Virus record (IMG/VR): IMGVR_UViG_3300009873_000018
Location: 2,034-66,033 of that record
Length of the DNA: 64,000 nucleotides
DNA from: a virus
Taxonomy: Duplodnaviria; Caudoviricetes
Reading direction: 5' to 3' (one strand)
Made by a program: the position numbers and the translations under genes. Every line of letters starts with the position of its first letter. Position 1 is the first letter of the stretch. Positions 1 to 64,000 of this stretch are shown here, in pieces. The notes beneath the pieces were generated by a model. That model searched no databases. It was not told where the DNA came from and was given only the letters and a program-made list of their open reading frames with translations.

Positions 1-985
1 GCAGCTTCTCGGCCGGGAACGTCGAGCAGGCGACGAGCCACTCGCGGCGGATCAGCGCGTCGAAGGCCTCGCTCGGCGCGATCCCGCGCACCCGCGAGCG
101 GTAGATCGGGTCGTCTTCGCCGTACTTCGCCTTCATGTCCTCGACCATCTTCCGGCTCGTCGCCCCGGGGATGATCTGCGCGTCGTCGGCCACGACGTTC
201 GGGTGGTCGAGCGCCGACGCGCGGATCGCCACGACGGACGGGTCGCGGCTCACGCGCGCGAGCGCGTCGAGCTCCGAGTCGGGGTTGCCGAAGAAGAGGC
301 GGAGGTTGTGCGGCGCCGTGCAGGTGAGCTCGATCGCGTTCAGGATCGGGTCGGGCACGCCGGTCGTCTCCTCGACGATGAAGAGCATGTGCTCGGCGTG
401 GAACCCGCGCGCGCGGTTCGCGACGGTCTCGTCGGCGGCGACTCCGCACGGAAACCCGACGGCGCCCCACCCGACGGAGTCGGCCATCTCCGCGCCGTCT
501 AGGTGGGCTTGCGGCCGCATGCGGATGCGCAGCTGACCGAGCTCGGCCTGCGGGTGCAGCTTCTTGAACAGCGGCCAGAGCCGGCCGATCTCTTTCCAGA
601 TGTGGAGGGCGAGCTGGTCCTGCTTCGGCGCGATCGTGATGACCTGCGCGCCCTCCCAGCAGTCGAGGAACCAGAGGGCCAGCAGCGCGCCGTTGAACGT
701 CTTCCCGACCCCCGTCGCGCTCGACACCGCGACGTTGTGGTTCTCGGCGAGCGCCTTCGCGGCGGCGAGGAGCGGCTCCTTCGTCCCGTCCCACACGTGG
801 CCGAGGTACTTCTGGTACGCGTAGCGTCCCCAGGCCTTCATCGGGACCTTCAGGCGCTCGCGGGCCCACTTGTACGGGTCGGCGCGCCACGACGGCTTGA
901 TCTTCTCGTCGTGCGCGATGAAGCTCTCGCCCGAGCCGACGCGGTCGATCAGGCGGTCGAGAGCGGAGAGGACGGGGGAAGTCAC
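1..985 (-). CDS. terL: terminase large subunit, N-terminal ATPase part (truncated by window edge)
   Basis: Not in the ORF track; my translation from GTG 985 gives MTSPVLSALDRLIDR..., with Walker A VSSATGVGKT, Walker B LFIVEET and coupling motif FFGNP. Confidence 0.9.
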   Translation of the reverse strand, partial: MTSPVLSALDRLIDRVGSGESFIAHDEKIKPSWRADPYKWARERLKVPMKAWGRYAYQKYLGHVWDGTKEPLLAAAKALAENHNVAVSSATGVGKTFNGALLALWFLDCWEGAQVITIAPKQDQLALHIWKEIGRLWPLFKKLHPQAELGQLRIRMRPQAHLDGAEMADSVGWGAVGFPCGVAADETVANRARGFHAEHMLFIVEETTGVPDPILNAIELTCTAPHNLRLFFGNPDSELDALARVSRDPSVVAIRASALDHPNVVADDAQIIPGATSRKMVEDMKAKYGEDDPIYRSRVRGIAPSEAFDALIRREWLVACSTFPAEKL

Positions 986-1263
986 GTCCAGCACTCGCCG
1001 ACGAGCCGCCAGAGCACGACGACGGCGAGCGTCCAGTTCATCCGGGGGTGGCAGCGCGCGCCGGCCAGCCGCACGAAGGCCCGACGAGGCAGGAGCTCGT
1101 CGTCCCCGTCGAGGCCGAGGAGCGCGAGCACCGCGTCCTCCTCGAGCGGGTCGAGGCCGAGCGCGCGGATGGCGGGGAGGTACTTCCGGGTCTCGCGCCG
1201 AAAGTCTTCGAGCGCATACGGGTTGCGCTCGACCCACGCGCGCCAGTCGAGCACCTCGCGCAC
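982..1263 (-). CDS. hypothetical protein
   Basis: ORF between terS and terL with GTGA overlap into terL; start uncertain. Confidence 0.55.
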   Translation of the reverse strand: MREVLDWRAWVERNPYALEDFRRETRKYLPAIRALGLDPLEEDAVLALLGLDGDDELLPRRAFVRLAGARCHPRMNWTLAVVVLWRLVGECWT

Positions 1264-1273
1264 GCGCGGGTCG

Positions 1274-2017
1274 CTAGTCCACGGGCTCTGAGTCCCGGTC
1301 CACCTCGCCCGAGGCCTGCGCGTCATCCCCAGCTTCGGCCACAGCGTCGAAGGCAGCCGGTAGGCGGAGGACCTTTCCTGCTCTTGGATCATTCTGTCCT
1401 TCACGGTTGAATCGCAGCCGCAGCTCCTGCAGCAGCTTCAGCTGGAGCTCGCGGGTCGGCAGCACGGACTCGATCGCGCCCTGGAGGTCGTTGAACAGGA
1501 TGATGAGCTGCGCCATCGGGATCGACACCTGCAGCAGCTTCTCCCGCTCGAGCTCGGTCTGCGTGAGCCGGCGCCGCCGGTCGATCAGGGGCGTGAGGTC
1601 GTCCCACAGGGCATAGTCGTCGAGCCCGCGGTTGACCCGCTCGCCGAGCTCGGACACGAGCGTGCGCAGCTTCTCGAGGTCGACGTCCTTGTCGTCATCC
1701 ACCATCAGGGAGTCTTTCAGCTTGTCGGCGACGACCCCGACGCGCCTCCATCCGTCGCGCGTCTCGCCGGAAGCCTTATGTCGCTCCTCGAGCTCGTGGA
1801 TGCGGAGGTCGATCTTCACGAGCTCCTGGCGGAGGCTCGTGAGCTCGGGGTCGAGCAACGCCTCTTCGAACTCCGTGAGGCGGCGCTTCGACAGGACTCT
1901 CGTCCACCCGCGACGGAAATGACGCTGGCCCACCTCGGAAGCTGTTCGCGGACTCATGGTGAACGAGTAACCGGTCGTACTCAGAGAAGCCAGCGGGTTT
2001 CGTTCTAGGCTATACAT
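1274..2017 (-). CDS. terS: probable terminase small subunit
   Basis: Helical/coiled-coil protein (LLDPELTSLRQELVKIDLRI) just upstream of terL; start could be 1956. Confidence 0.6.
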   Translation of the reverse strand: MYSLERNPLASLSTTGYSFTMSPRTASEVGQRHFRRGWTRVLSKRRLTEFEEALLDPELTSLRQELVKIDLRIHELEERHKASGETRDGWRRVGVVADKLKDSLMVDDDKDVDLEKLRTLVSELGERVNRGLDDYALWDDLTPLIDRRRRLTQTELEREKLLQVSIPMAQLIILFNDLQGAIESVLPTRELQLKLLQELRLRFNREGQNDPRAGKVLRLPAAFDAVAEAGDDAQASGEVDRDSEPVD

Positions 2018-2028
2018 GGAAAAGGTCA

Positions 2029-2081
2029 ATAGGAAAAAAAATCAGCGCTGTATTTTCCTTTTATTGGCACTCTCCTATATA
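2029..2081. promoter_or_regulatory. bidirectional promoter module, copy 1
   Basis: AT-rich 51-bp block, 49/51 identical to 36301-36351; TTTTCC-17bp-TATATA on +, TTTTCC-17bp-TATAGC on -; central palindrome CAGCGCTG. Confidence 0.65.
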
Positions 2082-2163
2082 GAGTACATGAACGAATCTT
2101 TTCACGAGCCCGCCCCCTGAGCTCATCGTGGACCGACGCGTCGCTGGGAATTATATTGCGTAC

Positions 2164-2529
2164 ATGCCAGCCACGTCGCAGCACCGCGCGGTCCTCGCGC
2201 CCGAGGTCGTCCAGCAGCTCAAGCAGCTGTTCGGGACGGCGCGCAACGTCCACGAGCGTCTCGGCCTCCACCCTCTCGTCGACCTCGCCGAGGTGTCCCG
2301 GGCGCTCAGCGGGTACAAGATCAAGGCGTTCTCCGAGGTCACGATCCTCCGCCGCTGGGCCGCCTGGCGCGCGCTGTTCCTCGCCTCGCCCCCGTCCGGC
2401 GTGTCCGACCGCGTCCGCTCCGACTGGGAGGCCGGCGACGTCTACGACCCGCGCGCCTACGACCCGGCGCTCGACCGGCTCGTGCTCCCGGTCGGCCGGT
2501 TCACCTTCATCCCGACCAACGACTCATGA
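2164..2529 (+). CDS. hypothetical protein
   Basis: First ORF after the + promoter; GC3-biased codons; alternative start 2128. Confidence 0.6.
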   Translation: MPATSQHRAVLAPEVVQQLKQLFGTARNVHERLGLHPLVDLAEVSRALSGYKIKAFSEVTILRRWAAWRALFLASPPSGVSDRVRSDWEAGDVYDPRAYDPALDRLVLPVGRFTFIPTNDS

Positions 2530-2599
2530 GTTTGTGCGTCATCGTTTTTGGGAATGATCGTTCCCGATTCGGGAACGGAGGAAAGCGGCGGCGACGCAG

Positions 2600-2788
2600 A
2601 TGAGCGACACGATCACGTGCGGCACGTGCGGCTTCGTCCGTGCGAACGTCGGGCGGGTCGTCCCCTGCCCGCGCTGCCACGGCATCCCCGCGCTCTGGGA
2701 CGTGCTCCGGCGTCTCGAGGCGCTCGAGGCCGACCTCGCGCGGGTCGAGCGCGCGCTCGCCGCGTCGCCGGGGCGCCGCGCCCGATGA
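2600..2788 (+). CDS. small zinc-finger protein
   Basis: CGTC...CPRC plus short coiled coil; ATGA coupling to next ORF. Confidence 0.65.
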   Translation: MSDTITCGTCGFVRANVGRVVPCPRCHGIPALWDVLRRLEALEADLARVERALAASPGRRAR

Positions 2789-2997
2789 GCGAGCACCACG
2801 TCCTCACCCGCTGGGCCGTGTGCCTCGACCGCGGCATCCTGTTCCGCCCGACGCAGCTCGTCCAGGTCGCGGGGGCGACCGAGGGCAGCATCGTCGGGTA
2901 CACGCTCGCGCGGCGGTCGTACGCGAGCGCCCGGGTGATGACGCTCGACCACGACTCGTCGCTGGTGCTCGACGCGCTCTTCAGGAGGCACGAGTGA
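2785..2997 (+). CDS. hypothetical protein
   Basis: [10 protein letters not shown]...; translationally coupled on both sides. Confidence 0.6.
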
Positions 2998-3776
2998 TCT
3001 GCTACCTCGCCGGCCCGATGGACGGGTATCCGGACCACAACTTCCCGGCGTTCGACGCCGCGGCGCGGCGCCTCCGCGACCGCGGGTTCTCGGTCATCAG
3101 CCCGGCCGAGATCACCCGGAGCATGTGGCGCGTGGGCCTCCCGGCGGCGTCGACCGCGCGGGGCGACGACGAGATGCGCGCCGCGTTCGCGCGCCGGTTC
3201 CCCGACGAGGCCGAGCGGCGCGCGAAGTACCTCCGCGCGGACGTCTCCGCGCTCCTCTCGTGCGACGCCGTCGTCCTCCTGCCGGGATGGAGCAGCAGCC
3301 GGGGGGCGACGCTCGAGCTGCTCGTCGCCGTGCAGACCGGGCGCCTCGTCTACGTCGACGCGGGGGGCGATCTGCTCCCGCTCCGCTTCACCCCCGACCT
3401 GGTCGCCCGGTGGCACTTCCTCGCCGAGAGCGGTCGCGCTTCTCCTCCGTCCGGACCCGTCGCCCCCGTGCCGCCGGTCCCTTCCGAGGAGGAGGCGCCG
3501 CTCTCCGTCTGCCGGGAGGCCGACGCCGCGGTGCGCGGCCCGCGGCAGCAGGCGTACGGCGGCCCGCGCGAGAACTTCGAGCGGATCGCCGGCCTCTGGC
3601 GCGAGTACCTCGGCAAGAAGTTCCTCTCGAGCTGCGACCTCGGCCCCGACGACGTCGCGTCGATGATGATCCTCCTGAAGCTCGCGCGCCTGATGAACGG
3701 CTACCACCGCGACTCGGTCGTCGACGTCGCCGGCTACGCCGCGTGCTGGGAGCTGCTGTCGGAAGAGAAGCCATGA
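2994..3776 (+). CDS. DUF4406 (nucleoside deoxyribosyltransferase-like fold) fused to DUF6378-like domain
   Basis: N-term [17 protein letters not shown]...[19 protein letters not shown]; C-term [15 protein letters not shown]...KLAR...[11 protein letters not shown]; AGGAGG before GTG 2994. Confidence 0.75.
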
Positions 3777-3940
3777 GCGACATCTTCGGCAAGATCGTGA
3801 AGCTGGCGGTCAACGTTGGCGTTGGGCTCCCCGTCGCGCTGCTCCGGGACGCCGTGAGTCTCGCCGGCGCGATCGACAACGATGGTCGCCCGCACACGGT
3901 CGACAAGCTCCAGCAGATCAAGGACGAGGCGTCCGAGTGA
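3773..3940 (+). CDS. hypothetical protein
   Basis: 55-aa ORF with ATGA overlap. Confidence 0.55.
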
Positions 3941-3947
3941 GGACCGA

Positions 3948-4103
3948 ATGAGCGACGACCTGCCGACCTCGCCGGAGATATGCTCCATCTGCCGCGCTGA
4001 GGGACGGAAAGAGGCGCTGGAATGGGCTTGCCATCACTCGGCAGAATCGGGAGATGAGTACATCGAGCATGGGCTGCGTGCGCTCGCGGGAGAGAAGCGA
4101 TGA
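3948..4103 (+). CDS. hypothetical protein
   Basis: 51-aa ORF with CSIC; GAGG RBS. Confidence 0.5.
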   Translation: MSDDLPTSPEICSICRAEGRKEALEWACHHSAESGDEYIEHGLRALAGEKR

Positions 4104-4198
4104 ACGACGGCGTCCGCTTCGTGCTCACGGGCGTCTTCGCGCTCTTTCTCGGGTGGATGGTGACGCGCCTGCTCCTGCACTGGAGGCATGAACGATGA
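4100..4198 (+). CDS. small membrane peptide
   Basis: MNDGVRFVLTGVFALFLGWMVTRLLLHWRHER; ATGA overlaps at both ends. Confidence 0.45.
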   Translation: MNDGVRFVLTGVFALFLGWMVTRLLLHWRHER

Positions 4199-4425
4199 AG
4201 ACCGAGATACACTCGTGCGACGGCGACTGCGGGCGCGAGACACGCGACTTCTACGCCGAGTCGGGGTGGCTCGTGTTCACGATCGCCAGCACCTCGTCCG
4301 CCTTCCTGACGCGCGGGCGTGACGACCGTGGGCAAGCGAAGACGCACTGGAAGCCGCTCGCCGCCGGCACCACGTATCTCTTCTGCTCGCCGCGCTGCCT
4401 GCGCGCCTTCCTGGAGCGCGCCTGA
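4195..4425 (+). CDS. hypothetical Cys-containing protein
   Basis: CDGDCG...FCSPRC; GGAGG RBS. Confidence 0.6.
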   Translation: MKTEIHSCDGDCGRETRDFYAESGWLVFTIASTSSAFLTRGRDDRGQAKTHWKPLAAGTTYLFCSPRCLRAFLERA

Positions 4426-5018
4426 TGGGCGGGACGCTCCTCGCGCTCGAGCGGCGGCTGCGCGACCCGCAGTACGCCGAGCGCTGGTTCGTCGGCGACG
4501 GCATCGACGTCGGGGCGGGCGGCGACCCGCTCGCCGCGCAGGGCTGGCCGCGCGCCCGCATCCGGTCGTGGGACGTCGGGGACGGCGACGGCACCGTCCT
4601 CCGCGACGTGCCGGACGAGAGCCTCGACTTCGTCTACTCGTCGCACATGCTCGAGCACGTCGACGACCCCGTGTCGTGCGTCCGCGCATGGTGGCGCGTC
4701 TTACGCCCCGGCGGCTACCTGATCGTCGTGGTCCCGCACTGGGACCTCTACGAGCACGGCTGCTGGCCGAGCAGGCACAACGGCGAGCACCGCACGCGCT
4801 GGACCGCCGCGCGACGCGGCCCCCCGGTCGGCGCCGACGCGGTCCTCGAGAGCCTGCTCGACGTCGTGAACGTCGCGAGCCGTCACCGCGCGCGGCTCCA
4901 GAAGCTCGAGCTGCTCGACCGCGGCTACGACCCCGCGGCGGTCGACGTCGACCAGACCTGCGACCCGCACCGCTGCGAGTGCGGCGTCGAGATCATCGTG
5001 AAGAAGGAGTCTCTATGA
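4425..5018 (+). CDS. class I SAM-dependent methyltransferase (Methyltransf_11-like)
   Basis: IDVGAG motif I; DFVYSSHMLEH; RVLRPGGYL. Confidence 0.85.
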   Translation: MGGTLLALERRLRDPQYAERWFVGDGIDVGAGGDPLAAQGWPRARIRSWDVGDGDGTVLRDVPDESLDFVYSSHMLEHVDDPVSCVRAWWRVLRPGGYLIVVVPHWDLYEHGCWPSRHNGEHRTRWTAARRGPPVGADAVLESLLDVVNVASRHRARLQKLELLDRGYDPAAVDVDQTCDPHRCECGVEIIVKKESL

Positions 5019-5212
5019 CCCGCGAGCAGCGCGCCGGCTGGGCGATCATCGTCGCCTTCCTCGGCATCATCATCGTCGGCCTCCTCTCGTCGTGCGGAGA
5101 AGTCGGGTCGACGGGCTCTATCTTGCGGCACGCCGACGACCCTGAAGCCGGCGTCCGTTGCTACCGGTGGGGCAACTCGTTGGGCATCAGCTGCGTGCGG
5201 GTGCGGCCATGA
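5015..5212 (+). CDS. putative small lipoprotein
   Basis: Hydrophobic signal followed by LSSC lipobox. Confidence 0.55.
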   Translation: MTREQRAGWAIIVAFLGIIIVGLLSSCGEVGSTGSILRHADDPEAGVRCYRWGNSLGISCVRVRP

Positions 5213-5281
5213 CGATCGACCTCGACCGGATCGCCGCGCGTCATGGCAGCAGCCGAGCGGCCCCTGCCTTGAGTCCGCACC

Positions 5282-6217
5282 GTGACCCTTAAGACCCTAG
5301 CCATCGACCACCGTTCCGACCCTGTGGGCCGTTCCTCCCGGGTCGTATACGCGGACTGCCTCGAATGGCTCGGCGCACTCCCCGAGAATACGCTTCACGC
5401 CATCGTGACGGACCCTCCCTACGGGGTTAAAGAGTATGACTTCGATCAGCTAGAGAAGCGCGCTGACTGCAACGGTAGTATCTGGCGCATCCCCCCGAGC
5501 TTCGACGGTGCGAATCGTCAACCGCTCCCCCGATTCACTGCCCTCAATCCCCGGGAGCGGAAACAATTACGACGCTTCTTTGTCGAATGGGCGAGGGTAG
5601 CAGTACACGCGCTGCGCCCGGGCGGGCATGTGATGCTGGCGAGCAACGCGTTCCTCTCCCAATTAGTGTTTGAAGCCTTAGTTGAGGGAGGCCTGGAGTT
5701 TCGTGGTGAGTTGATTCGGCTGGTACGCACGCTCCGTGGTGGGGACCGCCCCAAGAACGCGGAGAAGGAATTCCCTGATGTGTCGTCCATGCCGCGCGGC
5801 TGCTACGAGCCTTGGGGAATCTTCCGGAAGCCGCTGCCGAAGGGGTTAACGGTAAGCGAAACCCTGCGCCGCTTCCAGACCGGAGGCTTGCGCCGCCTCC
5901 CGGACGGTCGGCCCTTCTGCGATGTCATCCGGTGCCAGCGTACCCCTAAGCAGGAGCGGGCTATCGCCAATCATCCGAGCCTCAAGCCGCAGGCGCTGCT
6001 CCGCCAACTCGTGTACGCCGCACTCCCTCTGGGCGAGGGAGTGATCTGTGATCCTTTCATGGGCTCCGGGTCCACCATTGCTGCTGTGGAAGCCATGAAC
6101 CTGTCGGCCATCGGCGTCGAGCGATACGCGGATTACTACGCCTTGGCAGTTGCCGCAATCCCACGTCTCGCCGCAGTCTCTACCGATGTGGAACTCAGCC
6201 GGGAGAAAGCAGAGTGA
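5282..6217 (+). CDS. DNA amino-methyltransferase (N6-A/N4-C), beta class
   Basis: DPPY precedes HPSLKP and DPFMGSGST (beta motif order). Confidence 0.9.
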   Translation: MTLKTLAIDHRSDPVGRSSRVVYADCLEWLGALPENTLHAIVTDPPYGVKEYDFDQLEKRADCNGSIWRIPPSFDGANRQPLPRFTALNPRERKQLRRFFVEWARVAVHALRPGGHVMLASNAFLSQLVFEALVEGGLEFRGELIRLVRTLRGGDRPKNAEKEFPDVSSMPRGCYEPWGIFRKPLPKGLTVSETLRRFQTGGLRRLPDGRPFCDVIRCQRTPKQERAIANHPSLKPQALLRQLVYAALPLGEGVICDPFMGSGSTIAAVEAMNLSAIGVERYADYYALAVAAIPRLAAVSTDVELSREKAE

Positions 6218-6399
6218 GCTTCAACCGCATCTACGGCTCTTGCGTCTGGGCCCTGGACGACGAAGGCACCTACCATACGTCGTGCGGGGAGGTGTTCTGG
6301 CTCGAGGACGGGACGCCCGAAGAGAACGGATGCCGATTCTGCCATCACTGCGGCGCCCGGCTCGTCGTGGTTGAGCTCGAGGAGGACGAAGAGGAATGA
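6214..6399 (+). CDS. small zinc-ribbon protein
   Basis: CVW...TSCG...CRFCHHCG, acidic tail. Confidence 0.65.
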   Translation: MSFNRIYGSCVWALDDEGTYHTSCGEVFWLEDGTPEENGCRFCHHCGARLVVVELEEDEEE

Positions 6400-7322
6400 T
6401 CGCCGTCCTCGGAGACCCGATGCTCGACGAGTGGGTCGAGCTCGAGCGTACCCGGGCGAACCCCGAAGCGCCGAGCACGCCAGTCGTCCGCCGCGCGCGG
6501 AAGACCGTGCAGCCTGGCGGCGCCCTGAACCTCGCCGCGAACCTCGTGCGCGCCACGAACAGGCTGGTGCACTTCATCCCGTCCTGGCACTGGGCGAACG
6601 CGGCTGTCTGCGGGCTGATGACGGACTACCGCGTGATGGTCGCCGCGCAGGACTTCTTAGGTAGCGGCGTCACGCACAAGCGGCGCGTGCTGCTCGACGG
6701 CACGCTGCTCTATCGCGAGGACAGGGACGTGCGGCCCGACCCGAGCCGGGTCGCCGACGAGCGGGAGATCGCGCAGCGGCTTGCCTTCGACGCGCCGGAG
6801 ATGATCGTGGTCAACGACTACGATAAGGGCAGCATCACCGTCCCCGTCGCGCGCGCCGCCGTCGCGAGGTCGCAAAAGGCCGCCCTGTCGTGGTGCGTCC
6901 TCGACGTCAAGCCGCGGCTCGCCTTCGCGCTGGGGCAGGAGGGCTTCAGTCCCTACCGGCTCATCGTGAAGATGAACGAAGCCGAAGCCGCCATGATCGT
7001 CGGCAAGCAGCCGAGCGCGACGGCGCTGCGCGCCGCCGTCGGCACCGACTGGGCCGTCGTCACGCGCGGCGCGGAAGGCGCGTCGTTCGCCGGGCCGCGC
7101 TTCACCAGCGAGGCGTTCGTGACGCCGGGTCCGCGCCTCGTCGAGGCGGCACGCCGCGGGTCGATCGCGGGGGCGGGGGACGTGTTCACCGCGCTCCTCT
7201 GCGCCGCGCTCCTGAGCGGCGACCCGATGCACGACGCCGTGCTGCACGCGGTGACCGGGACGACGGACCTGATCGCGCGCTGTCGTCAGACGCTCCTCTT
7301 GCCGCCGTGCGCGCCCCGCTGA
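6396..7322 (+). CDS. hldE: HldE/RfaE-type heptose-7-phosphate kinase domain (PfkB family)
   Basis: VLGDPMLD...PEAP..PVV...GGALNLAANL, DYDKG, DVKP and GAGD match RfaE domain I; no adenylyltransferase domain. Confidence 0.75.
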   Translation: MIAVLGDPMLDEWVELERTRANPEAPSTPVVRRARKTVQPGGALNLAANLVRATNRLVHFIPSWHWANAAVCGLMTDYRVMVAAQDFLGSGVTHKRRVLLDGTLLYREDRDVRPDPSRVADEREIAQRLAFDAPEMIVVNDYDKGSITVPVARAAVARSQKAALSWCVLDVKPRLAFALGQEGFSPYRLIVKMNEAEAAMIVGKQPSATALRAAVGTDWAVVTRGAEGASFAGPRFTSEAFVTPGPRLVEAARRGSIAGAGDVFTALLCAALLSGDPMHDAVLHAVTGTTDLIARCRQTLLLPPCAPR

Positions 7323-7723
7323 CGGCGCGGCAGGAGCAGGTCGTCGCGCAGCTCTACGAGCGTCACGGATGGAGCTGCGGGCAGATCGCGGAGGTGCTCG
7401 GCGTCGGGCGCCGGCTCGTCGAGAACGTCCTGCACCGGCGCGGCGTGGCCCTGACGCACCGGGGACGATGGCGCCGGCAGCCGACGCCGGGGGTGCGCGC
7501 CGCGCGGGAGTGGTTCGCGGCGGCGGCGCGGCCGGAGCAGGCCGACGACGTGAAGGTAGAACAGCAGGAGTGGGGCGGCGCATACCGCAGACGGCGCTGC
7601 CCGTCGTGCGAGCTCCTGACCGCGTACGTACACCGCTGCCCGCGCTGCGGGCACGACTTCGACGCGAACGTGCGGGCCGACCGCGACGTCGAGCAGACCT
7701 ACGACGAGGAGACGCACCGATGA
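7307..7723 (+). CDS. HTH plus zinc-ribbon protein
   Basis: GWSCGQIAEVLGVGRRLVENVL (HTH); CPSC...CPRC. Confidence 0.6.
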   Translation: MRAPLTARQEQVVAQLYERHGWSCGQIAEVLGVGRRLVENVLHRRGVALTHRGRWRRQPTPGVRAAREWFAAAARPEQADDVKVEQQEWGGAYRRRRCPSCELLTAYVHRCPRCGHDFDANVRADRDVEQTYDEETHR

Positions 7724-8526
7724 CCGAACCCGCACCCGAGCAGCCGAACCCGTTCGTCCTCGTCGAGGACTGCCGGTACGGCCGGTTCCTCGTGCCGCCG
7801 ACCGACAAGTACGTCGGGCAGGCGCTGATGAAGTACGGCGAGTACTCGCAGGTCGAGCTCGACCTCGTGCTCCAGCTGTTCCCGAAGGGCGGGCGCGTCG
7901 TCGTCGCGGGGGCGAACATCGGGGCGTTCATCCCGGCGCTCGCGCAGAAGGCCGGCGAGGTCGTCGCGTTCGAGCCGCAGCGCTGGGTGTACCAGCTGAT
8001 GGTGGCGAACGCGGCGCTCAACGGGCACATCAACGTGCGCCCGTATTGGGCCGGCCTCGGCACGCAGGCGCGCTACGCGTCGATCCCGGTGCTCGACCCG
8101 TGGCGCCAGAACAACTTCGGGGCGTTCGAGCTCGCGATGGGCGAGGGCATCGAGGGCGGCGAGCCGGTGCCGGTGTACCGGCTGGACAAGATGCCGAACA
8201 TGGACATGCAGCTCCTCACCATCGACGTCGAGGGGATGGAGCTCGACGTGCTCCAGGGCGCCGAGGCGACGATCGAGCGGAACCGGCCGGTCATCTTCTT
8301 CGAGGCCGACCGGAAGCTGAAGAACCCGGCCGTGTTCGCGTGGCTGCGCGGGCGGAACTACGACCTGCACTGGCACCGGACGCCGCTGTACAACCCGAAC
8401 AACTGGCGCAAGGACGAAGAGAACGTATACATGATCGACGGCGCCATCGTCGTCGCGGAGAACGTCATCGCGACGGCGAAGGAGCGGAACATCACCCTGG
8501 CGGGCTTCGTGCCGGTGCTCGACTGA
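7720..8526 (+). CDS. FkbM family methyltransferase
   Basis: YGEYS...GANIG...AFEPQ...IDVEGMELDVLQGA..TI.R.RPVIFFE. Confidence 0.9.
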   Translation: MTEPAPEQPNPFVLVEDCRYGRFLVPPTDKYVGQALMKYGEYSQVELDLVLQLFPKGGRVVVAGANIGAFIPALAQKAGEVVAFEPQRWVYQLMVANAALNGHINVRPYWAGLGTQARYASIPVLDPWRQNNFGAFELAMGEGIEGGEPVPVYRLDKMPNMDMQLLTIDVEGMELDVLQGAEATIERNRPVIFFEADRKLKNPAVFAWLRGRNYDLHWHRTPLYNPNNWRKDEENVYMIDGAIVVAENVIATAKERNITLAGFVPVLD

Positions 8527-8596
8527 CGATGCTGATCGTCTATAACCTTCACACCAGATATGGTTTCCCGGGCGAAACGGAAGGGTGGTCCGAGCT

Positions 8597-8797
8597 ATGA
8601 ACACGCAGCTGAAGAACGTGGCGCATCCGTTCGTCGCCCCCGGATACGTCGGGACGACCGTGCGACTGTCAGGTCGCTATGCCTACGTCACGGAGGGCGC
8701 GAAGTATGACCTCTGGGAGTGCGGAACGCCGCACGAAGGTAACTGCCCGCACCGCGGCTGCACCTACCACGTCATCATCTACGAGGTGGTTCCGTGA
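8597..8797 (+). CDS. hypothetical protein
   Basis: 66-aa ORF coupled to next gene. Confidence 0.45.
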   Translation: MNTQLKNVAHPFVAPGYVGTTVRLSGRYAYVTEGAKYDLWECGTPHEGNCPHRGCTYHVIIYEVVP

Positions 8798-9255
8798 GCG
8801 CACTCGTCACCGAGGTCTGGCCGGGCGTCGTGGTCGGCAGCGGTCGGGTCGAGCGCCCGCGCGACGTGATGCGCGACTTCAGTCTCGACGTGGCGTTCAT
8901 CCTGTCGCGGTCGACGTTCGACGACCTGTGGTACGGCGTGCCGGGCGCGATCCCGCTCTTCATCGACGACGGCCGGCCGCACTCGCACGGCGAGATCGCG
9001 CGGCTGATCAGGGCCTTGTCCATGCATGAGAGCGAAGGACTCCGCGTCGGCTTCTTCTGCTTCGCCGGGGTCAACCGGTCGGCGGCAGCCGCGTGCCTCT
9101 GGCGCTGGTGGTGCACCGGGCAGCACCCCGGCGAGGCTGCCAAAGAGCTGCTGAAGCTTCGGCCGCAGAGCTTTCAGTACCGGTGGTGGCTCGACCTGCT
9201 CGCGACGTGGTACGACCCGATGGTGCGCGGCGACGCTGCGGGGACGAGCGCGTGA
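8794..9255 (+). CDS. dual-specificity/tyrosine phosphatase-like protein
   Basis: P-loop FCFAGVNRSAA (CX5R) with upstream IDD acid loop. Confidence 0.8.
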   Translation: MSALVTEVWPGVVVGSGRVERPRDVMRDFSLDVAFILSRSTFDDLWYGVPGAIPLFIDDGRPHSHGEIARLIRALSMHESEGLRVGFFCFAGVNRSAAAACLWRWWCTGQHPGEAAKELLKLRPQSFQYRWWLDLLATWYDPMVRGDAAGTSA

Positions 9256-9917
9256 GCCTCAAGCTGAGCGACCACCCGACCTACAACCTGCTCGCGCGCG
9301 TCGCCGAGTACGAGAAGGCATGCCGGTGGCTCAGGGACAACATGCATCTGCCGGAAGCCGTCGCCGCCGTGTACGCGGCGGTGTTCGAGGGCGGCGGCAC
9401 GCTCTGGTTCGCCGGCAACGGCGGGTCGGCGGCGGACGCGCAGCACTGCGCGGCGGAGTACGTCGGCCGGTTCCTGCTCGACGGACGCCAGCCGCTCAAC
9501 GCGGGGGCGCTCACGGTGGACACGAGCGTGCTCACGGCGATCGGCAACGACTTCGGCTTCGACAAGGTGTTCGCGCGGCAGGCCGCGGCGCGCGTGCGGG
9601 AGAACGACGGCGTGGTGGTGCACTCGACGTCCGGCGCGAGCGAGAACGTCGCGCAGCTCCTCGCCTGGGCGAAAGCCTGCCGGCCGACGGTCCCGCGCGT
9701 CGCCCTGCTCGGACCGCGCCACCGCTGCCAGCAGACGCAGGTCGCCGAGCTGGCGAACGTGGTCGTGTTCGCCGAGGTCGACGGGCCGGCCGTCCAGATG
9801 GCGCACATGATGTTCCAGCACCTCGTCGCCGAGATCGTCGACTACTGGGTCGTGAACAAGTTCCGGAGGCAGAAGGCCGCCGTGCCGGCCCTGAAGCACG
9901 CGGAGTACCCGCCGTGA
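9252..9917 (+). CDS. gmhA: sedoheptulose-7-phosphate isomerase (phosphoheptose isomerase)
   Basis: AGNGGSAADAQHCAAE, TSVLTAIGNDFGFDKVFARQ, STSGASENV, VQMAH. Confidence 0.9.
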   Translation: MSLKLSDHPTYNLLARVAEYEKACRWLRDNMHLPEAVAAVYAAVFEGGGTLWFAGNGGSAADAQHCAAEYVGRFLLDGRQPLNAGALTVDTSVLTAIGNDFGFDKVFARQAAARVRENDGVVVHSTSGASENVAQLLAWAKACRPTVPRVALLGPRHRCQQTQVAELANVVVFAEVDGPAVQMAHMMFQHLVAEIVDYWVVNKFRRQKAAVPALKHAEYPP

Positions 9918-10321
9918 GCCTCGAGCTTCACGACCGCATCCGCGAGGTCTTCGAAGACTACCGCGAGCTGATGGGGCTCCATCGCTGGGTCATCAGGTTC
10001 GCGAACGGTCGGCCGGACGACCTCGACCCGTGCAAGGGGGCGTGCCTCGCGATGCCGGAATATCGCGAAGCCACGCTCGTCTTCGACCTCGAGCGGTTCG
10101 AGACGGGCGACGACATCGAGGAGATGGTCGTCCACGAGATGGTTCACTGTCTCACGTGGGAGATCGTCCACGTCGCCGAGGTGCTCGCGATGGACGACCC
10201 GCGGCTGAAGGAGTGGGTCAGGTTCACGGAGGAACGGCACACGACCGACCTGGCAGAAGCGTTCATCCGACTGCGGCACGCACCACCGAAGTTCACCATG
10301 CGACCGGAGCTGTCCCAATGA
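9914..10321 (+). CDS. zincin-like metallopeptidase domain protein
   Basis: VVHEMVHC (HExxH) with downstream EE. Confidence 0.6.
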   Translation: MSLELHDRIREVFEDYRELMGLHRWVIRFANGRPDDLDPCKGACLAMPEYREATLVFDLERFETGDDIEEMVVHEMVHCLTWEIVHVAEVLAMDDPRLKEWVRFTEERHTTDLAEAFIRLRHAPPKFTMRPELSQ

Positions 10322-10818
10322 ACACGCGCATATCTCTCTTCTTTCTCGTCGTGATCTTGCTCACGATCGGCGGCGTCGTCGGTTTGCCGAATCTCGTCCG
10401 TTCTCCGCTCGAGCGCCGGCTCGTCCGGCACGTCTGGGTCAGCGGCCTCGAGGAGCGCAACGTCGTCGGCACCGGCGAGCAGGTACGGCTCCGCGGCATC
10501 ATCGCTTTCGCCGCTGATCTGACGTTCCGCTCGACGCTCCTCGTCTACCACGCCGACGGGAACGTCGAGCGGAACGACTTCTCCGGGAAGTGGGACGTGC
10601 AGCCCGGGCCAGAAGGCAGCGAGCGGCAGATCTGCATAACGGTCCGCACGGGCGACTGGCTCTGCCGGCCGGCGTTCGTGAACGACGACGGCTCGATGAC
10701 CTGGGGAGGGCAGGTGTTCCTGCCCGACACCCCGGAGCACGTCGACGCCGTCATAGACTCGCTCGTGCACGGCGCCGAGGCACCATCCGACGACGACGAC
10801 CCCCGGCAGGGGAGCTGA
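10318..10818 (+). CDS. membrane-anchored hypothetical protein
   Basis: N-terminal TM segment, beta-rich soluble domain. Confidence 0.6.
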   Translation: MNTRISLFFLVVILLTIGGVVGLPNLVRSPLERRLVRHVWVSGLEERNVVGTGEQVRLRGIIAFAADLTFRSTLLVYHADGNVERNDFSGKWDVQPGPEGSERQICITVRTGDWLCRPAFVNDDGSMTWGGQVFLPDTPEHVDAVIDSLVHGAEAPSDDDDPRQGS

Positions 10819-10822
10819 GCCG

Positions 10823-11143
10823 ATGCGGAAGCTGAAAGAGCACGAAGCCGACGCCAAGATGTCGGCCGATGAGATGGCTCGGCTCCAGGAAGTCGTCAGG
10901 GAACGCGCGAAGAAGCTGGCGGACGACCCGACGCTCAACCTCTTCAAGGCGGTCCGCGACGTAGGGCTCGCGCCGAAGCCCCGGACGGCGAAGACGGCGA
11001 AGCAGACGCGGCGCGACCAGCGCAGGGCGGCGCGGCGCCAGCACGCGATGCGGCTCGCGGCCGAGCAGTCGGACGCGAAGATCGCCCGCGCCAACCTGCA
11101 CCCGCGGCACCTGCGGAACAACAACGAACAGAGGACAGGCTGA
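10823..11143 (+). CDS. hypothetical basic protein
   Basis: 106-aa ORF, GGGAG RBS. Confidence 0.55.
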   Translation: MRKLKEHEADAKMSADEMARLQEVVRERAKKLADDPTLNLFKAVRDVGLAPKPRTAKTAKQTRRDQRRAARRQHAMRLAAEQSDAKIARANLHPRHLRNNNEQRTG

Positions 11144-11144
11144 C

Positions 11145-11576
11145 ATGGCACAGTCGCTCAACCAGATCACGCTGCTCGGCCGGCTCGGCGGCGACCCCGA
11201 GAAGCGGACCGTCGGCAAGGCGACGGTCGCCAACGCGAGCCTCGCGACGTCGCAGTCGTGGAAGGACGCGCAGGGCGAGTGGCAGGAGAAGACGCAGTGG
11301 CACCGCATCGTCGCCTGGTCGAACGAGCGGGGTCCTCAGCTCGCCGACGCGCTGATGAAGGCGCAGAAGGGCGACCGCGTCCTCGTCGCCGGGATGATGG
11401 AGTACCGGAAGTACACCGACAAGGAAGGGGTCGAGCGGTGGATCGCCGAGGTGAAGGCCCAGGTCGTCGTGCCGCTCGGCGACGGGCGGGGCGGGGCGGA
11501 AAAGCCGAGCGGCCCGAGGAAGTTCGATGACTTCCCCGAGCCGCTCGACGGCGAGGACGACGACCTGCCGTTCTAG
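11145..11576 (+). CDS. ssb: single-stranded DNA-binding protein (bacterial type)
   Basis: SLNQITLLGRLGGDPE...TQWHRIVAW...acidic C-terminus DDDLPF. Confidence 0.95.
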   Translation: MAQSLNQITLLGRLGGDPEKRTVGKATVANASLATSQSWKDAQGEWQEKTQWHRIVAWSNERGPQLADALMKAQKGDRVLVAGMMEYRKYTDKEGVERWIAEVKAQVVVPLGDGRGGAEKPSGPRKFDDFPEPLDGEDDDLPF

Positions 11577-11794
11577 GCGCCGACCGCCTCCAGCACGCGC
11601 GCCCGCGTGACTCGCTTGTTCACCTGCAGGTTCGCGAGCTGATCGAAGATCGGATCGTCCTTGAGAGCGTAGACATCCCGCTTCGGTTCGGCCGCGAGCA
11701 ACCGCACGGCGTCCGGGGTCTTCACGACCCGGTACTGCCGGCGGTTGTTTCGCAGGAACGCTCTCGCGTGCGCGGGTGTGATGATGTGTCTCAT
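11573..11794 (-). CDS. hypothetical protein
   Basis: AAAGGAG RBS; stop overlaps ssb stop (convergent). Confidence 0.6.
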   Translation of the reverse strand: MRHIITPAHARAFLRNNRRQYRVVKTPDAVRLLAAEPKRDVYALKDDPIFDQLANLQVNKRVTRARVLEAVGA

Positions 11795-11940
11795 ACGCCT
11801 GCTCCTTTCTGCCTACTTCCGTCCCGCGTCGGGGTTCGGTCCGTCACTGCGTCGGACCGGGCGACGCGGCGGAACGGTAACACCCCTGCCGGCCTGCCGA
11901 AACCCCCGAGAAAACCCCGCTAAAGGGTTCTAAGACGGCG

Positions 11941-12038
11941 TAAGTCGTTGATATACGGGGGTTTACCACGGTCCATACCCCCGGAACCCCCGTCATGGGG
12001 TGTCCTCTCCATCCCGTTTAGTACCAACAACTTATGAG
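11941..12038. promoter_or_regulatory. IHF-like binding sites, left cluster
   Basis: 11941-11954 reads ATATCAACGACTTA on - (matches WATCAANNNNTTR); CAACAACTTATGAG at 12025-12038. Confidence 0.5.
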
Positions 12039-12096
12039 TGAAAATGTTACAATTTTCACTATTTACTTTCTCCGTGATGGAGTATACCGTTATATC
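12037..12096 (+). promoter_or_regulatory. early promoter with upstream palindromic operator
   Basis: AGTGAAAAT-6-ATTTTCACT (12037-12060), then TTCTCC-17bp-TATATC (12068-12096). Confidence 0.5.
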
Positions 12097-12098
12097 CA

Positions 12099-12480
12099 GG
12101 TCGGCGGGGACCGACCCGACGGAAAGGAGAAAACACGGTCCCCGGCCGGTCGAGCCCGCGATCCACCGCGCGACGCGGAGGGCTCTAACGGAAAGGCGCC
12201 AGACGGGACCGAGCCGACGGAGCATCGCCAGCCGCCACTCCTCGACGACCGACTCCGGAACCATATCCCCGAACGACCGAGCCACCGCCTTTCGGACCGG
12301 CCTGATCCGACGGCGCACAGGGGGAACGAAAACGCCGCGACGCTAGCGACGTCGCGGAGGTGCCGAGGCACCGCAGGATGGCGTGGTGTCTCGGGCAGCA
12401 AGCCTGTTGGGCAGGATGCCGGTTCGACTCCGGCACGGCGGTCTCTGAGCCGAGAGGGAGAGCCTGGCAACAGCTACCTG
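12099..12480 (+). ncRNA. candidate structured leader/ncRNA ending in a tRNA-like module
   Basis: No credible ORF; successive hairpins, a GCAA-capped stem and T-arm TGCCGG-TTCGACT-CCGGCA at 12417-12435. Confidence 0.45.
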
Positions 12481-12497
12481 CAAAAAGGAGGGAACAA

Positions 12498-12674
12498 ATG
12501 AAAACCGCTAGGGTGTCCGTCGCCGCATGGTTTGTGCAATGCCCCCACTGCCTGCAGGATGTGGCGTGGCGTGACGGCTCCCTCTTGTGGCCGACGGATG
12601 TTGACCTTCCCGACACGTGGGAGTGCTTCGCCTGCGGTCACCCATTCGTCCTGCCACGCAAGATGCTTAAGTAG
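12498..12674 (+). CDS. small zinc-ribbon protein
   Basis: AAGGAGG RBS; CPHC...CFAC. Confidence 0.7.
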   Translation: MKTARVSVAAWFVQCPHCLQDVAWRDGSLLWPTDVDLPDTWECFACGHPFVLPRKMLK

Positions 12675-12742
12675 GACACACAGGGACGATCCGTGGACCG
12701 GGCTCGTCATCCGTGCCCAACCCCCAGTGAGACAATACGACA

Positions 12743-13147
12743 ATGACAACCAAACAGACTCGCAGGTCGCGTATCCGGGTGCGTCCGTGCGTCGAGAACG
12801 TCCGCAGCTGTAACAGCTGCGGCGCTGTGCGGAACACCTACGCAGGTGAGCACGTCGACCTCTACGAGCTGCACGTGCAGCTCGGGTGGAACGCCTCTTC
12901 GACCACGGTGTTCTGCGAACCCTGCCTGCGTAAGGTCCACCGCGCCATCGGCGGCGCTCTTCCGGAACCGAAAGGACCGTTCGTCATCAAAGTCGGGAAA
13001 CGATACTACAAGGCCGATGACGTCCTTCCCGTATCCCGCAGCCGGGCCGCGAAGTTTCAGGCACGCGCGCAGGCTTCGGAGGAAGCCCAGCATATCCGCA
13101 ACACGTGGGACGTCGACCCGGACAGCGTCGTAGTCTCATCAATCTGA
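12743..13147 (+). CDS. hypothetical zinc-binding protein
   Basis: CNSC...CEPC. Confidence 0.6.
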   Translation: MTTKQTRRSRIRVRPCVENVRSCNSCGAVRNTYAGEHVDLYELHVQLGWNASSTTVFCEPCLRKVHRAIGGALPEPKGPFVIKVGKRYYKADDVLPVSRSRAAKFQARAQASEEAQHIRNTWDVDPDSVVVSSI

Positions 13148-13159
13148 AAGGAGTACCCT

Positions 13160-13435
13160 ATGTCATCGACTCTCGCATCGCTCAAGGCGCAGGCCGCGGA
13201 CCCCGGCCGCGTGATCGTCTGCCTCGGCCCGTTCGTCTGGGGCCGCGGCCTCACCGGGGCGGAGGCCTACCGCAACGCCCGCAACCAAGGCGTCGCGTCG
13301 TACGCTCGCAAGCCGTACCGGTTCAGCTTCTACGACTGCCCGGCCGGCGCCCGGGTCGACGGGATGGGCAACATCGTCTGGGACGACCCGGCGCTCGAGG
13401 GCAGGCTCATCGACACCATCACCACCAACCGCTGA
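13160..13435 (+). CDS. hypothetical protein
   Basis: AAAGGAG RBS; GC3 bias. Confidence 0.7.
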   Translation: MSSTLASLKAQAADPGRVIVCLGPFVWGRGLTGAEAYRNARNQGVASYARKPYRFSFYDCPAGARVDGMGNIVWDDPALEGRLIDTITTNR

Positions 13436-13442
13436 GGCCACG

Positions 13443-14249
13443 ATGACCGCGACGCCCGAGCTCGAGAAAGCCATCACGCTCATCAAGAAGCTGCTGGCGA
13501 AGGCCGCATCGGCCGAGAAGATCGGCAACGCGCACGAGGCCGCCGCGTTCGCCGCGAAGGCGAACGAGCTGCTGCTGAAGCACAAGCTGGAGATGACCGA
13601 GGTCGAGGCCGCCGACCTCGTGTCGGCCGACGACGTGATCGGTCAGGACTGGGTCGACTCCGCCGAGGCCGCCGGGATGCGGTCGTCCCGGTCGCGGTCC
13701 GCCTGGCTCGAGAGCCTCGCGAGCGGCATCGTGCGGGCGCACTTCTGCAGGATACTCGTCGTCCCCGGCTCGAAGCAGATCAACTTCGTCGGGAAGTCGA
13801 TCGACCGTCAGCTCGCCGTCTACCTGTTCCGCGTCCTGGCGGCGAACGGCCACCGGCTCGCGACGCTCCACGAGCGGAAGGTCCGGACCGAGGCCGCCCG
13901 TCGCGGCTGGCCGATGCCCGAGCGGCCGCGCAACAGCTTCCTGCTCGGGTACGTCGCCGAGATCCAGAACCGGCTCGCGGCGCTCCGCGCCGAGGTCGAG
14001 AAGCGCGGGGGGCAGCACGCCGTCGTTCGGTTCGACGCGGCGACGAAGGCGGTCGACGCCTGGCTGAAGGCGAACATCGAGACGTTCGCGGCCGGCGGCC
14101 TGAAGCGCCGGGTGCACGACGCCGGCAGCTACGACGCCGGCAAGAAAGCCGGCAAGGAAGCGAACCTCAACCCCGGCATCGGGGGCGGCGCCCCCTCGAG
14201 CCGCGGCACGATCGGCGCCGGGCAGCTTCTCATCAAGGGAGGAAAGTGA
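13443..14249 (+). CDS. DUF2786 family protein
   Basis: IKKLLAKA...HEAAAFAAKANELLLKHKL N-terminus; RNSFLLGY. Confidence 0.85.
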   Translation: MTATPELEKAITLIKKLLAKAASAEKIGNAHEAAAFAAKANELLLKHKLEMTEVEAADLVSADDVIGQDWVDSAEAAGMRSSRSRSAWLESLASGIVRAHFCRILVVPGSKQINFVGKSIDRQLAVYLFRVLAANGHRLATLHERKVRTEAARRGWPMPERPRNSFLLGYVAEIQNRLAALRAEVEKRGGQHAVVRFDAATKAVDAWLKANIETFAAGGLKRRVHDAGSYDAGKKAGKEANLNPGIGGGAPSSRGTIGAGQLLIKGGK

Positions 14250-14251
14250 CC

Positions 14252-14497
14252 ATGCCGCGATTCAGCAACGAGGGACCGGCCGTGAACGAGTGGTACGAGG
14301 CAAACGGAGGACGCGAGGGCAGCAGCACGCACGACGTTTGTCGTCGGTGCATCGACCGCGTCGACGAGCTCGAGCCCTACGGCCACGAAGAACCGAAGGG
14401 CGACTGGCTCGACACGGAATGCCACCCCGACTACGGCGACGACGAGTACCGCTGCGCCGTCTGCGGTTGCGTGCTCGACGAGCGGAGGGACGGATGA
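14252..14497 (+). CDS. hypothetical zinc-binding protein
   Basis: CRRC...CAVC; GGAGG RBS. Confidence 0.65.
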   Translation: MPRFSNEGPAVNEWYEANGGREGSSTHDVCRRCIDRVDELEPYGHEEPKGDWLDTECHPDYGDDEYRCAVCGCVLDERRDG

Positions 14498-14778
14498 AGA
14501 TCACCCTGCACGTCCTCCCCGAGGAGGCCGTCGAGCTCGCCGACATCCTCGAGGCCGCCTGGGAGGAGCACCGGCACGAGTGGACCGAGTCGCAGCGGCG
14601 GATCGCCCTGACCGCCGCCGGCTCGTGCCGGCACAACGCGGCGATGAAGGGCCGCACCTGCCAGTTTTGCGGCCGGCCCGGCGGGATGCGGACGACCCAC
14701 GAAGGCGAAGAGATCACCGCACACCTGCGGTGCCTCGGAGACTACATCTACCACCAACGAGAGGAAGGCTCCCGATGA
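14494..14778 (+). CDS. hypothetical protein
   Basis: ATGA coupling; CQFC. Confidence 0.6.
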   Translation: MKITLHVLPEEAVELADILEAAWEEHRHEWTESQRRIALTAAGSCRHNAAMKGRTCQFCGRPGGMRTTHEGEEITAHLRCLGDYIYHQREEGSR

Positions 14779-15158
14779 CTGCCACTGAACGCAGGTGCTC
14801 GATCTGCCGGCTGCCCTACGCGGGCCACGGCAACAACGCGCAGCCCATGAACGACGGCCGGTGCTGCGACGAGTGCAACGTCACCATCGTCGTCCCGGCC
14901 CGACTTCGTCTGGACTGGAAGAAGACGATCAACATCAAGCCGGCGCTCGCCGACCCCGACCTGCGAAGCGGTGCCCGGAAGGTTGTTCAACTCCTCGAGC
15001 CGCACGAGGAGTTCGAAGGGGTCATCGACGAGCTCCGTGCGGTCGTCGATAACGCCGAAGGCAGAGAGTGGACGACCTCGGACACCGACTACTTCAACGC
15101 CGTGCTCGACGAGATCTACGACCGCGCCGACTCGCGGTGCGTCTGGCTCGGACTCTAA
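14775..15158 (+). CDS. hypothetical zinc-binding phage protein
   Basis: CSIC...GNNAQP..GRCCDECN..VVPAR. Confidence 0.7.
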   Translation: MTATERRCSICRLPYAGHGNNAQPMNDGRCCDECNVTIVVPARLRLDWKKTINIKPALADPDLRSGARKVVQLLEPHEEFEGVIDELRAVVDNAEGREWTTSDTDYFNAVLDEIYDRADSRCVWLGL

Positions 15159-15171
15159 TAAGGAGGAAACC

Positions 15172-15427
15172 GTGGCAGCCAGGATACGGCAGGGCCTGAA
15201 GCAGGCGCTCGCGCCGATCTACAAGCACCTGTACTCGTGCGTCGGCGGCGAGTCGCGGGCCCGCAAGCATCGCCTTCATCGACCCGACGACGAGGGGCGT
15301 CGAGACGGTGAAGCTGCACGCCGTGCAGACGCTGTACAAGGAAGTCGCCGGGCTCGGTGAGCGGGTGTCGCAGCTCGAGCGGATGATGGCCAACGTGCTC
15401 GACCAACTCACAACCCCGAAGAAGTGA
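15172..15427 (+). pseudogene. small gene with apparent +1 frameshift
   Basis: AAGGAGG RBS before GTG 15172; the GC3-biased frame switches near 15250-15265 to a start-less frame ending TGA 15427; span 256 nt. Confidence 0.45.
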
Positions 15428-15437
15428 GGCACCGAAG

Positions 15438-16415
15438 ATGTCACACGAGATCACCAGCACCGACGGGATCGCCTACCGCCTCAGCGAAGGCGACCCGTGG
15501 CACGGGCTCGGCGTCGGCCTCCCCGACGACGCGACGCTCGAGGACTACGCGGAAGGCGCCGGGCTCCGGTGGCGGATCAAGACCGCCCCGGTCTTCGCGA
15601 CGCTCGACGACGGGACGCACGTCGACGTCCCGCGGAAGGTGATGTACCGGAGCGACACGAAGCAGGTGCTCGACGTGATCGGCCCGGAGTACGTCCCGGC
15701 GCAGCCGGACGAGGTGCTCGAGTTCTTCCGCGACTACCTCGCGAGCGGCGACATGACGATGACGACCGTCGGCAGCCTGAAGGCCGGCCGGTACGTCTGG
15801 GCGCAGGCGAACCTGCGGAAGGGCTTCACGCTCGCGGGCGGCGACACCGTCGACGGGCGGCTCCTGATCGCGAACCCGAACCAATACGGCCGCGGGCTCA
15901 TCGTCAAGCTCGTGATGACCCGCGTGGTGTGCGCCAACACGATCCGGTTCGCCCTGACCGAGAACGGGCGGCAGATCGTCCTGGCGCACAACAGGACGTT
16001 CGACAAGGAAGCGCGCGACGACGCCGCGCGTCGCTTCGGCCTCGCGGCCGACGCGTTCGAGAACCTGAAGCACGAAGCCGAGGCCTTCGCCGCCACGCGG
16101 ATCGCCGACGAGGCGGACGTGACGCGGGTGCTCGCCGCGACGTGGAAGGTCCCGCTCACCGAGGACGGCGAGGTCCTGATGCGGAAGAGCCGCCAGGTGA
16201 AGCGCTGCCGCGAGCTGTACGACGGCGCGGGGATCGGCGCGTCGCTGCCGTCGGCGGCGGGGACGGCGTGGGGGCTGCTCAACGCCGTCACGCAGTACGT
16301 CGATCACGAGATGGGGCGCGGGCAGGAGGCGGACCGCGCCGCCGCGAGCATGTTCGGCGACGGCGATAAGATCAAGGGCCGTGCGCGGAAGGCGCTCTGG
16401 CAACTCGTGAAGTAG
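15438..16415 (+). CDS. DUF932 family protein (TIGR03299-like)
   Basis: PWHGLG, Y.P.Q..E, GSLKAGRYVW, RVVCANT, GTAWGLLNAVTQYVDH. Confidence 0.9.
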   Translation: MSHEITSTDGIAYRLSEGDPWHGLGVGLPDDATLEDYAEGAGLRWRIKTAPVFATLDDGTHVDVPRKVMYRSDTKQVLDVIGPEYVPAQPDEVLEFFRDYLASGDMTMTTVGSLKAGRYVWAQANLRKGFTLAGGDTVDGRLLIANPNQYGRGLIVKLVMTRVVCANTIRFALTENGRQIVLAHNRTFDKEARDDAARRFGLAADAFENLKHEAEAFAATRIADEADVTRVLAATWKVPLTEDGEVLMRKSRQVKRCRELYDGAGIGASLPSAAGTAWGLLNAVTQYVDHEMGRGQEADRAAASMFGDGDKIKGRARKALWQLVK

Positions 16416-16538
16416 AACCCCCGGGGCCGGGTGCAGGCTCGCGTTCGCAACGGAACCGACGGCTCTACGCGGATCGCTCCACGATGACACCGACTGCACC
16501 CCCGCTTCCTCTATCTCTCTTGAAAGGAGCACAAGACA

Positions 16539-16967
16539 ATGCCAGACGCGACGAAGTTCCTCATCTGGAGCCTCGAGCACCGTGCGTGGTGGGCTCCCGG
16601 TCGGCAGGGGTACGTCTTCAACCACGTCGATGCCGGCCGCTACACGTTCGACGAGGCCGCCGAGATCACGGTCGGCCACATCCCGCCGGGCGAAGAGATC
16701 GCCGTCCCCGACCACGCCCACATCCTCGGGTACGAGCAGCAGCGGCTCGAGCTGATGTTCGACATCCTCCAACGGGAGGACCCGATGAGACACCCCCGAA
16801 CGAACGTCCACCCCGATGTCGTAGGCTTCGACCTCGTCGAGCTCCACGGCCACGAGCAGGCGCTCGTGATCGCCCGTAAGATGCAGATCACCGACTATTA
16901 CTACTACTGGCGAGAGGTCGAGCGCGAGGTGCCCGCCCTCGTCCGGCAGAGAGGAGCGACCGTATGA
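16539..16967 (+). CDS. hypothetical protein
   Basis: AAAGGAG RBS; LIWSLEH.AWW.P...GY. Confidence 0.7.
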   Translation: MPDATKFLIWSLEHRAWWAPGRQGYVFNHVDAGRYTFDEAAEITVGHIPPGEEIAVPDHAHILGYEQQRLELMFDILQREDPMRHPRTNVHPDVVGFDLVELHGHEQALVIARKMQITDYYYYWREVEREVPALVRQRGATV

Positions 16968-17323
16968 CCGCCCTTACCTACCACGGGCACCCCATACAGT
17001 TGACCGCCGTCGACGGGAGAACGCCGACGGACGTCGCGTTCCAGCTCTACGACACCGGCACGCTCGATGTCGTCCTCGAGCCAGGCGACGCGACGCGCTA
17101 CCGGCTCCGGCTCGGGTTCACGACCGCGCGGGACGGCCTCACGGTCGTCAAGGTCGCCCCGTACGCTCCACACCAGGTCTACTGGGCCATCACGTTCTGG
17201 GACGTGACGAACGTCCGGCTGACGCCGGACGACTTCGACCGGGTCGAGCGGAACCAGTGGACGCGCACCGTGCTTGCCTACTACATCAACCTCGTGCTCG
17301 GGCACGAGAAGGAGGAACGATGA
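16964..17323 (+). CDS. hypothetical protein
   Basis: AGGAG RBS; ATGA overlaps. Confidence 0.7.
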   Translation: MTALTYHGHPIQLTAVDGRTPTDVAFQLYDTGTLDVVLEPGDATRYRLRLGFTTARDGLTVVKVAPYAPHQVYWAITFWDVTNVRLTPDDFDRVERNQWTRTVLAYYINLVLGHEKEER

Positions 17324-17862
17324 CCGGCCTCATCATCGGCGGCGTGCTCTGGCTCGCCGTCATCGCGTTCGGCATCGCGCTCGCCCGCGCGGCCGGGGAC
17401 GCCGACCGGGCGATGGAGAAGTTCTACGACGAGTGGAAGCGCGGCGGTGGCGGGCAGACCTGGGCCGTCCTGCTCGTCGTCCTCGCGCTCGGCGGGTGCG
17501 TCGCGGAGCCGACCGACTGGGAGTGCGGCGGCTGCGTGGCGTTCCGGCCGGCCGAGAACCCGCTCGGCCACCAGACGGCGACGTACTACCCGGCCTGGTG
17601 GGCCGAGGTAGAAGCCTGCGTCGGCGCGCGGCGCCCGATCGACCGGGTCCGGTGGTGGTACCTGCCGGCCGACAGCGGCGACGTCCTGAACGTCGCCGGG
17701 CGCGCGGCGTGGGGCGCCTACGATCGGTCGGACAATGAAATATGGCTCGTCGAGCTCGCCCTGACCTACGAGCCGATCGTGAAGCACGAGATGATCCACG
17801 CCCTCATCGACAGCCCCGGGCACCCGGACGTGTTCGACCGGTGCGACCCGGGGACGATCTGA
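17320..17862 (+). CDS. membrane/lipoprotein zinc metallopeptidase-like protein
   Basis: Two hydrophobic segments, LGGC lipobox, VKHEMIHAL...GH. Confidence 0.7.
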   Translation: MTGLIIGGVLWLAVIAFGIALARAAGDADRAMEKFYDEWKRGGGGQTWAVLLVVLALGGCVAEPTDWECGGCVAFRPAENPLGHQTATYYPAWWAEVEACVGARRPIDRVRWWYLPADSGDVLNVAGRAAWGAYDRSDNEIWLVELALTYEPIVKHEMIHALIDSPGHPDVFDRCDPGTI

Positions 17863-17863
17863 T

Positions 17864-18268
17864 TCATCGATGCGCGTCGAGGATGTGCTGCAGCAGCTTC
17901 ACGTCGGTACACCAAAACCCGCCGGGGACCTCGAGTTCCCGGCGGGTCTTTTTTTGCACCGGAGCGATGTCGTCGAGCAAGAACACCTCGTACTCGACCC
18001 CGAGGAGGACGAACGCGTTGCCGCCGTGCTCGCGGACGTCGCGCAGGTGCGCGTGCTGCTCCGGCGTGACGTCGATCGCCACGGGCGTCGACTCCCGCGC
18101 CGGCCAGCGCGGGACGTACTTCATCTCCACCCACGCGGCCCAGCCTTCCTTCATCAGGAACGCGTCGGGCAGCCCCTTCCGGATCTCCGCCGGGACCTTC
18201 CATGCGAGCCACCCGGCGGCGACGAGCGACCGCCGGACCGCCCCCCAGAACGCCGCCTCGTTCTTCAC
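17864..18268 (-). CDS. VRR-NUC/Holliday junction resolvase-like PD-(D/E)xK nuclease
   Basis: NEAAFW...GLPD...WVEMK...TPEQ. Confidence 0.8.
   Translation of the reverse strand: MKNEAAFWGAVRRSLVAAGWLAWKVPAEIRKGLPDAFLMKEGWAAWVEMKYVPRWPARESTPVAIDVTPEQHAHLRDVREHGGNAFVLLGVEYEVFLLDDIAPVQKKTRRELEVPGGFWCTDVKLLQHILDAHR
17917..17955 (+). terminator. intrinsic terminator of the early operon
   Basis: 10-bp stem ACCCGCCGGG/CCCGGCGGGT followed by C and a T7 run. Confidence 0.85.
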
Positions 18269-18285
18269 CCATACCCCCTGCAAGA

Positions 18286-18361
18286 CAACGACTTATGAGT
18301 CCCTCTAGCACCCCCGGGAGCCCCCTCTCACCTAAGTCATTTAGGGTCAACGACTTATGAG
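18286..18361. promoter_or_regulatory. IHF-like binding sites, right cluster
   Basis: CAACGACTTATGAG at 18286-18299 and 18348-18361; CCTAA-5-TTAGG at 18331-18345. Confidence 0.5.
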
Positions 18362-18552
18362 AGACCCCTGCCCGGACCCTGCCCCCGGGCCTCAGCCCCG
18401 TCTTGGAGGCGCCAAGGGGGCCGCTTCACCGGCCGCGCGGGTTTCCCTCTGGGCCATCGCCTCGACGGTGTCGACCCGCCGCGTCCCGGCCTCGAAGACG
18501 TGCCGGGGAGACGGCGGGGTCCGCCGGCCGTAGGCCGTCCCCCAGATGTTCG

Positions 18553-18798
18553 TCAGGTCGAAGTCCGAGTGCCTGCATCCCGCAGTTGAGCCGCCCATGC
18601 TTTTTGTTCCTCCCGGTGTGAGACGACCGCCCTCGCCAGGTACCGCCACAGCTTTTCCCAGACGTCGTGCCCGGACGCGTCCTTCAACCGCACGAGCCGC
18701 CAGACCTTCCCGTCGATCCGGAACACGGCCCAACGGCCGCGGACCTCGGCCGTAGCGACCTCGCGGCCGTCTTCGGAGACGACGAGCCTGGTGCTCAT
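18553..18798 (-). CDS. hypothetical protein
   Basis: MSTRLVVSEDG...; ATGA overlap with GT9 gene. Confidence 0.55.
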   Translation of the reverse strand: MSTRLVVSEDGREVATAEVRGRWAVFRIDGKVWRLVRLKDASGHDVWEKLWRYLARAVVSHREEQKAWAAQLRDAGTRTST

Positions 18799-20327
18799 CC
18801 CCCGTATCGGTCGAGCAGCAGCGACCGCGCCCGGTCGAGCGGGGTCGCCCAGTCGGCGCAGTGATCCTGACGGACGAGCTGCATCCGCGAGTACCACGGC
18901 GTGCGGTCGCCCTCGAGCCCCCAGCGCCAGTCGGGGGCCGCCGGGATCAGGGTAACGATGTCGGGGCCGTCGACCGCGGCGCCGGCCGCGTGGATCGTCG
19001 CCGTGTCGACGCAGAGCATCAGGTCCATCTGCGTCGCGGCGTGAAGCGTGTGGCCGAACGTCTTGATGGCCGGCGTCAGGTCGACGAGGTTCGGCGGCGT
19101 CCCGTCGTCGACGTCGCGCGCCCGGTCGCCGACCTGAAACGAGTAGAAGACGATGTTCTTGCCGGCCACGTCCGGGTGCGCGAGGACCGCGTCGCGGAAC
19201 TGCGGCCAGAGGATCGACCTGTAGCGGTCGTTCTTGTGTGCCTTCGAGCCGGCCCACGAGATGCCGACCCGGAGCGCGTTCGGCCCGAGGCCGTTCGGGT
19301 CGGGCGGCAGCGCGACGAGCTGGTCGGCGACCGGCCGAAGCCATCCCGCTCCGCCGTACGGGATGCGCGTGTGCTCGAGCTTCACGAAGCCGGTCTGACG
19401 CAGGATGCTCATCATCGGCAGGTAGTAGTCAATCTTCCCGCCGCATTCTTCCGGGATCGGGGTGTTGCTCGCGATCACGTAGTCGACGCCCCTGACCTGG
19501 GCGAGCAGGTCGACGAGCGTGTCGCCGACCTCGAGGACGATCATCCCCGCCTGGCTGCGCTCGTGCACCCGCTCGAGGAACCGGCTGAACATGATCACGT
19601 CGCCCGCGCCCTGCTCGGTGTGGACGTAGAGCGTCCTGCCGGGGATCGGCTTGCCGTTCCAGTGCTTCGCCTTCCCGAAGTTCCGTCGGTTCTCGGCGAG
19701 GAACGCGCCGGTCTTCCAGCGGAAGTCGTAGTCGGCGAGCCCGCCGATGTAGTCGCCGAGCGTCAGCTTCGCGAACCCCCGCGAGTATCGCGAGTCGAGG
19801 CTCGGCGTCTCGGTCTTGCACGCGTTGATGAGCCACCGGCGCCCACGCACGCGGTCGCCTTCGTTCAGGTACGCGCCGCCGAGCGAGACCTTCGCCTCGA
19901 TCAGGGAGTCGAGCATCGCCGCCGCGTAGAGAAACCGCTCCTTCGCTTCGGTCTCTTTCCCCATCCGGTGGAGCAGGATGCCGAGGTTGTAGTGTGCCTC
20001 GGGCACGTTCGGCATCGCCTCGATCGCTTTCTCCATGATCGCGAGGACCTTCGCCTCCTCGCCGTTCTGCTGCGACAGCGCGATCCCGGCGAAGTAGAGG
20101 CACTTCTTGTTGTCCGGGTCGTGCAGCAGGACTTCGCGGTAGATCTCCATGGCGTCCTTCGTCAGGCCGCGCTGGTGCAGGTCGATCCCCTGCTTGAGCA
20201 TCGACTCGAGCTCGGCCGGAGGATACTTTCGGACGGTCGGGAACGCGATCTTTCCGACGAACTGCGACGCGTCGAGCTCCTCGAGCTCGAAGTGCCCCTG
20301 GACGAGGCGCGGGTTGAGTTCGCTCAT
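18795..20327 (-). CDS. TPR-repeat glycosyltransferase family 9 (heptosyltransferase-like) protein
   Basis: N-terminal TPRs; W.GKPIPGRTLYVHTEQGAGD..MFSRF; VGISWAG; DLMLCVDTATIHAAGA; WRWG...TPWY. Confidence 0.88.
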   Translation of the reverse strand: MSELNPRLVQGHFELEELDASQFVGKIAFPTVRKYPPAELESMLKQGIDLHQRGLTKDAMEIYREVLLHDPDNKKCLYFAGIALSQQNGEEAKVLAIMEKAIEAMPNVPEAHYNLGILLHRMGKETEAKERFLYAAAMLDSLIEAKVSLGGAYLNEGDRVRGRRWLINACKTETPSLDSRYSRGFAKLTLGDYIGGLADYDFRWKTGAFLAENRRNFGKAKHWNGKPIPGRTLYVHTEQGAGDVIMFSRFLERVHERSQAGMIVLEVGDTLVDLLAQVRGVDYVIASNTPIPEECGGKIDYYLPMMSILRQTGFVKLEHTRIPYGGAGWLRPVADQLVALPPDPNGLGPNALRVGISWAGSKAHKNDRYRSILWPQFRDAVLAHPDVAGKNIVFYSFQVGDRARDVDDGTPPNLVDLTPAIKTFGHTLHAATQMDLMLCVDTATIHAAGAAVDGPDIVTLIPAAPDWRWGLEGDRTPWYSRMQLVRQDHCADWATPLDRARSLLLDRYGG

Positions 20328-20797
20328 AGAGGATGCCCGTCGAACGGTTCGACCTCGGAGACCTCGATGTTCATAGCCCGTGCGTACTCGCGGACTCGGA
20401 CGAAGGCAGCACCCCAGCGGGCGAGTTGGTCATGCGTTGCCCGCGGCGCGACGAACCGCGTGAGGCCGGCCTGCGACATCTGCACGAAGCAACGGTCGCA
20501 GCTCAGGAACGGCCACGTGTAGAGCGTGTAGCCTACGACGGGCTCTCGGGCCGTGATGAGCGCGTTGATCTCGCAGTGGATGATCCGCGAGTACTTCTCC
20601 TCGCGGTCGGCATAGTGCTCGTCCGTGTCGGGCATCTTGCGTGGGAACCCGTTGTATCCTACCGAGACGACGGTGCGGTCGGGACGGACGATCACCGCCC
20701 CGGTCTTCGTGCTCGGGTCTTTCGACCACGACGCGACGAGCCCCGCGAGCTGGAGAAACCGACGGTCCCATCGGTAACGTCGTTCATCTTCGATCAT
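20324..20797 (-). CDS. dCMP deaminase
   Basis: WSKDPSTKTGAVI, GYNGFP, HCEINA, SCDRC. Confidence 0.92.
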   Translation of the reverse strand: MIEDERRYRWDRRFLQLAGLVASWSKDPSTKTGAVIVRPDRTVVSVGYNGFPRKMPDTDEHYADREEKYSRIIHCEINALITAREPVVGYTLYTWPFLSCDRCFVQMSQAGLTRFVAPRATHDQLARWGAAFVRVREYARAMNIEVSEVEPFDGHPL

Positions 20798-22677
20798 TCG
20801 GTCGCTCCCCAGTTAGGGCCGAACTTCGCCTCGGCGATCACGGGTACTCGCATCACGGTGCCGTCCCACGCCGGACGCTTGCCTGCATCCTGCATGATCT
20901 CGACGATCTCCCGCATCGCCCGGTCGCCGGCTTCGCCGTGCGGGACCGAGAAGTCGAGCTCGTCGTGCACGGTCAGGTGCAGCTGCACGTCCTCGGAGTC
21001 CACGTACCCTGCCCGGTCGATGTCGACCATCGCGATCTTGATCAGGTCCGCGGCGCTCCCCTGCAGCAGCCGGTTGAGCGCCGTGTACGACTTGTAATAT
21101 CGGTCCGGGTGCCGCGGCTGAACACCGTAACGTAACGCGGCGACGCCTTCCGTGATCAGCCTGTTGCGTCGACCGCCCCACGTGATCACCTTGCCTTTTC
21201 GTTCGGCCTGCGACGTGACGGCCCGCATGAGCTGTTCGGCTTCCGGGATGTGCCGGTCGTAGGCGGCGACGAACTCGGCGGCCTCGGCGACCGTGCACCC
21301 TGCGGTCTCGGCGATCTTCCCGATCCCGCCGCCGTAGAGCCGGCAGAAGTTCACGTTCTTCGCTTTCCGGCGCTCGATGCCCGCGGTCTCGGCGACCCAC
21401 TGGTGAAAGTCGATGCGCGGGTCGGCGACGTAAGCCTGCTCCATCGCGCTCGTCGTGCCGCGGTGCCGCGCGAGCACGCCGGCATAGTGCGCGAAGTACC
21501 GGTACTCGATCTGCGAGTAGTCGACCTTCAGCCAGCGCTGGTCGTCCCGCATCGGGCGGAAGAGCCCGCGGATCAGGGGCGCCCATACCTTATCGCGCGC
21601 CGGGACGTTCTGGAGGTTCAGCGGTCCCGAGCTCGAGAACCGTCCGCTGCGCTTCGCGCCGAACGCGTTGAACTCGCCGTGGATGACGTCGCCGTCCCCG
21701 CAGTTATCCAGCACGTAGCCCCGCACGAACGTGTCGCGATAGTGCTCGAGCTGCCGCATCTGCCTGACGCGGTCGCCGATCGGGTGGTCGAGGTTCTCGA
21801 GCCATTCCTTCGTGATCGACGGTTTCTTCGTCTTCTCGGTCAGCGGATACACGATCCCGGCCGCGTCGAGTATCGGCTTGAGGTCGTCCGCGCTCCGGTA
21901 GTTCGCGTCGCCGTAGTCCGCGCGCCACTTACCGACGAGCACCTCGAGCTGCCGCGTGAGGTCGTCGACGACCGCCTCGGCGCGGGCGATGTCGGCCCGC
22001 ACGCCGGTCAGGTGCATCTTCAGGAGGACGGGGAGCAGGGCCGTCTCGAGGTCGTAGACGTAGTCGAAGCTCCCGTCGGCGTCGCCTTTCCGGACGAGCG
22101 GACGGAGCGCGTCGTAGGCGCCGATCGTCAGGACGGCGTCGTGCGCGGCGTACTCGCGCATCTCGGACACGGGCACGCGCCAGTAGTGCGGCGCGAGCGC
22201 CCGGCGCGTCGGCTTCAGACGGCGGCACTCGGGGATGTTCGCGACCATCCACGCATGGAGCGCATCGTCTGCTTTGACGCCGAGGCCGAGCCCCTGCGCG
22301 ACGTCGTTGAGCGTGAAGCTCGTGCGGTTCTCGTCGAGGAGCGTCGCGGCGATCATCGTGTCGGCGACGTTGTCGACCGCGATGCCCACGTAGGCGAGCA
22401 TCCGCATGTCGAACGGGGCGTTGTGCGCGACGCGGAGCTGCGTGCCGCCCCGGAGCTGCCCCCGCGCCCAGGCTTGGACGTCGGCGAGCGCGACGTTGTT
22501 CATCGCGGCCGGACCGCGGATGCCTTTCGGGTCGCCGGCCCCCCACGAGAAGTACCATGACTGCCCGTCCGGAGCCGCAAGGCTTAAGCCGACCGGACGA
22601 TCGTTCCATGTCAGGCCGGTCGTCTCCGTGTCGAAGGCGATCCGGTCGTAGCGACGGAGGTCAGGAAGCTCGGGCAA
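20794..22677 (-). CDS. polA: DNA polymerase family A with 3'-5' exonuclease
   Basis: FDTETTGL, HNAPFD, YAAHDA; DYSQIEYR, KNVNF..LYG, TVHDEL. Confidence 0.96.
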   Translation of the reverse strand: MPELPDLRRYDRIAFDTETTGLTWNDRPVGLSLAAPDGQSWYFSWGAGDPKGIRGPAAMNNVALADVQAWARGQLRGGTQLRVAHNAPFDMRMLAYVGIAVDNVADTMIAATLLDENRTSFTLNDVAQGLGLGVKADDALHAWMVANIPECRRLKPTRRALAPHYWRVPVSEMREYAAHDAVLTIGAYDALRPLVRKGDADGSFDYVYDLETALLPVLLKMHLTGVRADIARAEAVVDDLTRQLEVLVGKWRADYGDANYRSADDLKPILDAAGIVYPLTEKTKKPSITKEWLENLDHPIGDRVRQMRQLEHYRDTFVRGYVLDNCGDGDVIHGEFNAFGAKRSGRFSSSGPLNLQNVPARDKVWAPLIRGLFRPMRDDQRWLKVDYSQIEYRYFAHYAGVLARHRGTTSAMEQAYVADPRIDFHQWVAETAGIERRKAKNVNFCRLYGGGIGKIAETAGCTVAEAAEFVAAYDRHIPEAEQLMRAVTSQAERKGKVITWGGRRNRLITEGVAALRYGVQPRHPDRYYKSYTALNRLLQGSAADLIKIAMVDIDRAGYVDSEDVQLHLTVHDELDFSVPHGEAGDRAMREIVEIMQDAGKRPAWDGTVMRVPVIAEAKFGPNWGATE

Positions 22678-22936
22678 ACGAGTGTTCTCTCAGGCGCGGT
22701 CGAAGCCGACGGAACGCCCCCGGATAGATCGACCGGGCCCAGTCCCAATTGAAGTCTTTCTTGACATCGTCGAGACGCGAGTAAGTGCGCGATCGCCGGA
22801 ACGCTTCGAGGATCGGCACCACGCTCGTGTTCGGCATCACGACGTAGCGGCGTTCTCCGCTCCCGAGCCTGATGCGGTAGAGCACGCAGCCCTCGTCGCG
22901 GATGACCTGTTCTAGCGAACGCGCGTCTCTCTTCAC
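22661..22936 (-). CDS. hypothetical protein
   Basis: 91-aa ORF between TS-like gene and polA. Confidence 0.5.
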   Translation of the reverse strand: MKRDARSLEQVIRDEGCVLYRIRLGSGERRYVVMPNTSVVPILEAFRRSRTYSRLDDVKKDFNWDWARSIYPGAFRRLRPRLREHSFARAS

Positions 22937-23808
22937 GGAACGAGCTTCTTGAAGAACGGCATGAGCTGGTAGTCCTTGTTGAACCTGTGCGCGATCAGCG
23001 CGGCGTATTCATCGTTCGCCGGGATCGCGGCGATGCCGCCCAGCGCGCACGTGGACGTGAACTTACTCAGGATCGCCGCCTGCTGCAGGCTGACCGCTGG
23101 AGATTCTTCGGGCTGCGGGACAGCGCCGTCGCGATATGCGTCGACGAGCGCCCGAGCGACGGCACGGTCGCGCTCGTAGAGGTGCAGGCTCCCGACATGG
23201 TGCACGTAGAAGCCGGGTATGACGCCGAGCTCGCAAGCGAGAGTACGTTGAATCTGAGTGAAGTTGAAGATGTCGTACGGCAGGCCGAGCCACGCGTCGT
23301 TGCTGCGCATGTTCACGTGCAGGTCGAGCTCACCGTCGCGGACGAACGCCTGCAGCGTGAGCGTGCACGGGACGTCCTTCGTCGGCACGGTGAGAGACTC
23401 AGGGCGCCACGGCGACAGCACCCCCTGCCGGGTGTCGGGGTCTCGCCGGAGAAGGTTGATGACCGAGTAGATGTCGCGCACGACCCGCGGGCCGTACGCG
23501 CCGAAGAACGTGGCCCCGTCGTCGCTGAAGTCCGCGATCCGCTTGTTGTACGGCGCGATCGACGCGACGTCGTCTCGGCCGCCGATCACCCAGAGCCACT
23601 CGGCGACCATGAAGTAGTAGTTGAGCTTCCGTTCCGGCAGGGTGACGACGTTTCTCGTCGGGTCCTCGAGCACGAGCGTGCGGGCGAGCATCTCGCGGCA
23701 GGGCTGCCCGCGCGGCGCGACTTCGCAGTAGTCGGCGTCGTCGTTGGTGAGCTCTTCGAGGACGTCGATGTACAGCGCGTTGGCGTCATCGTGCCGTGTC
23801 GTATACAT
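22933..23808 (-). CDS. thymidylate synthase-like enzyme, predicted dCMP hydroxymethylase/methylase type
   Basis: DVPCT catalytic Cys; MRSNDAWLGLPYD with Asp at the E. coli TS Asn177 position; SLHLY. Confidence 0.8.
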   Translation of the reverse strand: MYTTRHDDANALYIDVLEELTNDDADYCEVAPRGQPCREMLARTLVLEDPTRNVVTLPERKLNYYFMVAEWLWVIGGRDDVASIAPYNKRIADFSDDGATFFGAYGPRVVRDIYSVINLLRRDPDTRQGVLSPWRPESLTVPTKDVPCTLTLQAFVRDGELDLHVNMRSNDAWLGLPYDIFNFTQIQRTLACELGVIPGFYVHHVGSLHLYERDRAVARALVDAYRDGAVPQPEESPAVSLQQAAILSKFTSTCALGGIAAIPANDEYAALIAHRFNKDYQLMPFFKKLVP

Positions 23809-24319
23809 AGTCCATCACCCTTGCGATCCTGCTGTGGAGGTCTCCGTAGCTCATCGTGACGTAGTCGAACCAGACGACCGGCGTCCGGAGCCGATAGATC
23901 GACGCATACGACGAGTAGAAATCATACATCTCGTGAAACTGCTTGGCCTCGACGAGTAGTTCTTTCCCTTCGTCGACGCGCTTCTGCCAGGCGGCTTGGC
24001 ACACGTCCCGGGACGGTATGCACAGGACGATGACGCCCTGTTGCTCGAACATGTAGTCGTCGAAGAGCCGGTGCACCTCGCCCCTGAAGACGTCGGGACG
24101 CCCCATGAACTTGTGGTAGATCTGCTCGCTCGGCCACGAGCGGTCGACCGCCGTGTCGTCCGGCTGCCCGCGCCGGAGTCCCTCGAATTGCCAGACGACG
24201 CGCTCGAGCTGCGTCGCGCCTTCCGGCGGTCCGTTGTGCACGTACGTGAAGTGCGGAAACGCTCTCTTCGCGGTCTGCGTCTTCCCCCCGCCGTCTGGTC
24301 CCTCGAGAAGGATGATCAC
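23786..24319 (-). CDS. deoxynucleoside monophosphate kinase (thymidylate kinase-like)
   Basis: ILLEGPDGGGKT P-loop; DRSWPSEQIY. Confidence 0.8.
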   Translation of the reverse strand: MIILLEGPDGGGKTQTAKRAFPHFTYVHNGPPEGATQLERVVWQFEGLRRGQPDDTAVDRSWPSEQIYHKFMGRPDVFRGEVHRLFDDYMFEQQGVIVLCIPSRDVCQAAWQKRVDEGKELLVEAKQFHEMYDFYSSYASIYRLRTPVVWFDYVTMSYGDLHSRIARVMDYVYDTAR

Positions 24320-24849
24320 GGGTTCCGCACCTCGCCGGTGCCGCTCGCCCCGATCATGACACGGCCTCGCTGTACCTTGGAATCGATGATCCCGGCGACG
24401 TTCGGTGGCCGCCAGCCTTCGGGCTTCTTCACGTCGAGCTTGTTCAGGCGCCTGCTATCCTCGCGCGACGCGACGAGCTCCTTCTCCATGTTCGCGCGGT
24501 GAACTTCCTCGAAGATCTCGTCGTGCGGGAGGCCCATCGACGCGCTCGTGCCGTGCAGGAAGTACTCGAGGTCGACGAGGCTGTCGGCGGCCCCCGTCAG
24601 GTCGCCGTGCGCGTGCGCGTGCACGAACTCGGCGAGTTCTTCGACCATCATCTGCACCCGGCCCCAGAACACGTCGTCGTTTCCCCGACGCACCTGGATG
24701 TACATCTGGACGAGGTCCAGCAGCTCGGTGACTGCGTTCGGCTCGCCGGGACCGATGTCGGCGACCAGCAGGGCGGGCTCGCGCGACTGCGGGATGCGGA
24801 ACTTGTCTTGGAACTCGCGGACGAGCTCGTGGTTGCTGCGCAGGCTCAT
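24316..24849 (-). CDS. MazG-like (PRA-PH/DR2231-type) nucleotide pyrophosphohydrolase
   Basis: VREFQ..F, MVEELAEF, ADSLVDLEY, FEEVHRANMEK, KPEGWRPP. Confidence 0.88.
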   Translation of the reverse strand: MSLRSNHELVREFQDKFRIPQSREPALLVADIGPGEPNAVTELLDLVQMYIQVRRGNDDVFWGRVQMMVEELAEFVHAHAHGDLTGAADSLVDLEYFLHGTSASMGLPHDEIFEEVHRANMEKELVASREDSRRLNKLDVKKPEGWRPPNVAGIIDSKVQRGRVMIGASGTGEVRNP

Positions 24850-25256
24850 CTGAACGTCTCCTTCATGAAATCGTTGATCACCAGGCGGTTGGCAGGACTG
24901 TTGTACCACCGCGTCCTGCCGCTCGGGTGCGGGACGACGACGTACCGACCGGTCCACGCAAGGAACGGGACGGTGCTGCTAAGGCCGAACGCACGTGCTA
25001 CCTCTCGTCCTAGGAGGATGAATCGTGCGTCGGGATACTCCGCGACGAGCTTCGTTGCTTGAGCTCGGGCGATGATGCGGTTTTCGGGCGTCCACGGCCG
25101 GGGCGTCGGGACCGCGAAGACGTTGCGGAACGCGACCGGCGTGCGCCCAACGCAGTGCGTGACCCACTCGGTCACGCGGCGCCCGGTGCAGGACGTCGGA
25201 CCCATCGGGGGGTTGTTGTCCGTCCGGCTCGGCGCTTCTCCGACGAAGACGATCAT
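24846..25256 (-). CDS. uracil-DNA glycosylase superfamily protein (minimal)
   Basis: IVFVGEAP, ILLGREVA, PHPSGR..WYN. Confidence 0.75.
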   Translation of the reverse strand: MIVFVGEAPSRTDNNPPMGPTSCTGRRVTEWVTHCVGRTPVAFRNVFAVPTPRPWTPENRIIARAQATKLVAEYPDARFILLGREVARAFGLSSTVPFLAWTGRYVVVPHPSGRTRWYNSPANRLVINDFMKETFR

Positions 25257-26485
25257 GCCCCGAGCCCCCGCAGCAGGTCGCGCGCGACGCGCTCGGGCGC
25301 GTGAAAGTTCTGGACCTCCTCGTATTGTCCGTCGGCGATCTCCTGCAGCCGATATGCCGAGAGCTCGACGAGCCCGCGCACCGTCTCGACGACCGACTTC
25401 AGCTCGTCGGGGTCGACGCTCGAGCGGACGCCGCCGTCCTTCCTGGTGTCGACCGTCCCGTCCGTGTAGGCAAACGTCGACACGCGCGTATAGCCGCCTG
25501 CCTGCGCGATCTGGTGTTCCGGCATCGCGACGACGCGTCCCGCGTGCACCGCGTCGAGCGCGGCGTACTCCATCGTGCCGCCGAGCGACGTGTTCGTCAT
25601 GAACACCCCGACGGCGGGTGTCCAGTCGACGTCGGCGATCTCGTCGGGGCTCCCGTGGTACCACACCGACCGGCCGCCGGGCGTGCGCATCTTCGTCTCG
25701 CCGGTGTAGAACTTCTTCGCGTTCGGGTGAGTGAGGTCCGGCTTGCTCACGCGCGGGTGGATCTCTTCAGAATACCCGAGCGCGAGCCCGAGCTCGTAGA
25801 GCTTCCACACCGCGGACGGGAGCCCGAACCCGTTGTAGCCCCAGACGTGGAGGTCGGCGCCGACCGCGTCGGCCGACGACCAGAGCACGGCCTGTCCCTT
25901 GTTTGACGTCACGCGACCGAGCGTGAGCACGGCCGGCCGGTCCTGGCGCGGGATCGGCGTGCGCTCGACGAGCGGGTGGTAGGGCAAGTATGGGTCGATG
26001 AGCCAGTCGATCTTTCGCGGGCTCAGCGGGTCGATGCGGGGCGGCGTCGTCCGCCAGCGCGTGACCTGCAGCTTGCCGGTCCACGACCGAGACGCGAGCG
26101 ACGCGCGGATCACGTCGTCCTCGTCGGACGGGTAGATGTGGTCGTGCACGAGCGTCGTCCACGGCGTGCGCATCCGCCGCACGACGTCGACGTAGTACGG
26201 GAGCCCGTCGACGAGCCCGCTCTTGTGCAGCCCCGGCTGCCGGCAGACGATGTCCGCGAAGATCACGAGGTCGTACTCATCGAGGACGGCGACGGCGTCC
26301 CGCACGCGGTCGACCATCCAGGGGTGCGGCTTCCGGGGGTGCCACGCGTTGATCCACCGGCCGGACCGCGAGAACGTCCGGAGGTCGGCCGCGTGGCCGA
26401 GCGCCTCGAGCCCCGGCCGCAGGTGCTCGAGCCATGTCGTCGGGCCGCAGATGCGCGGGGCCCACTCGACGAGCGCGATCTTCAT
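25253..26485 (-). CDS. GT-B fold glycosyltransferase, candidate DNA glycosyltransferase
   Basis: Real start MKIALVEW at 26485; LTLGRVTSNKG and GTMEYAALDAVHAG resemble GT-B donor-binding motifs. Confidence 0.65.
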   Translation of the reverse strand: MKIALVEWAPRICGPTTWLEHLRPGLEALGHAADLRTFSRSGRWINAWHPRKPHPWMVDRVRDAVAVLDEYDLVIFADIVCRQPGLHKSGLVDGLPYYVDVVRRMRTPWTTLVHDHIYPSDEDDVIRASLASRSWTGKLQVTRWRTTPPRIDPLSPRKIDWLIDPYLPYHPLVERTPIPRQDRPAVLTLGRVTSNKGQAVLWSSADAVGADLHVWGYNGFGLPSAVWKLYELGLALGYSEEIHPRVSKPDLTHPNAKKFYTGETKMRTPGGRSVWYHGSPDEIADVDWTPAVGVFMTNTSLGGTMEYAALDAVHAGRVVAMPEHQIAQAGGYTRVSTFAYTDGTVDTRKDGGVRSSVDPDELKSVVETVRGLVELSAYRLQEIADGQYEEVQNFHAPERVARDLLRGLGA

Positions 26486-27606
26486 GCGATGACCTTTCGC
26501 CATTCGGGCGAGGCGGTCCCGATCAGGTTCTTCTCGAGGTCGACGAGCTTCGGGTCGAGCGACGAGACCGGGACGTCTTCGCGTATCCCGCGCGCGACGT
26601 TCCGCGCGAGCCACTCGCCGACCGGCGGCATCACCGCCTGCGCCGTCTGCGCGTACTTGTCGCTGAGGTTCGGCCCTTCGAACTCGTACGTGAGCGGGTA
26701 GCCGCAGAGGACCTGCTGCTCGAGGAGCGTGATGTACCTGTGCTCCGTGGGGTGGTACTTCGTCGCTCCTCCGGTCAGCGTCGGGCTCGGCTTCGTCGGG
26801 TCGAGGCGGACGTCGAGGAACCGCGGCCGCCCCCGCACGCCGCCGTGCGCGTTGCGCTCCCACGTCTCCGGGGGATGCTCTTGCTCCCACATCCGCCGGA
26901 GCGAGTCGCCGGGCTCCATCCGGCGGAGCAGGTCCATGTACACCGGGTTGCTCTGCGGCGGGGGCGGCGGTGACCGGTCTTCCTTGATCGTGGCGAAGGC
27001 GTCGCCTACCGTCACGTAGTCCCTCGGGTCGCGGCGAGCGTATTCCCAGTCGAGCTCGACGCGAGTGAAGACGCAGAAGAATCGTCGTCGGATCTGCGGG
27101 ACGCCGAGGTCGACGGCGTTCAGGAGGACGTAGTTCGCCTGGTAGCCCATCCGTGCGGCTTCCGCGGTCAGCATATCGACCATCTCGCGTCCACGCCGGA
27201 GCGCCGGCTGCACCGACTCCCACGCCCACACCTTCGGGGGCCGGCCGACCTCGTTCATCTTCACGAGCACGTCGAACATCTTCGTGATGCACGACGTCCT
27301 GGGGTCGCGCTTCCAGTGCGTGTTCATCATCCCGACCTTCTTCGAGCTGATGCCGCCGTTCGAGAACGGGGCGCAGGGCGGGTTGCCGTAGATGAAGTCG
27401 ACGTGCCCCTGGAGCGCGATCGCCTTCGACGGCCAGGTGGCAGGCTCGGTGTAGACCGGGAGGCCGGGGTGGTTCCGCTTCGTCGTCGCGACGCCGTACG
27501 GGCCGTCTTCGAACTGCGCCAACACCCGGAAGCCGGCGCGCTTGACCCCGAGAGTAAACCCGCCCGCGAAGATGTAGACCCCGAGCGCTGTCAGATCGTA
27601 GGTCAC
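26482..27606 (-). CDS. DNA cytosine-C5 methyltransferase-like protein
   Basis: GNPPCAPFS (IV), WESV (VI), QIRRR (VIII), RYITLLE (IX); variant motifs I and X. Confidence 0.85.
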   Translation of the reverse strand: MTYDLTALGVYIFAGGFTLGVKRAGFRVLAQFEDGPYGVATTKRNHPGLPVYTEPATWPSKAIALQGHVDFIYGNPPCAPFSNGGISSKKVGMMNTHWKRDPRTSCITKMFDVLVKMNEVGRPPKVWAWESVQPALRRGREMVDMLTAEAARMGYQANYVLLNAVDLGVPQIRRRFFCVFTRVELDWEYARRDPRDYVTVGDAFATIKEDRSPPPPPQSNPVYMDLLRRMEPGDSLRRMWEQEHPPETWERNAHGGVRGRPRFLDVRLDPTKPSPTLTGGATKYHPTEHRYITLLEQQVLCGYPLTYEFEGPNLSDKYAQTAQAVMPPVGEWLARNVARGIREDVPVSSLDPKLVDLEKNLIGTASPEWRKVIA

Positions 27607-28082
27607 GACTTCTTCCTCTTCGTCCACGGAAGCTTTCCGGCGTTCCGGAGGCAACCGCGAACGTCGGCGATGCCGAACACATAGGCCTTCTCGGGGAACT
27701 TCAGGTGGACGGCCTCGAGCAGGGCCTGCTCGTCGGTGATGCCGTCGTCGATCAGGGAGCGGCAGAAAGGTCGCAGGCCGGCGCGCTTCGGGGCGGCTGA
27801 GTCGGCCTGCGGGGCGGCGACAGGATCGTCGTTCATCGGTGCACCTTGTAGGAGTGTGTTGAAGCGAGAACTGACCGGCGAGGGTACGGGACGACCGTGA
27901 TGGTCGTACCACTCGATCTGGAGCCGATACTGCACGATGAGCACGGAGGTGACGTAGTCGGTCGGCCGGCCGAGCACGCTCGCGGCGGCCTTACGGACGA
28001 CGGCGGGGTCGACCTCGTCGATGATGATCGTCGACAGCAGGTCCGGCTTAAGCGTGAGTCCATGCTCCTCTAACCAGCTCAT
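27603..28082 (-). CDS. hypothetical protein
   Basis: GAAAGG RBS; GTGA overlap with C5-MTase. Confidence 0.65.
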   Translation of the reverse strand: MSWLEEHGLTLKPDLLSTIIIDEVDPAVVRKAAASVLGRPTDYVTSVLIVQYRLQIEWYDHHGRPVPSPVSSRFNTLLQGAPMNDDPVAAPQADSAAPKRAGLRPFCRSLIDDGITDEQALLEAVHLKFPEKAYVFGIADVRGCLRNAGKLPWTKRKKS

Positions 28083-28115
28083 GAGCTTAGGACCTTTCCG
28101 ATGTAAGGTACCAAT

Positions 28116-29654
28116 CTAACGAGTCGCAATGCTGTTGTCCACGCCTAGCAGAGGGTTGAAGCCGCCGACTAACGTGAGAGTGTTGTGCGCCCGGGTCGTG
28201 CCGACGTACCACACGCGGCGCTCCGGGTCCGGATCGACGTCGAGTTCGCGCTCGGCGTGGTATCCAAGGTCGGTCCGAAGCCACACGTGGTCTGCCTCGG
28301 CGCCCTTCGAGCCGTGGATCGTCGACAGCCTGACGCGAGGGGCGTCGAAGAGGCCCGCCGGCCCGAACCGCTCGATGACCCGCCGCAGGTAAGGAACGTC
28401 GTTTGTGAGCTTGTCAAGGACGTTGAACCAGGGCGACGAGAACATCAGCTCGGGCCACCCCGCGGCGATGAGCTCGGCGGCGCCGTACTCCTGCGTCGTG
28501 ATCGAGCGGGCGATCTTCCGCTGCGCCCGGCTGATCCTGTGTTGCGTCGCGCAGCCGAGGATGTTCTCGACTTCTTCGGCCGCGACCGTCCTGCCTGCCC
28601 CGAGCCTCGTCCAGGCGACGATCGCGCGCGCGTATGAGTCCTTGATGGAGCTCGACCCGTTCTGAGTAAGAAACGGCTGCCCGTTGTCGCGCAGGTAGCG
28701 CTCGAAGTCGTCTCGGAACCGACGCGTACGGTAGAGCACGAGCAACGTCCCGTCGGGCGGCAGCTCGAGGCGGTCGACTTCGGGGACCGTGACGACCGAT
28801 CCTTCGGCGGCGCGCGGCTGCCAACGTTTCGGCTGCCTGACCCTGACGGCTTCGATGATGCCGTTCGCCAGCTGCCATATGCGGCGCGGGAGACGGTAAG
28901 AAACCGGCAACACCTCGACCTCGCCCCGTTGCTCGAGCAGGGCGTGCGGGTCGGCACCCGCCCACGTGTAGATCGCCTGGTCGTCGTCGCCCGCGATGTA
29001 GACCCGGCGCGCGTTCGCCGCGAAATGCCAGAGCGCGCGCCACTGGAGCGGAGAGAGGTCCTGCGCTTCGTCGACGATCACGACCTCGCAGTCGAGCACG
29101 CAACGCTCGTCGATGCGTTCAAGCAGGTCGGTGAAGTCGAGCAGGCCTTCCCGTCGTTTCCAGGCGGCGTAGTTGTCGCAGAATGCCCGGACCTCGTGCG
29201 GCGTGAACGCATATCCCATCCCCATCATAGCCCGATCGACCGATTGGAGCCTCGACCGTCGGAGGTGGTCGAACGCCAGCATGCGGTCGCCGTCCTGCGC
29301 GCCGAACACCGGCGTGCCGTCTTCTTCGTTCACGTAGCCCGCGGTGCTGATCGGGTACGGGCAGCCGGTGCGGAACGCATCGAAGTTTCCTTCGTCGCTG
29401 ACGAGCATCCCTTTCTTGATCCCGAGCGCGGCATACGCCGTAGAATGAAGCGTCCGCACCCAGCGGAGCCGGTCGGCCGTGAACCCGAACTTTTCGAGCG
29501 CCCGATGCTTCGCTTCTGCGCGGGCGGCGACCGTGAACGTCAGGTACGCGAGGCGCTCCGGCGCGACGCCGGCTGCGAACTCTCGTTCCATGATCGAAAG
29601 CATCCGCGTCGTCTTCCCGGTCCCGGGAGGACCGAAGACCGTCAGGACGTCCAT
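28116..29654 (-). CDS. UvrD/Rep-like SF1 helicase
   Basis: FGPPGTGKT, TLHS, VDEAQD, GDDDQAIY, SYR, TIHGSKGAE, YVGTTRA. Confidence 0.95.
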   Translation of the reverse strand: MDVLTVFGPPGTGKTTRMLSIMEREFAAGVAPERLAYLTFTVAARAEAKHRALEKFGFTADRLRWVRTLHSTAYAALGIKKGMLVSDEGNFDAFRTGCPYPISTAGYVNEEDGTPVFGAQDGDRMLAFDHLRRSRLQSVDRAMMGMGYAFTPHEVRAFCDNYAAWKRREGLLDFTDLLERIDERCVLDCEVVIVDEAQDLSPLQWRALWHFAANARRVYIAGDDDQAIYTWAGADPHALLEQRGEVEVLPVSYRLPRRIWQLANGIIEAVRVRQPKRWQPRAAEGSVVTVPEVDRLELPPDGTLLVLYRTRRFRDDFERYLRDNGQPFLTQNGSSSIKDSYARAIVAWTRLGAGRTVAAEEVENILGCATQHRISRAQRKIARSITTQEYGAAELIAAGWPELMFSSPWFNVLDKLTNDVPYLRRVIERFGPAGLFDAPRVRLSTIHGSKGAEADHVWLRTDLGYHAERELDVDPDPERRVWYVGTTRAHNTLTLVGGFNPLLGVDNSIATR

Positions 29655-30013
29655 TAGTCGATGATGAACCGCTCGGCGAGCGGCGCCACGTCCTTCGTGA
29701 GCTCCTCGAATTCCTTCGTGCGGTGCTCGTGTTCGGCCCGGAGCTGCTCCCAGTTTTTCGCGACGCCTTCGGCGCCGACGGTGAAGATGAACCTGCGCAC
29801 GTCGTTCGTGAGCTCTTTCAGGAAGCCGAACAGCATCTCGTCGCCGCATCCCGAGAAGTGGTTGAGCTTTGCCGCGGTGGCACGGAGGCAGATGCGGATC
29901 GCCCGCGTGTCGTCCCCGGTCTTGTACCCGAAGCCGAGGATCATCGGGATCTCCGGCGTTTCTTCGCCCGGAGCGTCTGTCACCGTGCCTTCTGTCAAGA
30001 CGTCGTCGTTCAT
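29654..30013 (-). CDS. hypothetical protein
   Basis: MNDDVLTEG...; TAATG overlap with helicase. Confidence 0.65.
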   Translation of the reverse strand: MNDDVLTEGTVTDAPGEETPEIPMILGFGYKTGDDTRAIRICLRATAAKLNHFSGCGDEMLFGFLKELTNDVRRFIFTVGAEGVAKNWEQLRAEHEHRTKEFEELTKDVAPLAERFIID

Positions 30014-30219
30014 TTGGGTCTCCGTGAGATGTGGATCTCGTCCCTGATGTGTTTTGCTACTTCGGTGAACTCCGGTGGTACGGCACCTCGTCCCCAGCGC
30101 GCCGGGTCTTCGAGCCACTCGGCGATCGCCGCGGCGATCGTCCGAGCCGCACGCGTGTTGACGCGCGGGAATTCGCCGGTACGGCTCGCCTCGATGATGA
30201 CCTGGACGAGCGTCATCAT
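30010..30219 (-). CDS. hypothetical protein
   Basis: Coupled small ORF. Confidence 0.5.
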   Translation of the reverse strand: MMTLVQVIIEASRTGEFPRVNTRAARTIAAAIAEWLEDPARWGRGAVPPEFTEVAKHIRDEIHISRRPK

Positions 30220-30407
30220 CCCGGTACCGGGTCGCGGAGCTCGCGGACCCGCTCGCACGTGACGATGCCGCCGAGGAGGTATGCCCGCTCAAGCGCGAGG
30301 TACACGAGCTTGCGTTCGTTCCCCTCGAACCGGGCGAGAAAGTGTAAGAGAGGCGCGTCGCCGCCGATCGCGGCCTGTGCCTTCGAGCTAGGGTTAGTAT
30401 CCGGCAC
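30216..30407 (-). CDS. hypothetical protein
   Basis: Coupled small ORF. Confidence 0.5.
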   Translation of the reverse strand: MPDTNPSSKAQAAIGGDAPLLHFLARFEGNERKLVYLALERAYLLGGIVTCERVRELRDPVPG

Positions 30408-31941
30408 CGGGCACCTTCTGTGGTTTGAACGGTTCGGTCTGCTCGTTGGTAGGCTCGGGGACAGACCAGAGCGAGATAGACTTCCCCAGCAGCTCGCGCT
30501 TCGTGTGCTGCATCCCCGTTTCTTTGACTAAGATGGCATAGATCTCCGGCAGGTCGAACTTCGCGAACCCTCGTTTGCGCAGGAACGTTACGAAGTCGAC
30601 CGCCTTGAAATATACCCTGCGGTCGTTCTCGTCGAGCGCCGGGTAGCCGCTTCGCAAGACATCCTCGATCGACTCGCAGCGGAACCGCTGGAGCAAGAAG
30701 TCGTCGAGGTAAGTAAGCATCATCCCTTTGTCGCCCGCGTCCTCCGGGGCCGGCTCTTCGGTCCGCTCCGCGAGCATCGCCTTCACCAGGTCGCGCCACT
30801 CCTGCGGCTTCGGCGGCTCGACGACCAGGTTGAGCTTGTGCAGGCACGCCGATATGAACTTCGTCGGGCTCTCGAACTCCGCGTGGCTCAGGGACAGCTC
30901 CTGCCCGTCTACTTTCAGGCGGTAGCGTGGCGGGTCGGTCAGGACCTTGACGAGGTTCCCGAGCGTCGGGAGAGACGCCCGCCGCGTCTGCTGGATGAAG
31001 AACCCGATCCCGTACGGCGCCCGCTTGCACTTCGTCTTGTTGCAGACCTGGCAGATCGGGTGCTGGCTGCACGTGTACGCATACTCGTTGTGCTCGAGGC
31101 TCCGGATGATCTGGTCGAGCTCCCGCTCGTCGAGCGGTTCCGGAACGTTTTCTCGGTTGTAGTCGCGGAGCGCTTCTTGCCAATCTTGCGGCCGTGAGAG
31201 CTTGAAGAAGATGCCCGCGTTGAGCAAGGCGGTGTTCCGTCCTCCCGACTGGAACCCCTGCGTGTGGAGCTGCTGGAGGCAGGGCGGTCCGTCGGCGAAC
31301 GGCCCGAAGCTTGGGTCCGCCCAGGTGAGCAGCCGCCGCTCGCCGACGCGCGCTCGCTCCGCGACGTCGAGGAACGCTTCGAGGCCGAGCTTGTCGCCGC
31401 CGGCAGCGACGGCGTAACGGTTCGTGTTGCCGTGGTCGTAGTAGGGCAGGTTGATCCAGTTTGCGCCTCGACCCGGCTCGAACCGCGTCTGCTTCGGGAA
31501 GATCTCGACGGCCCGTCCGTCGGCGTTGCGGTCGTAGTCGAGCGCCCGGCGGAACCGCTTCATCACCTCGACGACCTTATCGGCCCCGACCGGTTCAGCA
31601 AGGAAGAGGTATAGGTGCGCCCCGCCCGACTTGCTCCTGCACACGACGAGCGGCAGGTCGTGCGCGGCGATCTTCGCGACGAGCGCGGCGTGGTCGACGC
31701 CGTCGTCGTCGACGTCGAGCGCCGCGAACTTCACGGTGCTGTCTTCACGCAGCGGCGCGATGCCGAGGAACGCTCCCTCGCCTTCGAGGTGCGCACGGAA
31801 CATGGCGGCCGTCGGGCCGGACGCGACCGTGCGCGCCTGCTTCTGTCCGTCCGCTCCGACGGCCCATCTGCCGTGCAGCGACTGGCTGCCGGCGAACAAG
31901 GCGGAGAATCGTCGGACCTGCTCGTCGGTGATGCGTGTCAT
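30394..31941 (-). CDS. archaeo-eukaryotic-type primase with PriCT-like domain
   Basis: ALDVD, RSKSGGAHLY, EIFPKQ, INLPY, GPPCL, GGRN. Confidence 0.85.
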   Translation of the reverse strand: MTRITDEQVRRFSALFAGSQSLHGRWAVGADGQKQARTVASGPTAAMFRAHLEGEGAFLGIAPLREDSTVKFAALDVDDDGVDHAALVAKIAAHDLPLVVCRSKSGGAHLYLFLAEPVGADKVVEVMKRFRRALDYDRNADGRAVEIFPKQTRFEPGRGANWINLPYYDHGNTNRYAVAAGGDKLGLEAFLDVAERARVGERRLLTWADPSFGPFADGPPCLQQLHTQGFQSGGRNTALLNAGIFFKLSRPQDWQEALRDYNRENVPEPLDERELDQIIRSLEHNEYAYTCSQHPICQVCNKTKCKRAPYGIGFFIQQTRRASLPTLGNLVKVLTDPPRYRLKVDGQELSLSHAEFESPTKFISACLHKLNLVVEPPKPQEWRDLVKAMLAERTEEPAPEDAGDKGMMLTYLDDFLLQRFRCESIEDVLRSGYPALDENDRRVYFKAVDFVTFLRKRGFAKFDLPEIYAILVKETGMQHTKRELLGKSISLWSVPEPTNEQTEPFKPQKVPGAGY

Positions 31942-31947
31942 AGTCGA

Positions 31948-32033
31948 GATGCGCCGCGGCGGGACTCGAACCCGCCGCCCTCAGAGCTCCTTGGCAAAAG
32001 GGTCTAAGGGTGCCTGCCCGAGGCGCGGCTCTA
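31948..32033 (-). ncRNA. tRNA-like element (not a canonical tRNA)
   Basis: GCCGC/GCGGC acceptor-like stem, GCCT-CGGGC-AGGC D-like arm, long arm with TTGCCAA, T-arm GGCGGG-TTCGAGT-CCCGCC; no CCA. Confidence 0.5.
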
Positions 32034-32035
32034 CT

Positions 32036-32860
32036 TCAGAACCCCTTCACGTCGTCGCCCGGCACGTCGTCGACCGGCGCGTCGTCGCGCTCGACCTTCA
32101 CTGCCACCTTGCCCCTGCGGATCAGCTCGCGGAACTCCGCGGCGCGCTTCACGAGCGCGGGCGACGCGGGCTGGATGTCGCTGCGGTCGACGACAGGCAC
32201 GAAGAACGTGCCCTTCGGGTTCGTCCTGCTCGCCGTCGTGAGCCGGTAAATGAAGCCGAAGATCGGGAGCGCGTCCGAAGGCGACTTCCCCCGGGTGCTC
32301 GGGACGCCCCACTTCTGGTACGTCTGCTCCGCGGTGACGGCGTTCCAGTCGCGCCAGCCGGTCTTGAGCTTCGTCTTCGTCAGGCTCAGGACGATCGGCT
32401 GCCAGCCCGCGCCGGTCTCGATCAGGCAGAAGATCTGGCCGGTCTCGATGATCTCGGTGTCGGTGTCCGGGTTGTTGATCGCGGGGATGCGGTTCCGCGC
32501 CGCGTCTTCCGGCGTGTCGTGGATCTTCACCAGGCCGCCGCCGGCCTTGCGCGGGCGCCACTCGATGTACTTCTTCTCGGCCGCGACGCGGACGAGCCGC
32601 ACGCCCTTCTCGCCGGAGAACACCTCGCCGGTGATGCTGTGGACAAGGTCGCCCTGCTGCGCGCCCGGGATGAACTTCTCGTTCCCCCGCTGGATCTCCG
32701 GCGACAGGCCCTGGAGGACCCTCAGGAACGGCAGCGCGTAGTCGCCCTGCGTCAGGTCGTCGTGCCCTGCCCCCGCGTGCTGGTCGTAGAGGGCTGCCAG
32801 CTCGTTCGTGATCACGCTCTTCGGTGCTTCGTCTTTCTTCGTCATCGCGTTCGTCGTCAT
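32036..32860 (-). CDS. putative phage ssDNA-binding/annealing protein
   Basis: GAG..DLTQGDYALPFLRVLQ.LSPE, YIEWRPR..GGGLV, acidic tail; position in replication cluster. Confidence 0.6.
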   Translation of the reverse strand: MTTNAMTKKDEAPKSVITNELAALYDQHAGAGHDDLTQGDYALPFLRVLQGLSPEIQRGNEKFIPGAQQGDLVHSITGEVFSGEKGVRLVRVAAEKKYIEWRPRKAGGGLVKIHDTPEDAARNRIPAINNPDTDTEIIETGQIFCLIETGAGWQPIVLSLTKTKLKTGWRDWNAVTAEQTYQKWGVPSTRGKSPSDALPIFGFIYRLTTASRTNPKGTFFVPVVDRSDIQPASPALVKRAAEFRELIRRGKVAVKVERDDAPVDDVPGDDVKGF

Positions 32861-32880
32861 GGGTTCCTCGTTGGGTGGGT

Positions 32881-33336
32881 TTATGACTTCCGGAGCACAG
32901 CCACGGGCTCCGTGTACACCTTCACCATCTCCGGGATCTGCCCCCCGGCGTCGCGCTGCTCGCGCGCCCACGCCCGGAGCGTCTGATGGTTGACCGTCGG
33001 GACGATCAGGGACGCGAACCCGTTGTCCCTGAGCCACGCGTGAAACGCGGCGGTGTCTTCCTTCGCGACCGAGGCATACGTGTCGGTCCTGAGATGAACG
33101 GACTCGCCGCCCGAGAGCTTGAACCCGCTCATCTCGGCGAGCGCGAGCGCTTCGGGGAGGAGCCGCTTCCTGATCTCGTCGTAGCGCTGTTGCTTCGTCT
33201 TGCGGACGGCGTCGAGCTCGTCGAGCTCCTCGCCGAGCGCCTTCATCTCGTGGGCAAGCTCGGTGATGGCCAGCACAGGGCCGCCGGGAGATAGGCTGAA
33301 GTTCTCGGCGTAGCCTTCGAGATATGACAGGTCCAT
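32881..33336 (-). CDS. conserved phage replication-cluster protein
   Basis: LPEAL...AF.AWLRDNG...I..TVN.QTL.AW.RE; GAAAGG RBS. Confidence 0.7.
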   Translation of the reverse strand: MDLSYLEGYAENFSLSPGGPVLAITELAHEMKALGEELDELDAVRKTKQQRYDEIRKRLLPEALALAEMSGFKLSGGESVHLRTDTYASVAKEDTAAFHAWLRDNGFASLIVPTVNHQTLRAWAREQRDAGGQIPEMVKVYTEPVAVLRKS

Positions 33337-33370
33337 CTGACGTACCTTTCGGGTAAGGGTTGCCAATATA

Positions 33371-33811
33371 TCAGGTGGGTCTGCGCAGTACCAGGGGAAC
33401 GAGCACGTACCGGCCCGCGATCGTGCGCGGGCAGTCGACGCGCCCGCAGCTGCGCCTGTAGCTCCCGCACGCGGCGCAGGCGACGCGGTCCCAGCGGAGA
33501 GCCCGGACGGCGCCGCGGTTCACGTCGCCCGCCGCGGCGGCGACGGTCGCGAGCGTCGCCGGGTCGCCGACGAGCGCGAGGTAGTCTCGGTCGCCGAACT
33601 CGTGCAGCACGAAGTAGTCGCGGGCCGCGGCGAACAGGTCCGCGCCCTGCCCCGCCGGGAGCTGCCACGGGCTCCGGGCGTCGAACATCTGCACGACGGT
33701 CCCGAACTCGAGCAGGCCGGACAGGTCGCGCTTCCGGTCCTCGAGCGGGACGAACACGCGCGGCTTCCCGTCGTTCGGCGGCGCGGGCAGGGGGGTGTAG
33801 GTTCTCATCAT
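33371..33811 (-). CDS. conserved phage hypothetical protein
   Basis: RVFV...EFG....DYLALVGDP...LRWDR pattern. Confidence 0.65.
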   Translation of the reverse strand: MMRTYTPLPAPPNDGKPRVFVPLEDRKRDLSGLLEFGTVVQMFDARSPWQLPAGQGADLFAAARDYFVLHEFGDRDYLALVGDPATLATVAAAAGDVNRGAVRALRWDRVACAACGSYRRSCGRVDCPRTIAGRYVLVPLVLRRPT

Positions 33812-33859
33812 CCGCCTGCCTGGTGAAAGTGCTCCATACTGCGTCGCGAGTCCTTCATT

Positions 33860-33993
33860 GCCCCGCGCCGGTTTCACCCGGCGCGAGACTGAGTGTCTTA
33901 CCTCGTCACGTCTCGCCGCATCAAATCCAGTCGGACCGCGTCCTAGTCGAGAACCCATCCATCGCCCCGCGCCGGTTTCACCCGGCGCGAGAC
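33860..33993 (-). repeat. two identical 30-bp hairpin repeats (33860-33889, 33964-33993)
   Basis: GCCCCGCGCCGGTTTCACCCGGCGCGAGAC twice; 8-bp stem CGCGCCGG/CCGGCGCG. Confidence 0.95.
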
Positions 33994-34078
33994 GCTACAT
34001 CTTACCGAATCGGGTCAAACCCCATCACATCCGGTCCCGCCCAACTGTGTCCCATCTTGCCCAATCGAGTCATGTCTT
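33895..34078 (-). repeat. 5-bp periodic NN-GRY pentamer tracts (VIPR-like array)
   Basis: 33994-34078: 17 in-phase pentamers, 15 RYCNN on + (NNGRY on -); 33895-33944: 10 of 10. Confidence 0.9.
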
Positions 34079-34082
34079 TGTT

Positions 34083-34226
34083 CTATTCCCACACCAGCTC
34101 GACCACGTTGAAGCGGCCGTTCACGCCGCCGTTCGCGGCGCGCATCGCGCCAAACCCGATCATCAGCCCGGCGGTGAAGAACACGCGCTCGAGGTGCTCG
34201 GGGGTGATGTCCTCGCTCAGGGCGCC
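34083..34226 (-). pseudogene. C-terminal remnant of a Cas7/RAMP-like (Vipr-like) protein
   Basis: ITPEHLERVFFTAGLMIGFGAMRAANGGVNGRFNV* resembles the RAMP Gly-rich loop and terminal strand; stop lies 4 bp before the pentamer array. Confidence 0.55.
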
Positions 34227-34521
34227 ACCGGTCGAGCGACGGGAACCACGCGAGCTCCATCGGCCCGAGCGCACGGTGGCACGCCGTCTCGACCTTCGAA
34301 AGAACAGCACGACCGCAGGAGATAACACCGAGCAGCACGCAACCATCATATTGACGGTCACGACATATCCGCTGTGCGATGTTCACCGCCTTACCGGCCT
34401 TTACCCGCATCTTCGCGGGGTCGTGCACCACGTAGACACCAGTCAAGTCTCGTCCAACCATATCCAATATCATCTTGGCCAATCGTTGCTCGTCCCGTCT
34501 TGCCACGTCACACCCACTCAC
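34227..34521 (-). pseudogene. GIY-YIG/T5orf172-like endonuclease domain, out of frame with the remnant below it
   Basis: GVYVV...VKAGKA.N..QR...LLGVI...E..CH..L...AWF. Confidence 0.55.
34442..34516 (-). repeat. third NN-GRY pentamer tract
   Basis: 15 in-phase pentamers, 12 RYCNN on +; overlaps the helicase stop codon. Confidence 0.8.
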
Positions 34522-36220
34522 GAAAGTTATCGCCGTTCACGACGTCGGCCATCGACTTGTTGCTGCGCAGCGTCGCGAGGATCTTCAGGTCGATGTTCGC
34601 GTCCTCGGCGACGATGTCGAGGTAGTCGACCGAGTGCTGCTGCGCCGCCCCCTGTGCGCGGTCCTCGCTCTGCAGCCTGTCCTCGAGCGAGAACGAGTTG
34701 CTGAAGTAGACGACGTGGCGCGCCGCATGGAGCGGGATGCCGAGCCCGCCGGCAGACGGCTGCCCGACGAGGAACCGCACGCCGCTCTCCGCGTCCTGGA
34801 ACCGCTTGCGATTATGCGTCCTGCTGTCCTCGTCGATCCCGCCGTGAAACTCGACCGTCGAGTGGATGCCGTAGGTCCACCGCAGCTTCTCCGCGATCAG
34901 GGCGATCTCGGGGCGGAACCGCGCCCAGATGACGACCTTGTGCGGGATCTCCTCGAGCTCCTCGAGCAGCGCGTCGAGCTTCGGGTTCGCGCCGGGGATC
35001 TTCACGGCCGGGTCGTCCTTCGTCGCCCCTGGCAGGAAGCCGCCGACGATCTGCTGGAGCCGGAGCATCTGCACGAGGACGATCGCGGCCGTCACGCGCT
35101 GGCCTTCGAGCTCGGCGATCATCTGGTCGCGCATCGAGTCGTACGCGCGGCGTTGCTCGTCCGAGAGGCGGACGACCCGCTTCGTGTATTGCTTCGGCGG
35201 CAGGTCGAAGCATTGGTCGCGCGTCACGCGGTAGCTGAACGGCTTGATCTTCTCTACCAGCTTCTCGACGGCGCCCGGCACGAAGCCGATGATCTGCTTG
35301 TTACCGTATCCGCCCATGATCGCGACGTCGTTGCGGAACGCATAGAAGCTCGAGTAGCCGAGGATCGCCGGGTCGAGGAACTGGAACGGCGCGTAGGCAT
35401 CGAGCGGCGTCTTCGTGATCAGGGTTCCGGTCAGGATGCGCCGGTACGCCGCCATCGACCGGAGCTTGATGATGTTCTTCGTCCGCGCCGCCGACGGTGT
35501 CTTGATCCGCGTCGCCTCGTCGACGCCGACGATCATCCTCCGGCCGGCGAGGACCTCGTAGAAGAAGTCCGCCCCCGTAGGGCCCGCGTGCTTGTCCCGC
35601 GGGCGCGACGTCGAGAACGCCTCGACGTTCACGATGAGCCAGCGCAGGCCGTCGGCCGGCTCGGCGAGCCGCTGCGCGACCTGCTGCCGCTTGCCGGCCG
35701 AGTAGACGACGACGTCCGTGCGCACGTGCGGGGGCGTCCACTCGGGGATCTGCTCTTCCCAGACGCTCTTCACGGAGTTCGGGCAGATCACGACGGCGAT
35801 GTCGATCTGGCTCCGGAGGTAGAGGTCCGTTGCCGTGTCGATGAAGACTCTCGTCTTCCCCGTCCGCTGCTCCATCGTGAGCGCGTACGCAGGTGCCCCG
35901 CGCGAGAGCGCGAAGCCTTCGAGCTGGTGCCGGTACGGCGGGGGCTCGGCGAACACGTAGTCGTCCGTCGCCTGCCGCTCGGGCGGCCGCCCGCGCGCGA
36001 CGACCTCGTTCGCGAGGTCGAACGCGTCCATCGACCAGCGCGCGTCCTGAAGGTGCTTCCTGAGATACTCGATGTTGACGCGGCTCGGCGAGACGACCCA
36101 CACCTTCTGCTTCGCATCCCACATCCGGGCATCGGGCACCCGGCGCAGGATCTCGGCCGCCTCGAACGGGGATTGTACGAGGAGCCGGCGTCGTGGGTCT
36201 AGCGTGATAGTAGTATCCAT
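34508..36220 (-). CDS. SNF2-like SF2 helicase
   Basis: MEQRTGKT, VDEATRIK, ILTGT, KVVIWARF, GGLGI.L..A, QSEDRA. Confidence 0.92.
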   Translation of the reverse strand: MDTTITLDPRRRLLVQSPFEAAEILRRVPDARMWDAKQKVWVVSPSRVNIEYLRKHLQDARWSMDAFDLANEVVARGRPPERQATDDYVFAEPPPYRHQLEGFALSRGAPAYALTMEQRTGKTRVFIDTATDLYLRSQIDIAVVICPNSVKSVWEEQIPEWTPPHVRTDVVVYSAGKRQQVAQRLAEPADGLRWLIVNVEAFSTSRPRDKHAGPTGADFFYEVLAGRRMIVGVDEATRIKTPSAARTKNIIKLRSMAAYRRILTGTLITKTPLDAYAPFQFLDPAILGYSSFYAFRNDVAIMGGYGNKQIIGFVPGAVEKLVEKIKPFSYRVTRDQCFDLPPKQYTKRVVRLSDEQRRAYDSMRDQMIAELEGQRVTAAIVLVQMLRLQQIVGGFLPGATKDDPAVKIPGANPKLDALLEELEEIPHKVVIWARFRPEIALIAEKLRWTYGIHSTVEFHGGIDEDSRTHNRKRFQDAESGVRFLVGQPSAGGLGIPLHAARHVVYFSNSFSLEDRLQSEDRAQGAAQQHSVDYLDIVAEDANIDLKILATLRSNKSMADVVNGDNFREWV

Positions 36221-36282
36221 CCGTCCTTTCCGCGTCGTAGAACTTAACCCGCGCGGCCGTGAGCTGCCAGCGTCGTTCTTCG

Positions 36283-36354
36283 TAGTATAGGAGAGAGCCG
36301 ATAGGAAAAAAATTCAGCGCTGTATTTTCCTTTTATTGGCACTTTCCTATACTA
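36283..36354. promoter_or_regulatory. bidirectional promoter module, copy 2
   Basis: 36301-36351 matches copy 1; flanked by 10-bp inverted repeat TAGTATAGGA/TCCTATACTA, i.e. a TATACT hexamer on each strand. Confidence 0.65.
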
Positions 36355-36366
36355 TATCAAGTCGAG

Positions 36367-36996
36367 CTACGGGACTCCGAGGCGCTTCCCGAGCTGCGTC
36401 CCGATAAGTACCAGTCCGACCCACGTGAGCGCCGTCTTGACGACGCTAGGCCGTCTGACCACCGATCCGCAGACGTCCGTCCTGACGCGCGTCGCGACGC
36501 TGTCTAGCCTTACCCAGTCCGGGGCGGTCACCAGCACGTCGGGGTCGAGCCGTCCGCGGCAGCCCACGTCGACCGTGAGCGGTATCGGGCTCGGCCTGAT
36601 GCTCCATGACCACGTCGGGGGCGAGGACAGCGACAGCCTCACGCTGACGTCGGCCGGCGGTCCCTTCACGGAGTCGGCGAGGCTCGAGGTGTCGGCCGGA
36701 TGCTCGACGAAGACGGTGTCCGGCCGGACGACCACGACGGTCGTCGCGGCGCTCCTCCCGGCTTTCAGCTTCTTCCTCAGGGCGGAGTTCGAGTCCTCGA
36801 GGAGCGCGAGGCGCTGCCACGCCCGGGCGGAGTCGCCCCGCCAGACGACCTTCGCGGAGTCCCGCGCCGCCTCGGCGTTGTGCGCCGCGACGAGCGCCGC
36901 GTCGCGGTCCGCCCGGAGCTTCTGCACGTAGGCCGCCGCTACGACCGCGAGCGCCGCGACGGCGAGGAGGATGTTCTTGACGTTCAGCGTCATCAT
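36367..36996 (-). CDS. membrane protein, spanin-like
   Basis: N-terminal TM, coiled coil and C-terminal TM; in lysis cassette. Confidence 0.55.
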   Translation of the reverse strand: MMTLNVKNILLAVAALAVVAAAYVQKLRADRDAALVAAHNAEAARDSAKVVWRGDSARAWQRLALLEDSNSALRKKLKAGRSAATTVVVVRPDTVFVEHPADTSSLADSVKGPPADVSVRLSLSSPPTWSWSIRPSPIPLTVDVGCRGRLDPDVLVTAPDWVRLDSVATRVRTDVCGSVVRRPSVVKTALTWVGLVLIGTQLGKRLGVP

Positions 36997-38429
36997 CGCG
37001 AAGCCTTGATCACCGGGAGCGCCCCGGTCGTCTCGGCGTCCTGTGCGCCGAGCTGCCGGAGCGTGTTGGTCCTGCCGAACCGCGGCTTGTGCTTGCCGGC
37101 CCAGTATGCGGTCTCGATCTTCGGGTCGCGGAGCCAGATCGGGATGTCGAGGAGCCGCGACCGCATCCCCTCGCGGTCGTCGAGGATCATCGCGGCCTGC
37201 ATCGGCTCCCCGCCCTGGGCGATCGACTCGGCCGTCCAGGCGTCGGTCGCGGTGAACGCCCCGGAGTGCACCGCGCGGCTCCCGTTCTCGGTGACGGCGA
37301 TGTCGGTGTGGTGGTGGCCGTACCAAAAGAAGTCGACGCGCGCGTCCTTCCGGCCGACCATCGCCTGCACGCGCGCCTGCTTCCTCGAGAACCCGTACCA
37401 GGGGATGCCCCACGTGCCGACGACGTCGTCGCCGTGGTTCAGCGCCATCAGCTTCCCCCGGACGTCGACGAACGCCGACCACGACTTCGGGGCGTGCACG
37501 TCGAGCCGGCCTTCGGCCATGTAAGCCGAGAGCCGCGCGGCCATCAGGGCGACGACCATGAAGTCGAAGTTGTCGTGCGGGTCGACGTGGTCCTTCCGCG
37601 CCGTCGTTCGCGGGTGGTTCCCCGAGACGGCGACGAGCGAGACGTACGGCACGTGTCCGAGGAGGTACGCGATCGCCTCGGCCTGCGCGTCGGCGACGGC
37701 GACGGCGGCCCGCATCGTGTTGCCGAAGAAGTTCCGGTGCTTGTTGCCGTGGATCTCGCCGTGAAGGCTGTCCCCGGTGTGGAAGATGTGGACCCGCTCG
37801 ACCCCGTGGCGCGGCAGGTGCTCCGTCGCGTACTCGACGAGCAAGCGCGACCATCGCTCGAGGCGGAGGCAGAACACGTCGAAGTTGTAGCGCTCGATCC
37901 CCCAGGTCTGGGGCGCGTGGATGACCGCGTCGGCGTGCTGGTCGGTCAGGTGCGCGACGAGGTCGACCGGGTGCTTCCCGTCGACGACCGACTTGAAGTC
38001 GACGCTCGGCTCGACGAGCTCGAGCGGCTCGACGACTTCCTCGAGCGTCGCGGCGAGCTGCTCGAACGCCGTCTGCTTCGTGTCCGCCGCGTCGAGCTGC
38101 TGACGAAGGCGGGCGATCTCCTTCTCCGCGTCTTTCTGGAGCCGCTCGAGGCGACGCAGCTCGGGGTGGTTCGGGTCGAGGCCGTCGCGCATGTCGGCGT
38201 GCGCCCGGAGCGCGGCGTCGTAGCGTTTCCGCCACCCCGGCTGGTCGATGATCCAGTCACGGATCGCCGATGGGCTCGTACCGAGCTCGAGCCCACCCTT
38301 CGTGAACACGGAGTGCACCGCTTCGCCGTAGCCGTCTTTTCCGTGAAGCCGGATGTAGTAGTCGGCCATCTGCAGGATGGCCGCGCCGAAGAGACGACGG
38401 TTCAGCTTCAACTTCTCGATGTTGCTCAT
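36993..38429 (-). CDS. calcineurin-like metallophosphoesterase with N-terminal helical/coiled-coil region
   Basis: TDQH, TGD, GNH, NHGD, GHHH. Confidence 0.85.
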   Translation of the reverse strand: MSNIEKLKLNRRLFGAAILQMADYYIRLHGKDGYGEAVHSVFTKGGLELGTSPSAIRDWIIDQPGWRKRYDAALRAHADMRDGLDPNHPELRRLERLQKDAEKEIARLRQQLDAADTKQTAFEQLAATLEEVVEPLELVEPSVDFKSVVDGKHPVDLVAHLTDQHADAVIHAPQTWGIERYNFDVFCLRLERWSRLLVEYATEHLPRHGVERVHIFHTGDSLHGEIHGNKHRNFFGNTMRAAVAVADAQAEAIAYLLGHVPYVSLVAVSGNHPRTTARKDHVDPHDNFDFMVVALMAARLSAYMAEGRLDVHAPKSWSAFVDVRGKLMALNHGDDVVGTWGIPWYGFSRKQARVQAMVGRKDARVDFFWYGHHHTDIAVTENGSRAVHSGAFTATDAWTAESIAQGGEPMQAAMILDDREGMRSRLLDIPIWLRDPKIETAYWAGKHKPRFGRTNTLRQLGAQDAETTGALPVIKASR

Positions 38430-38962
38430 CAGATCCTCAGGGTGTGGTTAGCGTCGTCCCATTCCGTGAGCTGGAGGTGCGGCTTATCCCAGATCTTCTT
38501 CCCCCGCGAGCGGAAGTGACGGAGGCCCGTCTCGGCCTCGATCGACAGCGCGGCGTTGAGCCAATCATCCCACGGGTCATCGAGGGTCCACGGCTTTCCA
38601 TCGGCGCCGACCGGGACGACGTCCACGGCAGCAGACGCGGGTACAAATTTACCGGACGCATCCTTGCGCGTCCATCCATGCGGGGACGTCTCGCAGCTCA
38701 TCGCGTTCGTCACGATCGGTCCCGGCCGGGCCCAGCTCGACGGGATGCCGGCGTTTACGCACTGAGCCGCGGTCCGTCCCTGCGCCCAGAGCCACTGCTG
38801 CCGGACGTGGTATCGGTACACCTCGTTCAGGAACGTCTCGAACCCGAGCTTCTTCATCGCCAGGAGCCAGTCGCCGAACCGACGCTCGAGCACGGGGTGC
38901 GCGGTCGCGAGGTCGCGAACGGGCTTGTTGACGTCGTAGCCTTGCGGGGGAGCGATGATCAC
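38429..38962 (-). CDS. endolysin, M15 family peptidase
   Basis: EVYR...Q..LWAQGRT...IVTNA....SPH...AVD...WDKPHLQ. Confidence 0.85.
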   Translation of the reverse strand: MIIAPPQGYDVNKPVRDLATAHPVLERRFGDWLLAMKKLGFETFLNEVYRYHVRQQWLWAQGRTAAQCVNAGIPSSWARPGPIVTNAMSCETSPHGWTRKDASGKFVPASAAVDVVPVGADGKPWTLDDPWDDWLNAALSIEAETGLRHFRSRGKKIWDKPHLQLTEWDDANHTLRI

Positions 38963-39294
38963 GGGACGCCTCCTCTCGTTATCGTCTCACAGGGGATGCC
39001 GGCTAGGACCGCGTCTACGCGGTTCTGGTAGCACATCCACCGCTGCATCGCGCGGATCTCATCGAGCGTCACGCCGTTCTGCGCGACCTGATCGTCGAGC
39101 CTCGCGCTGAGAGTATCGACGCGGGCGGTCAGGGCGATGATGTTCCTCCGGGTATCCGCCATGACGACCGCGGGCCTGAAGTCACGCCAGAGAAACCACA
39201 GGATCACCGCGATGGCGACCCCGAGCAACCACGCCCGGGCGCGCGGGGGGAAGAGGTATCCGGCCTTCTCGGCGAGCGTCGTGAGGTCGAGCAT
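38959..39294 (-). CDS. putative holin
   Basis: Single TM plus coiled coil, directly upstream of endolysin. Confidence 0.5.
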   Translation of the reverse strand: MLDLTTLAEKAGYLFPPRARAWLLGVAIAVILWFLWRDFRPAVVMADTRRNIIALTARVDTLSARLDDQVAQNGVTLDEIRAMQRWMCYQNRVDAVLAGIPCETITRGGVP

Positions 39295-42200
39295 TACGGG
39301 TATCCTCGAATCGCTTCGAGCTCGACTCGCATGTATGCGTTCGAGCCGTTGTACGTTGCCCCTGCGATGACGAGCGTCAAGTTCTCCCCCGATCCACCCC
39401 ACGTCACGCTCGTCGGGCCGGTTCCCTGCGCGACCGCGTGCAGGTTGTTCGCGCTCAGGACGCCGACGGCGCCTCCGCTCGCGTTGTAGCCGAACAGGAT
39501 GTCTTCTCGGTAGTACGCGTTCTGCACCGCCAGGCTCGCGTAGTTATCGTGCAGGTAGATCCGCGCCCGGAGCGCGAACGCCTGCGAGTCGATGTTCGCG
39601 AGCGAGAACTGGTACGTCGCCGTCGTCAGGTTGCCGATGAACGTCCTGACGTATCGTCCCGACCCGTTCTTGATGATGAACCCCGGGAAGTGGAACCTGT
39701 TGATGCCGAGGCCGAACCACGGGTCGAGCGACGGGTCGAGCACCATCGTGCCTTCGGCGTTCTGCGTCACGTTCAGGCGGATCGGGTTGCCGTTCGTCCA
39801 GGCGCCGAGGTGGCCGCGGAGCGTGATGCCCGACGTGAGGTTCCCCGTCGTGCTCGTCTCCTCCGTCCCGCCGCTCGTCAGCGAGTTGAAGTAGAACGGC
39901 GTGATCGCGTTCGGAGCGCCGACGTCCTCGTAGTTCGCCGTCAGGTCGAGGTTGATGATCTGGCCGGTCCCCGTCGTCGGCTGGTGCTCGATCCGGAAGA
40001 GCGCGCTGTGCGCCGTCGCCGTCGACGCCGCGCTGTAGACGGCGTAGACACGGCCGCTCTTCGTGTCGTTACCGTAGCGCTTGATGACGACAGCGCCGTT
40101 GGAGCCGGGGCTCGCGACGGTCTGCTCGAGCCTCACGCGCCCGTCGAAGTCGGTGATGCCGTAGGCGAAGAACGCCCGGCGCACGTTCTTCGCGAGCAGG
40201 TCGAACCGCAGCACGTCGCCGTTCTCCTGGGCGACGATGCCGTAGTAGCAATCCTCCGCGACGCCCCGTATGTCGAAGTTCCGCAGGCGCGGCGATGCCG
40301 TTGACGCCCCGATCGTCGCGAGCGACACCGCGCCCTTCACGTACACGTCACGGATAGCGACGTCCCCGACCGACGCGGTCGTCGCGCCCCAGAGGTAAAA
40401 GGTGTCCATCCCCTTCCAGTCGACGGTGATGTCCGACCCCGTGTCGGTGAACCGCCCGCCGGTCCAGCGGAAGCCGTTCACGTCGGCGTGGTGAACGAGC
40501 CGCGGCAAGATCGTCGCCGTCCCGCTCGTCGCGAACACGAACTCGGCGCCGCGCGCGTCGACTTCGACGTTGTACTTCCCGCTGAAGCTGAGGATGTAGA
40601 TGTCCGCGGTCGACGTGTTCGACCCCAGGTTGTACTTCCCCGGCGGGATGACGAGCTTGCCGTTCCAGGTCGGCAGCTTGTCGATGTACCGCTGGAGCAC
40701 CGCCCGGTCGTTCGTGACGCCGTCGCGCACGAGGCTCGAGGCCGTGACCACGGTCGGGTCGGCGGCGTCCGGCTTGTTCGCCGTCGGAGACCATGCGATC
40801 ACGTCGATCTGGGCAGTACCGGTTGCGCTTCCGAACGCAAACTCGAACTGCGGCCTGATGTACATCGTCCCCGGCGGGAAGCCGCCCGGGGCGTTCGGGT
40901 CGTCGTAGTTGTTGTAGCCGGGGTCGCCGCTTATCTTTGCGAGGTAGTAGAACCACACCTCGTAGACGTCGGGTCCGGCACCCGGCGTGTTCGTGAGCAG
41001 GAGGCGCCAGTACCGACGACGGCTCGACTGCGCCCAGCGCACCCTGTTCCACCCGGACAGCGACGGGGTGAACGTGGTGCTCGCGTCCGTCCACGCGGTC
41101 CCGTTATCCGACCACTGCACCTTGAAGTTCGCGGTCGACCCCGACGCGTTCATGTATACCTCGACGCCGCACAGGGCGAGCGGTCCGGGCGACGCCGTGC
41201 CGAAGTCGACGACGAAGTTCGCGTTCGCCGTGGCCGTGTCGACGTCGAACGCCTTCGTCGACAGGTTCTGGTCTGCGAGGTTGCTCGACGAGAAGTTGCT
41301 GAGCCCGTTGTTCGTGACCGTCCCGCCGCCGGCTTGCGCAGGATAGATCACCCCGCCGTTCACGCCTCGCAGGTAGATCCGCTTCTCGGTCCACGACAGG
41401 CTCGTCGTCGTGAACTGCCCGGTACCCGCCGGGTCGTTTCCCCCGGCGCCGGATTCGCCTTCGATCGACAGCCTGTTGAGGTCTCTATCGTATGCGATGA
41501 ACCCCGTCTTGTAGTTTACCGCGCTCGTCGGCGCGGCGTTCCCCGCGACGTAGCGTACGCGCGACAGCAGGTGGTAGACCGTGCTCTTCTCGAACGGGAT
41601 CAGCACGTCGTGGCCGTACGCGACGAGCCCGACGGACGTCGAGGTCGGCGCGAACTGGAAGACCTTCCCCCCGTACCGCGAGTCAGGCATCGGGACGATG
41701 GTGACGAACTGCGTCGACGTGTTCGGCGCGTTGGAGGCGTACCAGTTATCGAGCGAATCGAACGCGTCGAGCACGCCGTTCGGCCACGGCTTCGAGATGG
41801 GCGCCGGCACGATGCTCGTGCTCACCCACGTGCTCGCGCGGCCGAGCGTCGTCACCGCCCGTATCCGGACGTCCCAGCTCTCGCCGGTCGTCACGGGGGC
41901 AATGAAGAACTCCGTCGTGCCGCGCGGGACGCGCCCCCAGCTGTCCCACGTCGACTCCGCGGTCTTCTTCGCCTCGATCTCCGTGTAGTCGATGTATGCC
42001 GAGACGCTCTCGGTCCACCCCACCCGGATACGCTGCGTCCACTCGCCGTTCGGCTCGACGATGATCTCTGCGTCGCCGGCCGTCAGGACCAGGCCCGTCG
42101 GGGCGGACGGCACCAGCAGCGGGTCGGGGAGCGTCGAGATCGGCGGCTCGGTGACCGGAACCTGGTCGGTATAAGTATAGGCATCGCCATCGGCCTGCGT

Positions 42201-44258
42201 GAGCGTCAGGATCGGCAGGCCATCCGGATTGAGCTGCACGGCCTCGACCCATACCGGGATGTTGAACCCCGGCGTCGACAACTGCAGCTGGGGGATGTCG
42301 CCGACCTCGTAGAGCCAGCCGGTCTCATCCATCACCGCCTGCACGATGAGCCCCGCGCGGCTCTCTTTCAGCAGCACCTGCCCGACGCGCTCCGCCTGGT
42401 ATCCGTTCTGACAGAACGGAAGCTCGACCGCGAGGACGGACTCGTTGTAGTTGTCCGCCGCGAGGTACGGGTTGTAGCTGTTCTGCGAGGTGAGGCGGAC
42501 GCGCGGCCAGACGCGCTGCTCGATGTTGTATTCTTTCTCGGGGTTGATCCACCGCACCTCGACCTTGTTGTACTTGTCCGCGGCGCCAGGGACGGTATAG
42601 TTGACGCTCCGGACGTTCTCATCTTTGATCGTCCCGAAGCCGCCGCTGGCTTCGTGCGAGTGCAGCCGGAACTTCCCGTTCTGGTAGACGAGCCGCCCCC
42701 GGAACGTCGAGAGCAGCGCCTGCACGTTGTCGGCGATCGGGCGGTCGGTCGCCAAGAAGCCGTTGCCCTGATACTGCGCGACAGACACAAGCTTTCCGAT
42801 CCGCAAGGCATTAGCGCTCCCCGCGGTCCCCGACCACTGCGTCCCGTTGAGCGAGATGGTGTTCGAGTCGACGACCGTAATCGTGTAGGTATTTCCCTCG
42901 ACGTAGTAGGACGTGTCGAGCGAGAACACCCCGGAGTAGACGCCGCCGGTGAAGTCGTTCCGCAGGTCGACGACCACGCGGTCGCCGGTCGTCCAGCCGT
43001 GCGAAGTGATCGTGAACCGGATCACCGCCCCGGTCGCCGTCGCCGTCGAGGCACCGCTCACGTTCTTGAACGCGCTGTCCGCGGGCGGCTGCGAGACCGC
43101 CGTGTCGCAGACGTTCGCCATCGTCGCGAACGAGCCGTAGTCGATCTCGGACTCGTACCAGCGCACCCCCGAGAGGTTGTTCGTACCGCCCGACGCGGGG
43201 GTCACGATCGTCATCGCCCAGTACCGATGCGACCCGGCGGAGGCCCAATGGTAGTGGTTCCTGACCTGCGCCTTGGTCGTCGCGAGCGTGCCGCCGGGGA
43301 CGTCGGTCCACGCGGTTCCGTTGTCCGAATACCGTACCTTCCACACCTCGTCCCCGCCGAACTCTCCGAACTTACTGACATCGAGCCGGACGAGGTCGAC
43401 GGCCCGTCCCATGTCGAAGCTGATCTGGTCTCCGGCGGTCGCCCCGACGACGCCGACCCCCTGGCTCTGAGGGTCGTCGTCGATGAGGCCCGACAGGCTC
43501 ACGACGGTGAACCCGGTGCCCGTGACCGTTACCTGCGCGGTGCTCGTCAGGCCGTCGTAGTGCCGACCCACCCCGGCGCCGTAGACGGGGTTGACCAGGT
43601 AGTCGAGCACGTGCAGCGCGGGGTTGACCGTGTAGGCCGGCGCCGCCGTCGGCGCGCGGGGGTCGACGACCTTAGCGCCCCTGACCTTGCACGTGATCCG
43701 GGGGATCGACGCGTAGAGGTCGGGGTTATACGTCAGCTTGAAGACGAGGTACGCTACGCCGCGGCCGACGTGACGGGGCGTCCAGGCCGAGAAGATCGAC
43801 ATCGCCCCCGGGACGCTCGTCTGGCCCCCGAGGTACTTCGTGACCGTCGCGTAGCTGCTGAACGAGCTCGTCGCCGTCCCCGCCGCGTTGAACGCGATCT
43901 TGTCGTCGAAGTAGATCTCGTCGACCGCCTCGATGTTCTGCTCGCCGGTAGAAGAATGGCAGATCGCCGCGACGATGTACAGGTCTTTGTTGTCCGATCC
44001 GGTCGGCCGGATGTCGACGAGCGCGCACCCGACCTTCATCGCTCCGTAGACGACCGGCAGCGGGGCGACCGGGCTCGCGATCGTCTGCCGGTTATCGTGC
44101 ACGTCTCGGTCGATCCCCTTGATCGGGAACAACGTGCGCGACAGCATCCCCGCGCCGTACGCCGTCAGGGCGAGCGATGCGCCGCCCGTCGGGCCGGCGA
44201 AGACGATGCCGGCGACGGTCAGGGCAGCACCGACGATGAATTTCCCGACGTCACCCAT
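39294..44258 (-). CDS. tail tip/central fibre protein (J-like) with discoidin-like, FN3-like and beta-helix regions
   Basis: PLPVVYG, gp27-like core, YNKVEVRW.NP, PSAPTGL...W; two SDNGTAWTD modules; C-terminal DRAVLQ.YID beta-helix start. Confidence 0.85.
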   Translation of the reverse strand: MGDVGKFIVGAALTVAGIVFAGPTGGASLALTAYGAGMLSRTLFPIKGIDRDVHDNRQTIASPVAPLPVVYGAMKVGCALVDIRPTGSDNKDLYIVAAICHSSTGEQNIEAVDEIYFDDKIAFNAAGTATSSFSSYATVTKYLGGQTSVPGAMSIFSAWTPRHVGRGVAYLVFKLTYNPDLYASIPRITCKVRGAKVVDPRAPTAAPAYTVNPALHVLDYLVNPVYGAGVGRHYDGLTSTAQVTVTGTGFTVVSLSGLIDDDPQSQGVGVVGATAGDQISFDMGRAVDLVRLDVSKFGEFGGDEVWKVRYSDNGTAWTDVPGGTLATTKAQVRNHYHWASAGSHRYWAMTIVTPASGGTNNLSGVRWYESEIDYGSFATMANVCDTAVSQPPADSAFKNVSGASTATATGAVIRFTITSHGWTTGDRVVVDLRNDFTGGVYSGVFSLDTSYYVEGNTYTITVVDSNTISLNGTQWSGTAGSANALRIGKLVSVAQYQGNGFLATDRPIADNVQALLSTFRGRLVYQNGKFRLHSHEASGGFGTIKDENVRSVNYTVPGAADKYNKVEVRWINPEKEYNIEQRVWPRVRLTSQNSYNPYLAADNYNESVLAVELPFCQNGYQAERVGQVLLKESRAGLIVQAVMDETGWLYEVGDIPQLQLSTPGFNIPVWVEAVQLNPDGLPILTLTQADGDAYTYTDQVPVTEPPISTLPDPLLVPSAPTGLVLTAGDAEIIVEPNGEWTQRIRVGWTESVSAYIDYTEIEAKKTAESTWDSWGRVPRGTTEFFIAPVTTGESWDVRIRAVTTLGRASTWVSTSIVPAPISKPWPNGVLDAFDSLDNWYASNAPNTSTQFVTIVPMPDSRYGGKVFQFAPTSTSVGLVAYGHDVLIPFEKSTVYHLLSRVRYVAGNAAPTSAVNYKTGFIAYDRDLNRLSIEGESGAGGNDPAGTGQFTTTSLSWTEKRIYLRGVNGGVIYPAQAGGGTVTNNGLSNFSSSNLADQNLSTKAFDVDTATANANFVVDFGTASPGPLALCGVEVYMNASGSTANFKVQWSDNGTAWTDASTTFTPSLSGWNRVRWAQSSRRRYWRLLLTNTPGAGPDVYEVWFYYLAKISGDPGYNNYDDPNAPGGFPPGTMYIRPQFEFAFGSATGTAQIDVIAWSPTANKPDAADPTVVTASSLVRDGVTNDRAVLQRYIDKLPTWNGKLVIPPGKYNLGSNTSTADIYILSFSGKYNVEVDARGAEFVFATSGTATILPRLVHHADVNGFRWTGGRFTDTGSDITVDWKGMDTFYLWGATTASVGDVAIRDVYVKGAVSLATIGASTASPRLRNFDIRGVAEDCYYGIVAQENGDVLRFDLLAKNVRRAFFAYGITDFDGRVRLEQTVASPGSNGAVVIKRYGNDTKSGRVYAVYSAASTATAHSALFRIEHQPTTGTGQIINLDLTANYEDVGAPNAITPFYFNSLTSGGTEETSTTGNLTSGITLRGHLGAWTNGNPIRLNVTQNAEGTMVLDPSLDPWFGLGINRFHFPGFIIKNGSGRYVRTFIGNLTTATYQFSLANIDSQAFALRARIYLHDNYASLAVQNAYYREDILFGYNASGGAVGVLSANNLHAVAQGTGPTSVTWGGSGENLTLVIAGATYNGSNAYMRVELEAIRGYP

Positions 44259-44685
44259 CGCGTAGTCTCACGAGTTGCGTTTCGGTCCACATGCTTGCGA
44301 GCGGCAGCACGGTCACGGCTTCGTCGACCCGGCTCGACACGACCTTCGCGCCCGGCACCACGACGCCGACGCGCCAGAACGGCGTGTCCGGCGCGACGAG
44401 CAGGTCGCCGGCCCGGGCAAATGACGGACCTTCCCGAACGACGGCGCCGAACCCCCTGCGTTCTAGCGCGTCGACCGGCGACCACCCGGACGCGTAGAGG
44501 CGGGCGGCGTCGCCGAGCGACCGCCACTCAGGCCAGCCGTCGCGGATCGGGTCTCCCTCGACGTACATCGCGCGGATCGCGTCGAGCGCGAGCGCGTGGC
44601 AGTCCGTCTCGCCCCACGCGAACGGACGACCGACGATGCCTTGCGCCCATTGCGCGAGCGCCGCCTGCCAGTTGAGCGTTCTCAT
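44251..44685 (-). CDS. tail-associated NlpC/P60-like (DUF6950-like) protein
   Basis: PFAWGETDC...ARAGDL; position before tail tip. Confidence 0.75.
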   Translation of the reverse strand: MRTLNWQAALAQWAQGIVGRPFAWGETDCHALALDAIRAMYVEGDPIRDGWPEWRSLGDAARLYASGWSPVDALERRGFGAVVREGPSFARAGDLLVAPDTPFWRVGVVVPGAKVVSSRVDEAVTVLPLASMWTETQLVRLRDG

Positions 44686-45815
44686 CGGCGTGGCCGCCTT
44701 ATTGATCCTGGCGGCGGCAGCGTCGGCAGGTGCGGGCGCGCGCCCCACCAGATCACCTTGTGCGACAGCCCGGGCACGAACTGGAAGAACATGTCGCCCG
44801 GGCACCAGACGTTGTGCGAGTCGACGGACGTCAAGAACCCGCTCGTGTTGTCGAGAAGGCTCAGCCGGGACATCACCTTCCCCTGGATGCGGACCGTCTC
44901 GGCTTCGCGCTCGTAGGTTTCTTCGATCGTCCACCCGCCGTTCATGAGCCCTGAGAACACGAGCTGCGGGCTCGACACGATCTGCCCGCCGACGATCGCC
45001 GCTCCGTCCGTCGGCTGAAACCGCTCGCGCACGTCGACCGGCGTGACCTGCGTGTGGGTCGACCAGAACGTGAACACGCCCTGCGCGCTCGGCGTCAGGA
45101 CCGCCATCCTGAGCTTCGCCACGCCGGCGGGGACCGTCGTCGTGAACGACAGCCGCTGCCACCCGCTCTGGACCGTGACCGACGCGCCGTAGCTGGCGGA
45201 GACGAATCCGCCCCCGGAGTTGTACCAGAACGCGACGGGACGCAGGAGCTTGCCGACCGCGCTCGAGCCTTCGATGTACGCCGAGACCATGAGCTGCTCG
45301 CCGGCCGTGACCGCGACCTCAGCGCCGCTCTGCGGGTTCACGAACCCGGAGTCGATCGCGTTCGTCGTGATCACCTGGAGGCTCGGTGCGCCGTTCAGCG
45401 TGACGCTGAGGTCCCGCGTCACCGTCGCCCCGCTCGAGACGAACCCGGTGCTGTCGGTCAGCAACGACGAGTTCAGCAGCCGGTTCGCGGCCTCGGCGAC
45501 CTGCGCCAGGTAGATGTCGACCGGCCGGCCGATGTACTGCTGCTGCAGTATCACCGCCAACACGGACTGGTCGACGCCGCTCAGCGAGACGTCGAGGCCG
45601 GCTTCTCGTATGTCGGTGCTCTCGACCGGCGGCGTGATGCTGAGCACCCCTCCGATGCCTTCCCACGTGTAGCCGTCCCACGAGATGTCCTGCGCAGCGG
45701 TCGTGACGCGGACGTCGCCGCCGCCGAACCCGAACCGGATCAAGCCGACCTGCGCCGGGCCGTGGGGCATCTCCCGGTACATCTGCTGAACGACGGTCGA
45801 GAGCGCGCGCGGCAT
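44682..45815 (-). CDS. tail hub/minor tail protein with inserted carbohydrate-binding-like domain
   Basis: DISWDGYTWEG.G...LSGVD N-half and F.G.M...D.FFQFV C-half flank a ~140-aa CBM-like insert. Confidence 0.75.
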   Translation of the reverse strand: MPRALSTVVQQMYREMPHGPAQVGLIRFGFGGGDVRVTTAAQDISWDGYTWEGIGGVLSITPPVESTDIREAGLDVSLSGVDQSVLAVILQQQYIGRPVDIYLAQVAEAANRLLNSSLLTDSTGFVSSGATVTRDLSVTLNGAPSLQVITTNAIDSGFVNPQSGAEVAVTAGEQLMVSAYIEGSSAVGKLLRPVAFWYNSGGGFVSASYGASVTVQSGWQRLSFTTTVPAGVAKLRMAVLTPSAQGVFTFWSTHTQVTPVDVRERFQPTDGAAIVGGQIVSSPQLVFSGLMNGGWTIEETYEREAETVRIQGKVMSRLSLLDNTSGFLTSVDSHNVWCPGDMFFQFVPGLSHKVIWWGARPHLPTLPPPGSIRRPRR

Positions 45816-46426
45816 CAGGGCACCTCGACGAACGTGATCCGGATGCCTTCAACGTACTCGTCGTTGACCGCAAGGCCGGACTCGAGCGCGGTGATGATCG
45901 CGTTGAACGTCACGCTTGATCCGTAGACGACCGCGTTGTTGTCGCCCGGGCTTCCGCCGCTCACGATGGCGGGCTCGATCTGCAGCGCGGCCTGCCCCGA
46001 ACCGTTCGACACGGCGTCCGCGGTAAGCTCGTACACGAGCGACAGCGCCCCGAACTTCACGAGGTCGCCGGCCTTCAGCACGGTCGTCGAGTTCGGCCAG
46101 CCGTCGGTGTTGATGCTGTTTCCGGTCTGCCCCGCGCCGTTCACGAGCGGCGTCCCGCCGCCGGCCCCGAGCTGCGTGCGGTATGCCGGGTGCGCGATCG
46201 TGAACTGCGTCCCCGTACGGTAGAGCTGGTGCGCCTGCGCCCACCATGCCCGGTTCACGGAGTCGGTCGCGACGAGCAGGGGAGGATAGATCTCTTCCCA
46301 GCTGCGTCCGACCGCGAGCGGCGAACGCGTCTGCGGCTTCCCGGTGCCGCCGATGCTGATGAGTCGGCCGGGCGGCTTCGGAAGCGAGTAGGCGATCGGC
46401 CATACCGTGCGCGAGAACGCCGGCAT
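45815..46426 (-). CDS. distal tail protein (Dit-like)
   Basis: Follows tape measure; PLVNGAGQTG...LKAGD..KF...VY. Confidence 0.7.
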   Translation of the reverse strand: MPAFSRTVWPIAYSLPKPPGRLISIGGTGKPQTRSPLAVGRSWEEIYPPLLVATDSVNRAWWAQAHQLYRTGTQFTIAHPAYRTQLGAGGGTPLVNGAGQTGNSINTDGWPNSTTVLKAGDLVKFGALSLVYELTADAVSNGSGQAALQIEPAIVSGGSPGDNNAVVYGSSVTFNAIITALESGLAVNDEYVEGIRITFVEVP

Positions 46427-48510
46427 CAGCGGCCTCCTCCCTGCATCTGGTGCGTCAGGTAGCTGCTCGACCGCATCGCGTCGACGACCGCCCCGGCGAG
46501 AGCCCCGCGGTTATCGCGCATGAACTCCGCGACGCCTTTCGCGTCGATCGCGCTGACGTTCACGTTGACGTTCGGCGCGAGCACCGGGGCGTTCCCCCCT
46601 CCGGGAGGCGCGAGCGCGACCCCGCCGGACGCGAACCGGAACGACGCCGGCCGGGCGATGCCCCGTCCCCCGAGGCCGTTGATGTAGTCGAGCGCATCCA
46701 CGCCGACGCGCCGCACGGCGGCCGCGTTGATCACGTACTCGCCGTCGGACAGCATCGCGGGGATGCTGTCGCTCGTCGGGCCGCCCGGCCCGCTGATGTA
46801 CCCGCCCTCGGCGGCTTCGGCGACCTCGGTTTCGACTTGCCCCCCTGCCTTGAAGCCGGGGAACAGGGCTTTCAGGAACGCGTTCGCGGCCATCGTGGCG
46901 GCGATGTTCGCGAGCGCCTCGAGCACGGCGCGGCCGAAGTCGCGCGCCGCCTCGCCGAGGTCGGAGAAACCATCGATGCCTTGCTTGAAGAAGTCTGCGA
47001 GCGGCTCCTGCGCGCTCTCCAGCAGCATCTTCTTCAGCGACTCGCCGAACGACTCGACCCGTTCCTCCGCGGCCCGGCCTACCTGCTCGCCCCCGACCCC
47101 CTGCATCGCGAGGCTGAGACCCTGCGCCGCGGCGGTTTGACCCTGCTTGAAGCCTTCCTCGAAGTTCTCCGTGCGGCCGATCCGCCCGCTGGTGTCTTCG
47201 GGGCTGCCGCCAAGGAGCGTGTTGCCGCGCTGAAGCTTAGACCGCTTCTCCCACTCGCGGTTCGCTTCGAGCAAGGCCTGCAGCTCGCGCTCGGCCTGCT
47301 CGGCGGCTTTCTTCTGAGCTTCCGCCGCGGCTTCTTGCGCCTTACGCTTCTTCTCCGCCTCCTCGCGGTCCTTGATGTCCGCCTTTAGAAGCGCGTTCGC
47401 GGCCTCGAGCGCTTTCTCGTTGTAGCCTTCCTGCGCCTTCGCCGCTCCGGCCGCCTTGTCGACGCTCTCCTGGATCGCGTCGCCGACGCCGGCCCAGGTG
47501 TTTTGGAATTCCTTGGTGGCATCCTTGGCGATCTCCCACGCGCCCTTGAAATCGCGCGCCAAGACCCGGTTGAGTATCGCCCAGAAGTTTCCCAGAGCCT
47601 CCCCGACCGAGACGAAGACGCCTCCCAGGACCGATCCGAAGACCTCGGCGGACACGATGATGCCCTGGATCACGTTCAACACCAGGCCACCGATCCGGAT
47701 CAGGAAGTCGAACATCGGGGCAAGCTGCTCCCCGATCGTCGCGGCCGTGTCCTTCAGCCTGTCGCCGAAGTCGTCCTGCCGTCCGGCGGCGCTGTTGACG
47801 AAGTCCGCATAGGCGTTGACGACGACCGCGCCCTTCTCTTGCGCCGCGTTCAGGATCGCCTGCGCGCGCTCCGCGTCGGTGAGCTGGTCTTTCGTCTTCC
47901 CGATCGAGTTCGCGAACCGCTCGAACAGCTCGTCCGGCTTGAGATTGAAGAACTTCTTCAGCGCGCGGTCGCTGCCGTCGGCCGCCTGTTCAAGGAGCGC
48001 GAGGGTCTCGGCGGTGTTGAGGCCCTGCGCGGCGCCGAGGTTCAGGAAGTCCCTGAGCGCCCCCTGCGCCCTGCCGAGGTCGCCGGTCTTAGCGGCGAGC
48101 GTCGTCAGCTCGGCGGCGTACTTGTTCGCCTCGACGGCGTCGAGGCTGAACTCCTCGCGCCCGCGGCGCGCGAGGTCTCGGATGAAGTCGAGCGGCGCCC
48201 CGGTAAGCGCGGCGGCGCCCTGGAGCCGGCGCATCGAGCCGGTCAGCTCGTTCGCCGCCTCGCGCAGCCTGTTGAGCCCGGCGGCCACGCCCGCGAACGT
48301 GAACAGCGCGCCGAGCGGACCGATCTCTTTCGCGAGGGTCTGCCCGAGCCCGTTGATCCGTTCGCGGAACGCCTTGACCGCGCCGCTCAGGCCGCCGAAC
48401 TCGGCGGCACCTTCCTTCATCCCGGCCGCGAACTCTCGCAGCTGCCGACGCACCTGAGCGATCGCCGCGCTCGCGGCGTTCTTTACGCGTATCGTGATCG
48501 AGACTTCCAT
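46426..48510 (-). CDS. tape measure protein
   Basis: Ala-rich helical 694 aa; C-terminal GGYISGPGGPTSDSIPAMLSDGEYV. Confidence 0.9.
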   Translation of the reverse strand: MEVSITIRVKNAASAAIAQVRRQLREFAAGMKEGAAEFGGLSGAVKAFRERINGLGQTLAKEIGPLGALFTFAGVAAGLNRLREAANELTGSMRRLQGAAALTGAPLDFIRDLARRGREEFSLDAVEANKYAAELTTLAAKTGDLGRAQGALRDFLNLGAAQGLNTAETLALLEQAADGSDRALKKFFNLKPDELFERFANSIGKTKDQLTDAERAQAILNAAQEKGAVVVNAYADFVNSAAGRQDDFGDRLKDTAATIGEQLAPMFDFLIRIGGLVLNVIQGIIVSAEVFGSVLGGVFVSVGEALGNFWAILNRVLARDFKGAWEIAKDATKEFQNTWAGVGDAIQESVDKAAGAAKAQEGYNEKALEAANALLKADIKDREEAEKKRKAQEAAAEAQKKAAEQAERELQALLEANREWEKRSKLQRGNTLLGGSPEDTSGRIGRTENFEEGFKQGQTAAAQGLSLAMQGVGGEQVGRAAEERVESFGESLKKMLLESAQEPLADFFKQGIDGFSDLGEAARDFGRAVLEALANIAATMAANAFLKALFPGFKAGGQVETEVAEAAEGGYISGPGGPTSDSIPAMLSDGEYVINAAAVRRVGVDALDYINGLGGRGIARPASFRFASGGVALAPPGGGNAPVLAPNVNVNVSAIDAKGVAEFMRDNRGALAGAVVDAMRSSSYLTHQMQGGGR

Positions 48511-48513
48511 CGC

Positions 48514-49193
48514 TCACTCGTCCAGGATGCGGGGTCGGCTCGGCGGCCTGAGCTTGTTCTTCGCGTGCGGCGCCAGCGCCGCGTACGTCAGCACGGCGAT
48601 GTGGTATTCCTCGCGGGCGACCTGCCGCAGGTAGTTCTCGTATGCGAGCAGGCCGTCACGCATAGGCCACATCATCACCCGGTCTAAAGATCCTGGGTCG
48701 TACCCAGAAAGTACACGGATGACGCGGTCAAGCGTCCCGAGCTGCCGTTCTCCCCTGAGCTCGGGCGGTCGCTTATCTCTGGTCGGGCCTTTCCGTTGTT
48801 CCCGCTCTACTCTCGGGCCGAAGATCAGGGGGAAGTCACGAACGATCTCGGCCCTGCGCCGAAAAAAGATTGCAGCCCCCCGACGATGAGCCCCTGGAGG
48901 ACTCGCTTATCCGTCGGGTCGGTCGTCTTCATGAACTTCTCGGCCGTCTCCCGCGCCCACGCCGGCGTCCAGTCGGCGCCGGCCGGCTTCACCAACCCGG
49001 CGAGCAGGAGGCCGACCTTTTCGCTCCGGACGATCCGCCGGAGCGCCTCGACCGCGGTCGATTCGTCGCCGCCCTGATGCAGCAGGTCGTGGAGACCGGA
49101 GTCCGCCACGACCTCCTGCATGTAGGCGTCGTACGCGAAGGTGTACGAGCCCCGGTCGATGGGCTCGTACACCTCGCCGCCGATCTTGAACAT
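48514..49193 (-). CDS. tail assembly chaperone gpG (48825-49193) and -1 frameshift product gpGT
   Basis: Slippery T TTT TTC at 48861-48867; the -1 frame is open to TGA at 48514. Confidence 0.85.
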
Positions 49194-49196
49194 CGA

Positions 49197-49982
49197 TTAC
49201 GCGACGCCGCGCTCGATGAGCCTGAAGTACGGCATCGACGCGCTCCCGCCGTACGTTCCCGCCGTGTCGTCGAGCGCCACGAGGTTCAGGGTGTACTCGC
49301 CGAAGTCCTCGCTGATGAGCCCGACCTCCCCGCCGGGCGCTACCGCGACTCGCCAGACCTCGACGTCCATCTGCGGTCCGGTCGTCGGGTCGGGCACGAA
49401 GAGCAGCCTGCCCTCGACCTTCGTCTTCGTCGCCCCGAGGATCTGGTCGAGCGAGAGCGACGCCCGGGTGTACGCGGCCGTGATCGCGGTCGCGGTCGTC
49501 GACGCGGTGATGAGCTTGATCACGCCGGCGGTCGAGTCGTAGACGGTGTAGGCCACGGACTGGGCCAGCGTCACGGTGCCCTGCGTCAGGACGACCGAGG
49601 AGATGTTCCTTCCGGCCGTCTTGTAGTACCGCCCGTTGACCGCGTTCGTGGTCAGGATCTCGCCGGTGATCGCGGACGAAGTCTGCGCGAACGTGCCCTG
49701 GTCGCCCATGAGCGCGAGTGCCATGGACTCGATCGCGTACTCGTTCGACGTGATCGAGATCTGGACTTCACGCTTCCGCGTGACGCGCTTGAGCAGCCCG
49801 GCCGCGGCGTCCTGGCTGGTGTTCAGCGAGAGCAGGTCGTCGGCAAGGTTGATCGCGAACTTCGAGCAGTTGCCCAGGTGGAAGTACCCCTGGACCGTGC
49901 CCCCGGTGTTGAAACGATCGAAGAACAGCTCGCCCTTGCCGAGCAGGATGTTCTGCGGATCGGGTGCGTTGATGAGCGACAT
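49197..49982 (-). CDS. major tail (tube) protein
   Basis: LGKGELFF...LGNC..F; position before chaperones and TMP. Confidence 0.8.
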   Translation of the reverse strand: MSLINAPDPQNILLGKGELFFDRFNTGGTVQGYFHLGNCSKFAINLADDLLSLNTSQDAAAGLLKRVTRKREVQISITSNEYAIESMALALMGDQGTFAQTSSAITGEILTTNAVNGRYYKTAGRNISSVVLTQGTVTLAQSVAYTVYDSTAGVIKLITASTTATAITAAYTRASLSLDQILGATKTKVEGRLLFVPDPTTGPQMDVEVWRVAVAPGGEVGLISEDFGEYTLNLVALDDTAGTYGGSASMPYFRLIERGVA

Positions 49983-50000
49983 GTGCGTGTCTCCTGCTGG

Positions 50001-50540
50001 TTAGAGAACGGTGCGCTGCGCCTGAGCGCGCTTGTCGAGAGACTCGATACGGAATACGACGGCGCTCGTCGTCCCGTTCCCTGCATCTTGGATGATCCCG
50101 TAGGTCAGGTCGGTCATCCCCATCACCTGCACGTCGTTCCGCTTCGTCGTTACCCCGCTGCGGAGCCAGAATGCGGTCTGCAAGCAGAGCACGACGGCGC
50201 GCATCACGTAGTGGCAGTCCTGCACGCGCTGTGCGGCGGTCCGTTCTCCGCGGTGCACGACGAGTACGGCCATCGGCGTCACGCCGCGCGATGCCTCCGT
50301 CTGCGCGCTCCCGCCGCGCGTGCTCGTCGGTCCGTCGGGCGCGACGATCGCGAGGATGTCGACGCCGCGATCGAACTGCTCGCCCTTGATCGCCGCTTCG
50401 TCCGAGAGCCCGTCGACGATCATATCGACCGTCGGCTGCTCGTCGGTCGGGTCGCGCGGGAGGACGGCGAGCTGCGCGTTGATGCCGATCTGCTCGTTTT
50501 TCAAGAGCTCGACGAGCGTGCGCGTGATCTCAAGCTGCAT
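50001..50540 (-). CDS. tail terminator/completion protein
   Basis: Size and position upstream of tail tube. Confidence 0.55.
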   Translation of the reverse strand: MQLEITRTLVELLKNEQIGINAQLAVLPRDPTDEQPTVDMIVDGLSDEAAIKGEQFDRGVDILAIVAPDGPTSTRGGSAQTEASRGVTPMAVLVVHRGERTAAQRVQDCHYVMRAVVLCLQTAFWLRSGVTTKRNDVQVMGMTDLTYGIIQDAGNGTTSAVVFRIESLDKRAQAQRTVL

Positions 50541-51081
50541 TCTTGCCTCCGATGAACGCGAGGATCGTCTTCGCGATCTTATCGCTCACGACCGTCGGCA
50601 AGCGACCCGGGACGATCACGCGGGCCGGGACGCGGTGCGGGCGCTTCCGGTACAGCGGGATCGGATTGCCGCGCCGGTCGACGACCACGAACGTCTTCGC
50701 CGTGTACCCCGTCTGGTGAAACTTCGCGTACGGCACGCGCGTCCCTCGAACGAGCGAGTTCGCCGTCACTACCTTTATCGCGTCGGGGCCGAGGCCGAGC
50801 TTCACCAGGCTCGCCCAGAGCCGCCCCGTGTCTCGCAAGATGCCGCCGCGTCCGTGCCCGCGTCGCTGACGCAGGATCAGCGTGACCGGAGCGAGCGTCG
50901 CCCACCGCTGTCCTCCGAACGACCCTTCGGTGTCGAACTGCGCCTTGAAGAAGTCGTCGATCGTCTTGTTCACCGGCCCCGCGAGCACCGGGGTGAGGTC
51001 CGTCAGCGACCTGTTGATGCGGTCGAGGAGCGTCGTCGCCGGCCCGACGTCGACCGTGACCGATACGTTCGGCGCCGTCAC
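50530..51081 (-). CDS. virion morphogenesis protein (Mu gpG-like)
   Basis: W..LAP.T...R...G...ILRDTG.L..S...YA.FHQ.G. Confidence 0.75.
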   Translation of the reverse strand: MTAPNVSVTVDVGPATTLLDRINRSLTDLTPVLAGPVNKTIDDFFKAQFDTEGSFGGQRWATLAPVTLILRQRRGHGRGGILRDTGRLWASLVKLGLGPDAIKVVTANSLVRGTRVPYAKFHQTGYTAKTFVVVDRRGNPIPLYRKRPHRVPARVIVPGRLPTVVSDKIAKTILAFIGGKNAA

Positions 51082-51542
51082 GTCGAGTACACCGGGGTCC
51101 GGATGTCCCAGAGCTCGAGCCGGTATCCCCAGTTACCGGGCGGAAAAGCGTTGACGACCTCGTCGCGTACTTTCTTGAACGTCCCAGGCCCGTTCTGCGA
51201 GACGGACTCGACGTGCAGCGCTTCGTTGCGCTTCCCGAGTCGCCACGCGATCACGTCGGCGATCGTCCGGCGGAGCGCCAATACCAGCGACGCGTCGGTG
51301 CACTGGCTCGCGTCGGGGAGGTAGTTTCGCAGCGCGACCCACACGCCGTCTCCGGCGTAGTAGCCGCGCCCGCTGTAGAACACGTTCACGAACTCGGTGC
51401 TGACCGGCGCGCGCCTCGTGTACTGCGCGATCACGTCCGTCTCCGCGTCTGCGGCGACGACCGCGAGGTCGTCGTGCACGCGCGTCGACTTCGGCAGCAG
51501 GTTGAGCGAGTCGGTCGACGACGGGTCAAAGTAAGTCGTCAC
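51078..51542 (-). CDS. head-tail adaptor/connector protein
   Basis: Position downstream of capsid; 154 aa. Confidence 0.5.
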   Translation of the reverse strand: MTTYFDPSSTDSLNLLPKSTRVHDDLAVVAADAETDVIAQYTRRAPVSTEFVNVFYSGRGYYAGDGVWVALRNYLPDASQCTDASLVLALRRTIADVIAWRLGKRNEALHVESVSQNGPGTFKKVRDEVVNAFPPGNWGYRLELWDIRTPVYST

Positions 51543-51706
51543 TCTTCTTCGTCCTCCAAGATGTCACGCCACATCCGGTACTCCGGACCGGCGAGATGCT
51601 CCGGCCAGTTGTCGTCTTCCTCGACGACTTCTTCTTCGAAGTCATCGTGTATCTCGGGGTGCATGTCACCGCGCCACGCGGAGTCGTCAGACCATCGCTG
51701 CTGCAT
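51539..51706 (-). CDS. small acidic protein
   Basis: Not in track; GGAGGAGG RBS; 55 aa with 21 D/E; GTGA overlap with next gene. Confidence 0.55.
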   Translation of the reverse strand: MQQRWSDDSAWRGDMHPEIHDDFEEEVVEEDDNWPEHLAGPEYRMWRDILEDEEE

Positions 51707-51731
51707 CTATCTGCCTCCTCCCCCGAAGTAC

Positions 51732-51767
51732 TCGAGGCCAGCCAGCGTAGCGTCTGGCTGGCCTCGA
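51732..51767 (-). terminator. strong hairpin downstream of capsid gene
   Basis: 14-bp stem TCGAGGCCAGCCAG/CTGGCTGGCCTCGA; no clear U-tract. Confidence 0.5.
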
Positions 51768-51798
51768 TCTTACCTCGTCCTGCTGCCCCGCCGGTGGA

Positions 51799-53001
51799 TT
51801 ACGAGATGTACCGGCAGGCCAGGTCCTCGTCGAGCACCTTCACGCCCCACAGCGCGTCGAGGCGGACGTACACCTTCGCGTCGAGTCCCTCGTACCAGAT
51901 CGTCGCGCGGATCGCGAGACCGGTGATGGGATCGGCGACGCTCGCCACCATCGCGCCGAGGTTGTTCCCGAACATCCGGGCGGCTTCCGGAAGGGGCGCC
52001 ATCGCCAGGGCGAAGGCGTTGCGGTGGAAGGCCATGTTGTCGTACTTCGCGGTCGACTGCAGCTTGACAGCGGCTGCGGTACCGGACGACACCGCGTCGC
52101 GGAACTTCGGCGACACGGACACGGTGATCGCGTTCGACGTCGCCGTCGCGTCGGCGGTGACGACGAAGTTCCTGGCCGCGGTCAGGGCGGCGCCGGACAG
52201 CCCGTCGGTGCCGGTGTGACCGACCTGAACGATGTCCCCGACCTTGAGCGTGCCGGAGCAGGTCGAGGCCGCGAGCGTCACGGTGGTGGCGCCGACGGTC
52301 ACGGCCGCGTTGACCGTGAGCGAGCCGCCCGCGACGGCGAAGGTGCCGCCGGCAGGCTGCGCCTTGACGTTCTGGTTCGCGAAGATCTCGAACCCGAACT
52401 TGTCCCCCAGCGCGCCGCGCTGCTGCGCCCCGGAGTCACCGGACCACGACACGCGGTTGAACGAGTCGCAGCTGAGGTAGTACTGCTGCCGCTCGCCGTT
52501 GATCTCGGCGTGCAGGTCGCTCGAGGGTACCTTGTTGTCGAACAGCCGGCGGCCCAGGGCGGGCCAGTCGCTGATCTGGTTGGTCGCGGTGCCGGTGTTC
52601 TGCGCGACGTAGTACCACGGGATCTGAGTCGCCAGCGCGTTCAGGCTGACGTCGATCTGGTCGGCGACGGCGCTCGCGGCGGGGCGGATGTGCTCCTGCA
52701 CGATCCGCTCCTGCGTGTACGACAGCTCCTTGTCGGACAGCCCGAACTGCACGCCGTACCACTGGTTCAGCGTGATCGCGACCGAGTCGGGGTTGAGGTC
52801 CGTGGTGTTCGCCGAGCTGATCGGCATGGTCTGCGCGGTGAAGTACGTCGGCCGGCGCAGGTTGATGATGGACCCGTACTCCTGGGGGTTCTTGTCGTAG
52901 CCCCGATACACGCGGGACGCCATCCCCAGCGCCTTCTCGAGCTGGAGCAGGGCAGTCGCGGCGTAGAAGTTCGGATCGTAAAAGCCAAGGGTGTTCGCCA
53001 T
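51799..53001 (-). CDS. major capsid protein (HK97 fold, P22 coat-like) with insertion domain
   Basis: MANTL...AL..LE..L.MA..V.R.Y..G..I..RRP; C-terminal FHRNAFALA...RLDALWG. Confidence 0.88.
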   Translation of the reverse strand: MANTLGFYDPNFYAATALLQLEKALGMASRVYRGYDKNPQEYGSIINLRRPTYFTAQTMPISSANTTDLNPDSVAITLNQWYGVQFGLSDKELSYTQERIVQEHIRPAASAVADQIDVSLNALATQIPWYYVAQNTGTATNQISDWPALGRRLFDNKVPSSDLHAEINGERQQYYLSCDSFNRVSWSGDSGAQQRGALGDKFGFEIFANQNVKAQPAGGTFAVAGGSLTVNAAVTVGATTVTLAASTCSGTLKVGDIVQVGHTGTDGLSGAALTAARNFVVTADATATSNAITVSVSPKFRDAVSSGTAAAVKLQSTAKYDNMAFHRNAFALAMAPLPEAARMFGNNLGAMVASVADPITGLAIRATIWYEGLDAKVYVRLDALWGVKVLDEDLACRYIS

Positions 53002-53072
53002 GGAAAGCCACTCCCCGCAGCCACGTTGTGTGACCGCGGGGAGTGGCTACGGAAGAAGCTCCCGCGCGGCGA

Positions 53073-53909
53073 CTACACCGGAACGATGGTAAGGCCTTCC
53101 TTCTCGGCCTTCGCCTGCATCTGACGGTAGAACGGGATGTCGCGGATCTGCTCGGCGGTGAGCCGCAGCTCGCGGCCGACCTGACCCGGCACCTGGTCCT
53201 TCCTGTCCTGCCCCGCGCCGGCCCCGGCCTGACGCTCGGACCGGACGAACTCTTTACCGTCTGCGGCTGCCCAGCTCGTCACGAACTCGGCGACCGTCTG
53301 GTACGGCATCTCGCCGCTCTGCGAGAACAAGAACGGGTTGCCGTTCGATCCCCTCGCGAACCACTCGCCGTGCTGATCGTCGAAGGCGAAGGCTTCCTCG
53401 AGCATCGAGACGATGAGCGGCTTCCCGCCCTTCGTCGGAGCCTTCAGGTACTTCTCCTCCAGCTTCGCGGCTGCTGCCGCCTGGATGATCTGCCCCCTCA
53501 GGTCCTTCGCCCTGAGCGCCGCGATGGTCTCGTTGGCCTTCGTCAGCTTCGCCTCGCGGGGCTTGACTTCACGCTCGGCGATCTCCGCCTCTCGCCGCTT
53601 CAGCGTCTCCTGGAGCTGCGCCGCCGTCGCGTTGGGATCGAGACCCCAGTGCTGGGTAGCGCGCGTCCTGAAGTCCTGATCTTGCAGCAGCTCTTCTGGG
53701 TCACGCCGGCCCTTCAGCGCGTCGAGCTCCTTGCGCATGCGGGCCATCTGGTCGTTGTGAGCTGCTTTGGGATGGAACTTCTCGTCGATCTCCTTCTGGG
53801 TAAACAGCCCCGCGGGCTTCTCGACCTGGATCTCCGCGCCGTTATGGATCACGGTGATCAGATTCGCGGCGCCCTGCGTGCTGCCGCCATCGCCGCCTTC
53901 GCCAGCCAT
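53073..53909 (-). CDS. capsid scaffolding protein
   Basis: Charged coiled-coil protein immediately upstream of capsid gene. Confidence 0.7.
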   Translation of the reverse strand: MAGEGGDGGSTQGAANLITVIHNGAEIQVEKPAGLFTQKEIDEKFHPKAAHNDQMARMRKELDALKGRRDPEELLQDQDFRTRATQHWGLDPNATAAQLQETLKRREAEIAEREVKPREAKLTKANETIAALRAKDLRGQIIQAAAAAKLEEKYLKAPTKGGKPLIVSMLEEAFAFDDQHGEWFARGSNGNPFLFSQSGEMPYQTVAEFVTSWAAADGKEFVRSERQAGAGAGQDRKDQVPGQVGRELRLTAEQIRDIPFYRQMQAKAEKEGLTIVPV

Positions 53910-54065
53910 TTGCCGTGCCTCCTTGAGTTTCGGTCCAAGGGGAGACCGGGCGCCGCGCGTGCGCGCGGGAAGATCAACTTTTTGTTAGGGGAGACCTGCC
54001 ACCCGGCTTCCGGGGAAGTACTACACGATAATGGTATAAGATTGTACCGTGATATTCCAGGTATC

Positions 54066-54305
54066 TCAGTACACGGTGTCTGGCGACCCGTCCTCCGGCG
54101 GGTCGACCGCCGCGAGCACTAAGTCGAGCTGCTCTGCGAGCTGCCGCGCGATCGCGAGCGCTCGGTCCGGCACGTAGTCGTCTATCTCGACCGTCCGTCC
54201 GACGCGCGTGAGGAACGCCGCCGTGTCGGGGTCGGTCGCGCTGCGCCACTCGGCCGTCTCGCGGTCGAACACGAACTCGTCGGCGCCTTGCTTGAGCATT
54301 ATCAT
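54066..54305 (-). CDS. hypothetical protein
   Basis: 79 aa, ATGA overlap with MuF gene; context suggests possible immunity partner. Confidence 0.55.
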   Translation of the reverse strand: MIMLKQGADEFVFDRETAEWRSATDPDTAAFLTRVGRTVEIDDYVPDRALAIARQLAEQLDLVLAAVDPPEDGSPDTVY

Positions 54306-56671
54306 GGATACCTAATGAGATCCCAGATGAAACGGAAGTAGTCGGGGTCGTCGACCCAGAACTTATGAGGGTCTCGCCACATCTGCTCGAGCCCCATCGA
54401 GATGATCTCGGTCGCCCCGTCGGGATATGTTTTTCCGGTATACGGGTTCTTGAACTTGTCCGGTCGCGCATACTCGTTTCTTCTGTAACCGAACCCGCGC
54501 TTGAGCTTGTTCAACGGCTGTGGCGTCTCGCCCTTCGTGCGTTCTTTCAAGAACGCTACCGCGCGCCGCTGCCACTCCGGCATCTGGTACTCGAGAGCGT
54601 GTCCGATCTCGTGTATCACCGTCCCGGCGTCGTCGCTCATCGCGATGCTGATGCTTCGGGTAGAATCGTTGTAGCTCGCTCGTCCGTGTATCGAACGATA
54701 ACGCACCGAGGCTTTCACGTTGGCAGGCAGCACATCGTTGAGAAATGCCTGCGCTTCTGTCACGACCGTGGACCGCACCGTGTCGGCTTTTCTAAGCTTC
54801 GCGGTATCGATGGCGATGCTCGGTGCCCCCGGCGTCGCGATCGCCGCGTGCAGCTCTGCCCGATATGCCTTACGCAACGAGTTGAAGGCTTCGCTTCGAG
54901 ACTCGTATTCTGCGTGTAGCGCCGTCAGTCTGTGTCTCGCCGCTTCGACCTTACTGCTCAACTCGTTGAGTCGTCTTGTCTCTATCGAAGTAAGAGGACG
55001 CTGTTCCAGCAATATCCACCTATCGGTGATCGGATGTTGCTCTGAAAGGTATGTCCTATAGTTCTCGAGTTCTTCACTCATCGCAGAGTACTCGTCGACC
55101 ACTGGCTTCAGGTTCTTGAGCCTCCAGTCTTCAAGCTCCGTCTCTGCCTTCTGCATCTGCGACAGGTTCGACTTAGCGGTGACTTCTAAGCGCGCCGAGA
55201 CTTCTTCTACGGTCGGCACGGGTCCGGTCACCTTCGGCGCGACGACGGCGGGGGACGGCGCGGCGGGCGCTTTCTGCGTCAACGCCTGGATGATCGGGTG
55301 CGCCTTGATGCGTTCTTTCCCGAGCTTCGGGTCGAACACGCCGTACCACTGAGCATTGCCGGAGATGTCGCCGCCCTTGATCTTGAACCCCAGCTCGGTG
55401 TTCATCTTTGCGATGATCTCGTCGCCCGACGCGCCCTGCACGCGGTACCACGCGATCACGTCGTGCTTCTTCGTGATCCCCGGCGGCGGCGCGGGGATCT
55501 GCGCGATCGGCACGGTGCCGACGAGCGGAGCCTCCGCGGACGCGGCCACGATCGACCCGAGCGTCGACGGCGGGGCCTGCACCGACCGAGCGCCGATCGT
55601 CTGCAACGCGGCCCGTGCGCCCGACGACGCCATCGCGGCCATGGCGTTCTCGGCCACGCGGGCGGCGTTCTCGAGCGCCGCTCTCGTCATCTCTTTCCCG
55701 GCAGGGCCGACGGAGTACTTCGGCTTGCGCAGGCGCGGAGGGTTCGGCTTCGGCTTCTTGTAGTCCTCGAGCCCGCGCGACACCGGCATCCGCTCGCAGC
55801 GGTCGAACGGGTGCGGGCTGACCGGGACCGCGCTGACCGGATAGATGCCTTTTCCCATCCCGTAGAAGTCCGTGTTCGCGAGCACGTCGCACGCGTCGGG
55901 CGTGACCTGCGTCCCGCGGTTCGGCGATAGCTCCCAGCGTACGGCCTTCACGAACGGGTCGGCCGCGAACGCCTGCAGCTCGGCCTCGGCGCGCGCGTTG
56001 TGTATCTCGCTGAACGCGATCCGGTCGGCATTGTAGAGCAGCTTCCGCGCCTCGCCGGTGCGGAGCGGGTCGTTCAGCAGCTTGTCGCCGATCTCCCCTG
56101 CGTCGCGGAACGCCCGCTGGAACGTCTCGCTCCCCTCGACGTACGGACGAAGCCGACGCGCGAGCTCGTCCGGGCCCATCCCCTCGATCAGGGCGGTCGT
56201 CACGATGCGCGTCGCGTCTGCCGCCGCGTCTGCGACGTAGCCGGTGAGCAGTGTCTTCCAGGTCCGGGCGCCGGTGCCGAGGCTCTCCCACACGCCGGCC
56301 ATCGTCAGGCCAGGCGCCTCGACGGCGCCGAGCAGGTGGTTCGGGACGCCGACCGAGTCGGCGACCATCCGGGTGGCTTCGTTGTGGATGTCGAGGATGT
56401 CCGAGAACGACGCGTCGCGCCCGGTGCGCACGACGTCTGAGAGCCTGACGTTGAGCAGCTCGGCTTCTCTCGTGATGACGGCGATGCTGCGCTTGATCGC
56501 TTCCCTGCGCGCCGCCATCGCCGCGGTGTCGGGGAGCTGACGCAGCTCCGCGGCGAGCTGCGCGGCATAGCGCTTGATCGCCGTCCCGATCTCTCGGAGC
56601 GACCGCTCGGAGAGCGCGCGCTCGGCCATCCTAGCTCTGAGCTGAGCCTCGATGTATGGCGTCGTGTCCAT
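54302..56671 (-). CDS. MuF/SPP1 gp7-like head morphogenesis protein with C-terminal metallopeptidase domain
   Basis: RIAFSE...VRWELS....DACD.LA...P.HP..RC; C-terminal VIHEIGHALE...EIISMGLE. Confidence 0.8.
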   Translation of the reverse strand: MDTTPYIEAQLRARMAERALSERSLREIGTAIKRYAAQLAAELRQLPDTAAMAARREAIKRSIAVITREAELLNVRLSDVVRTGRDASFSDILDIHNEATRMVADSVGVPNHLLGAVEAPGLTMAGVWESLGTGARTWKTLLTGYVADAAADATRIVTTALIEGMGPDELARRLRPYVEGSETFQRAFRDAGEIGDKLLNDPLRTGEARKLLYNADRIAFSEIHNARAEAELQAFAADPFVKAVRWELSPNRGTQVTPDACDVLANTDFYGMGKGIYPVSAVPVSPHPFDRCERMPVSRGLEDYKKPKPNPPRLRKPKYSVGPAGKEMTRAALENAARVAENAMAAMASSGARAALQTIGARSVQAPPSTLGSIVAASAEAPLVGTVPIAQIPAPPPGITKKHDVIAWYRVQGASGDEIIAKMNTELGFKIKGGDISGNAQWYGVFDPKLGKERIKAHPIIQALTQKAPAAPSPAVVAPKVTGPVPTVEEVSARLEVTAKSNLSQMQKAETELEDWRLKNLKPVVDEYSAMSEELENYRTYLSEQHPITDRWILLEQRPLTSIETRRLNELSSKVEAARHRLTALHAEYESRSEAFNSLRKAYRAELHAAIATPGAPSIAIDTAKLRKADTVRSTVVTEAQAFLNDVLPANVKASVRYRSIHGRASYNDSTRSISIAMSDDAGTVIHEIGHALEYQMPEWQRRAVAFLKERTKGETPQPLNKLKRGFGYRRNEYARPDKFKNPYTGKTYPDGATEIISMGLEQMWRDPHKFWVDDPDYFRFIWDLIRYP

Positions 56672-56735
56672 AGCAGAAGAGGGCGACGGCCGTAGGAAGC
56701 CGCCGCCCTCTCTCCGGACTCCGTGGAACTTAAGG

Positions 56736-57065
56736 TTACGCCGTGAACGCCTTCGTCGCCGATCCGCCGATGGCCGCGAGGATCGCCCCGACGAGCGCCG
56801 CCACGGACGAGACGGCCTGCGGAACGAAGTCGGCGAACTGCGGGCTGACGACCACCGCGATCAGCGAGAGCGCAAGCCCGATCCACGAGAGCGTACCGTT
56901 CTCCACGTCGACGATCGAGGCCGCGAACGCGGAGACGAGCGCGCCGACGAACGCGGCGACCATCGCGATCTCCGGGGAGACGATCCCCGCGAACGCCGGG
57001 GACGGCGCGGCCAGCACCGCGAGGACGGCGCCGACGACGCCGAGCCATGCCCATTTCTTACTCAT
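56736..57065 (-). CDS. small multi-pass membrane protein
   Basis: Almost fully hydrophobic 109 aa; AGGAG RBS. Confidence 0.7.
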   Translation of the reverse strand: MSKKWAWLGVVGAVLAVLAAPSPAFAGIVSPEIAMVAAFVGALVSAFAASIVDVENGTLSWIGLALSLIAVVVSPQFADFVPQAVSSVAALVGAILAAIGGSATKAFTA

Positions 57066-57129
57066 CGTACTTTCTCCTGGTGAGAGGTCGTATCAGCCGT
57101 AACCGTGAACTTACAACATCGTACCGCGA

Positions 57130-58893
57130 TTATCCAGGGGGAAAGTTCCCGCCCCCGGCGCGCGCCGTCTGAAGCGCGATCTGGCTCATCTGCTGCTCCT
57201 GCTGGTACTGCTGCGTCGCGATCGACTCGGACTCAGCCGCGAGGACGTCGAAGAGCTTCTGCTTCTCGCCTTCGGCCATCTCGACTTCTTCCTTCGAGTC
57301 GACGAGCCCGAGCGCGGCGACGAGCTTCATCGTCAGGCGGCTCTTCACGAGCGGCGGCATCGCCCCGAGGTCCGTGAGCGGCTTCAGGTACTTGTTGAGC
57401 AGGTAGCTGTCGACCGCCGTCTTGATCTCGTTGTCGTCGACCGGCAGCCCGTCCTGGTGCGCGGCGTCCTTCGCCATCTGGATCAGCGCGTCGCGCCCGA
57501 CGGGGATAGTCTCGGTCTCGCCGAGGTACCGCTTCCGCATCTGGTCGAGCACCGCGCCGAGGTCGATGCTGGAGAAGTCGTCGCTGCGCTCGACGCGCGC
57601 GATGCCCCACTTGTTCTTGCTCTCGCTGAACTCCGCCTGCTCGAGGCGGTAGAACGCGCCGTTCTCGGCGTCGTCGACGCCGGCCTTGAGCAGCTGGAGG
57701 AACGCGCCGACGCCGGACGCGACGTCCTGGTTGATCTCCGTCGCCGTCTTCTGCTGCGCCGAGGCGGCGTCGGCGTACATCTTGAATCCGCTGATCCAGA
57801 AGTGCTCGACCTTCTTATCCAGCACGTTCGTTGCGTTCGTCGTCGGCTCGCTCGGCGGCTGGATGTACTGGTGCGCCGACGACACGTTCTTCGAGAGCGG
57901 CAGCAGGTTCTCGCCCTGCGAGATGCGGCGCCGGAGCCCCTCGAACTGCTCGTCGGTCTCGACCGACAGCACCAGCTTGTTGAAGCCCGCGGTCCGCAGC
58001 CCGAAGTCCCGAACCGACTCCATGTTGTACAGGACCTTCATCTTGTTCGCGAGCAGCCAGGTGACGTACCGGCGCACCGGCAGGCAGACGCGAAAGATCG
58101 GGAGCGTCGGGTCGCCTTCGCGCGTCTGGTATGCGTAGAACCCTTCGTCGATCTGCTTCGGCGTGCCGTCGGACGTCTTCGTCCAGCGGGTCCAGCCTTC
58201 GTGTTCCCATCGTATCCAGGTGTCCTCGGACGCGGGGTCTTCCTCGAGCGTCTTCCGCAGGTCGCGGCCTTCCTTCATCAAGACCGACGTGATCCCGGTC
58301 GTCCCTTCGAGCCAGTTGGGGACGCACATCGGGTTGATGATCTTCACGACCGGCCGGCCGCTCGTCGTCGAGAACGTGTCGACGAGGACCCACACCTCGC
58401 AGTACGCGATCAGGTCGAGCGCGAGCTGGCGCCAGAGCGTCGGCCACATCGTGCCGCGCCCGTCCGCGTCGTGCCAGAGCATGAAAGCGAGCGTCGACGG
58501 GTCCGCGGGGTCGCCGAGGCCGACGACGCCGTCGTCGGCGGTCCACACGCGGGACGCGCGGTCCTCGACGCCGAAGAGCATCCCGCCCAGGCTGTCGACG
58601 AGCGTGCCGAGGTGCGGCGTGTAGTCCGTGAGCGCCAGCCGCTCGTCGAACGCCGCCAGCGGCTCCCCCTGGAACCGCCGTGCCAGGTACCGGCGCGCGA
58701 CGTCCTGGTTGACGACGAGCCCCTCGTAGAAGTCGCGCACCATCTGCCACCGCGGCTTCATCTCCTCGTAGTGCGGGTGCTCGTAGTCGAGCCAGCTCCG
58801 CTTCTTGTCCGCCCCCGTGATCGGGCCGGTCGCGGCCGCCTCGACGACGAAGCTCGTCGGCTGTCCTCCCGCGAGGTTAGAGTAGTCGGCCAT
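57130..58893 (-). CDS. portal protein
   Basis: Y..M..RW..VRD.YEG...YL.R N-terminus; ~587 aa upstream of MuF, scaffold and capsid. Confidence 0.8.
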   Translation of the reverse strand: MADYSNLAGGQPTSFVVEAAATGPITGADKKRSWLDYEHPHYEEMKPRWQMVRDFYEGLVVNQDVARRYLARRFQGEPLAAFDERLALTDYTPHLGTLVDSLGGMLFGVEDRASRVWTADDGVVGLGDPADPSTLAFMLWHDADGRGTMWPTLWRQLALDLIAYCEVWVLVDTFSTTSGRPVVKIINPMCVPNWLEGTTGITSVLMKEGRDLRKTLEEDPASEDTWIRWEHEGWTRWTKTSDGTPKQIDEGFYAYQTREGDPTLPIFRVCLPVRRYVTWLLANKMKVLYNMESVRDFGLRTAGFNKLVLSVETDEQFEGLRRRISQGENLLPLSKNVSSAHQYIQPPSEPTTNATNVLDKKVEHFWISGFKMYADAASAQQKTATEINQDVASGVGAFLQLLKAGVDDAENGAFYRLEQAEFSESKNKWGIARVERSDDFSSIDLGAVLDQMRKRYLGETETIPVGRDALIQMAKDAAHQDGLPVDDNEIKTAVDSYLLNKYLKPLTDLGAMPPLVKSRLTMKLVAALGLVDSKEEVEMAEGEKQKLFDVLAAESESIATQQYQQEQQMSQIALQTARAGGGNFPPG

Positions 58894-58897
58894 GGCG

Positions 58898-59245
58898 TTA
58901 GAGCCTCCTCGTCCGTCGGATGATGGCATCGAGGTATGCCGTCACGACCGTCCCCTCGATGACCTGAATCGCATACTGCGTGTCATACTGCGCCTGCCCG
59001 CCGCTGATCGCCGAGTCGACGTCGGCGCCGAGGATGTCGGCATAGTAGTGAGGCGCGCTCGTCAGCAACGACGCGTATGCCGTCGCCGTGTAGTTCATCG
59101 ACCCGATCGCGGCGGTCGCCGTCGGGCTCGCGGCGACGCGGACGATGATCGTGATCCCGCTCACGGCGGTCGCCTGCGCGTTCGCGTTCGGGCTCCAGAC
59201 GCTGAGGTCGATGCGCTTCGTGTTGTTCGGTACGAGTTCAATCAT
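58898..59245 (-). CDS. hypothetical virion protein
   Basis: Beta-rich 115 aa in structural operon. Confidence 0.6.
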   Translation of the reverse strand: MIELVPNNTKRIDLSVWSPNANAQATAVSGITIIVRVAASPTATAAIGSMNYTATAYASLLTSAPHYYADILGADVDSAISGGQAQYDTQYAIQVIEGTVVTAYLDAIIRRTRRL

Positions 59246-60725
59246 CGTTCACCCCCACGGTACGCAGCGCCATGGCGCGTGCCTTGATGTCGCGGCGCCA
59301 CAGGTCGCAGGCGCCGATCGTTTCTTTCTGGTAGCCTTCTGCTGCGAGTACTTCCTTCCACGCCTCGGACGCGACCTCGGCCCGCGTCCACTGCGACCGC
59401 ATCTGCCACACGCGCCTGACGTCGATCGAGGTCATCGTGCCGGTGCCAGCGCCTACGCCTACGACGAGCGTGATCGTCGTCCCTACGCCCGTGAACGACG
59501 ATGCGGTCCCGGCCGTTCCCGTCCCGGCGCCCACGCCGACCACGATGATCGGCGCGCCGTCCGACCCGACGAACTTCACCGAGCCGATCGCGGCCCCGAC
59601 CGAGACGACGAGCTCGGGCGCGCCGTCCGACCCGACGAACTTCTCGAGCCCGGTGCCGGGGCCCACCGTGACGACGAGCTCGGGAGCGCCATCCGACCCG
59701 ACGAACCGCAGCGTGCCGACCCCGCCCGCGCCCGAGTCGAACGCGATCGCGGGCGCGCCGTCCGACCCGACGAACTTCTCGACCCCGGTCCCCGGGGTCG
59801 TCGAGAGAACGACCGCCGGGGCACCGTCGGTCCCGACGAACTTCTCGAGCCCGACGCCGGGCGTGGTCGACAGCACGACCGCCGGGGCGCCGTCCGACCC
59901 GACGAACTTCAGCAGGCCGGTCCCGCCCGCGCCCGTGTCGACGATGACGAGCGGCGCCCCGTCCGACCCGACGAACTCGGCCATCGTGCCGACGCCGCCC
60001 GACGTCGTGATGATGACCGCGGGCGCGCCATCGGTCCCGACGAACTTCTCGATGCCGGTCCCGGGCGTCGTCGAGAGCACGATCACGGGCGCGCCGTCGG
60101 TCCCGACGAACTTCAGCAGGCCGGTACCCGCTCCCGCGGTGATCTGCGACGTCAGGTCGACCGCCGCGCCCGTCCCGACGAACGCCTTCATCGTGCCGGT
60201 CCCGGGCGTCGTCGTGATCTGCGCGGTGAGGTCCGGCGCGCCGTCGGCCCCGACGAACTTCAGCAGGCCGGTCGCGGGCGTCGTCGTGACGACGACCGCG
60301 GGCGCGCCGTCGGCCCCGACGAACTTCAGCAGGCCGGTCGCGGCCGACACGACGATCGTGACGTCGACCGCAGCTCCCGTGCCCGTGAACGATGAAGCGG
60401 TCGAGATCGTCCACTGCGGCACGACGCTGACCGTGTTGAGCAGCTGGCCGTCGGCGGTCAGCCAGAACTTCACGACGTCGTTGTTCGACAGCCCCGCGGT
60501 GTCGACGCAGAACTCATACTCTACATACTTACCGTCGCCTACGTCGTCCGAGACCTGGCTGACGTCGTCGGTGATGAACCCGGCCTCGAAGTCCGCACCG
60601 CTCGACTTCCCCGCGGGCGCGGTCAGGCGGGCGGTCGTCGCCGTCCCGCCACCAGCGGGGATGTGCGTCGACGCGGCCATCCGCACCTGGTGTGCGGTCG
60701 TCAGGCGGGCGACGCAGGCGAGCAT
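59238..60725 (-). CDS. virion surface protein with FVGxDGAP tandem repeats
   Basis: 14 units of ~22-24 aa (11 with FVGxDGAP); TGATG overlap at 60725. Confidence 0.75.
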   Translation of the reverse strand: MLACVARLTTAHQVRMAASTHIPAGGGTATTARLTAPAGKSSGADFEAGFITDDVSQVSDDVGDGKYVEYEFCVDTAGLSNNDVVKFWLTADGQLLNTVSVVPQWTISTASSFTGTGAAVDVTIVVSAATGLLKFVGADGAPAVVVTTTPATGLLKFVGADGAPDLTAQITTTPGTGTMKAFVGTGAAVDLTSQITAGAGTGLLKFVGTDGAPVIVLSTTPGTGIEKFVGTDGAPAVIITTSGGVGTMAEFVGSDGAPLVIVDTGAGGTGLLKFVGSDGAPAVVLSTTPGVGLEKFVGTDGAPAVVLSTTPGTGVEKFVGSDGAPAIAFDSGAGGVGTLRFVGSDGAPELVVTVGPGTGLEKFVGSDGAPELVVSVGAAIGSVKFVGSDGAPIIVVGVGAGTGTAGTASSFTGVGTTITLVVGVGAGTGTMTSIDVRRVWQMRSQWTRAEVASEAWKEVLAAEGYQKETIGACDLWRRDIKARAMALRTVGVNDD

Positions 60726-61087
60726 CAGGCTACCTGCCAGAGCGTGAACGGCAGCGCTCGGTCCGTGCCGGCAACTTTCTTGATCGTGATGTCCCACCCG
60801 TTGCCCAAGATCAGGCTCCCCCCGGGTGCGGGCAGCATGAGTATCGGCGACGGCAGCGGGCCGAAGATCGGCCACGACTCCACGAGCCGCCTCGTGCCGC
60901 CCGACGTCGGCCCGGCTTCGTATACCTGGATCAAGTACTCGTCGCCGGCCGCGAGCGCGTTGCCGTCGAGGGTCAACGCGTAGCAGCCCTTATCGGTCGC
61001 CGTGGCGGGCGTGGTGCTCGTCGTCGCGAAGCTGTACTCGCTCGTCCCGACCGTCGGGCTCGCCGACGTGAAAGCGCTGATCGCCAT
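60725..61087 (-). CDS. hypothetical virion protein
   Basis: MAISAFTS...; beta-rich. Confidence 0.65.
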   Translation of the reverse strand: MAISAFTSASPTVGTSEYSFATTSTTPATATDKGCYALTLDGNALAAGDEYLIQVYEAGPTSGGTRRLVESWPIFGPLPSPILMLPAPGGSLILGNGWDITIKKVAGTDRALPFTLWQVA

Positions 61088-61091
61088 GAGC

Positions 61092-61952
61092 TCACCCCAG
61101 TCCGGTGACGAGGAAGTCGTAGTTGCTGTCGGCGGTCGCCAATGTCGTCGAGCAGCGCACGTAGATGTTGACCCCCGAGGGGATGTCGCAGTAGAGGTCG
61201 TGGGCCGCGCTGGCCAGTCCGCACCACATAGCCTCGGTCGTCCCGGGCAGGCCCGCCGAAACATTCTCGGCGATGATCACCTTGTTGGAGGCGTCCCCGT
61301 AAGCCACGTCAAAGAAAATCTGCTGCGCGTTGGTGCTGGCGTCGTCGAGCTGGAACGTGGGCAGGCAGTACCGCCACCGGAACCCGGTGGTGCCGATCTG
61401 CACCCACGCGCCCTCGGCCCCGCTCGTGCCCGGCGTCACGGCCACGCCGCTGCTCCCGGCGACCGTGCCGAGCGTCTCGCTCTTGCGGAAGCTCCGGCCA
61501 GCCTCGGGGTGGCGCCCCTTGCCGTAGAAGATGGCACACACGCGCACCGTGCCGGCGGTGGCATTCTGACCCTGAACCCGGACGGCCACCTGCGAGCCCG
61601 CCGGAATAAACAGCGGGAGAAACATGTCCACGCCGCCCTGCGCCGCCGTCCCCGACCCGCCGCACTCGAGGTTGCTCACGATCGCCGTGTAGCTCGTGCC
61701 GCCGGCCGGGTCGACGCCGATGTCGAGCAGGTGCGGCTTGCTCGCCGTCGAGGTCGCCCCGCCCGTGATCCATAAGTACAGCCCGTGAACGTTCTCCGCG
61801 ATGTTCGCGGCCGACGCGATCTGCGTCCACGAACCCTCGGACCCGCTCGCGCCGGGCGTGACCGACGTGCCGGGCGTCGTGGACGGCCCGGACTGGTTGG
61901 TGTAGCGCCACTGAAAGTGGCTGCGCGGTGCGCCCAGCGTGATCAGGCTCAA
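61092..61952 (-). CDS. virion protein with internal duplication
   Basis: GTSVTPGASGSEGSWTQI and GVAVTPGTSGAEGAWVQI repeats; TTG start overlaps previous stop. Confidence 0.65.
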   Translation of the reverse strand: MSLITLGAPRSHFQWRYTNQSGPSTTPGTSVTPGASGSEGSWTQIASAANIAENVHGLYLWITGGATSTASKPHLLDIGVDPAGGTSYTAIVSNLECGGSGTAAQGGVDMFLPLFIPAGSQVAVRVQGQNATAGTVRVCAIFYGKGRHPEAGRSFRKSETLGTVAGSSGVAVTPGTSGAEGAWVQIGTTGFRWRYCLPTFQLDDASTNAQQIFFDVAYGDASNKVIIAENVSAGLPGTTEAMWCGLASAAHDLYCDIPSGVNIYVRCSTTLATADSNYDFLVTGLG

Positions 61953-62782
61953 TGGAGCGTCCTCTTCTGCGCGTCGTTGACGCTGTACTTCACGCCGATG
62001 ATCTTCTGCGCCGGGTTCCCGGTCGCGTTCAAGATGATCCGCAACCGGACCCGCGTCCCGTCTCTCGTGATCGGCGTGTCCTGTGCCGCGACGAACGTCG
62101 ACCCCGCCTCGTTGCCGTCGTCGTTCACGAAGCGGTATCCTTCCTGCTCGAGCGTGGCGTCGCTCGCCGGCTTCAGCACGAAGCCGACGATGCCCCACGC
62201 GTTCGACGCCGAGAGCGTGCAGACGACGTTCTGCGTCGCGGCCGTCGCCTGCACCATGTACTCGAACCGCGAGTCCGAGCCGTACGACGCGAGGTTCGTG
62301 AAGCCGGACCCGACGTCCGGCACCACGGCGTCGTTGCACCAGCCGACGAAGAGCGACCCGCTCGCGGCCGGCAGCATGGAGTTCGTCGTGCACGTCGTCC
62401 CGCTCGCCGCCTGGCCCGTGAGCCCCGACCCGTCCTGCGCGCTGGTCGTCGCTACGCCGGAGAACTCGGCGATGCCGAGCCGCCGGAACGTCATCGACGC
62501 GCTGAAGCTCGCCGTCACCGTCGCCGCGCCGCCCGCGACGCTCGCCTTGAACCACTGGTCGAGCCGCTCGCTGATGTTCGTCGCGTCGAACGTCACGCCC
62601 TGGCCGTACGTGTTCCCCGCCGAGTCGACGACCGACGAGACGGTCCCCGCGTTCGCGCACCCGACGGCGGCGACGGCGCAGTTGCCGGCCGTCAGGTTGC
62701 CGGGGAACGCCACGACGGCCGTCGCGCCCGACGCGTCGCTCGAGAACGACGCGACCTGCCCGCTCACGAACGCGATGGCCAC
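61949..62782 (-). CDS. virion fibre/decoration-like protein
   Basis: Ser/Thr/Ala-rich beta domain; C-terminal LEQEGYRFVNDDG. Confidence 0.7.
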   Translation of the reverse strand: MAIAFVSGQVASFSSDASGATAVVAFPGNLTAGNCAVAAVGCANAGTVSSVVDSAGNTYGQGVTFDATNISERLDQWFKASVAGGAATVTASFSASMTFRRLGIAEFSGVATTSAQDGSGLTGQAASGTTCTTNSMLPAASGSLFVGWCNDAVVPDVGSGFTNLASYGSDSRFEYMVQATAATQNVVCTLSASNAWGIVGFVLKPASDATLEQEGYRFVNDDGNEAGSTFVAAQDTPITRDGTRVRLRIILNATGNPAQKIIGVKYSVNDAQKRTLH

Positions 62783-62787
62783 GTGCC

Positions 62788-63144
62788 CTACTCGATCAGC
62801 AGCATCCCCCCGGCAGACGAGAACGCCGTGGGGTTGAAGATCGTCAGCCGCACCCGCAGGTTTCCCGCGACGGGGCGCGCGAACGTCAGCTCCCCGTCAC
62901 GGTAGGTCTGCGGGTTCCCGTCGCGGTCGATCCAGGTTCCCGGGTCGTACGGCGCCAGGCTGCCGAAGATCCAGCTCGCGCCGCCGTCGGTCGAGTACTC
63001 CGTGAGCACGCTCATGACTTCGACCTGCGCCGCGCCGTCGAACTCGTACCTCGCGCGCGTCCAGCTCGCAGGGACGACGACCGGACCGAGCACGGTCGTC
63101 CCGGCAGGAACGACGAATGCCCCGAAGGTGAACGTCGACGCCAT
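62788..63144 (-). CDS. hypothetical virion protein
   Basis: EYSTDGGASW Asp-box-like motif; TGATG start. Confidence 0.6.
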   Translation of the reverse strand: MASTFTFGAFVVPAGTTVLGPVVVPASWTRARYEFDGAAQVEVMSVLTEYSTDGGASWIFGSLAPYDPGTWIDRDGNPQTYRDGELTFARPVAGNLRVRLTIFNPTAFSSAGGMLLIE

Positions 63145-63232
63145 CAGCCGCCCCAGCGGGAGGTACATGTCCACGCCATCAGGAGCAGTAGTCGTCTCAC
63201 CGTCGTGTCTCCAAAGGAAAAGGGTTGATGGT

Positions 63233-63370
63233 TCAGTCTTCTCGGTCAAACCATCGGAGGACGAGCACGCCCTCTCGGATGACGGGCCGCAGCCACACCT
63301 TGTCGTCCGGCAGCGTGACGCGCAGTTCCTGCGGTCGGACGTTCAGGAGCCGCCGAAGCCATGATCTCAT
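63233..63370 (-). CDS. hypothetical protein
   Basis: 45-aa ORF with ATGA overlap. Confidence 0.45.
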   Translation of the reverse strand: MRSWLRRLLNVRPQELRVTLPDDKVWLRPVIREGVLVLRWFDRED

Positions 63371-63705
63371 CGTGCCTCGCCGGATACCGTCATGGTCGGC
63401 GTGCCGCTCGTGATCCGGCAGGCGACTTCGACGCCGGCCGCATCCTGGTCCCACACTTCGCCGTTCGCCCCGGTCGTCGCCCCGATTCCCGTGGCGCCGG
63501 GGTAGGCGAGACACGCCTGCCATGTCGTCGCCCCAGGCACGCGACGCTCGAAAGCATAGCCGCACGTCCCTTCGAGCTGCCAGACGACCTTCGAGTACTG
63601 CTCCGAAAACCGTACGCCGCTCGACATACCGCCCGGATGAAAGATGTAACGGTCTCCGTTGATGCATGCGGTCGGCACGCCAGGAGAGATGTCATGATCA
63701 GCCAC
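63367..63705 (-). CDS. hypothetical virion protein
   Basis: AGGAGG RBS before GTG 63705. Confidence 0.6.
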   Translation of the reverse strand: MADHDISPGVPTACINGDRYIFHPGGMSSGVRFSEQYSKVVWQLEGTCGYAFERRVPGATTWQACLAYPGATGIGATTGANGEVWDQDAAGVEVACRITSGTPTMTVSGEAR

Positions 63706-64000
63706 GGAACCTCCTGAGAAAAGATCGGTATTGACGGTAGACACAGGCGCCGTAGGTATCCTCGAAGGCCCCCATGTTCGGCGGATTACGAAGGCTGACC
63801 CCTACGATGAAGACGCCAGCACGACGTGCCGGACTCCCGGCAGCCAGGCGGAAATTGCCGCCCGCCGCGTTCACGAAGAGGGGATCGGTGCTGACATCGC
63901 TGGCGTCCGGGGTGAACCCGACGGCCGCAGAGCCGCCGGATCGATACCAGCAGTTATGATCCTCGGTGAGGGTGCCGCCAGTCACAAACTTTGCCGCGAA
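63698..64000 (-). CDS. C-terminus of a parallel beta-helix/adhesin-like protein (partial)
   Basis: DPLFVNAAGGNFRLAAGSPA...GAFE terminal motif. Confidence 0.7.
   Translation of the reverse strand, partial: FAAKFVTGGTLTEDHNCWYRSGGSAAVGFTPDASDVSTDPLFVNAAGGNFRLAAGSPARRAGVFIVGVSLRNPPNMGAFEDTYGACVYRQYRSFLRRFRG

Follow-up and report, generated by a model that had tools for sequence, protein, structure and literature searches.

The cassette and its genomic setting

The DNA described here comes from a metagenomic tailed phage, represented by a 66-kb IMG/VR contig of about 67% GC, of which a stretch of 64,000 nucleotides (hereafter, the window) was analyzed. Its structural module is siphovirus-like, with a lambda-V-like major tail protein and a tape measure, and the sheath is absent. 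The original prediction placed a contiguous six-gene cluster upstream of polA and a dCMP deaminase gene; all six genes exist within 22933-27606, on the minus strand and in the order given then, C5-MTase-like, GT-B glycosyltransferase, UDG-like, MazG-like, P-loop kinase and thymidylate synthase (TS) homolog. Together with their neighbors, they are:

27603..28082, minus strand: 159-aa protein upstream of the MTase
26482..27606, minus strand: C5-cytosine DNA methyltransferase-like protein, 374 aa (PF00145, E 1.7e-25)
25253..26485, minus strand: GT-B glycosyltransferase (GT), 410 aa (AlphaFold model, GT-B fold)
24846..25256, minus strand: small family-4-like UDG-fold protein, 136 aa (PF03167, E 1.2e-6)
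24316..24849, minus strand: MazG-like all-alpha NTP pyrophosphohydrolase, 177 aa (PF01503, E 3.3e-13; phrog_671, E 7e-22)
23786..24319, minus strand: P-loop nucleotide kinase, 177 aa (phrog_761 'thymidylate kinase', E 1.1e-8)
22933..23808, minus strand: predicted pyrimidine hydroxymethylase of the thymidylate synthase family, 291 aa (PF00303, E 1.8e-20)
22661..22936, minus strand: 91-aa ORF between the TS homolog and PolA, overlapping both
20794..22677, minus strand: family A DNA polymerase, PolA (3'-5' exonuclease and Pol I motifs in the ORF translation)
20324..20797, minus strand: dCMP deaminase, 157 aa (PF00383, E 2.6e-13; phrog_174, E 1.5e-39)

The MTase gene starts with GTG at 27606, inside a GTGA that it shares with the gene upstream, and the junctions of the cassette are 4-bp overlaps, except for that between the kinase and TS homolog genes (23 bp). 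The 91-aa ORF, PolA and the deaminase follow directly 3' of the TS homolog. Family searches, including Pfam and PHROG, gave no match for the 91-aa ORF or the 159-aa protein; by tblastn, the latter has a counterpart (44% identity over 111 aa) directly before the MTase of the metagenomic locus L009, and the order 159-aa protein, MTase, GT is common to this locus and the window.

The cassette was found again in six metagenomic loci (GC 55-71%) and, in part, in two isolates, Stenotrophomonas phage AXL3 and Pseudoxanthomonas phage PW916. The MazG-like gene lies beside the kinase and TS genes in L001, L003, L007, L008, L009 and L010, the deaminase follows the TS homolog in AXL3, PW916, ctUtU524, L008 and L011, and tblastn with the window PolA finds PolA in L007 and L008. 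Since this synteny is conserved in independent contigs, the cluster is not a chance arrangement. Both phages share with the window a MazG-like gene, an Asp177 TS homolog and a dCMP deaminase; they differ from it in that a class I SAM methyltransferase (Methyltransf_23) replaces the C5-MTase and GT pair, and in the annotation of their genes, which reads thymidylate synthase or dUMP hydroxymethyltransferase. The core of AXL3 consists of MazG, a kinase-UDG protein, TS(D177) and the deaminase, and the phage has a separate ThyX; for the window, the phage's own ThyX was looked for and none was found. In AXL3, in addition, the kinase is fused to the UDG-like domain. AXL3 DNA is uncut by all 35 enzymes with G/C in their site and is cleaved only at AATT and TTAA (PMC7504290).

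A predicted dCMP hydroxymethylase and its nucleotide-pool partners

Within the TS family, Asp177 (E. coli numbering) goes with cytosine, Asp143 with hydroxymethyl rather than methyl transfer, and Asp169 marks enzymes that are not 5-hydroxy-dCMP synthases (PMC13326640). The TS homolog contains the motif RSNDAWLGLPYD, as had been predicted, the last Asp of which aligns with E. coli Asn177 and with Asp179 of T4 gp42; D145, C148 and D179 of the window protein are E. coli positions 143, 146 and 177, and Asp occupies positions 143, 169 and 177. At six diagnostic positions the signature, DCRNDD, is identical to that of gp42, whereas SPO1 gp29, a dUMP hydroxymethylase, has DCRNDN, with Asn at position 177. 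D143, C146, R166, D169 and D177 are kept in 120 of the 120 nearest homologs, and all scores for the NCBIfam TS equivalogs fell far under the cut-offs (65 bits versus 327). The residues point to an enzyme that acts on dCMP and hydroxymethylates C5, in line with the original prediction. Of the proteins with solved structures, the CMP hydroxymethylase MilA matches best (E 1.1e-34; TS entries reach only about 1e-16), and the similarity to SPO1 gp29 (33% over 263 aa, E 6e-39) exceeds that to gp42 (E 7e-12). The protein would work like gp42 and yet is no close relative of it, being nearer overall to SPO1 gp29 and MilA; since similarity over the whole sequence favors the dUMP enzyme over gp42, the assignment to dCMP rests on few residues.

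Among solved proteins, the dUTP-specific DR2231 comes nearest (E 1.6e-11) to the MazG-like protein, a predicted dCTP and/or dUTP pyrophosphatase, whose similarity to the T4 dCTPase gp56 is marginal (E 0.01). The earlier claim that MazG removes dCTP and dUTP thus stands as far as the presence of a MazG-like NTP pyrophosphatase goes, whereas removal of dCTP itself we infer; as the exclusion of dCTP is uncertain, so is a complete replacement of cytosine.

The P-loop kinase, beside the TS homolog, is a predicted 5hm-dCMP (dNMP) kinase, which agrees with the phosphorylation step proposed originally. In about 100 clusters a kinase and a UDG-like domain form one protein; this single-protein fusion is new. 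The window kinase matches the kinase domain of the fusion family (hhalign probability 99.8%, E 2.6e-29), the model of which lies nearest to deoxynucleotide and thymidylate kinases, with B. subtilis BSU20280 (YorR) at Z 17.7 and thymidylate kinases at Z 13-14; in a few relatives the kinase is fused to MazG. The UDG-like protein of the window, with motifs GEAPS and HPS, matches the C-terminal domain of the same family (hhalign E 6.8e-5, both motifs aligned), and the UDG domain of the fusion model resembles the T. maritima family-4 UDG (Z 14.0) and the UDG domain of phiLo PolA (Z 11.9), which is active (PMC13697223). The UDG-like gene also adjoins the GT gene in L012 and L013.

The glycosyltransferase and its coupling to a C5-MTase-like protein

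The GT has no Pfam, PHROG or NCBIfam match, and its relatives form 121 representative clusters. Its AlphaFold model (pLDDT 95.3) has a GT-B fold. The top five VIA matches are all T4 AGT (Z 26.3-27.6, 338-350 residues aligned), headed by T4 alpha-glucosyltransferase bound to DNA (Z 27.6, 348-350 residues aligned). R191, K196 and E306 are invariant in the family, an Arg/Lys/Glu set typical of NDP-sugar binding. A DNA (5hmC) glycosyltransferase is accordingly predicted from the model, with the T4 enzyme as the nearest fold, and the glycosylation step of the original prediction gains support. The ordinary GT4 enzymes HepE (Z 26.3) and BshA (Z 25.6) follow at about one Z unit, which amounts to a tie, and the acceptor could be other than DNA.

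Sugar-related genes are found elsewhere in the window:

6396..7322, plus strand: PfkB-family kinase, most similar to RfaE domain I, heptose-7-phosphate kinase (PF00294, E 6e-12; TIGR02198, E 2.6e-18, under the curated cut-off)
9093..9917, plus strand: GmhA-like sedoheptulose-7-phosphate isomerase, SIS domain (PF13580, E 5.6e-13; TIGR00441, E 1.6e-29, under the curated cut-off)
18795..20327, minus strand: TPR protein with a C-terminal GT9-like (heptosyltransferase-like) domain, 510 aa (TPR Pfam matches)

The first two, on the opposite strand and 11-20 kb from the cassette, may provide steps toward a sugar donor; a metagenomic phage cluster has yielded heptosylated 5hmC (bioRxiv 10.1101/2023.12.21.572611). 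The TPR protein is possibly a second glycosyltransferase: its residues 195-510 match ESM Atlas GT9 clusters (features 0.96; structure, TM 0.86-0.87), and PF01075 is unmatched even at E 10.

The MTase directly precedes the GT in the window, L009, L010, L011 and L014; in L008 it occurs in a TS(D177) cassette in which a GT is undetectable. Moreover, at least 10 protein clusters (P0005, 6, 9, 10, 16, 18, 21, 22, 27 and 28) from independent assemblies, on contigs of 4.7-112 kb (ENA, Logan, JGI), join a member of its subfamily to one of the GT family in a single protein, and both domain orders occur; the fused MTase domains are 34-41% identical to that of the window. Judged from sequence, then, the C5-MTase is genetically coupled to the GT and is not an odd bystander. 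When 16 members of the subfamily are aligned, PPC, ESV and QxRxR, which hold the catalytic Cys, Glu and Arg, do not vary. The motifs on the cofactor side are atypical: PPCA replaces PCQ in 16 of 16, FAGGF takes the place of FxGxG, and motif X lacks GN. The ribose-binding Glu of motif II is retained.

Proposed pathway and comparison with known systems

From gene content, residue signatures, folds, conserved synteny and gene fusions, we consider it probable that the operon substitutes 5-hydroxymethylcytosine for cytosine before replication and then glycosylates the DNA. The MazG-like pyrophosphatase would convert dCTP and/or dUTP to the monophosphate, and the TS homolog would place a hydroxymethyl group derived from methylene-tetrahydrofolate on C5 of dCMP; the kinase would form the diphosphate and host NDP kinase 5hm-dCTP, which the phage PolA is predicted to incorporate. 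The dCMP deaminase would supply host thymidylate synthase with dUMP, and the small UDG-fold protein may clear uracil-type bases from the fork, a task that UDG domains perform in phage PolAs. After replication, the T4-AGT-like enzyme would transfer a sugar, perhaps heptose made via the GmhA-like and RfaE-I-like enzymes, from an NDP-sugar to the hydroxyl of 5hmC, and the C5-MTase-like enzyme would work with it on the same DNA. As DNA with 5hmC throughout would leave a C5-MTase without substrate, replacement may be partial, or the enzyme may do something else.

A rather unlikely variant takes up the latter: 5hmC would be made as proposed, and the MTase-like protein and GT would form one machine with a chemistry not yet described, in which a cytosine or 5hmC is flipped out and attacked at C6 by the former, which then either transfers a moiety bulkier than methyl or activates 5hmC, or presents it, for the GT fused or adjacent to it. 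The fusions in both orders, the adjacency in five loci and the pairing of invariant catalytic with non-canonical cofactor-side motifs speak for it; C5-MTases can derivatise 5hmC in vitro, and the M.HhaI substitutions Q82A and N304A enlarge the pocket for bulkier transferable groups. However, enzymes working in parallel on the same DNA are commonly fused too, the motif II Glu still allows ordinary SAM binding, and base flipping by T4 AGT needs no partner.

It is very unlikely that the cassette serves ordinary salvage and repair, as the AXL3 annotation implies, with a TS making dTMP, a thymidylate kinase, a MazG dUTPase, uracil repair by UDG, an anti-restriction 5mC methylase and a GT acting on a non-DNA target. 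Names of the 'thymidylate synthase' and 'thymidylate kinase' kind in databases, the DR2231-like MazG and a UDG fold near active UDGs would fit; but by the published rules an enzyme with Asp177 and Asp143 cannot be a dUMP methylase, the TS equivalog scores are far too low, AXL3 has its own ThyX and DNA blocked at all G/C-containing sites, and the GT bears most resemblance to a DNA glucosyltransferase and has relatives fused to a DNA methylase. Least probable of all is a modified thymine of the SP15 type, with 5hm-dUMP made from dUMP or by deamination of 5hm-dCMP and 5hmU then glycosylated: the overall similarity to SPO1 gp29, the always adjacent deaminase and the UDG domains that accompany T-modified phages (PMC13697223) would suit it, but neither the window enzyme nor any of the 120 nearest homologs has Asn177, the mark of dUMP enzymes, AXL3 DNA is cut at AATT/TTAA and never at G/C-containing sites, and the PHROG matches, judged by names, bear none but thymidylate kinase.

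The T4 pathway to 5hmC comprises the dCMP hydroxymethylase gp42, the dNMP kinase gp1, the dCTPase/dUTPase gp56, the dCMP deaminase cd and alpha- and beta-glucosyltransferases. An equal set of activities is predicted for the window, with the DCRNDD signature, a GT whose best structural match is T4 AGT and a dCMP deaminase, so that a T4-like logic is supported at the level of sequence. Orthology to the T4 components is nonetheless lacking: the TS homolog falls in the SPO1 gp29/MilA clade, the kinase resembles Tmk/YorR and not detectably gp1, and the pyrophosphatase resembles DR2231. The genome, siphovirus-like and 67% GC, encodes a family A polymerase, and T4 has no counterpart of the C5-MTase-like partner of the GT or of the UDG-fold protein.

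MilA, of mildiomycin biosynthesis (PDB 5jnh, 5b6d), has Asp at both 143 and 177, like the window enzyme, but uses a ribonucleotide (CMP) for antibiotic synthesis; the phage context (kinase, PolA, dCMP deaminase) argues for dCMP as the substrate here. Bacillus phage SPO1 gp29, the closest characterised phage homolog over the full length, shares the hydroxymethyl marker Asp143 and differs at 177, with Asn (uracil) against the Asp (cytosine) of the window's whole clade. The family A polymerases of the modified-pyrimidine phages phiLo and YerA41 (SP15-like) carry UDG domains of family-4-like fold within the replication module (PMC13697223). The window protein resembles these domains (Z 11.9 for the fusion-model domain) and keeps the Glu and His catalytic motifs; it is, however, a free 136-aa protein, kinase-fused in relatives rather than polymerase-fused, and contains fewer Cys than an Fe-S cluster would need.

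The combination had originally been called unusual. The C5-MTase is indeed present, but the combination is less unusual than supposed: viral-contig clusters joining GT-B, a TS homolog, dCMP deaminase and methyltransferases are a class already published, including GT-B with ThyS and MT/5mYOX/GT clusters (Pyle et al., bioRxiv 10.1101/2023.12.21.572611; Burke et al., PNAS 2021); the sugars that these attach to 5hmC include heptose. In the reconstituted clusters a TET-like dioxygenase works on the product of the C5-MTase; a search for Tet_JBP here, run without a positive control, gave no match. For the window the predicted source of 5hmC is the nucleotide pool, so that the role known for the MTase falls away. 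The word 'fusion' is absent from the text of the preprint (bioRxiv 10.1101/2023.12.21.572611). The unusual part of the cassette is the cytosine-methylase-like enzyme, fused to the sugar transferase in relatives, and the fusion of this MTase subfamily to the GT family, in both orders and in at least 10 clusters, is new.

The replication operon and its gene order

The window makes up most of a 66-kb IMG/VR virus contig with a GC content of ~67%. Its structural module is siphovirus-like, with a lambda-V-like major tail protein, a tape measure protein, a J-like central fibre, a major head protein and a portal, and no sheath gene is found in this module. Between 18.8 and 34 kb every gene is encoded on the minus strand, and most overlap a neighbour by 4 bp. 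The family assignments of the window ORFs agree with the gene list and the coordinates of the original prediction, and the part of the operon considered here reads as follows.

Genes of the predicted modification and replication operon, in order of transcription
27603-28082, minus: 159-aa protein with no assigned function
26482-27606, minus: C5-cytosine methylase-like protein (MTase), with a GTG start in a GTGA overlap
25253-26485, minus: 410-aa protein with no family match, the glycosyltransferase (GT) discussed below
24846-25256, minus: 136-aa protein of the uracil-DNA glycosylase (UDG) superfamily
24316-24849, minus: MazG-like pyrophosphohydrolase
23786-24319, minus: 177-aa P-loop kinase
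22933-23808, minus: thymidylate synthase (TS) homolog
between the TS homolog and PolA, minus: 91-aa protein with no assigned function
20794-22677, minus: PolA
20324-20797, minus: dCMP deaminase
18795-20327, minus: 510-aa TPR protein, the last gene of the operon

In the 66-kb record, which is ~80% complete, no match was found to ThyX (PF02511) or, in a search run without a positive control, to Tet_JBP (PF12851). A 378-aa protein with DUF4406 and DUF6378 domains is encoded at positions 2640-3776 (plus strand); DUF4406 belongs to the nucleoside 2-deoxyribosyltransferase/Rcl-like group, and the protein may be a further nucleotide-pool enzyme. A DUF932 protein is encoded both in the window (15438-16415, plus strand) and in a related metagenomic locus, L011 (3458-4555); in ctUtU524 it is annotated as 'phage/plasmid-like protein TIGR03299'.

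Predicted synthesis of the modified nucleotide

The TS homolog has the thymidylate synthase fold (PF00303, E 1.8e-20), and its Cys148 aligns with the catalytic C146 of the E. coli enzyme. In a 2026 paper on 5-hydroxycytosine phages it is reported that, in E. coli ThyA numbering, an Asp in place of Asn177 makes dCMP the substrate instead of dUMP, that the change of Leu143 to Asp or Glu accompanies a hydroxymethyl and not a methyl product, and that the change of Asp169 to Asn is the mark of 5-hydroxy-dCMP synthases (PMC13326640). We aligned the TS homolog with T4 gp42, SPO1 gp29 and three phage relatives. The proposal that the window protein has, like the T4 enzyme, an Asp at the position of Asn177 is borne out by the alignment with T4 gp42 and SPO1 gp29: the residue, D179 of the window protein, aligns with D179 of T4 gp42 and with the corresponding Asp of MilA, and is an Asn in SPO1 gp29. 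Moreover, Leu143 is replaced by an Asp (D145, within TKDVPC), and the residue at position 169 is an Asp (Asp171, within RSND), as it also is in all 120 nearest homologs drawn from a collection of 5.8 billion proteins; D143, C146, R166 and D177 are likewise kept in 120 of 120. Taken over positions 143, 146, 166, 168, 169 and 177, the window protein reads D-C-R-N-D-D, identical to the dCMP hydroxymethylase T4 gp42, and the dUMP hydroxymethylase SPO1 gp29 reads D-C-R-N-D-N. The best relative of solved structure is MilA, a CMP 5-hydroxymethylase (E 1e-34, versus ~1e-16 for true thymidylate synthases).

Over the whole sequence the window protein is nearer to SPO1 gp29 (33% over 263 aa) than to T4 gp42 (32% over 105 aa); a dUMP hydroxymethylase is nevertheless rejected on the residue signature. 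A 5-hydroxy-dCMP synthase of the RB69 gp48 type is rejected because the residue at position 169 is Asp and not Asn, and a canonical ThyA because both 143 and 177 are Asp and the scores against the NCBIfam ThyA equivalog fall far under the cut-offs. The TS homolog falls in a clade of hydroxymethylases whose choice of base depends on a single residue, and it is predicted to be gp42-like in action without being a gp42 ortholog; as a cytosine-specific hydroxymethylase, it would convert dCMP and CH2-THF to 5hm-dCMP. The annotations of its relatives in two isolated phages, as 'thymidylate synthase' in the Stenotrophomonas phage AXL3 and as 'deoxyuridylate hydroxymethyltransferase' in the Pseudoxanthomonas phage PW916, are probably wrong.

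In AXL3 a MazG-like gene, a gene for a 327-aa 'thymidylate kinase', a TS homolog with Asp177 and a dCMP deaminase follow one another in the same order. The DNA of this phage, which has a separate ThyX, is not cut by 35 restriction enzymes having G or C in their sites and is cut only by TasI and Tru1I, whose sites consist of A and T only (PMC7504290). This is the pattern that global replacement of cytosine predicts, and it argues against a modification of thymine; the cassette thus offers a concrete explanation for the unexplained restriction resistance of AXL3. Where relatives have no GT, a class I SAM methyltransferase (Methyltransf_23) adjoins MazG in the cassette with the Asp177 TS homolog (L003:4599-5423, L001:934-1758, L002:4793-5542, L008:6263-6985 and L007:5177-6430), and it may further modify 5hmC in the AXL3-type phages.

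The window kinase is a putative dNMP kinase, a counterpart in function of T4 gp1; it has the P-loop GPDGGGKT and the fold of a nucleotide-monophosphate kinase. In L011 its counterpart is a 317-aa fusion of a P-loop kinase and a UDG-superfamily domain, with which AXL3 gp29 and a protein of the related locus L008 align from end to end, and 97 clusters of this kinase-UDG family were found. The window kinase matches the N-terminal half of the fusion (hhalign probability 99.8%) and the window UDG-like protein the C-terminal half (hhalign E 6.8e-5; the GE and HP motifs of the two line up); in the window the two halves are separate genes, with MazG in between. Sequence searches with the kinase and the UDG-like protein gave no relative among solved structures. 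A model of the fusion (pLDDT 95) matched B. subtilis BSU20280 (YorR) in its kinase half (Z 17.7; thymidylate kinases, Z 13-14), and in its UDG half the T. maritima family-4 UDG (Z 14.0, rmsd 2.4 over 133 aligned residues) and the UDG domain that phiLo carries in its family A polymerase (Z 11.9). In a few clusters (P0198 and P0204) a MazG (PF01503) domain takes the place of the UDG-like domain in the kinase fusion, and these few fusions favour a nucleotide-pool role of the kinase over one as a DNA kinase like the 5-HMUDK of the thymidine-hypermodifying phages ViI and M6. The window UDG-like protein belongs to PF03167, with motif A as GEAPS and motif B as HPS; it is ~55 residues shorter than the family-4 UDGs, and its 136 residues include only two Cys, so that the four Cys of a 4Fe-4S cluster are not present. 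In thymine-modified phages the phiLo domain has uracil glycosylase activity and inspects the template in front of the fork (PMC13697223), and a putative uracil glycosylase acting at the fork is accordingly the most economical reading of the window gene. The MazG-like protein matches PF01503 (E 3.3e-13) and DR2231 (E 1.6e-11); its match to T4 gp56 by BLASTP is marginal (E 0.01, over 30 residues only), and its predicted substrate is dCTP, as for gp56, and/or dUTP.

The predicted glycosyltransferase and its methylase-like partner

The 410-aa GT has no match in Pfam, PHROG or NCBIfam. HMMER, run exhaustively against 1.84 billion representatives, returned 121 clusters of relatives. Scans for GT relatives by peptide pattern gave none in IMG/VR and none among the GTDB genomes; the metagenome scan alone turned them up. 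An AlphaFold model built on an alignment of 44 of the 121 clusters (pLDDT 95.3) has a GT-B fold, as seen by Foldseek and VIA-align alike. The first five VIA ranks are all T4 alpha-glucosyltransferase (AGT), DNA complexes included (Z 26.3-27.6, rmsd 3.2-3.5, 338-350 residues aligned), with GT4 enzymes within ~1 Z unit of T4 AGT (HepE, 26.3; BshA, 25.6). Arg191, Lys196 and Glu306 are invariant in the 44 homologs, in the pattern expected of an NDP-sugar site, and by analogy with GT4 enzymes we infer that they bind the donor. The modelled fold supports, without proving, a predicted DNA glycosyltransferase, which would place a sugar on the 5hmC of the DNA.

Of the 10 long relatives of the GT that were compared with Pfam, eight are fused to a C5-methylase domain (PF00145), with the GT first in some and the methylase first in others, and BLASTP revealed two further fusions (P0021 and P0028). 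The fused methylase domains are 34-41% identical to the window MTase over its whole length (BLASTP). The contigs that carry the fusions are 4.7-112 kb long and come from assemblies of ENA, Logan and JGI. Six of these proteins (P0009, P0016, P0018, P0021, P0027 and P0028) carry an extra 200-370 residues between the two domains, a stretch with no Pfam match and no usable ESM Atlas match; IMG/VR scans with the fused proteins P0005 and P0016 as queries gave no match. Where the two are separate genes in metagenomic loci, the MTase always lies directly before the GT.

Gene order in metagenomic loci with MTase and GT
L009: uncharacterised protein, MTase, GT, MazG
L010: helicase, MTase, GT, MazG, kinase
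L011: MTase, GT, kinase-UDG fusion, TS homolog, deaminase, PolA
L014: TS homolog, MTase, GT

In L008 an MTase of the same subfamily lies inside a cassette with the Asp177 TS homolog, and tblastn found no GT there. The fusions, the position before the GT and the L008 cassette mark the MTase as a member of the system and not a bystander.

The motifs of the MTase were read from an alignment of 16 subfamily members. The catalytic motifs are kept in all 16, as PPC (Cys, motif IV), ESV (Glu, motif VI) and QIRRR/QxRxR (Arg, motif VIII), and the Glu of motif II is retained. On the cofactor (SAM) side the subfamily departs from the canonical motifs at three points: motif I is FAGGF in place of FxGxG, PCQ has an invariant Ala instead of its Gln (PPCA), and the GN of motif X is changed to an Ala followed by Gln, Arg or Lys (A[QRK]AV). 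The changes Q82A and N304A were engineered in M.HhaI so that bulkier groups can be transferred; 5hmC, too, can be derivatised by C5-methylases in vitro. If cytosine were fully replaced, no substrate would be left for a C5-methylase. One reading is that the MTase is an ordinary sequence-specific methylase acting on residual cytosine; replacement would then be partial, which fits the possibility that MazG is a dUTPase rather than a dCTPase. Another, which we put forward as speculative and on balance unlikely, is that the MTase is not a plain 5mC methylase. It would be an obligate partner of the AGT-like GT, to which it is fused as a domain in many viruses, and would act on 5hmC DNA through its covalent-catalysis residues and a remodelled cofactor pocket; the product would be an undescribed hypermodification of cytosine or a sequence-targeted glycosylation, and the donor sugar may be a heptose made by the phage. 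The MTase-GT fusion may represent a new DNA chemistry or a new way of aiming glycosylation at chosen sequences, which, if true, would be useful for DNA-labelling enzymes and for the understanding of phage escape from restriction and CRISPR.

With regard to the sugar, a PfkB kinase (6396-7322, plus strand) most resembles domain I of RfaE (TIGR02198, E 2.6e-18, under the curated cut-off), and a SIS isomerase (9093-9917, plus strand) is GmhA-like (TIGR00441, E 1.6e-29, also under the curated cut-off). These correspond to the first two steps of nucleotide-heptose synthesis, and the two proteins may supply the donor sugar for the glycosyltransferase or glycosyltransferases. An FkbM-family methyltransferase gene (7369-8526) lies between them. 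In the ESM Atlas, the last 315 residues of the TPR protein resemble heptosyltransferases of family GT9 both by features (0.96) and by structure (TM 0.86-0.87); Pfam GT9 (PF01075) gave no match to this protein, even at E 10. A metagenomic phage cluster has already yielded heptosyl-5hmC (bioRxiv 10.1101/2023.12.21.572611), which makes heptosylated DNA here a reasonable guess and not a result.

Comparison with T4 and with surveyed phages

We consider it likely that the core pathway is a T4-like synthesis of 5hmC followed by glycosylation. The original prediction of a T4-like logic holds in that the same set of activities is predicted; the combination is less unusual than it supposed, since an earlier survey covered, as a class, viral contigs that bring together a GT-B enzyme, methyltransferases, a dCMP deaminase and a TS homolog, so that the basic idea is not a new one. 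To our knowledge, and in the literature searched, what is new is the family of the window GT, the fact that this family is fused time and again to a distinct subfamily of C5-methylases in a cassette apparently without a TET enzyme, the kinase-UDG fusion, and the link to the restriction resistance of AXL3. The logic is that of T4, with a hydroxymethylase, a kinase, a pyrophosphatase, a deaminase and a glucosyltransferase, although the window components are not orthologs of the T4 proteins, and the physical coupling to which the MTase-GT and kinase-UDG fusions point is not predicted by T4 biology. The T4 strategy, in which the modified nucleotide is made first and the sugar is added after replication, would thus extend to siphovirus-like phages of high GC content whose polymerase is of family A.
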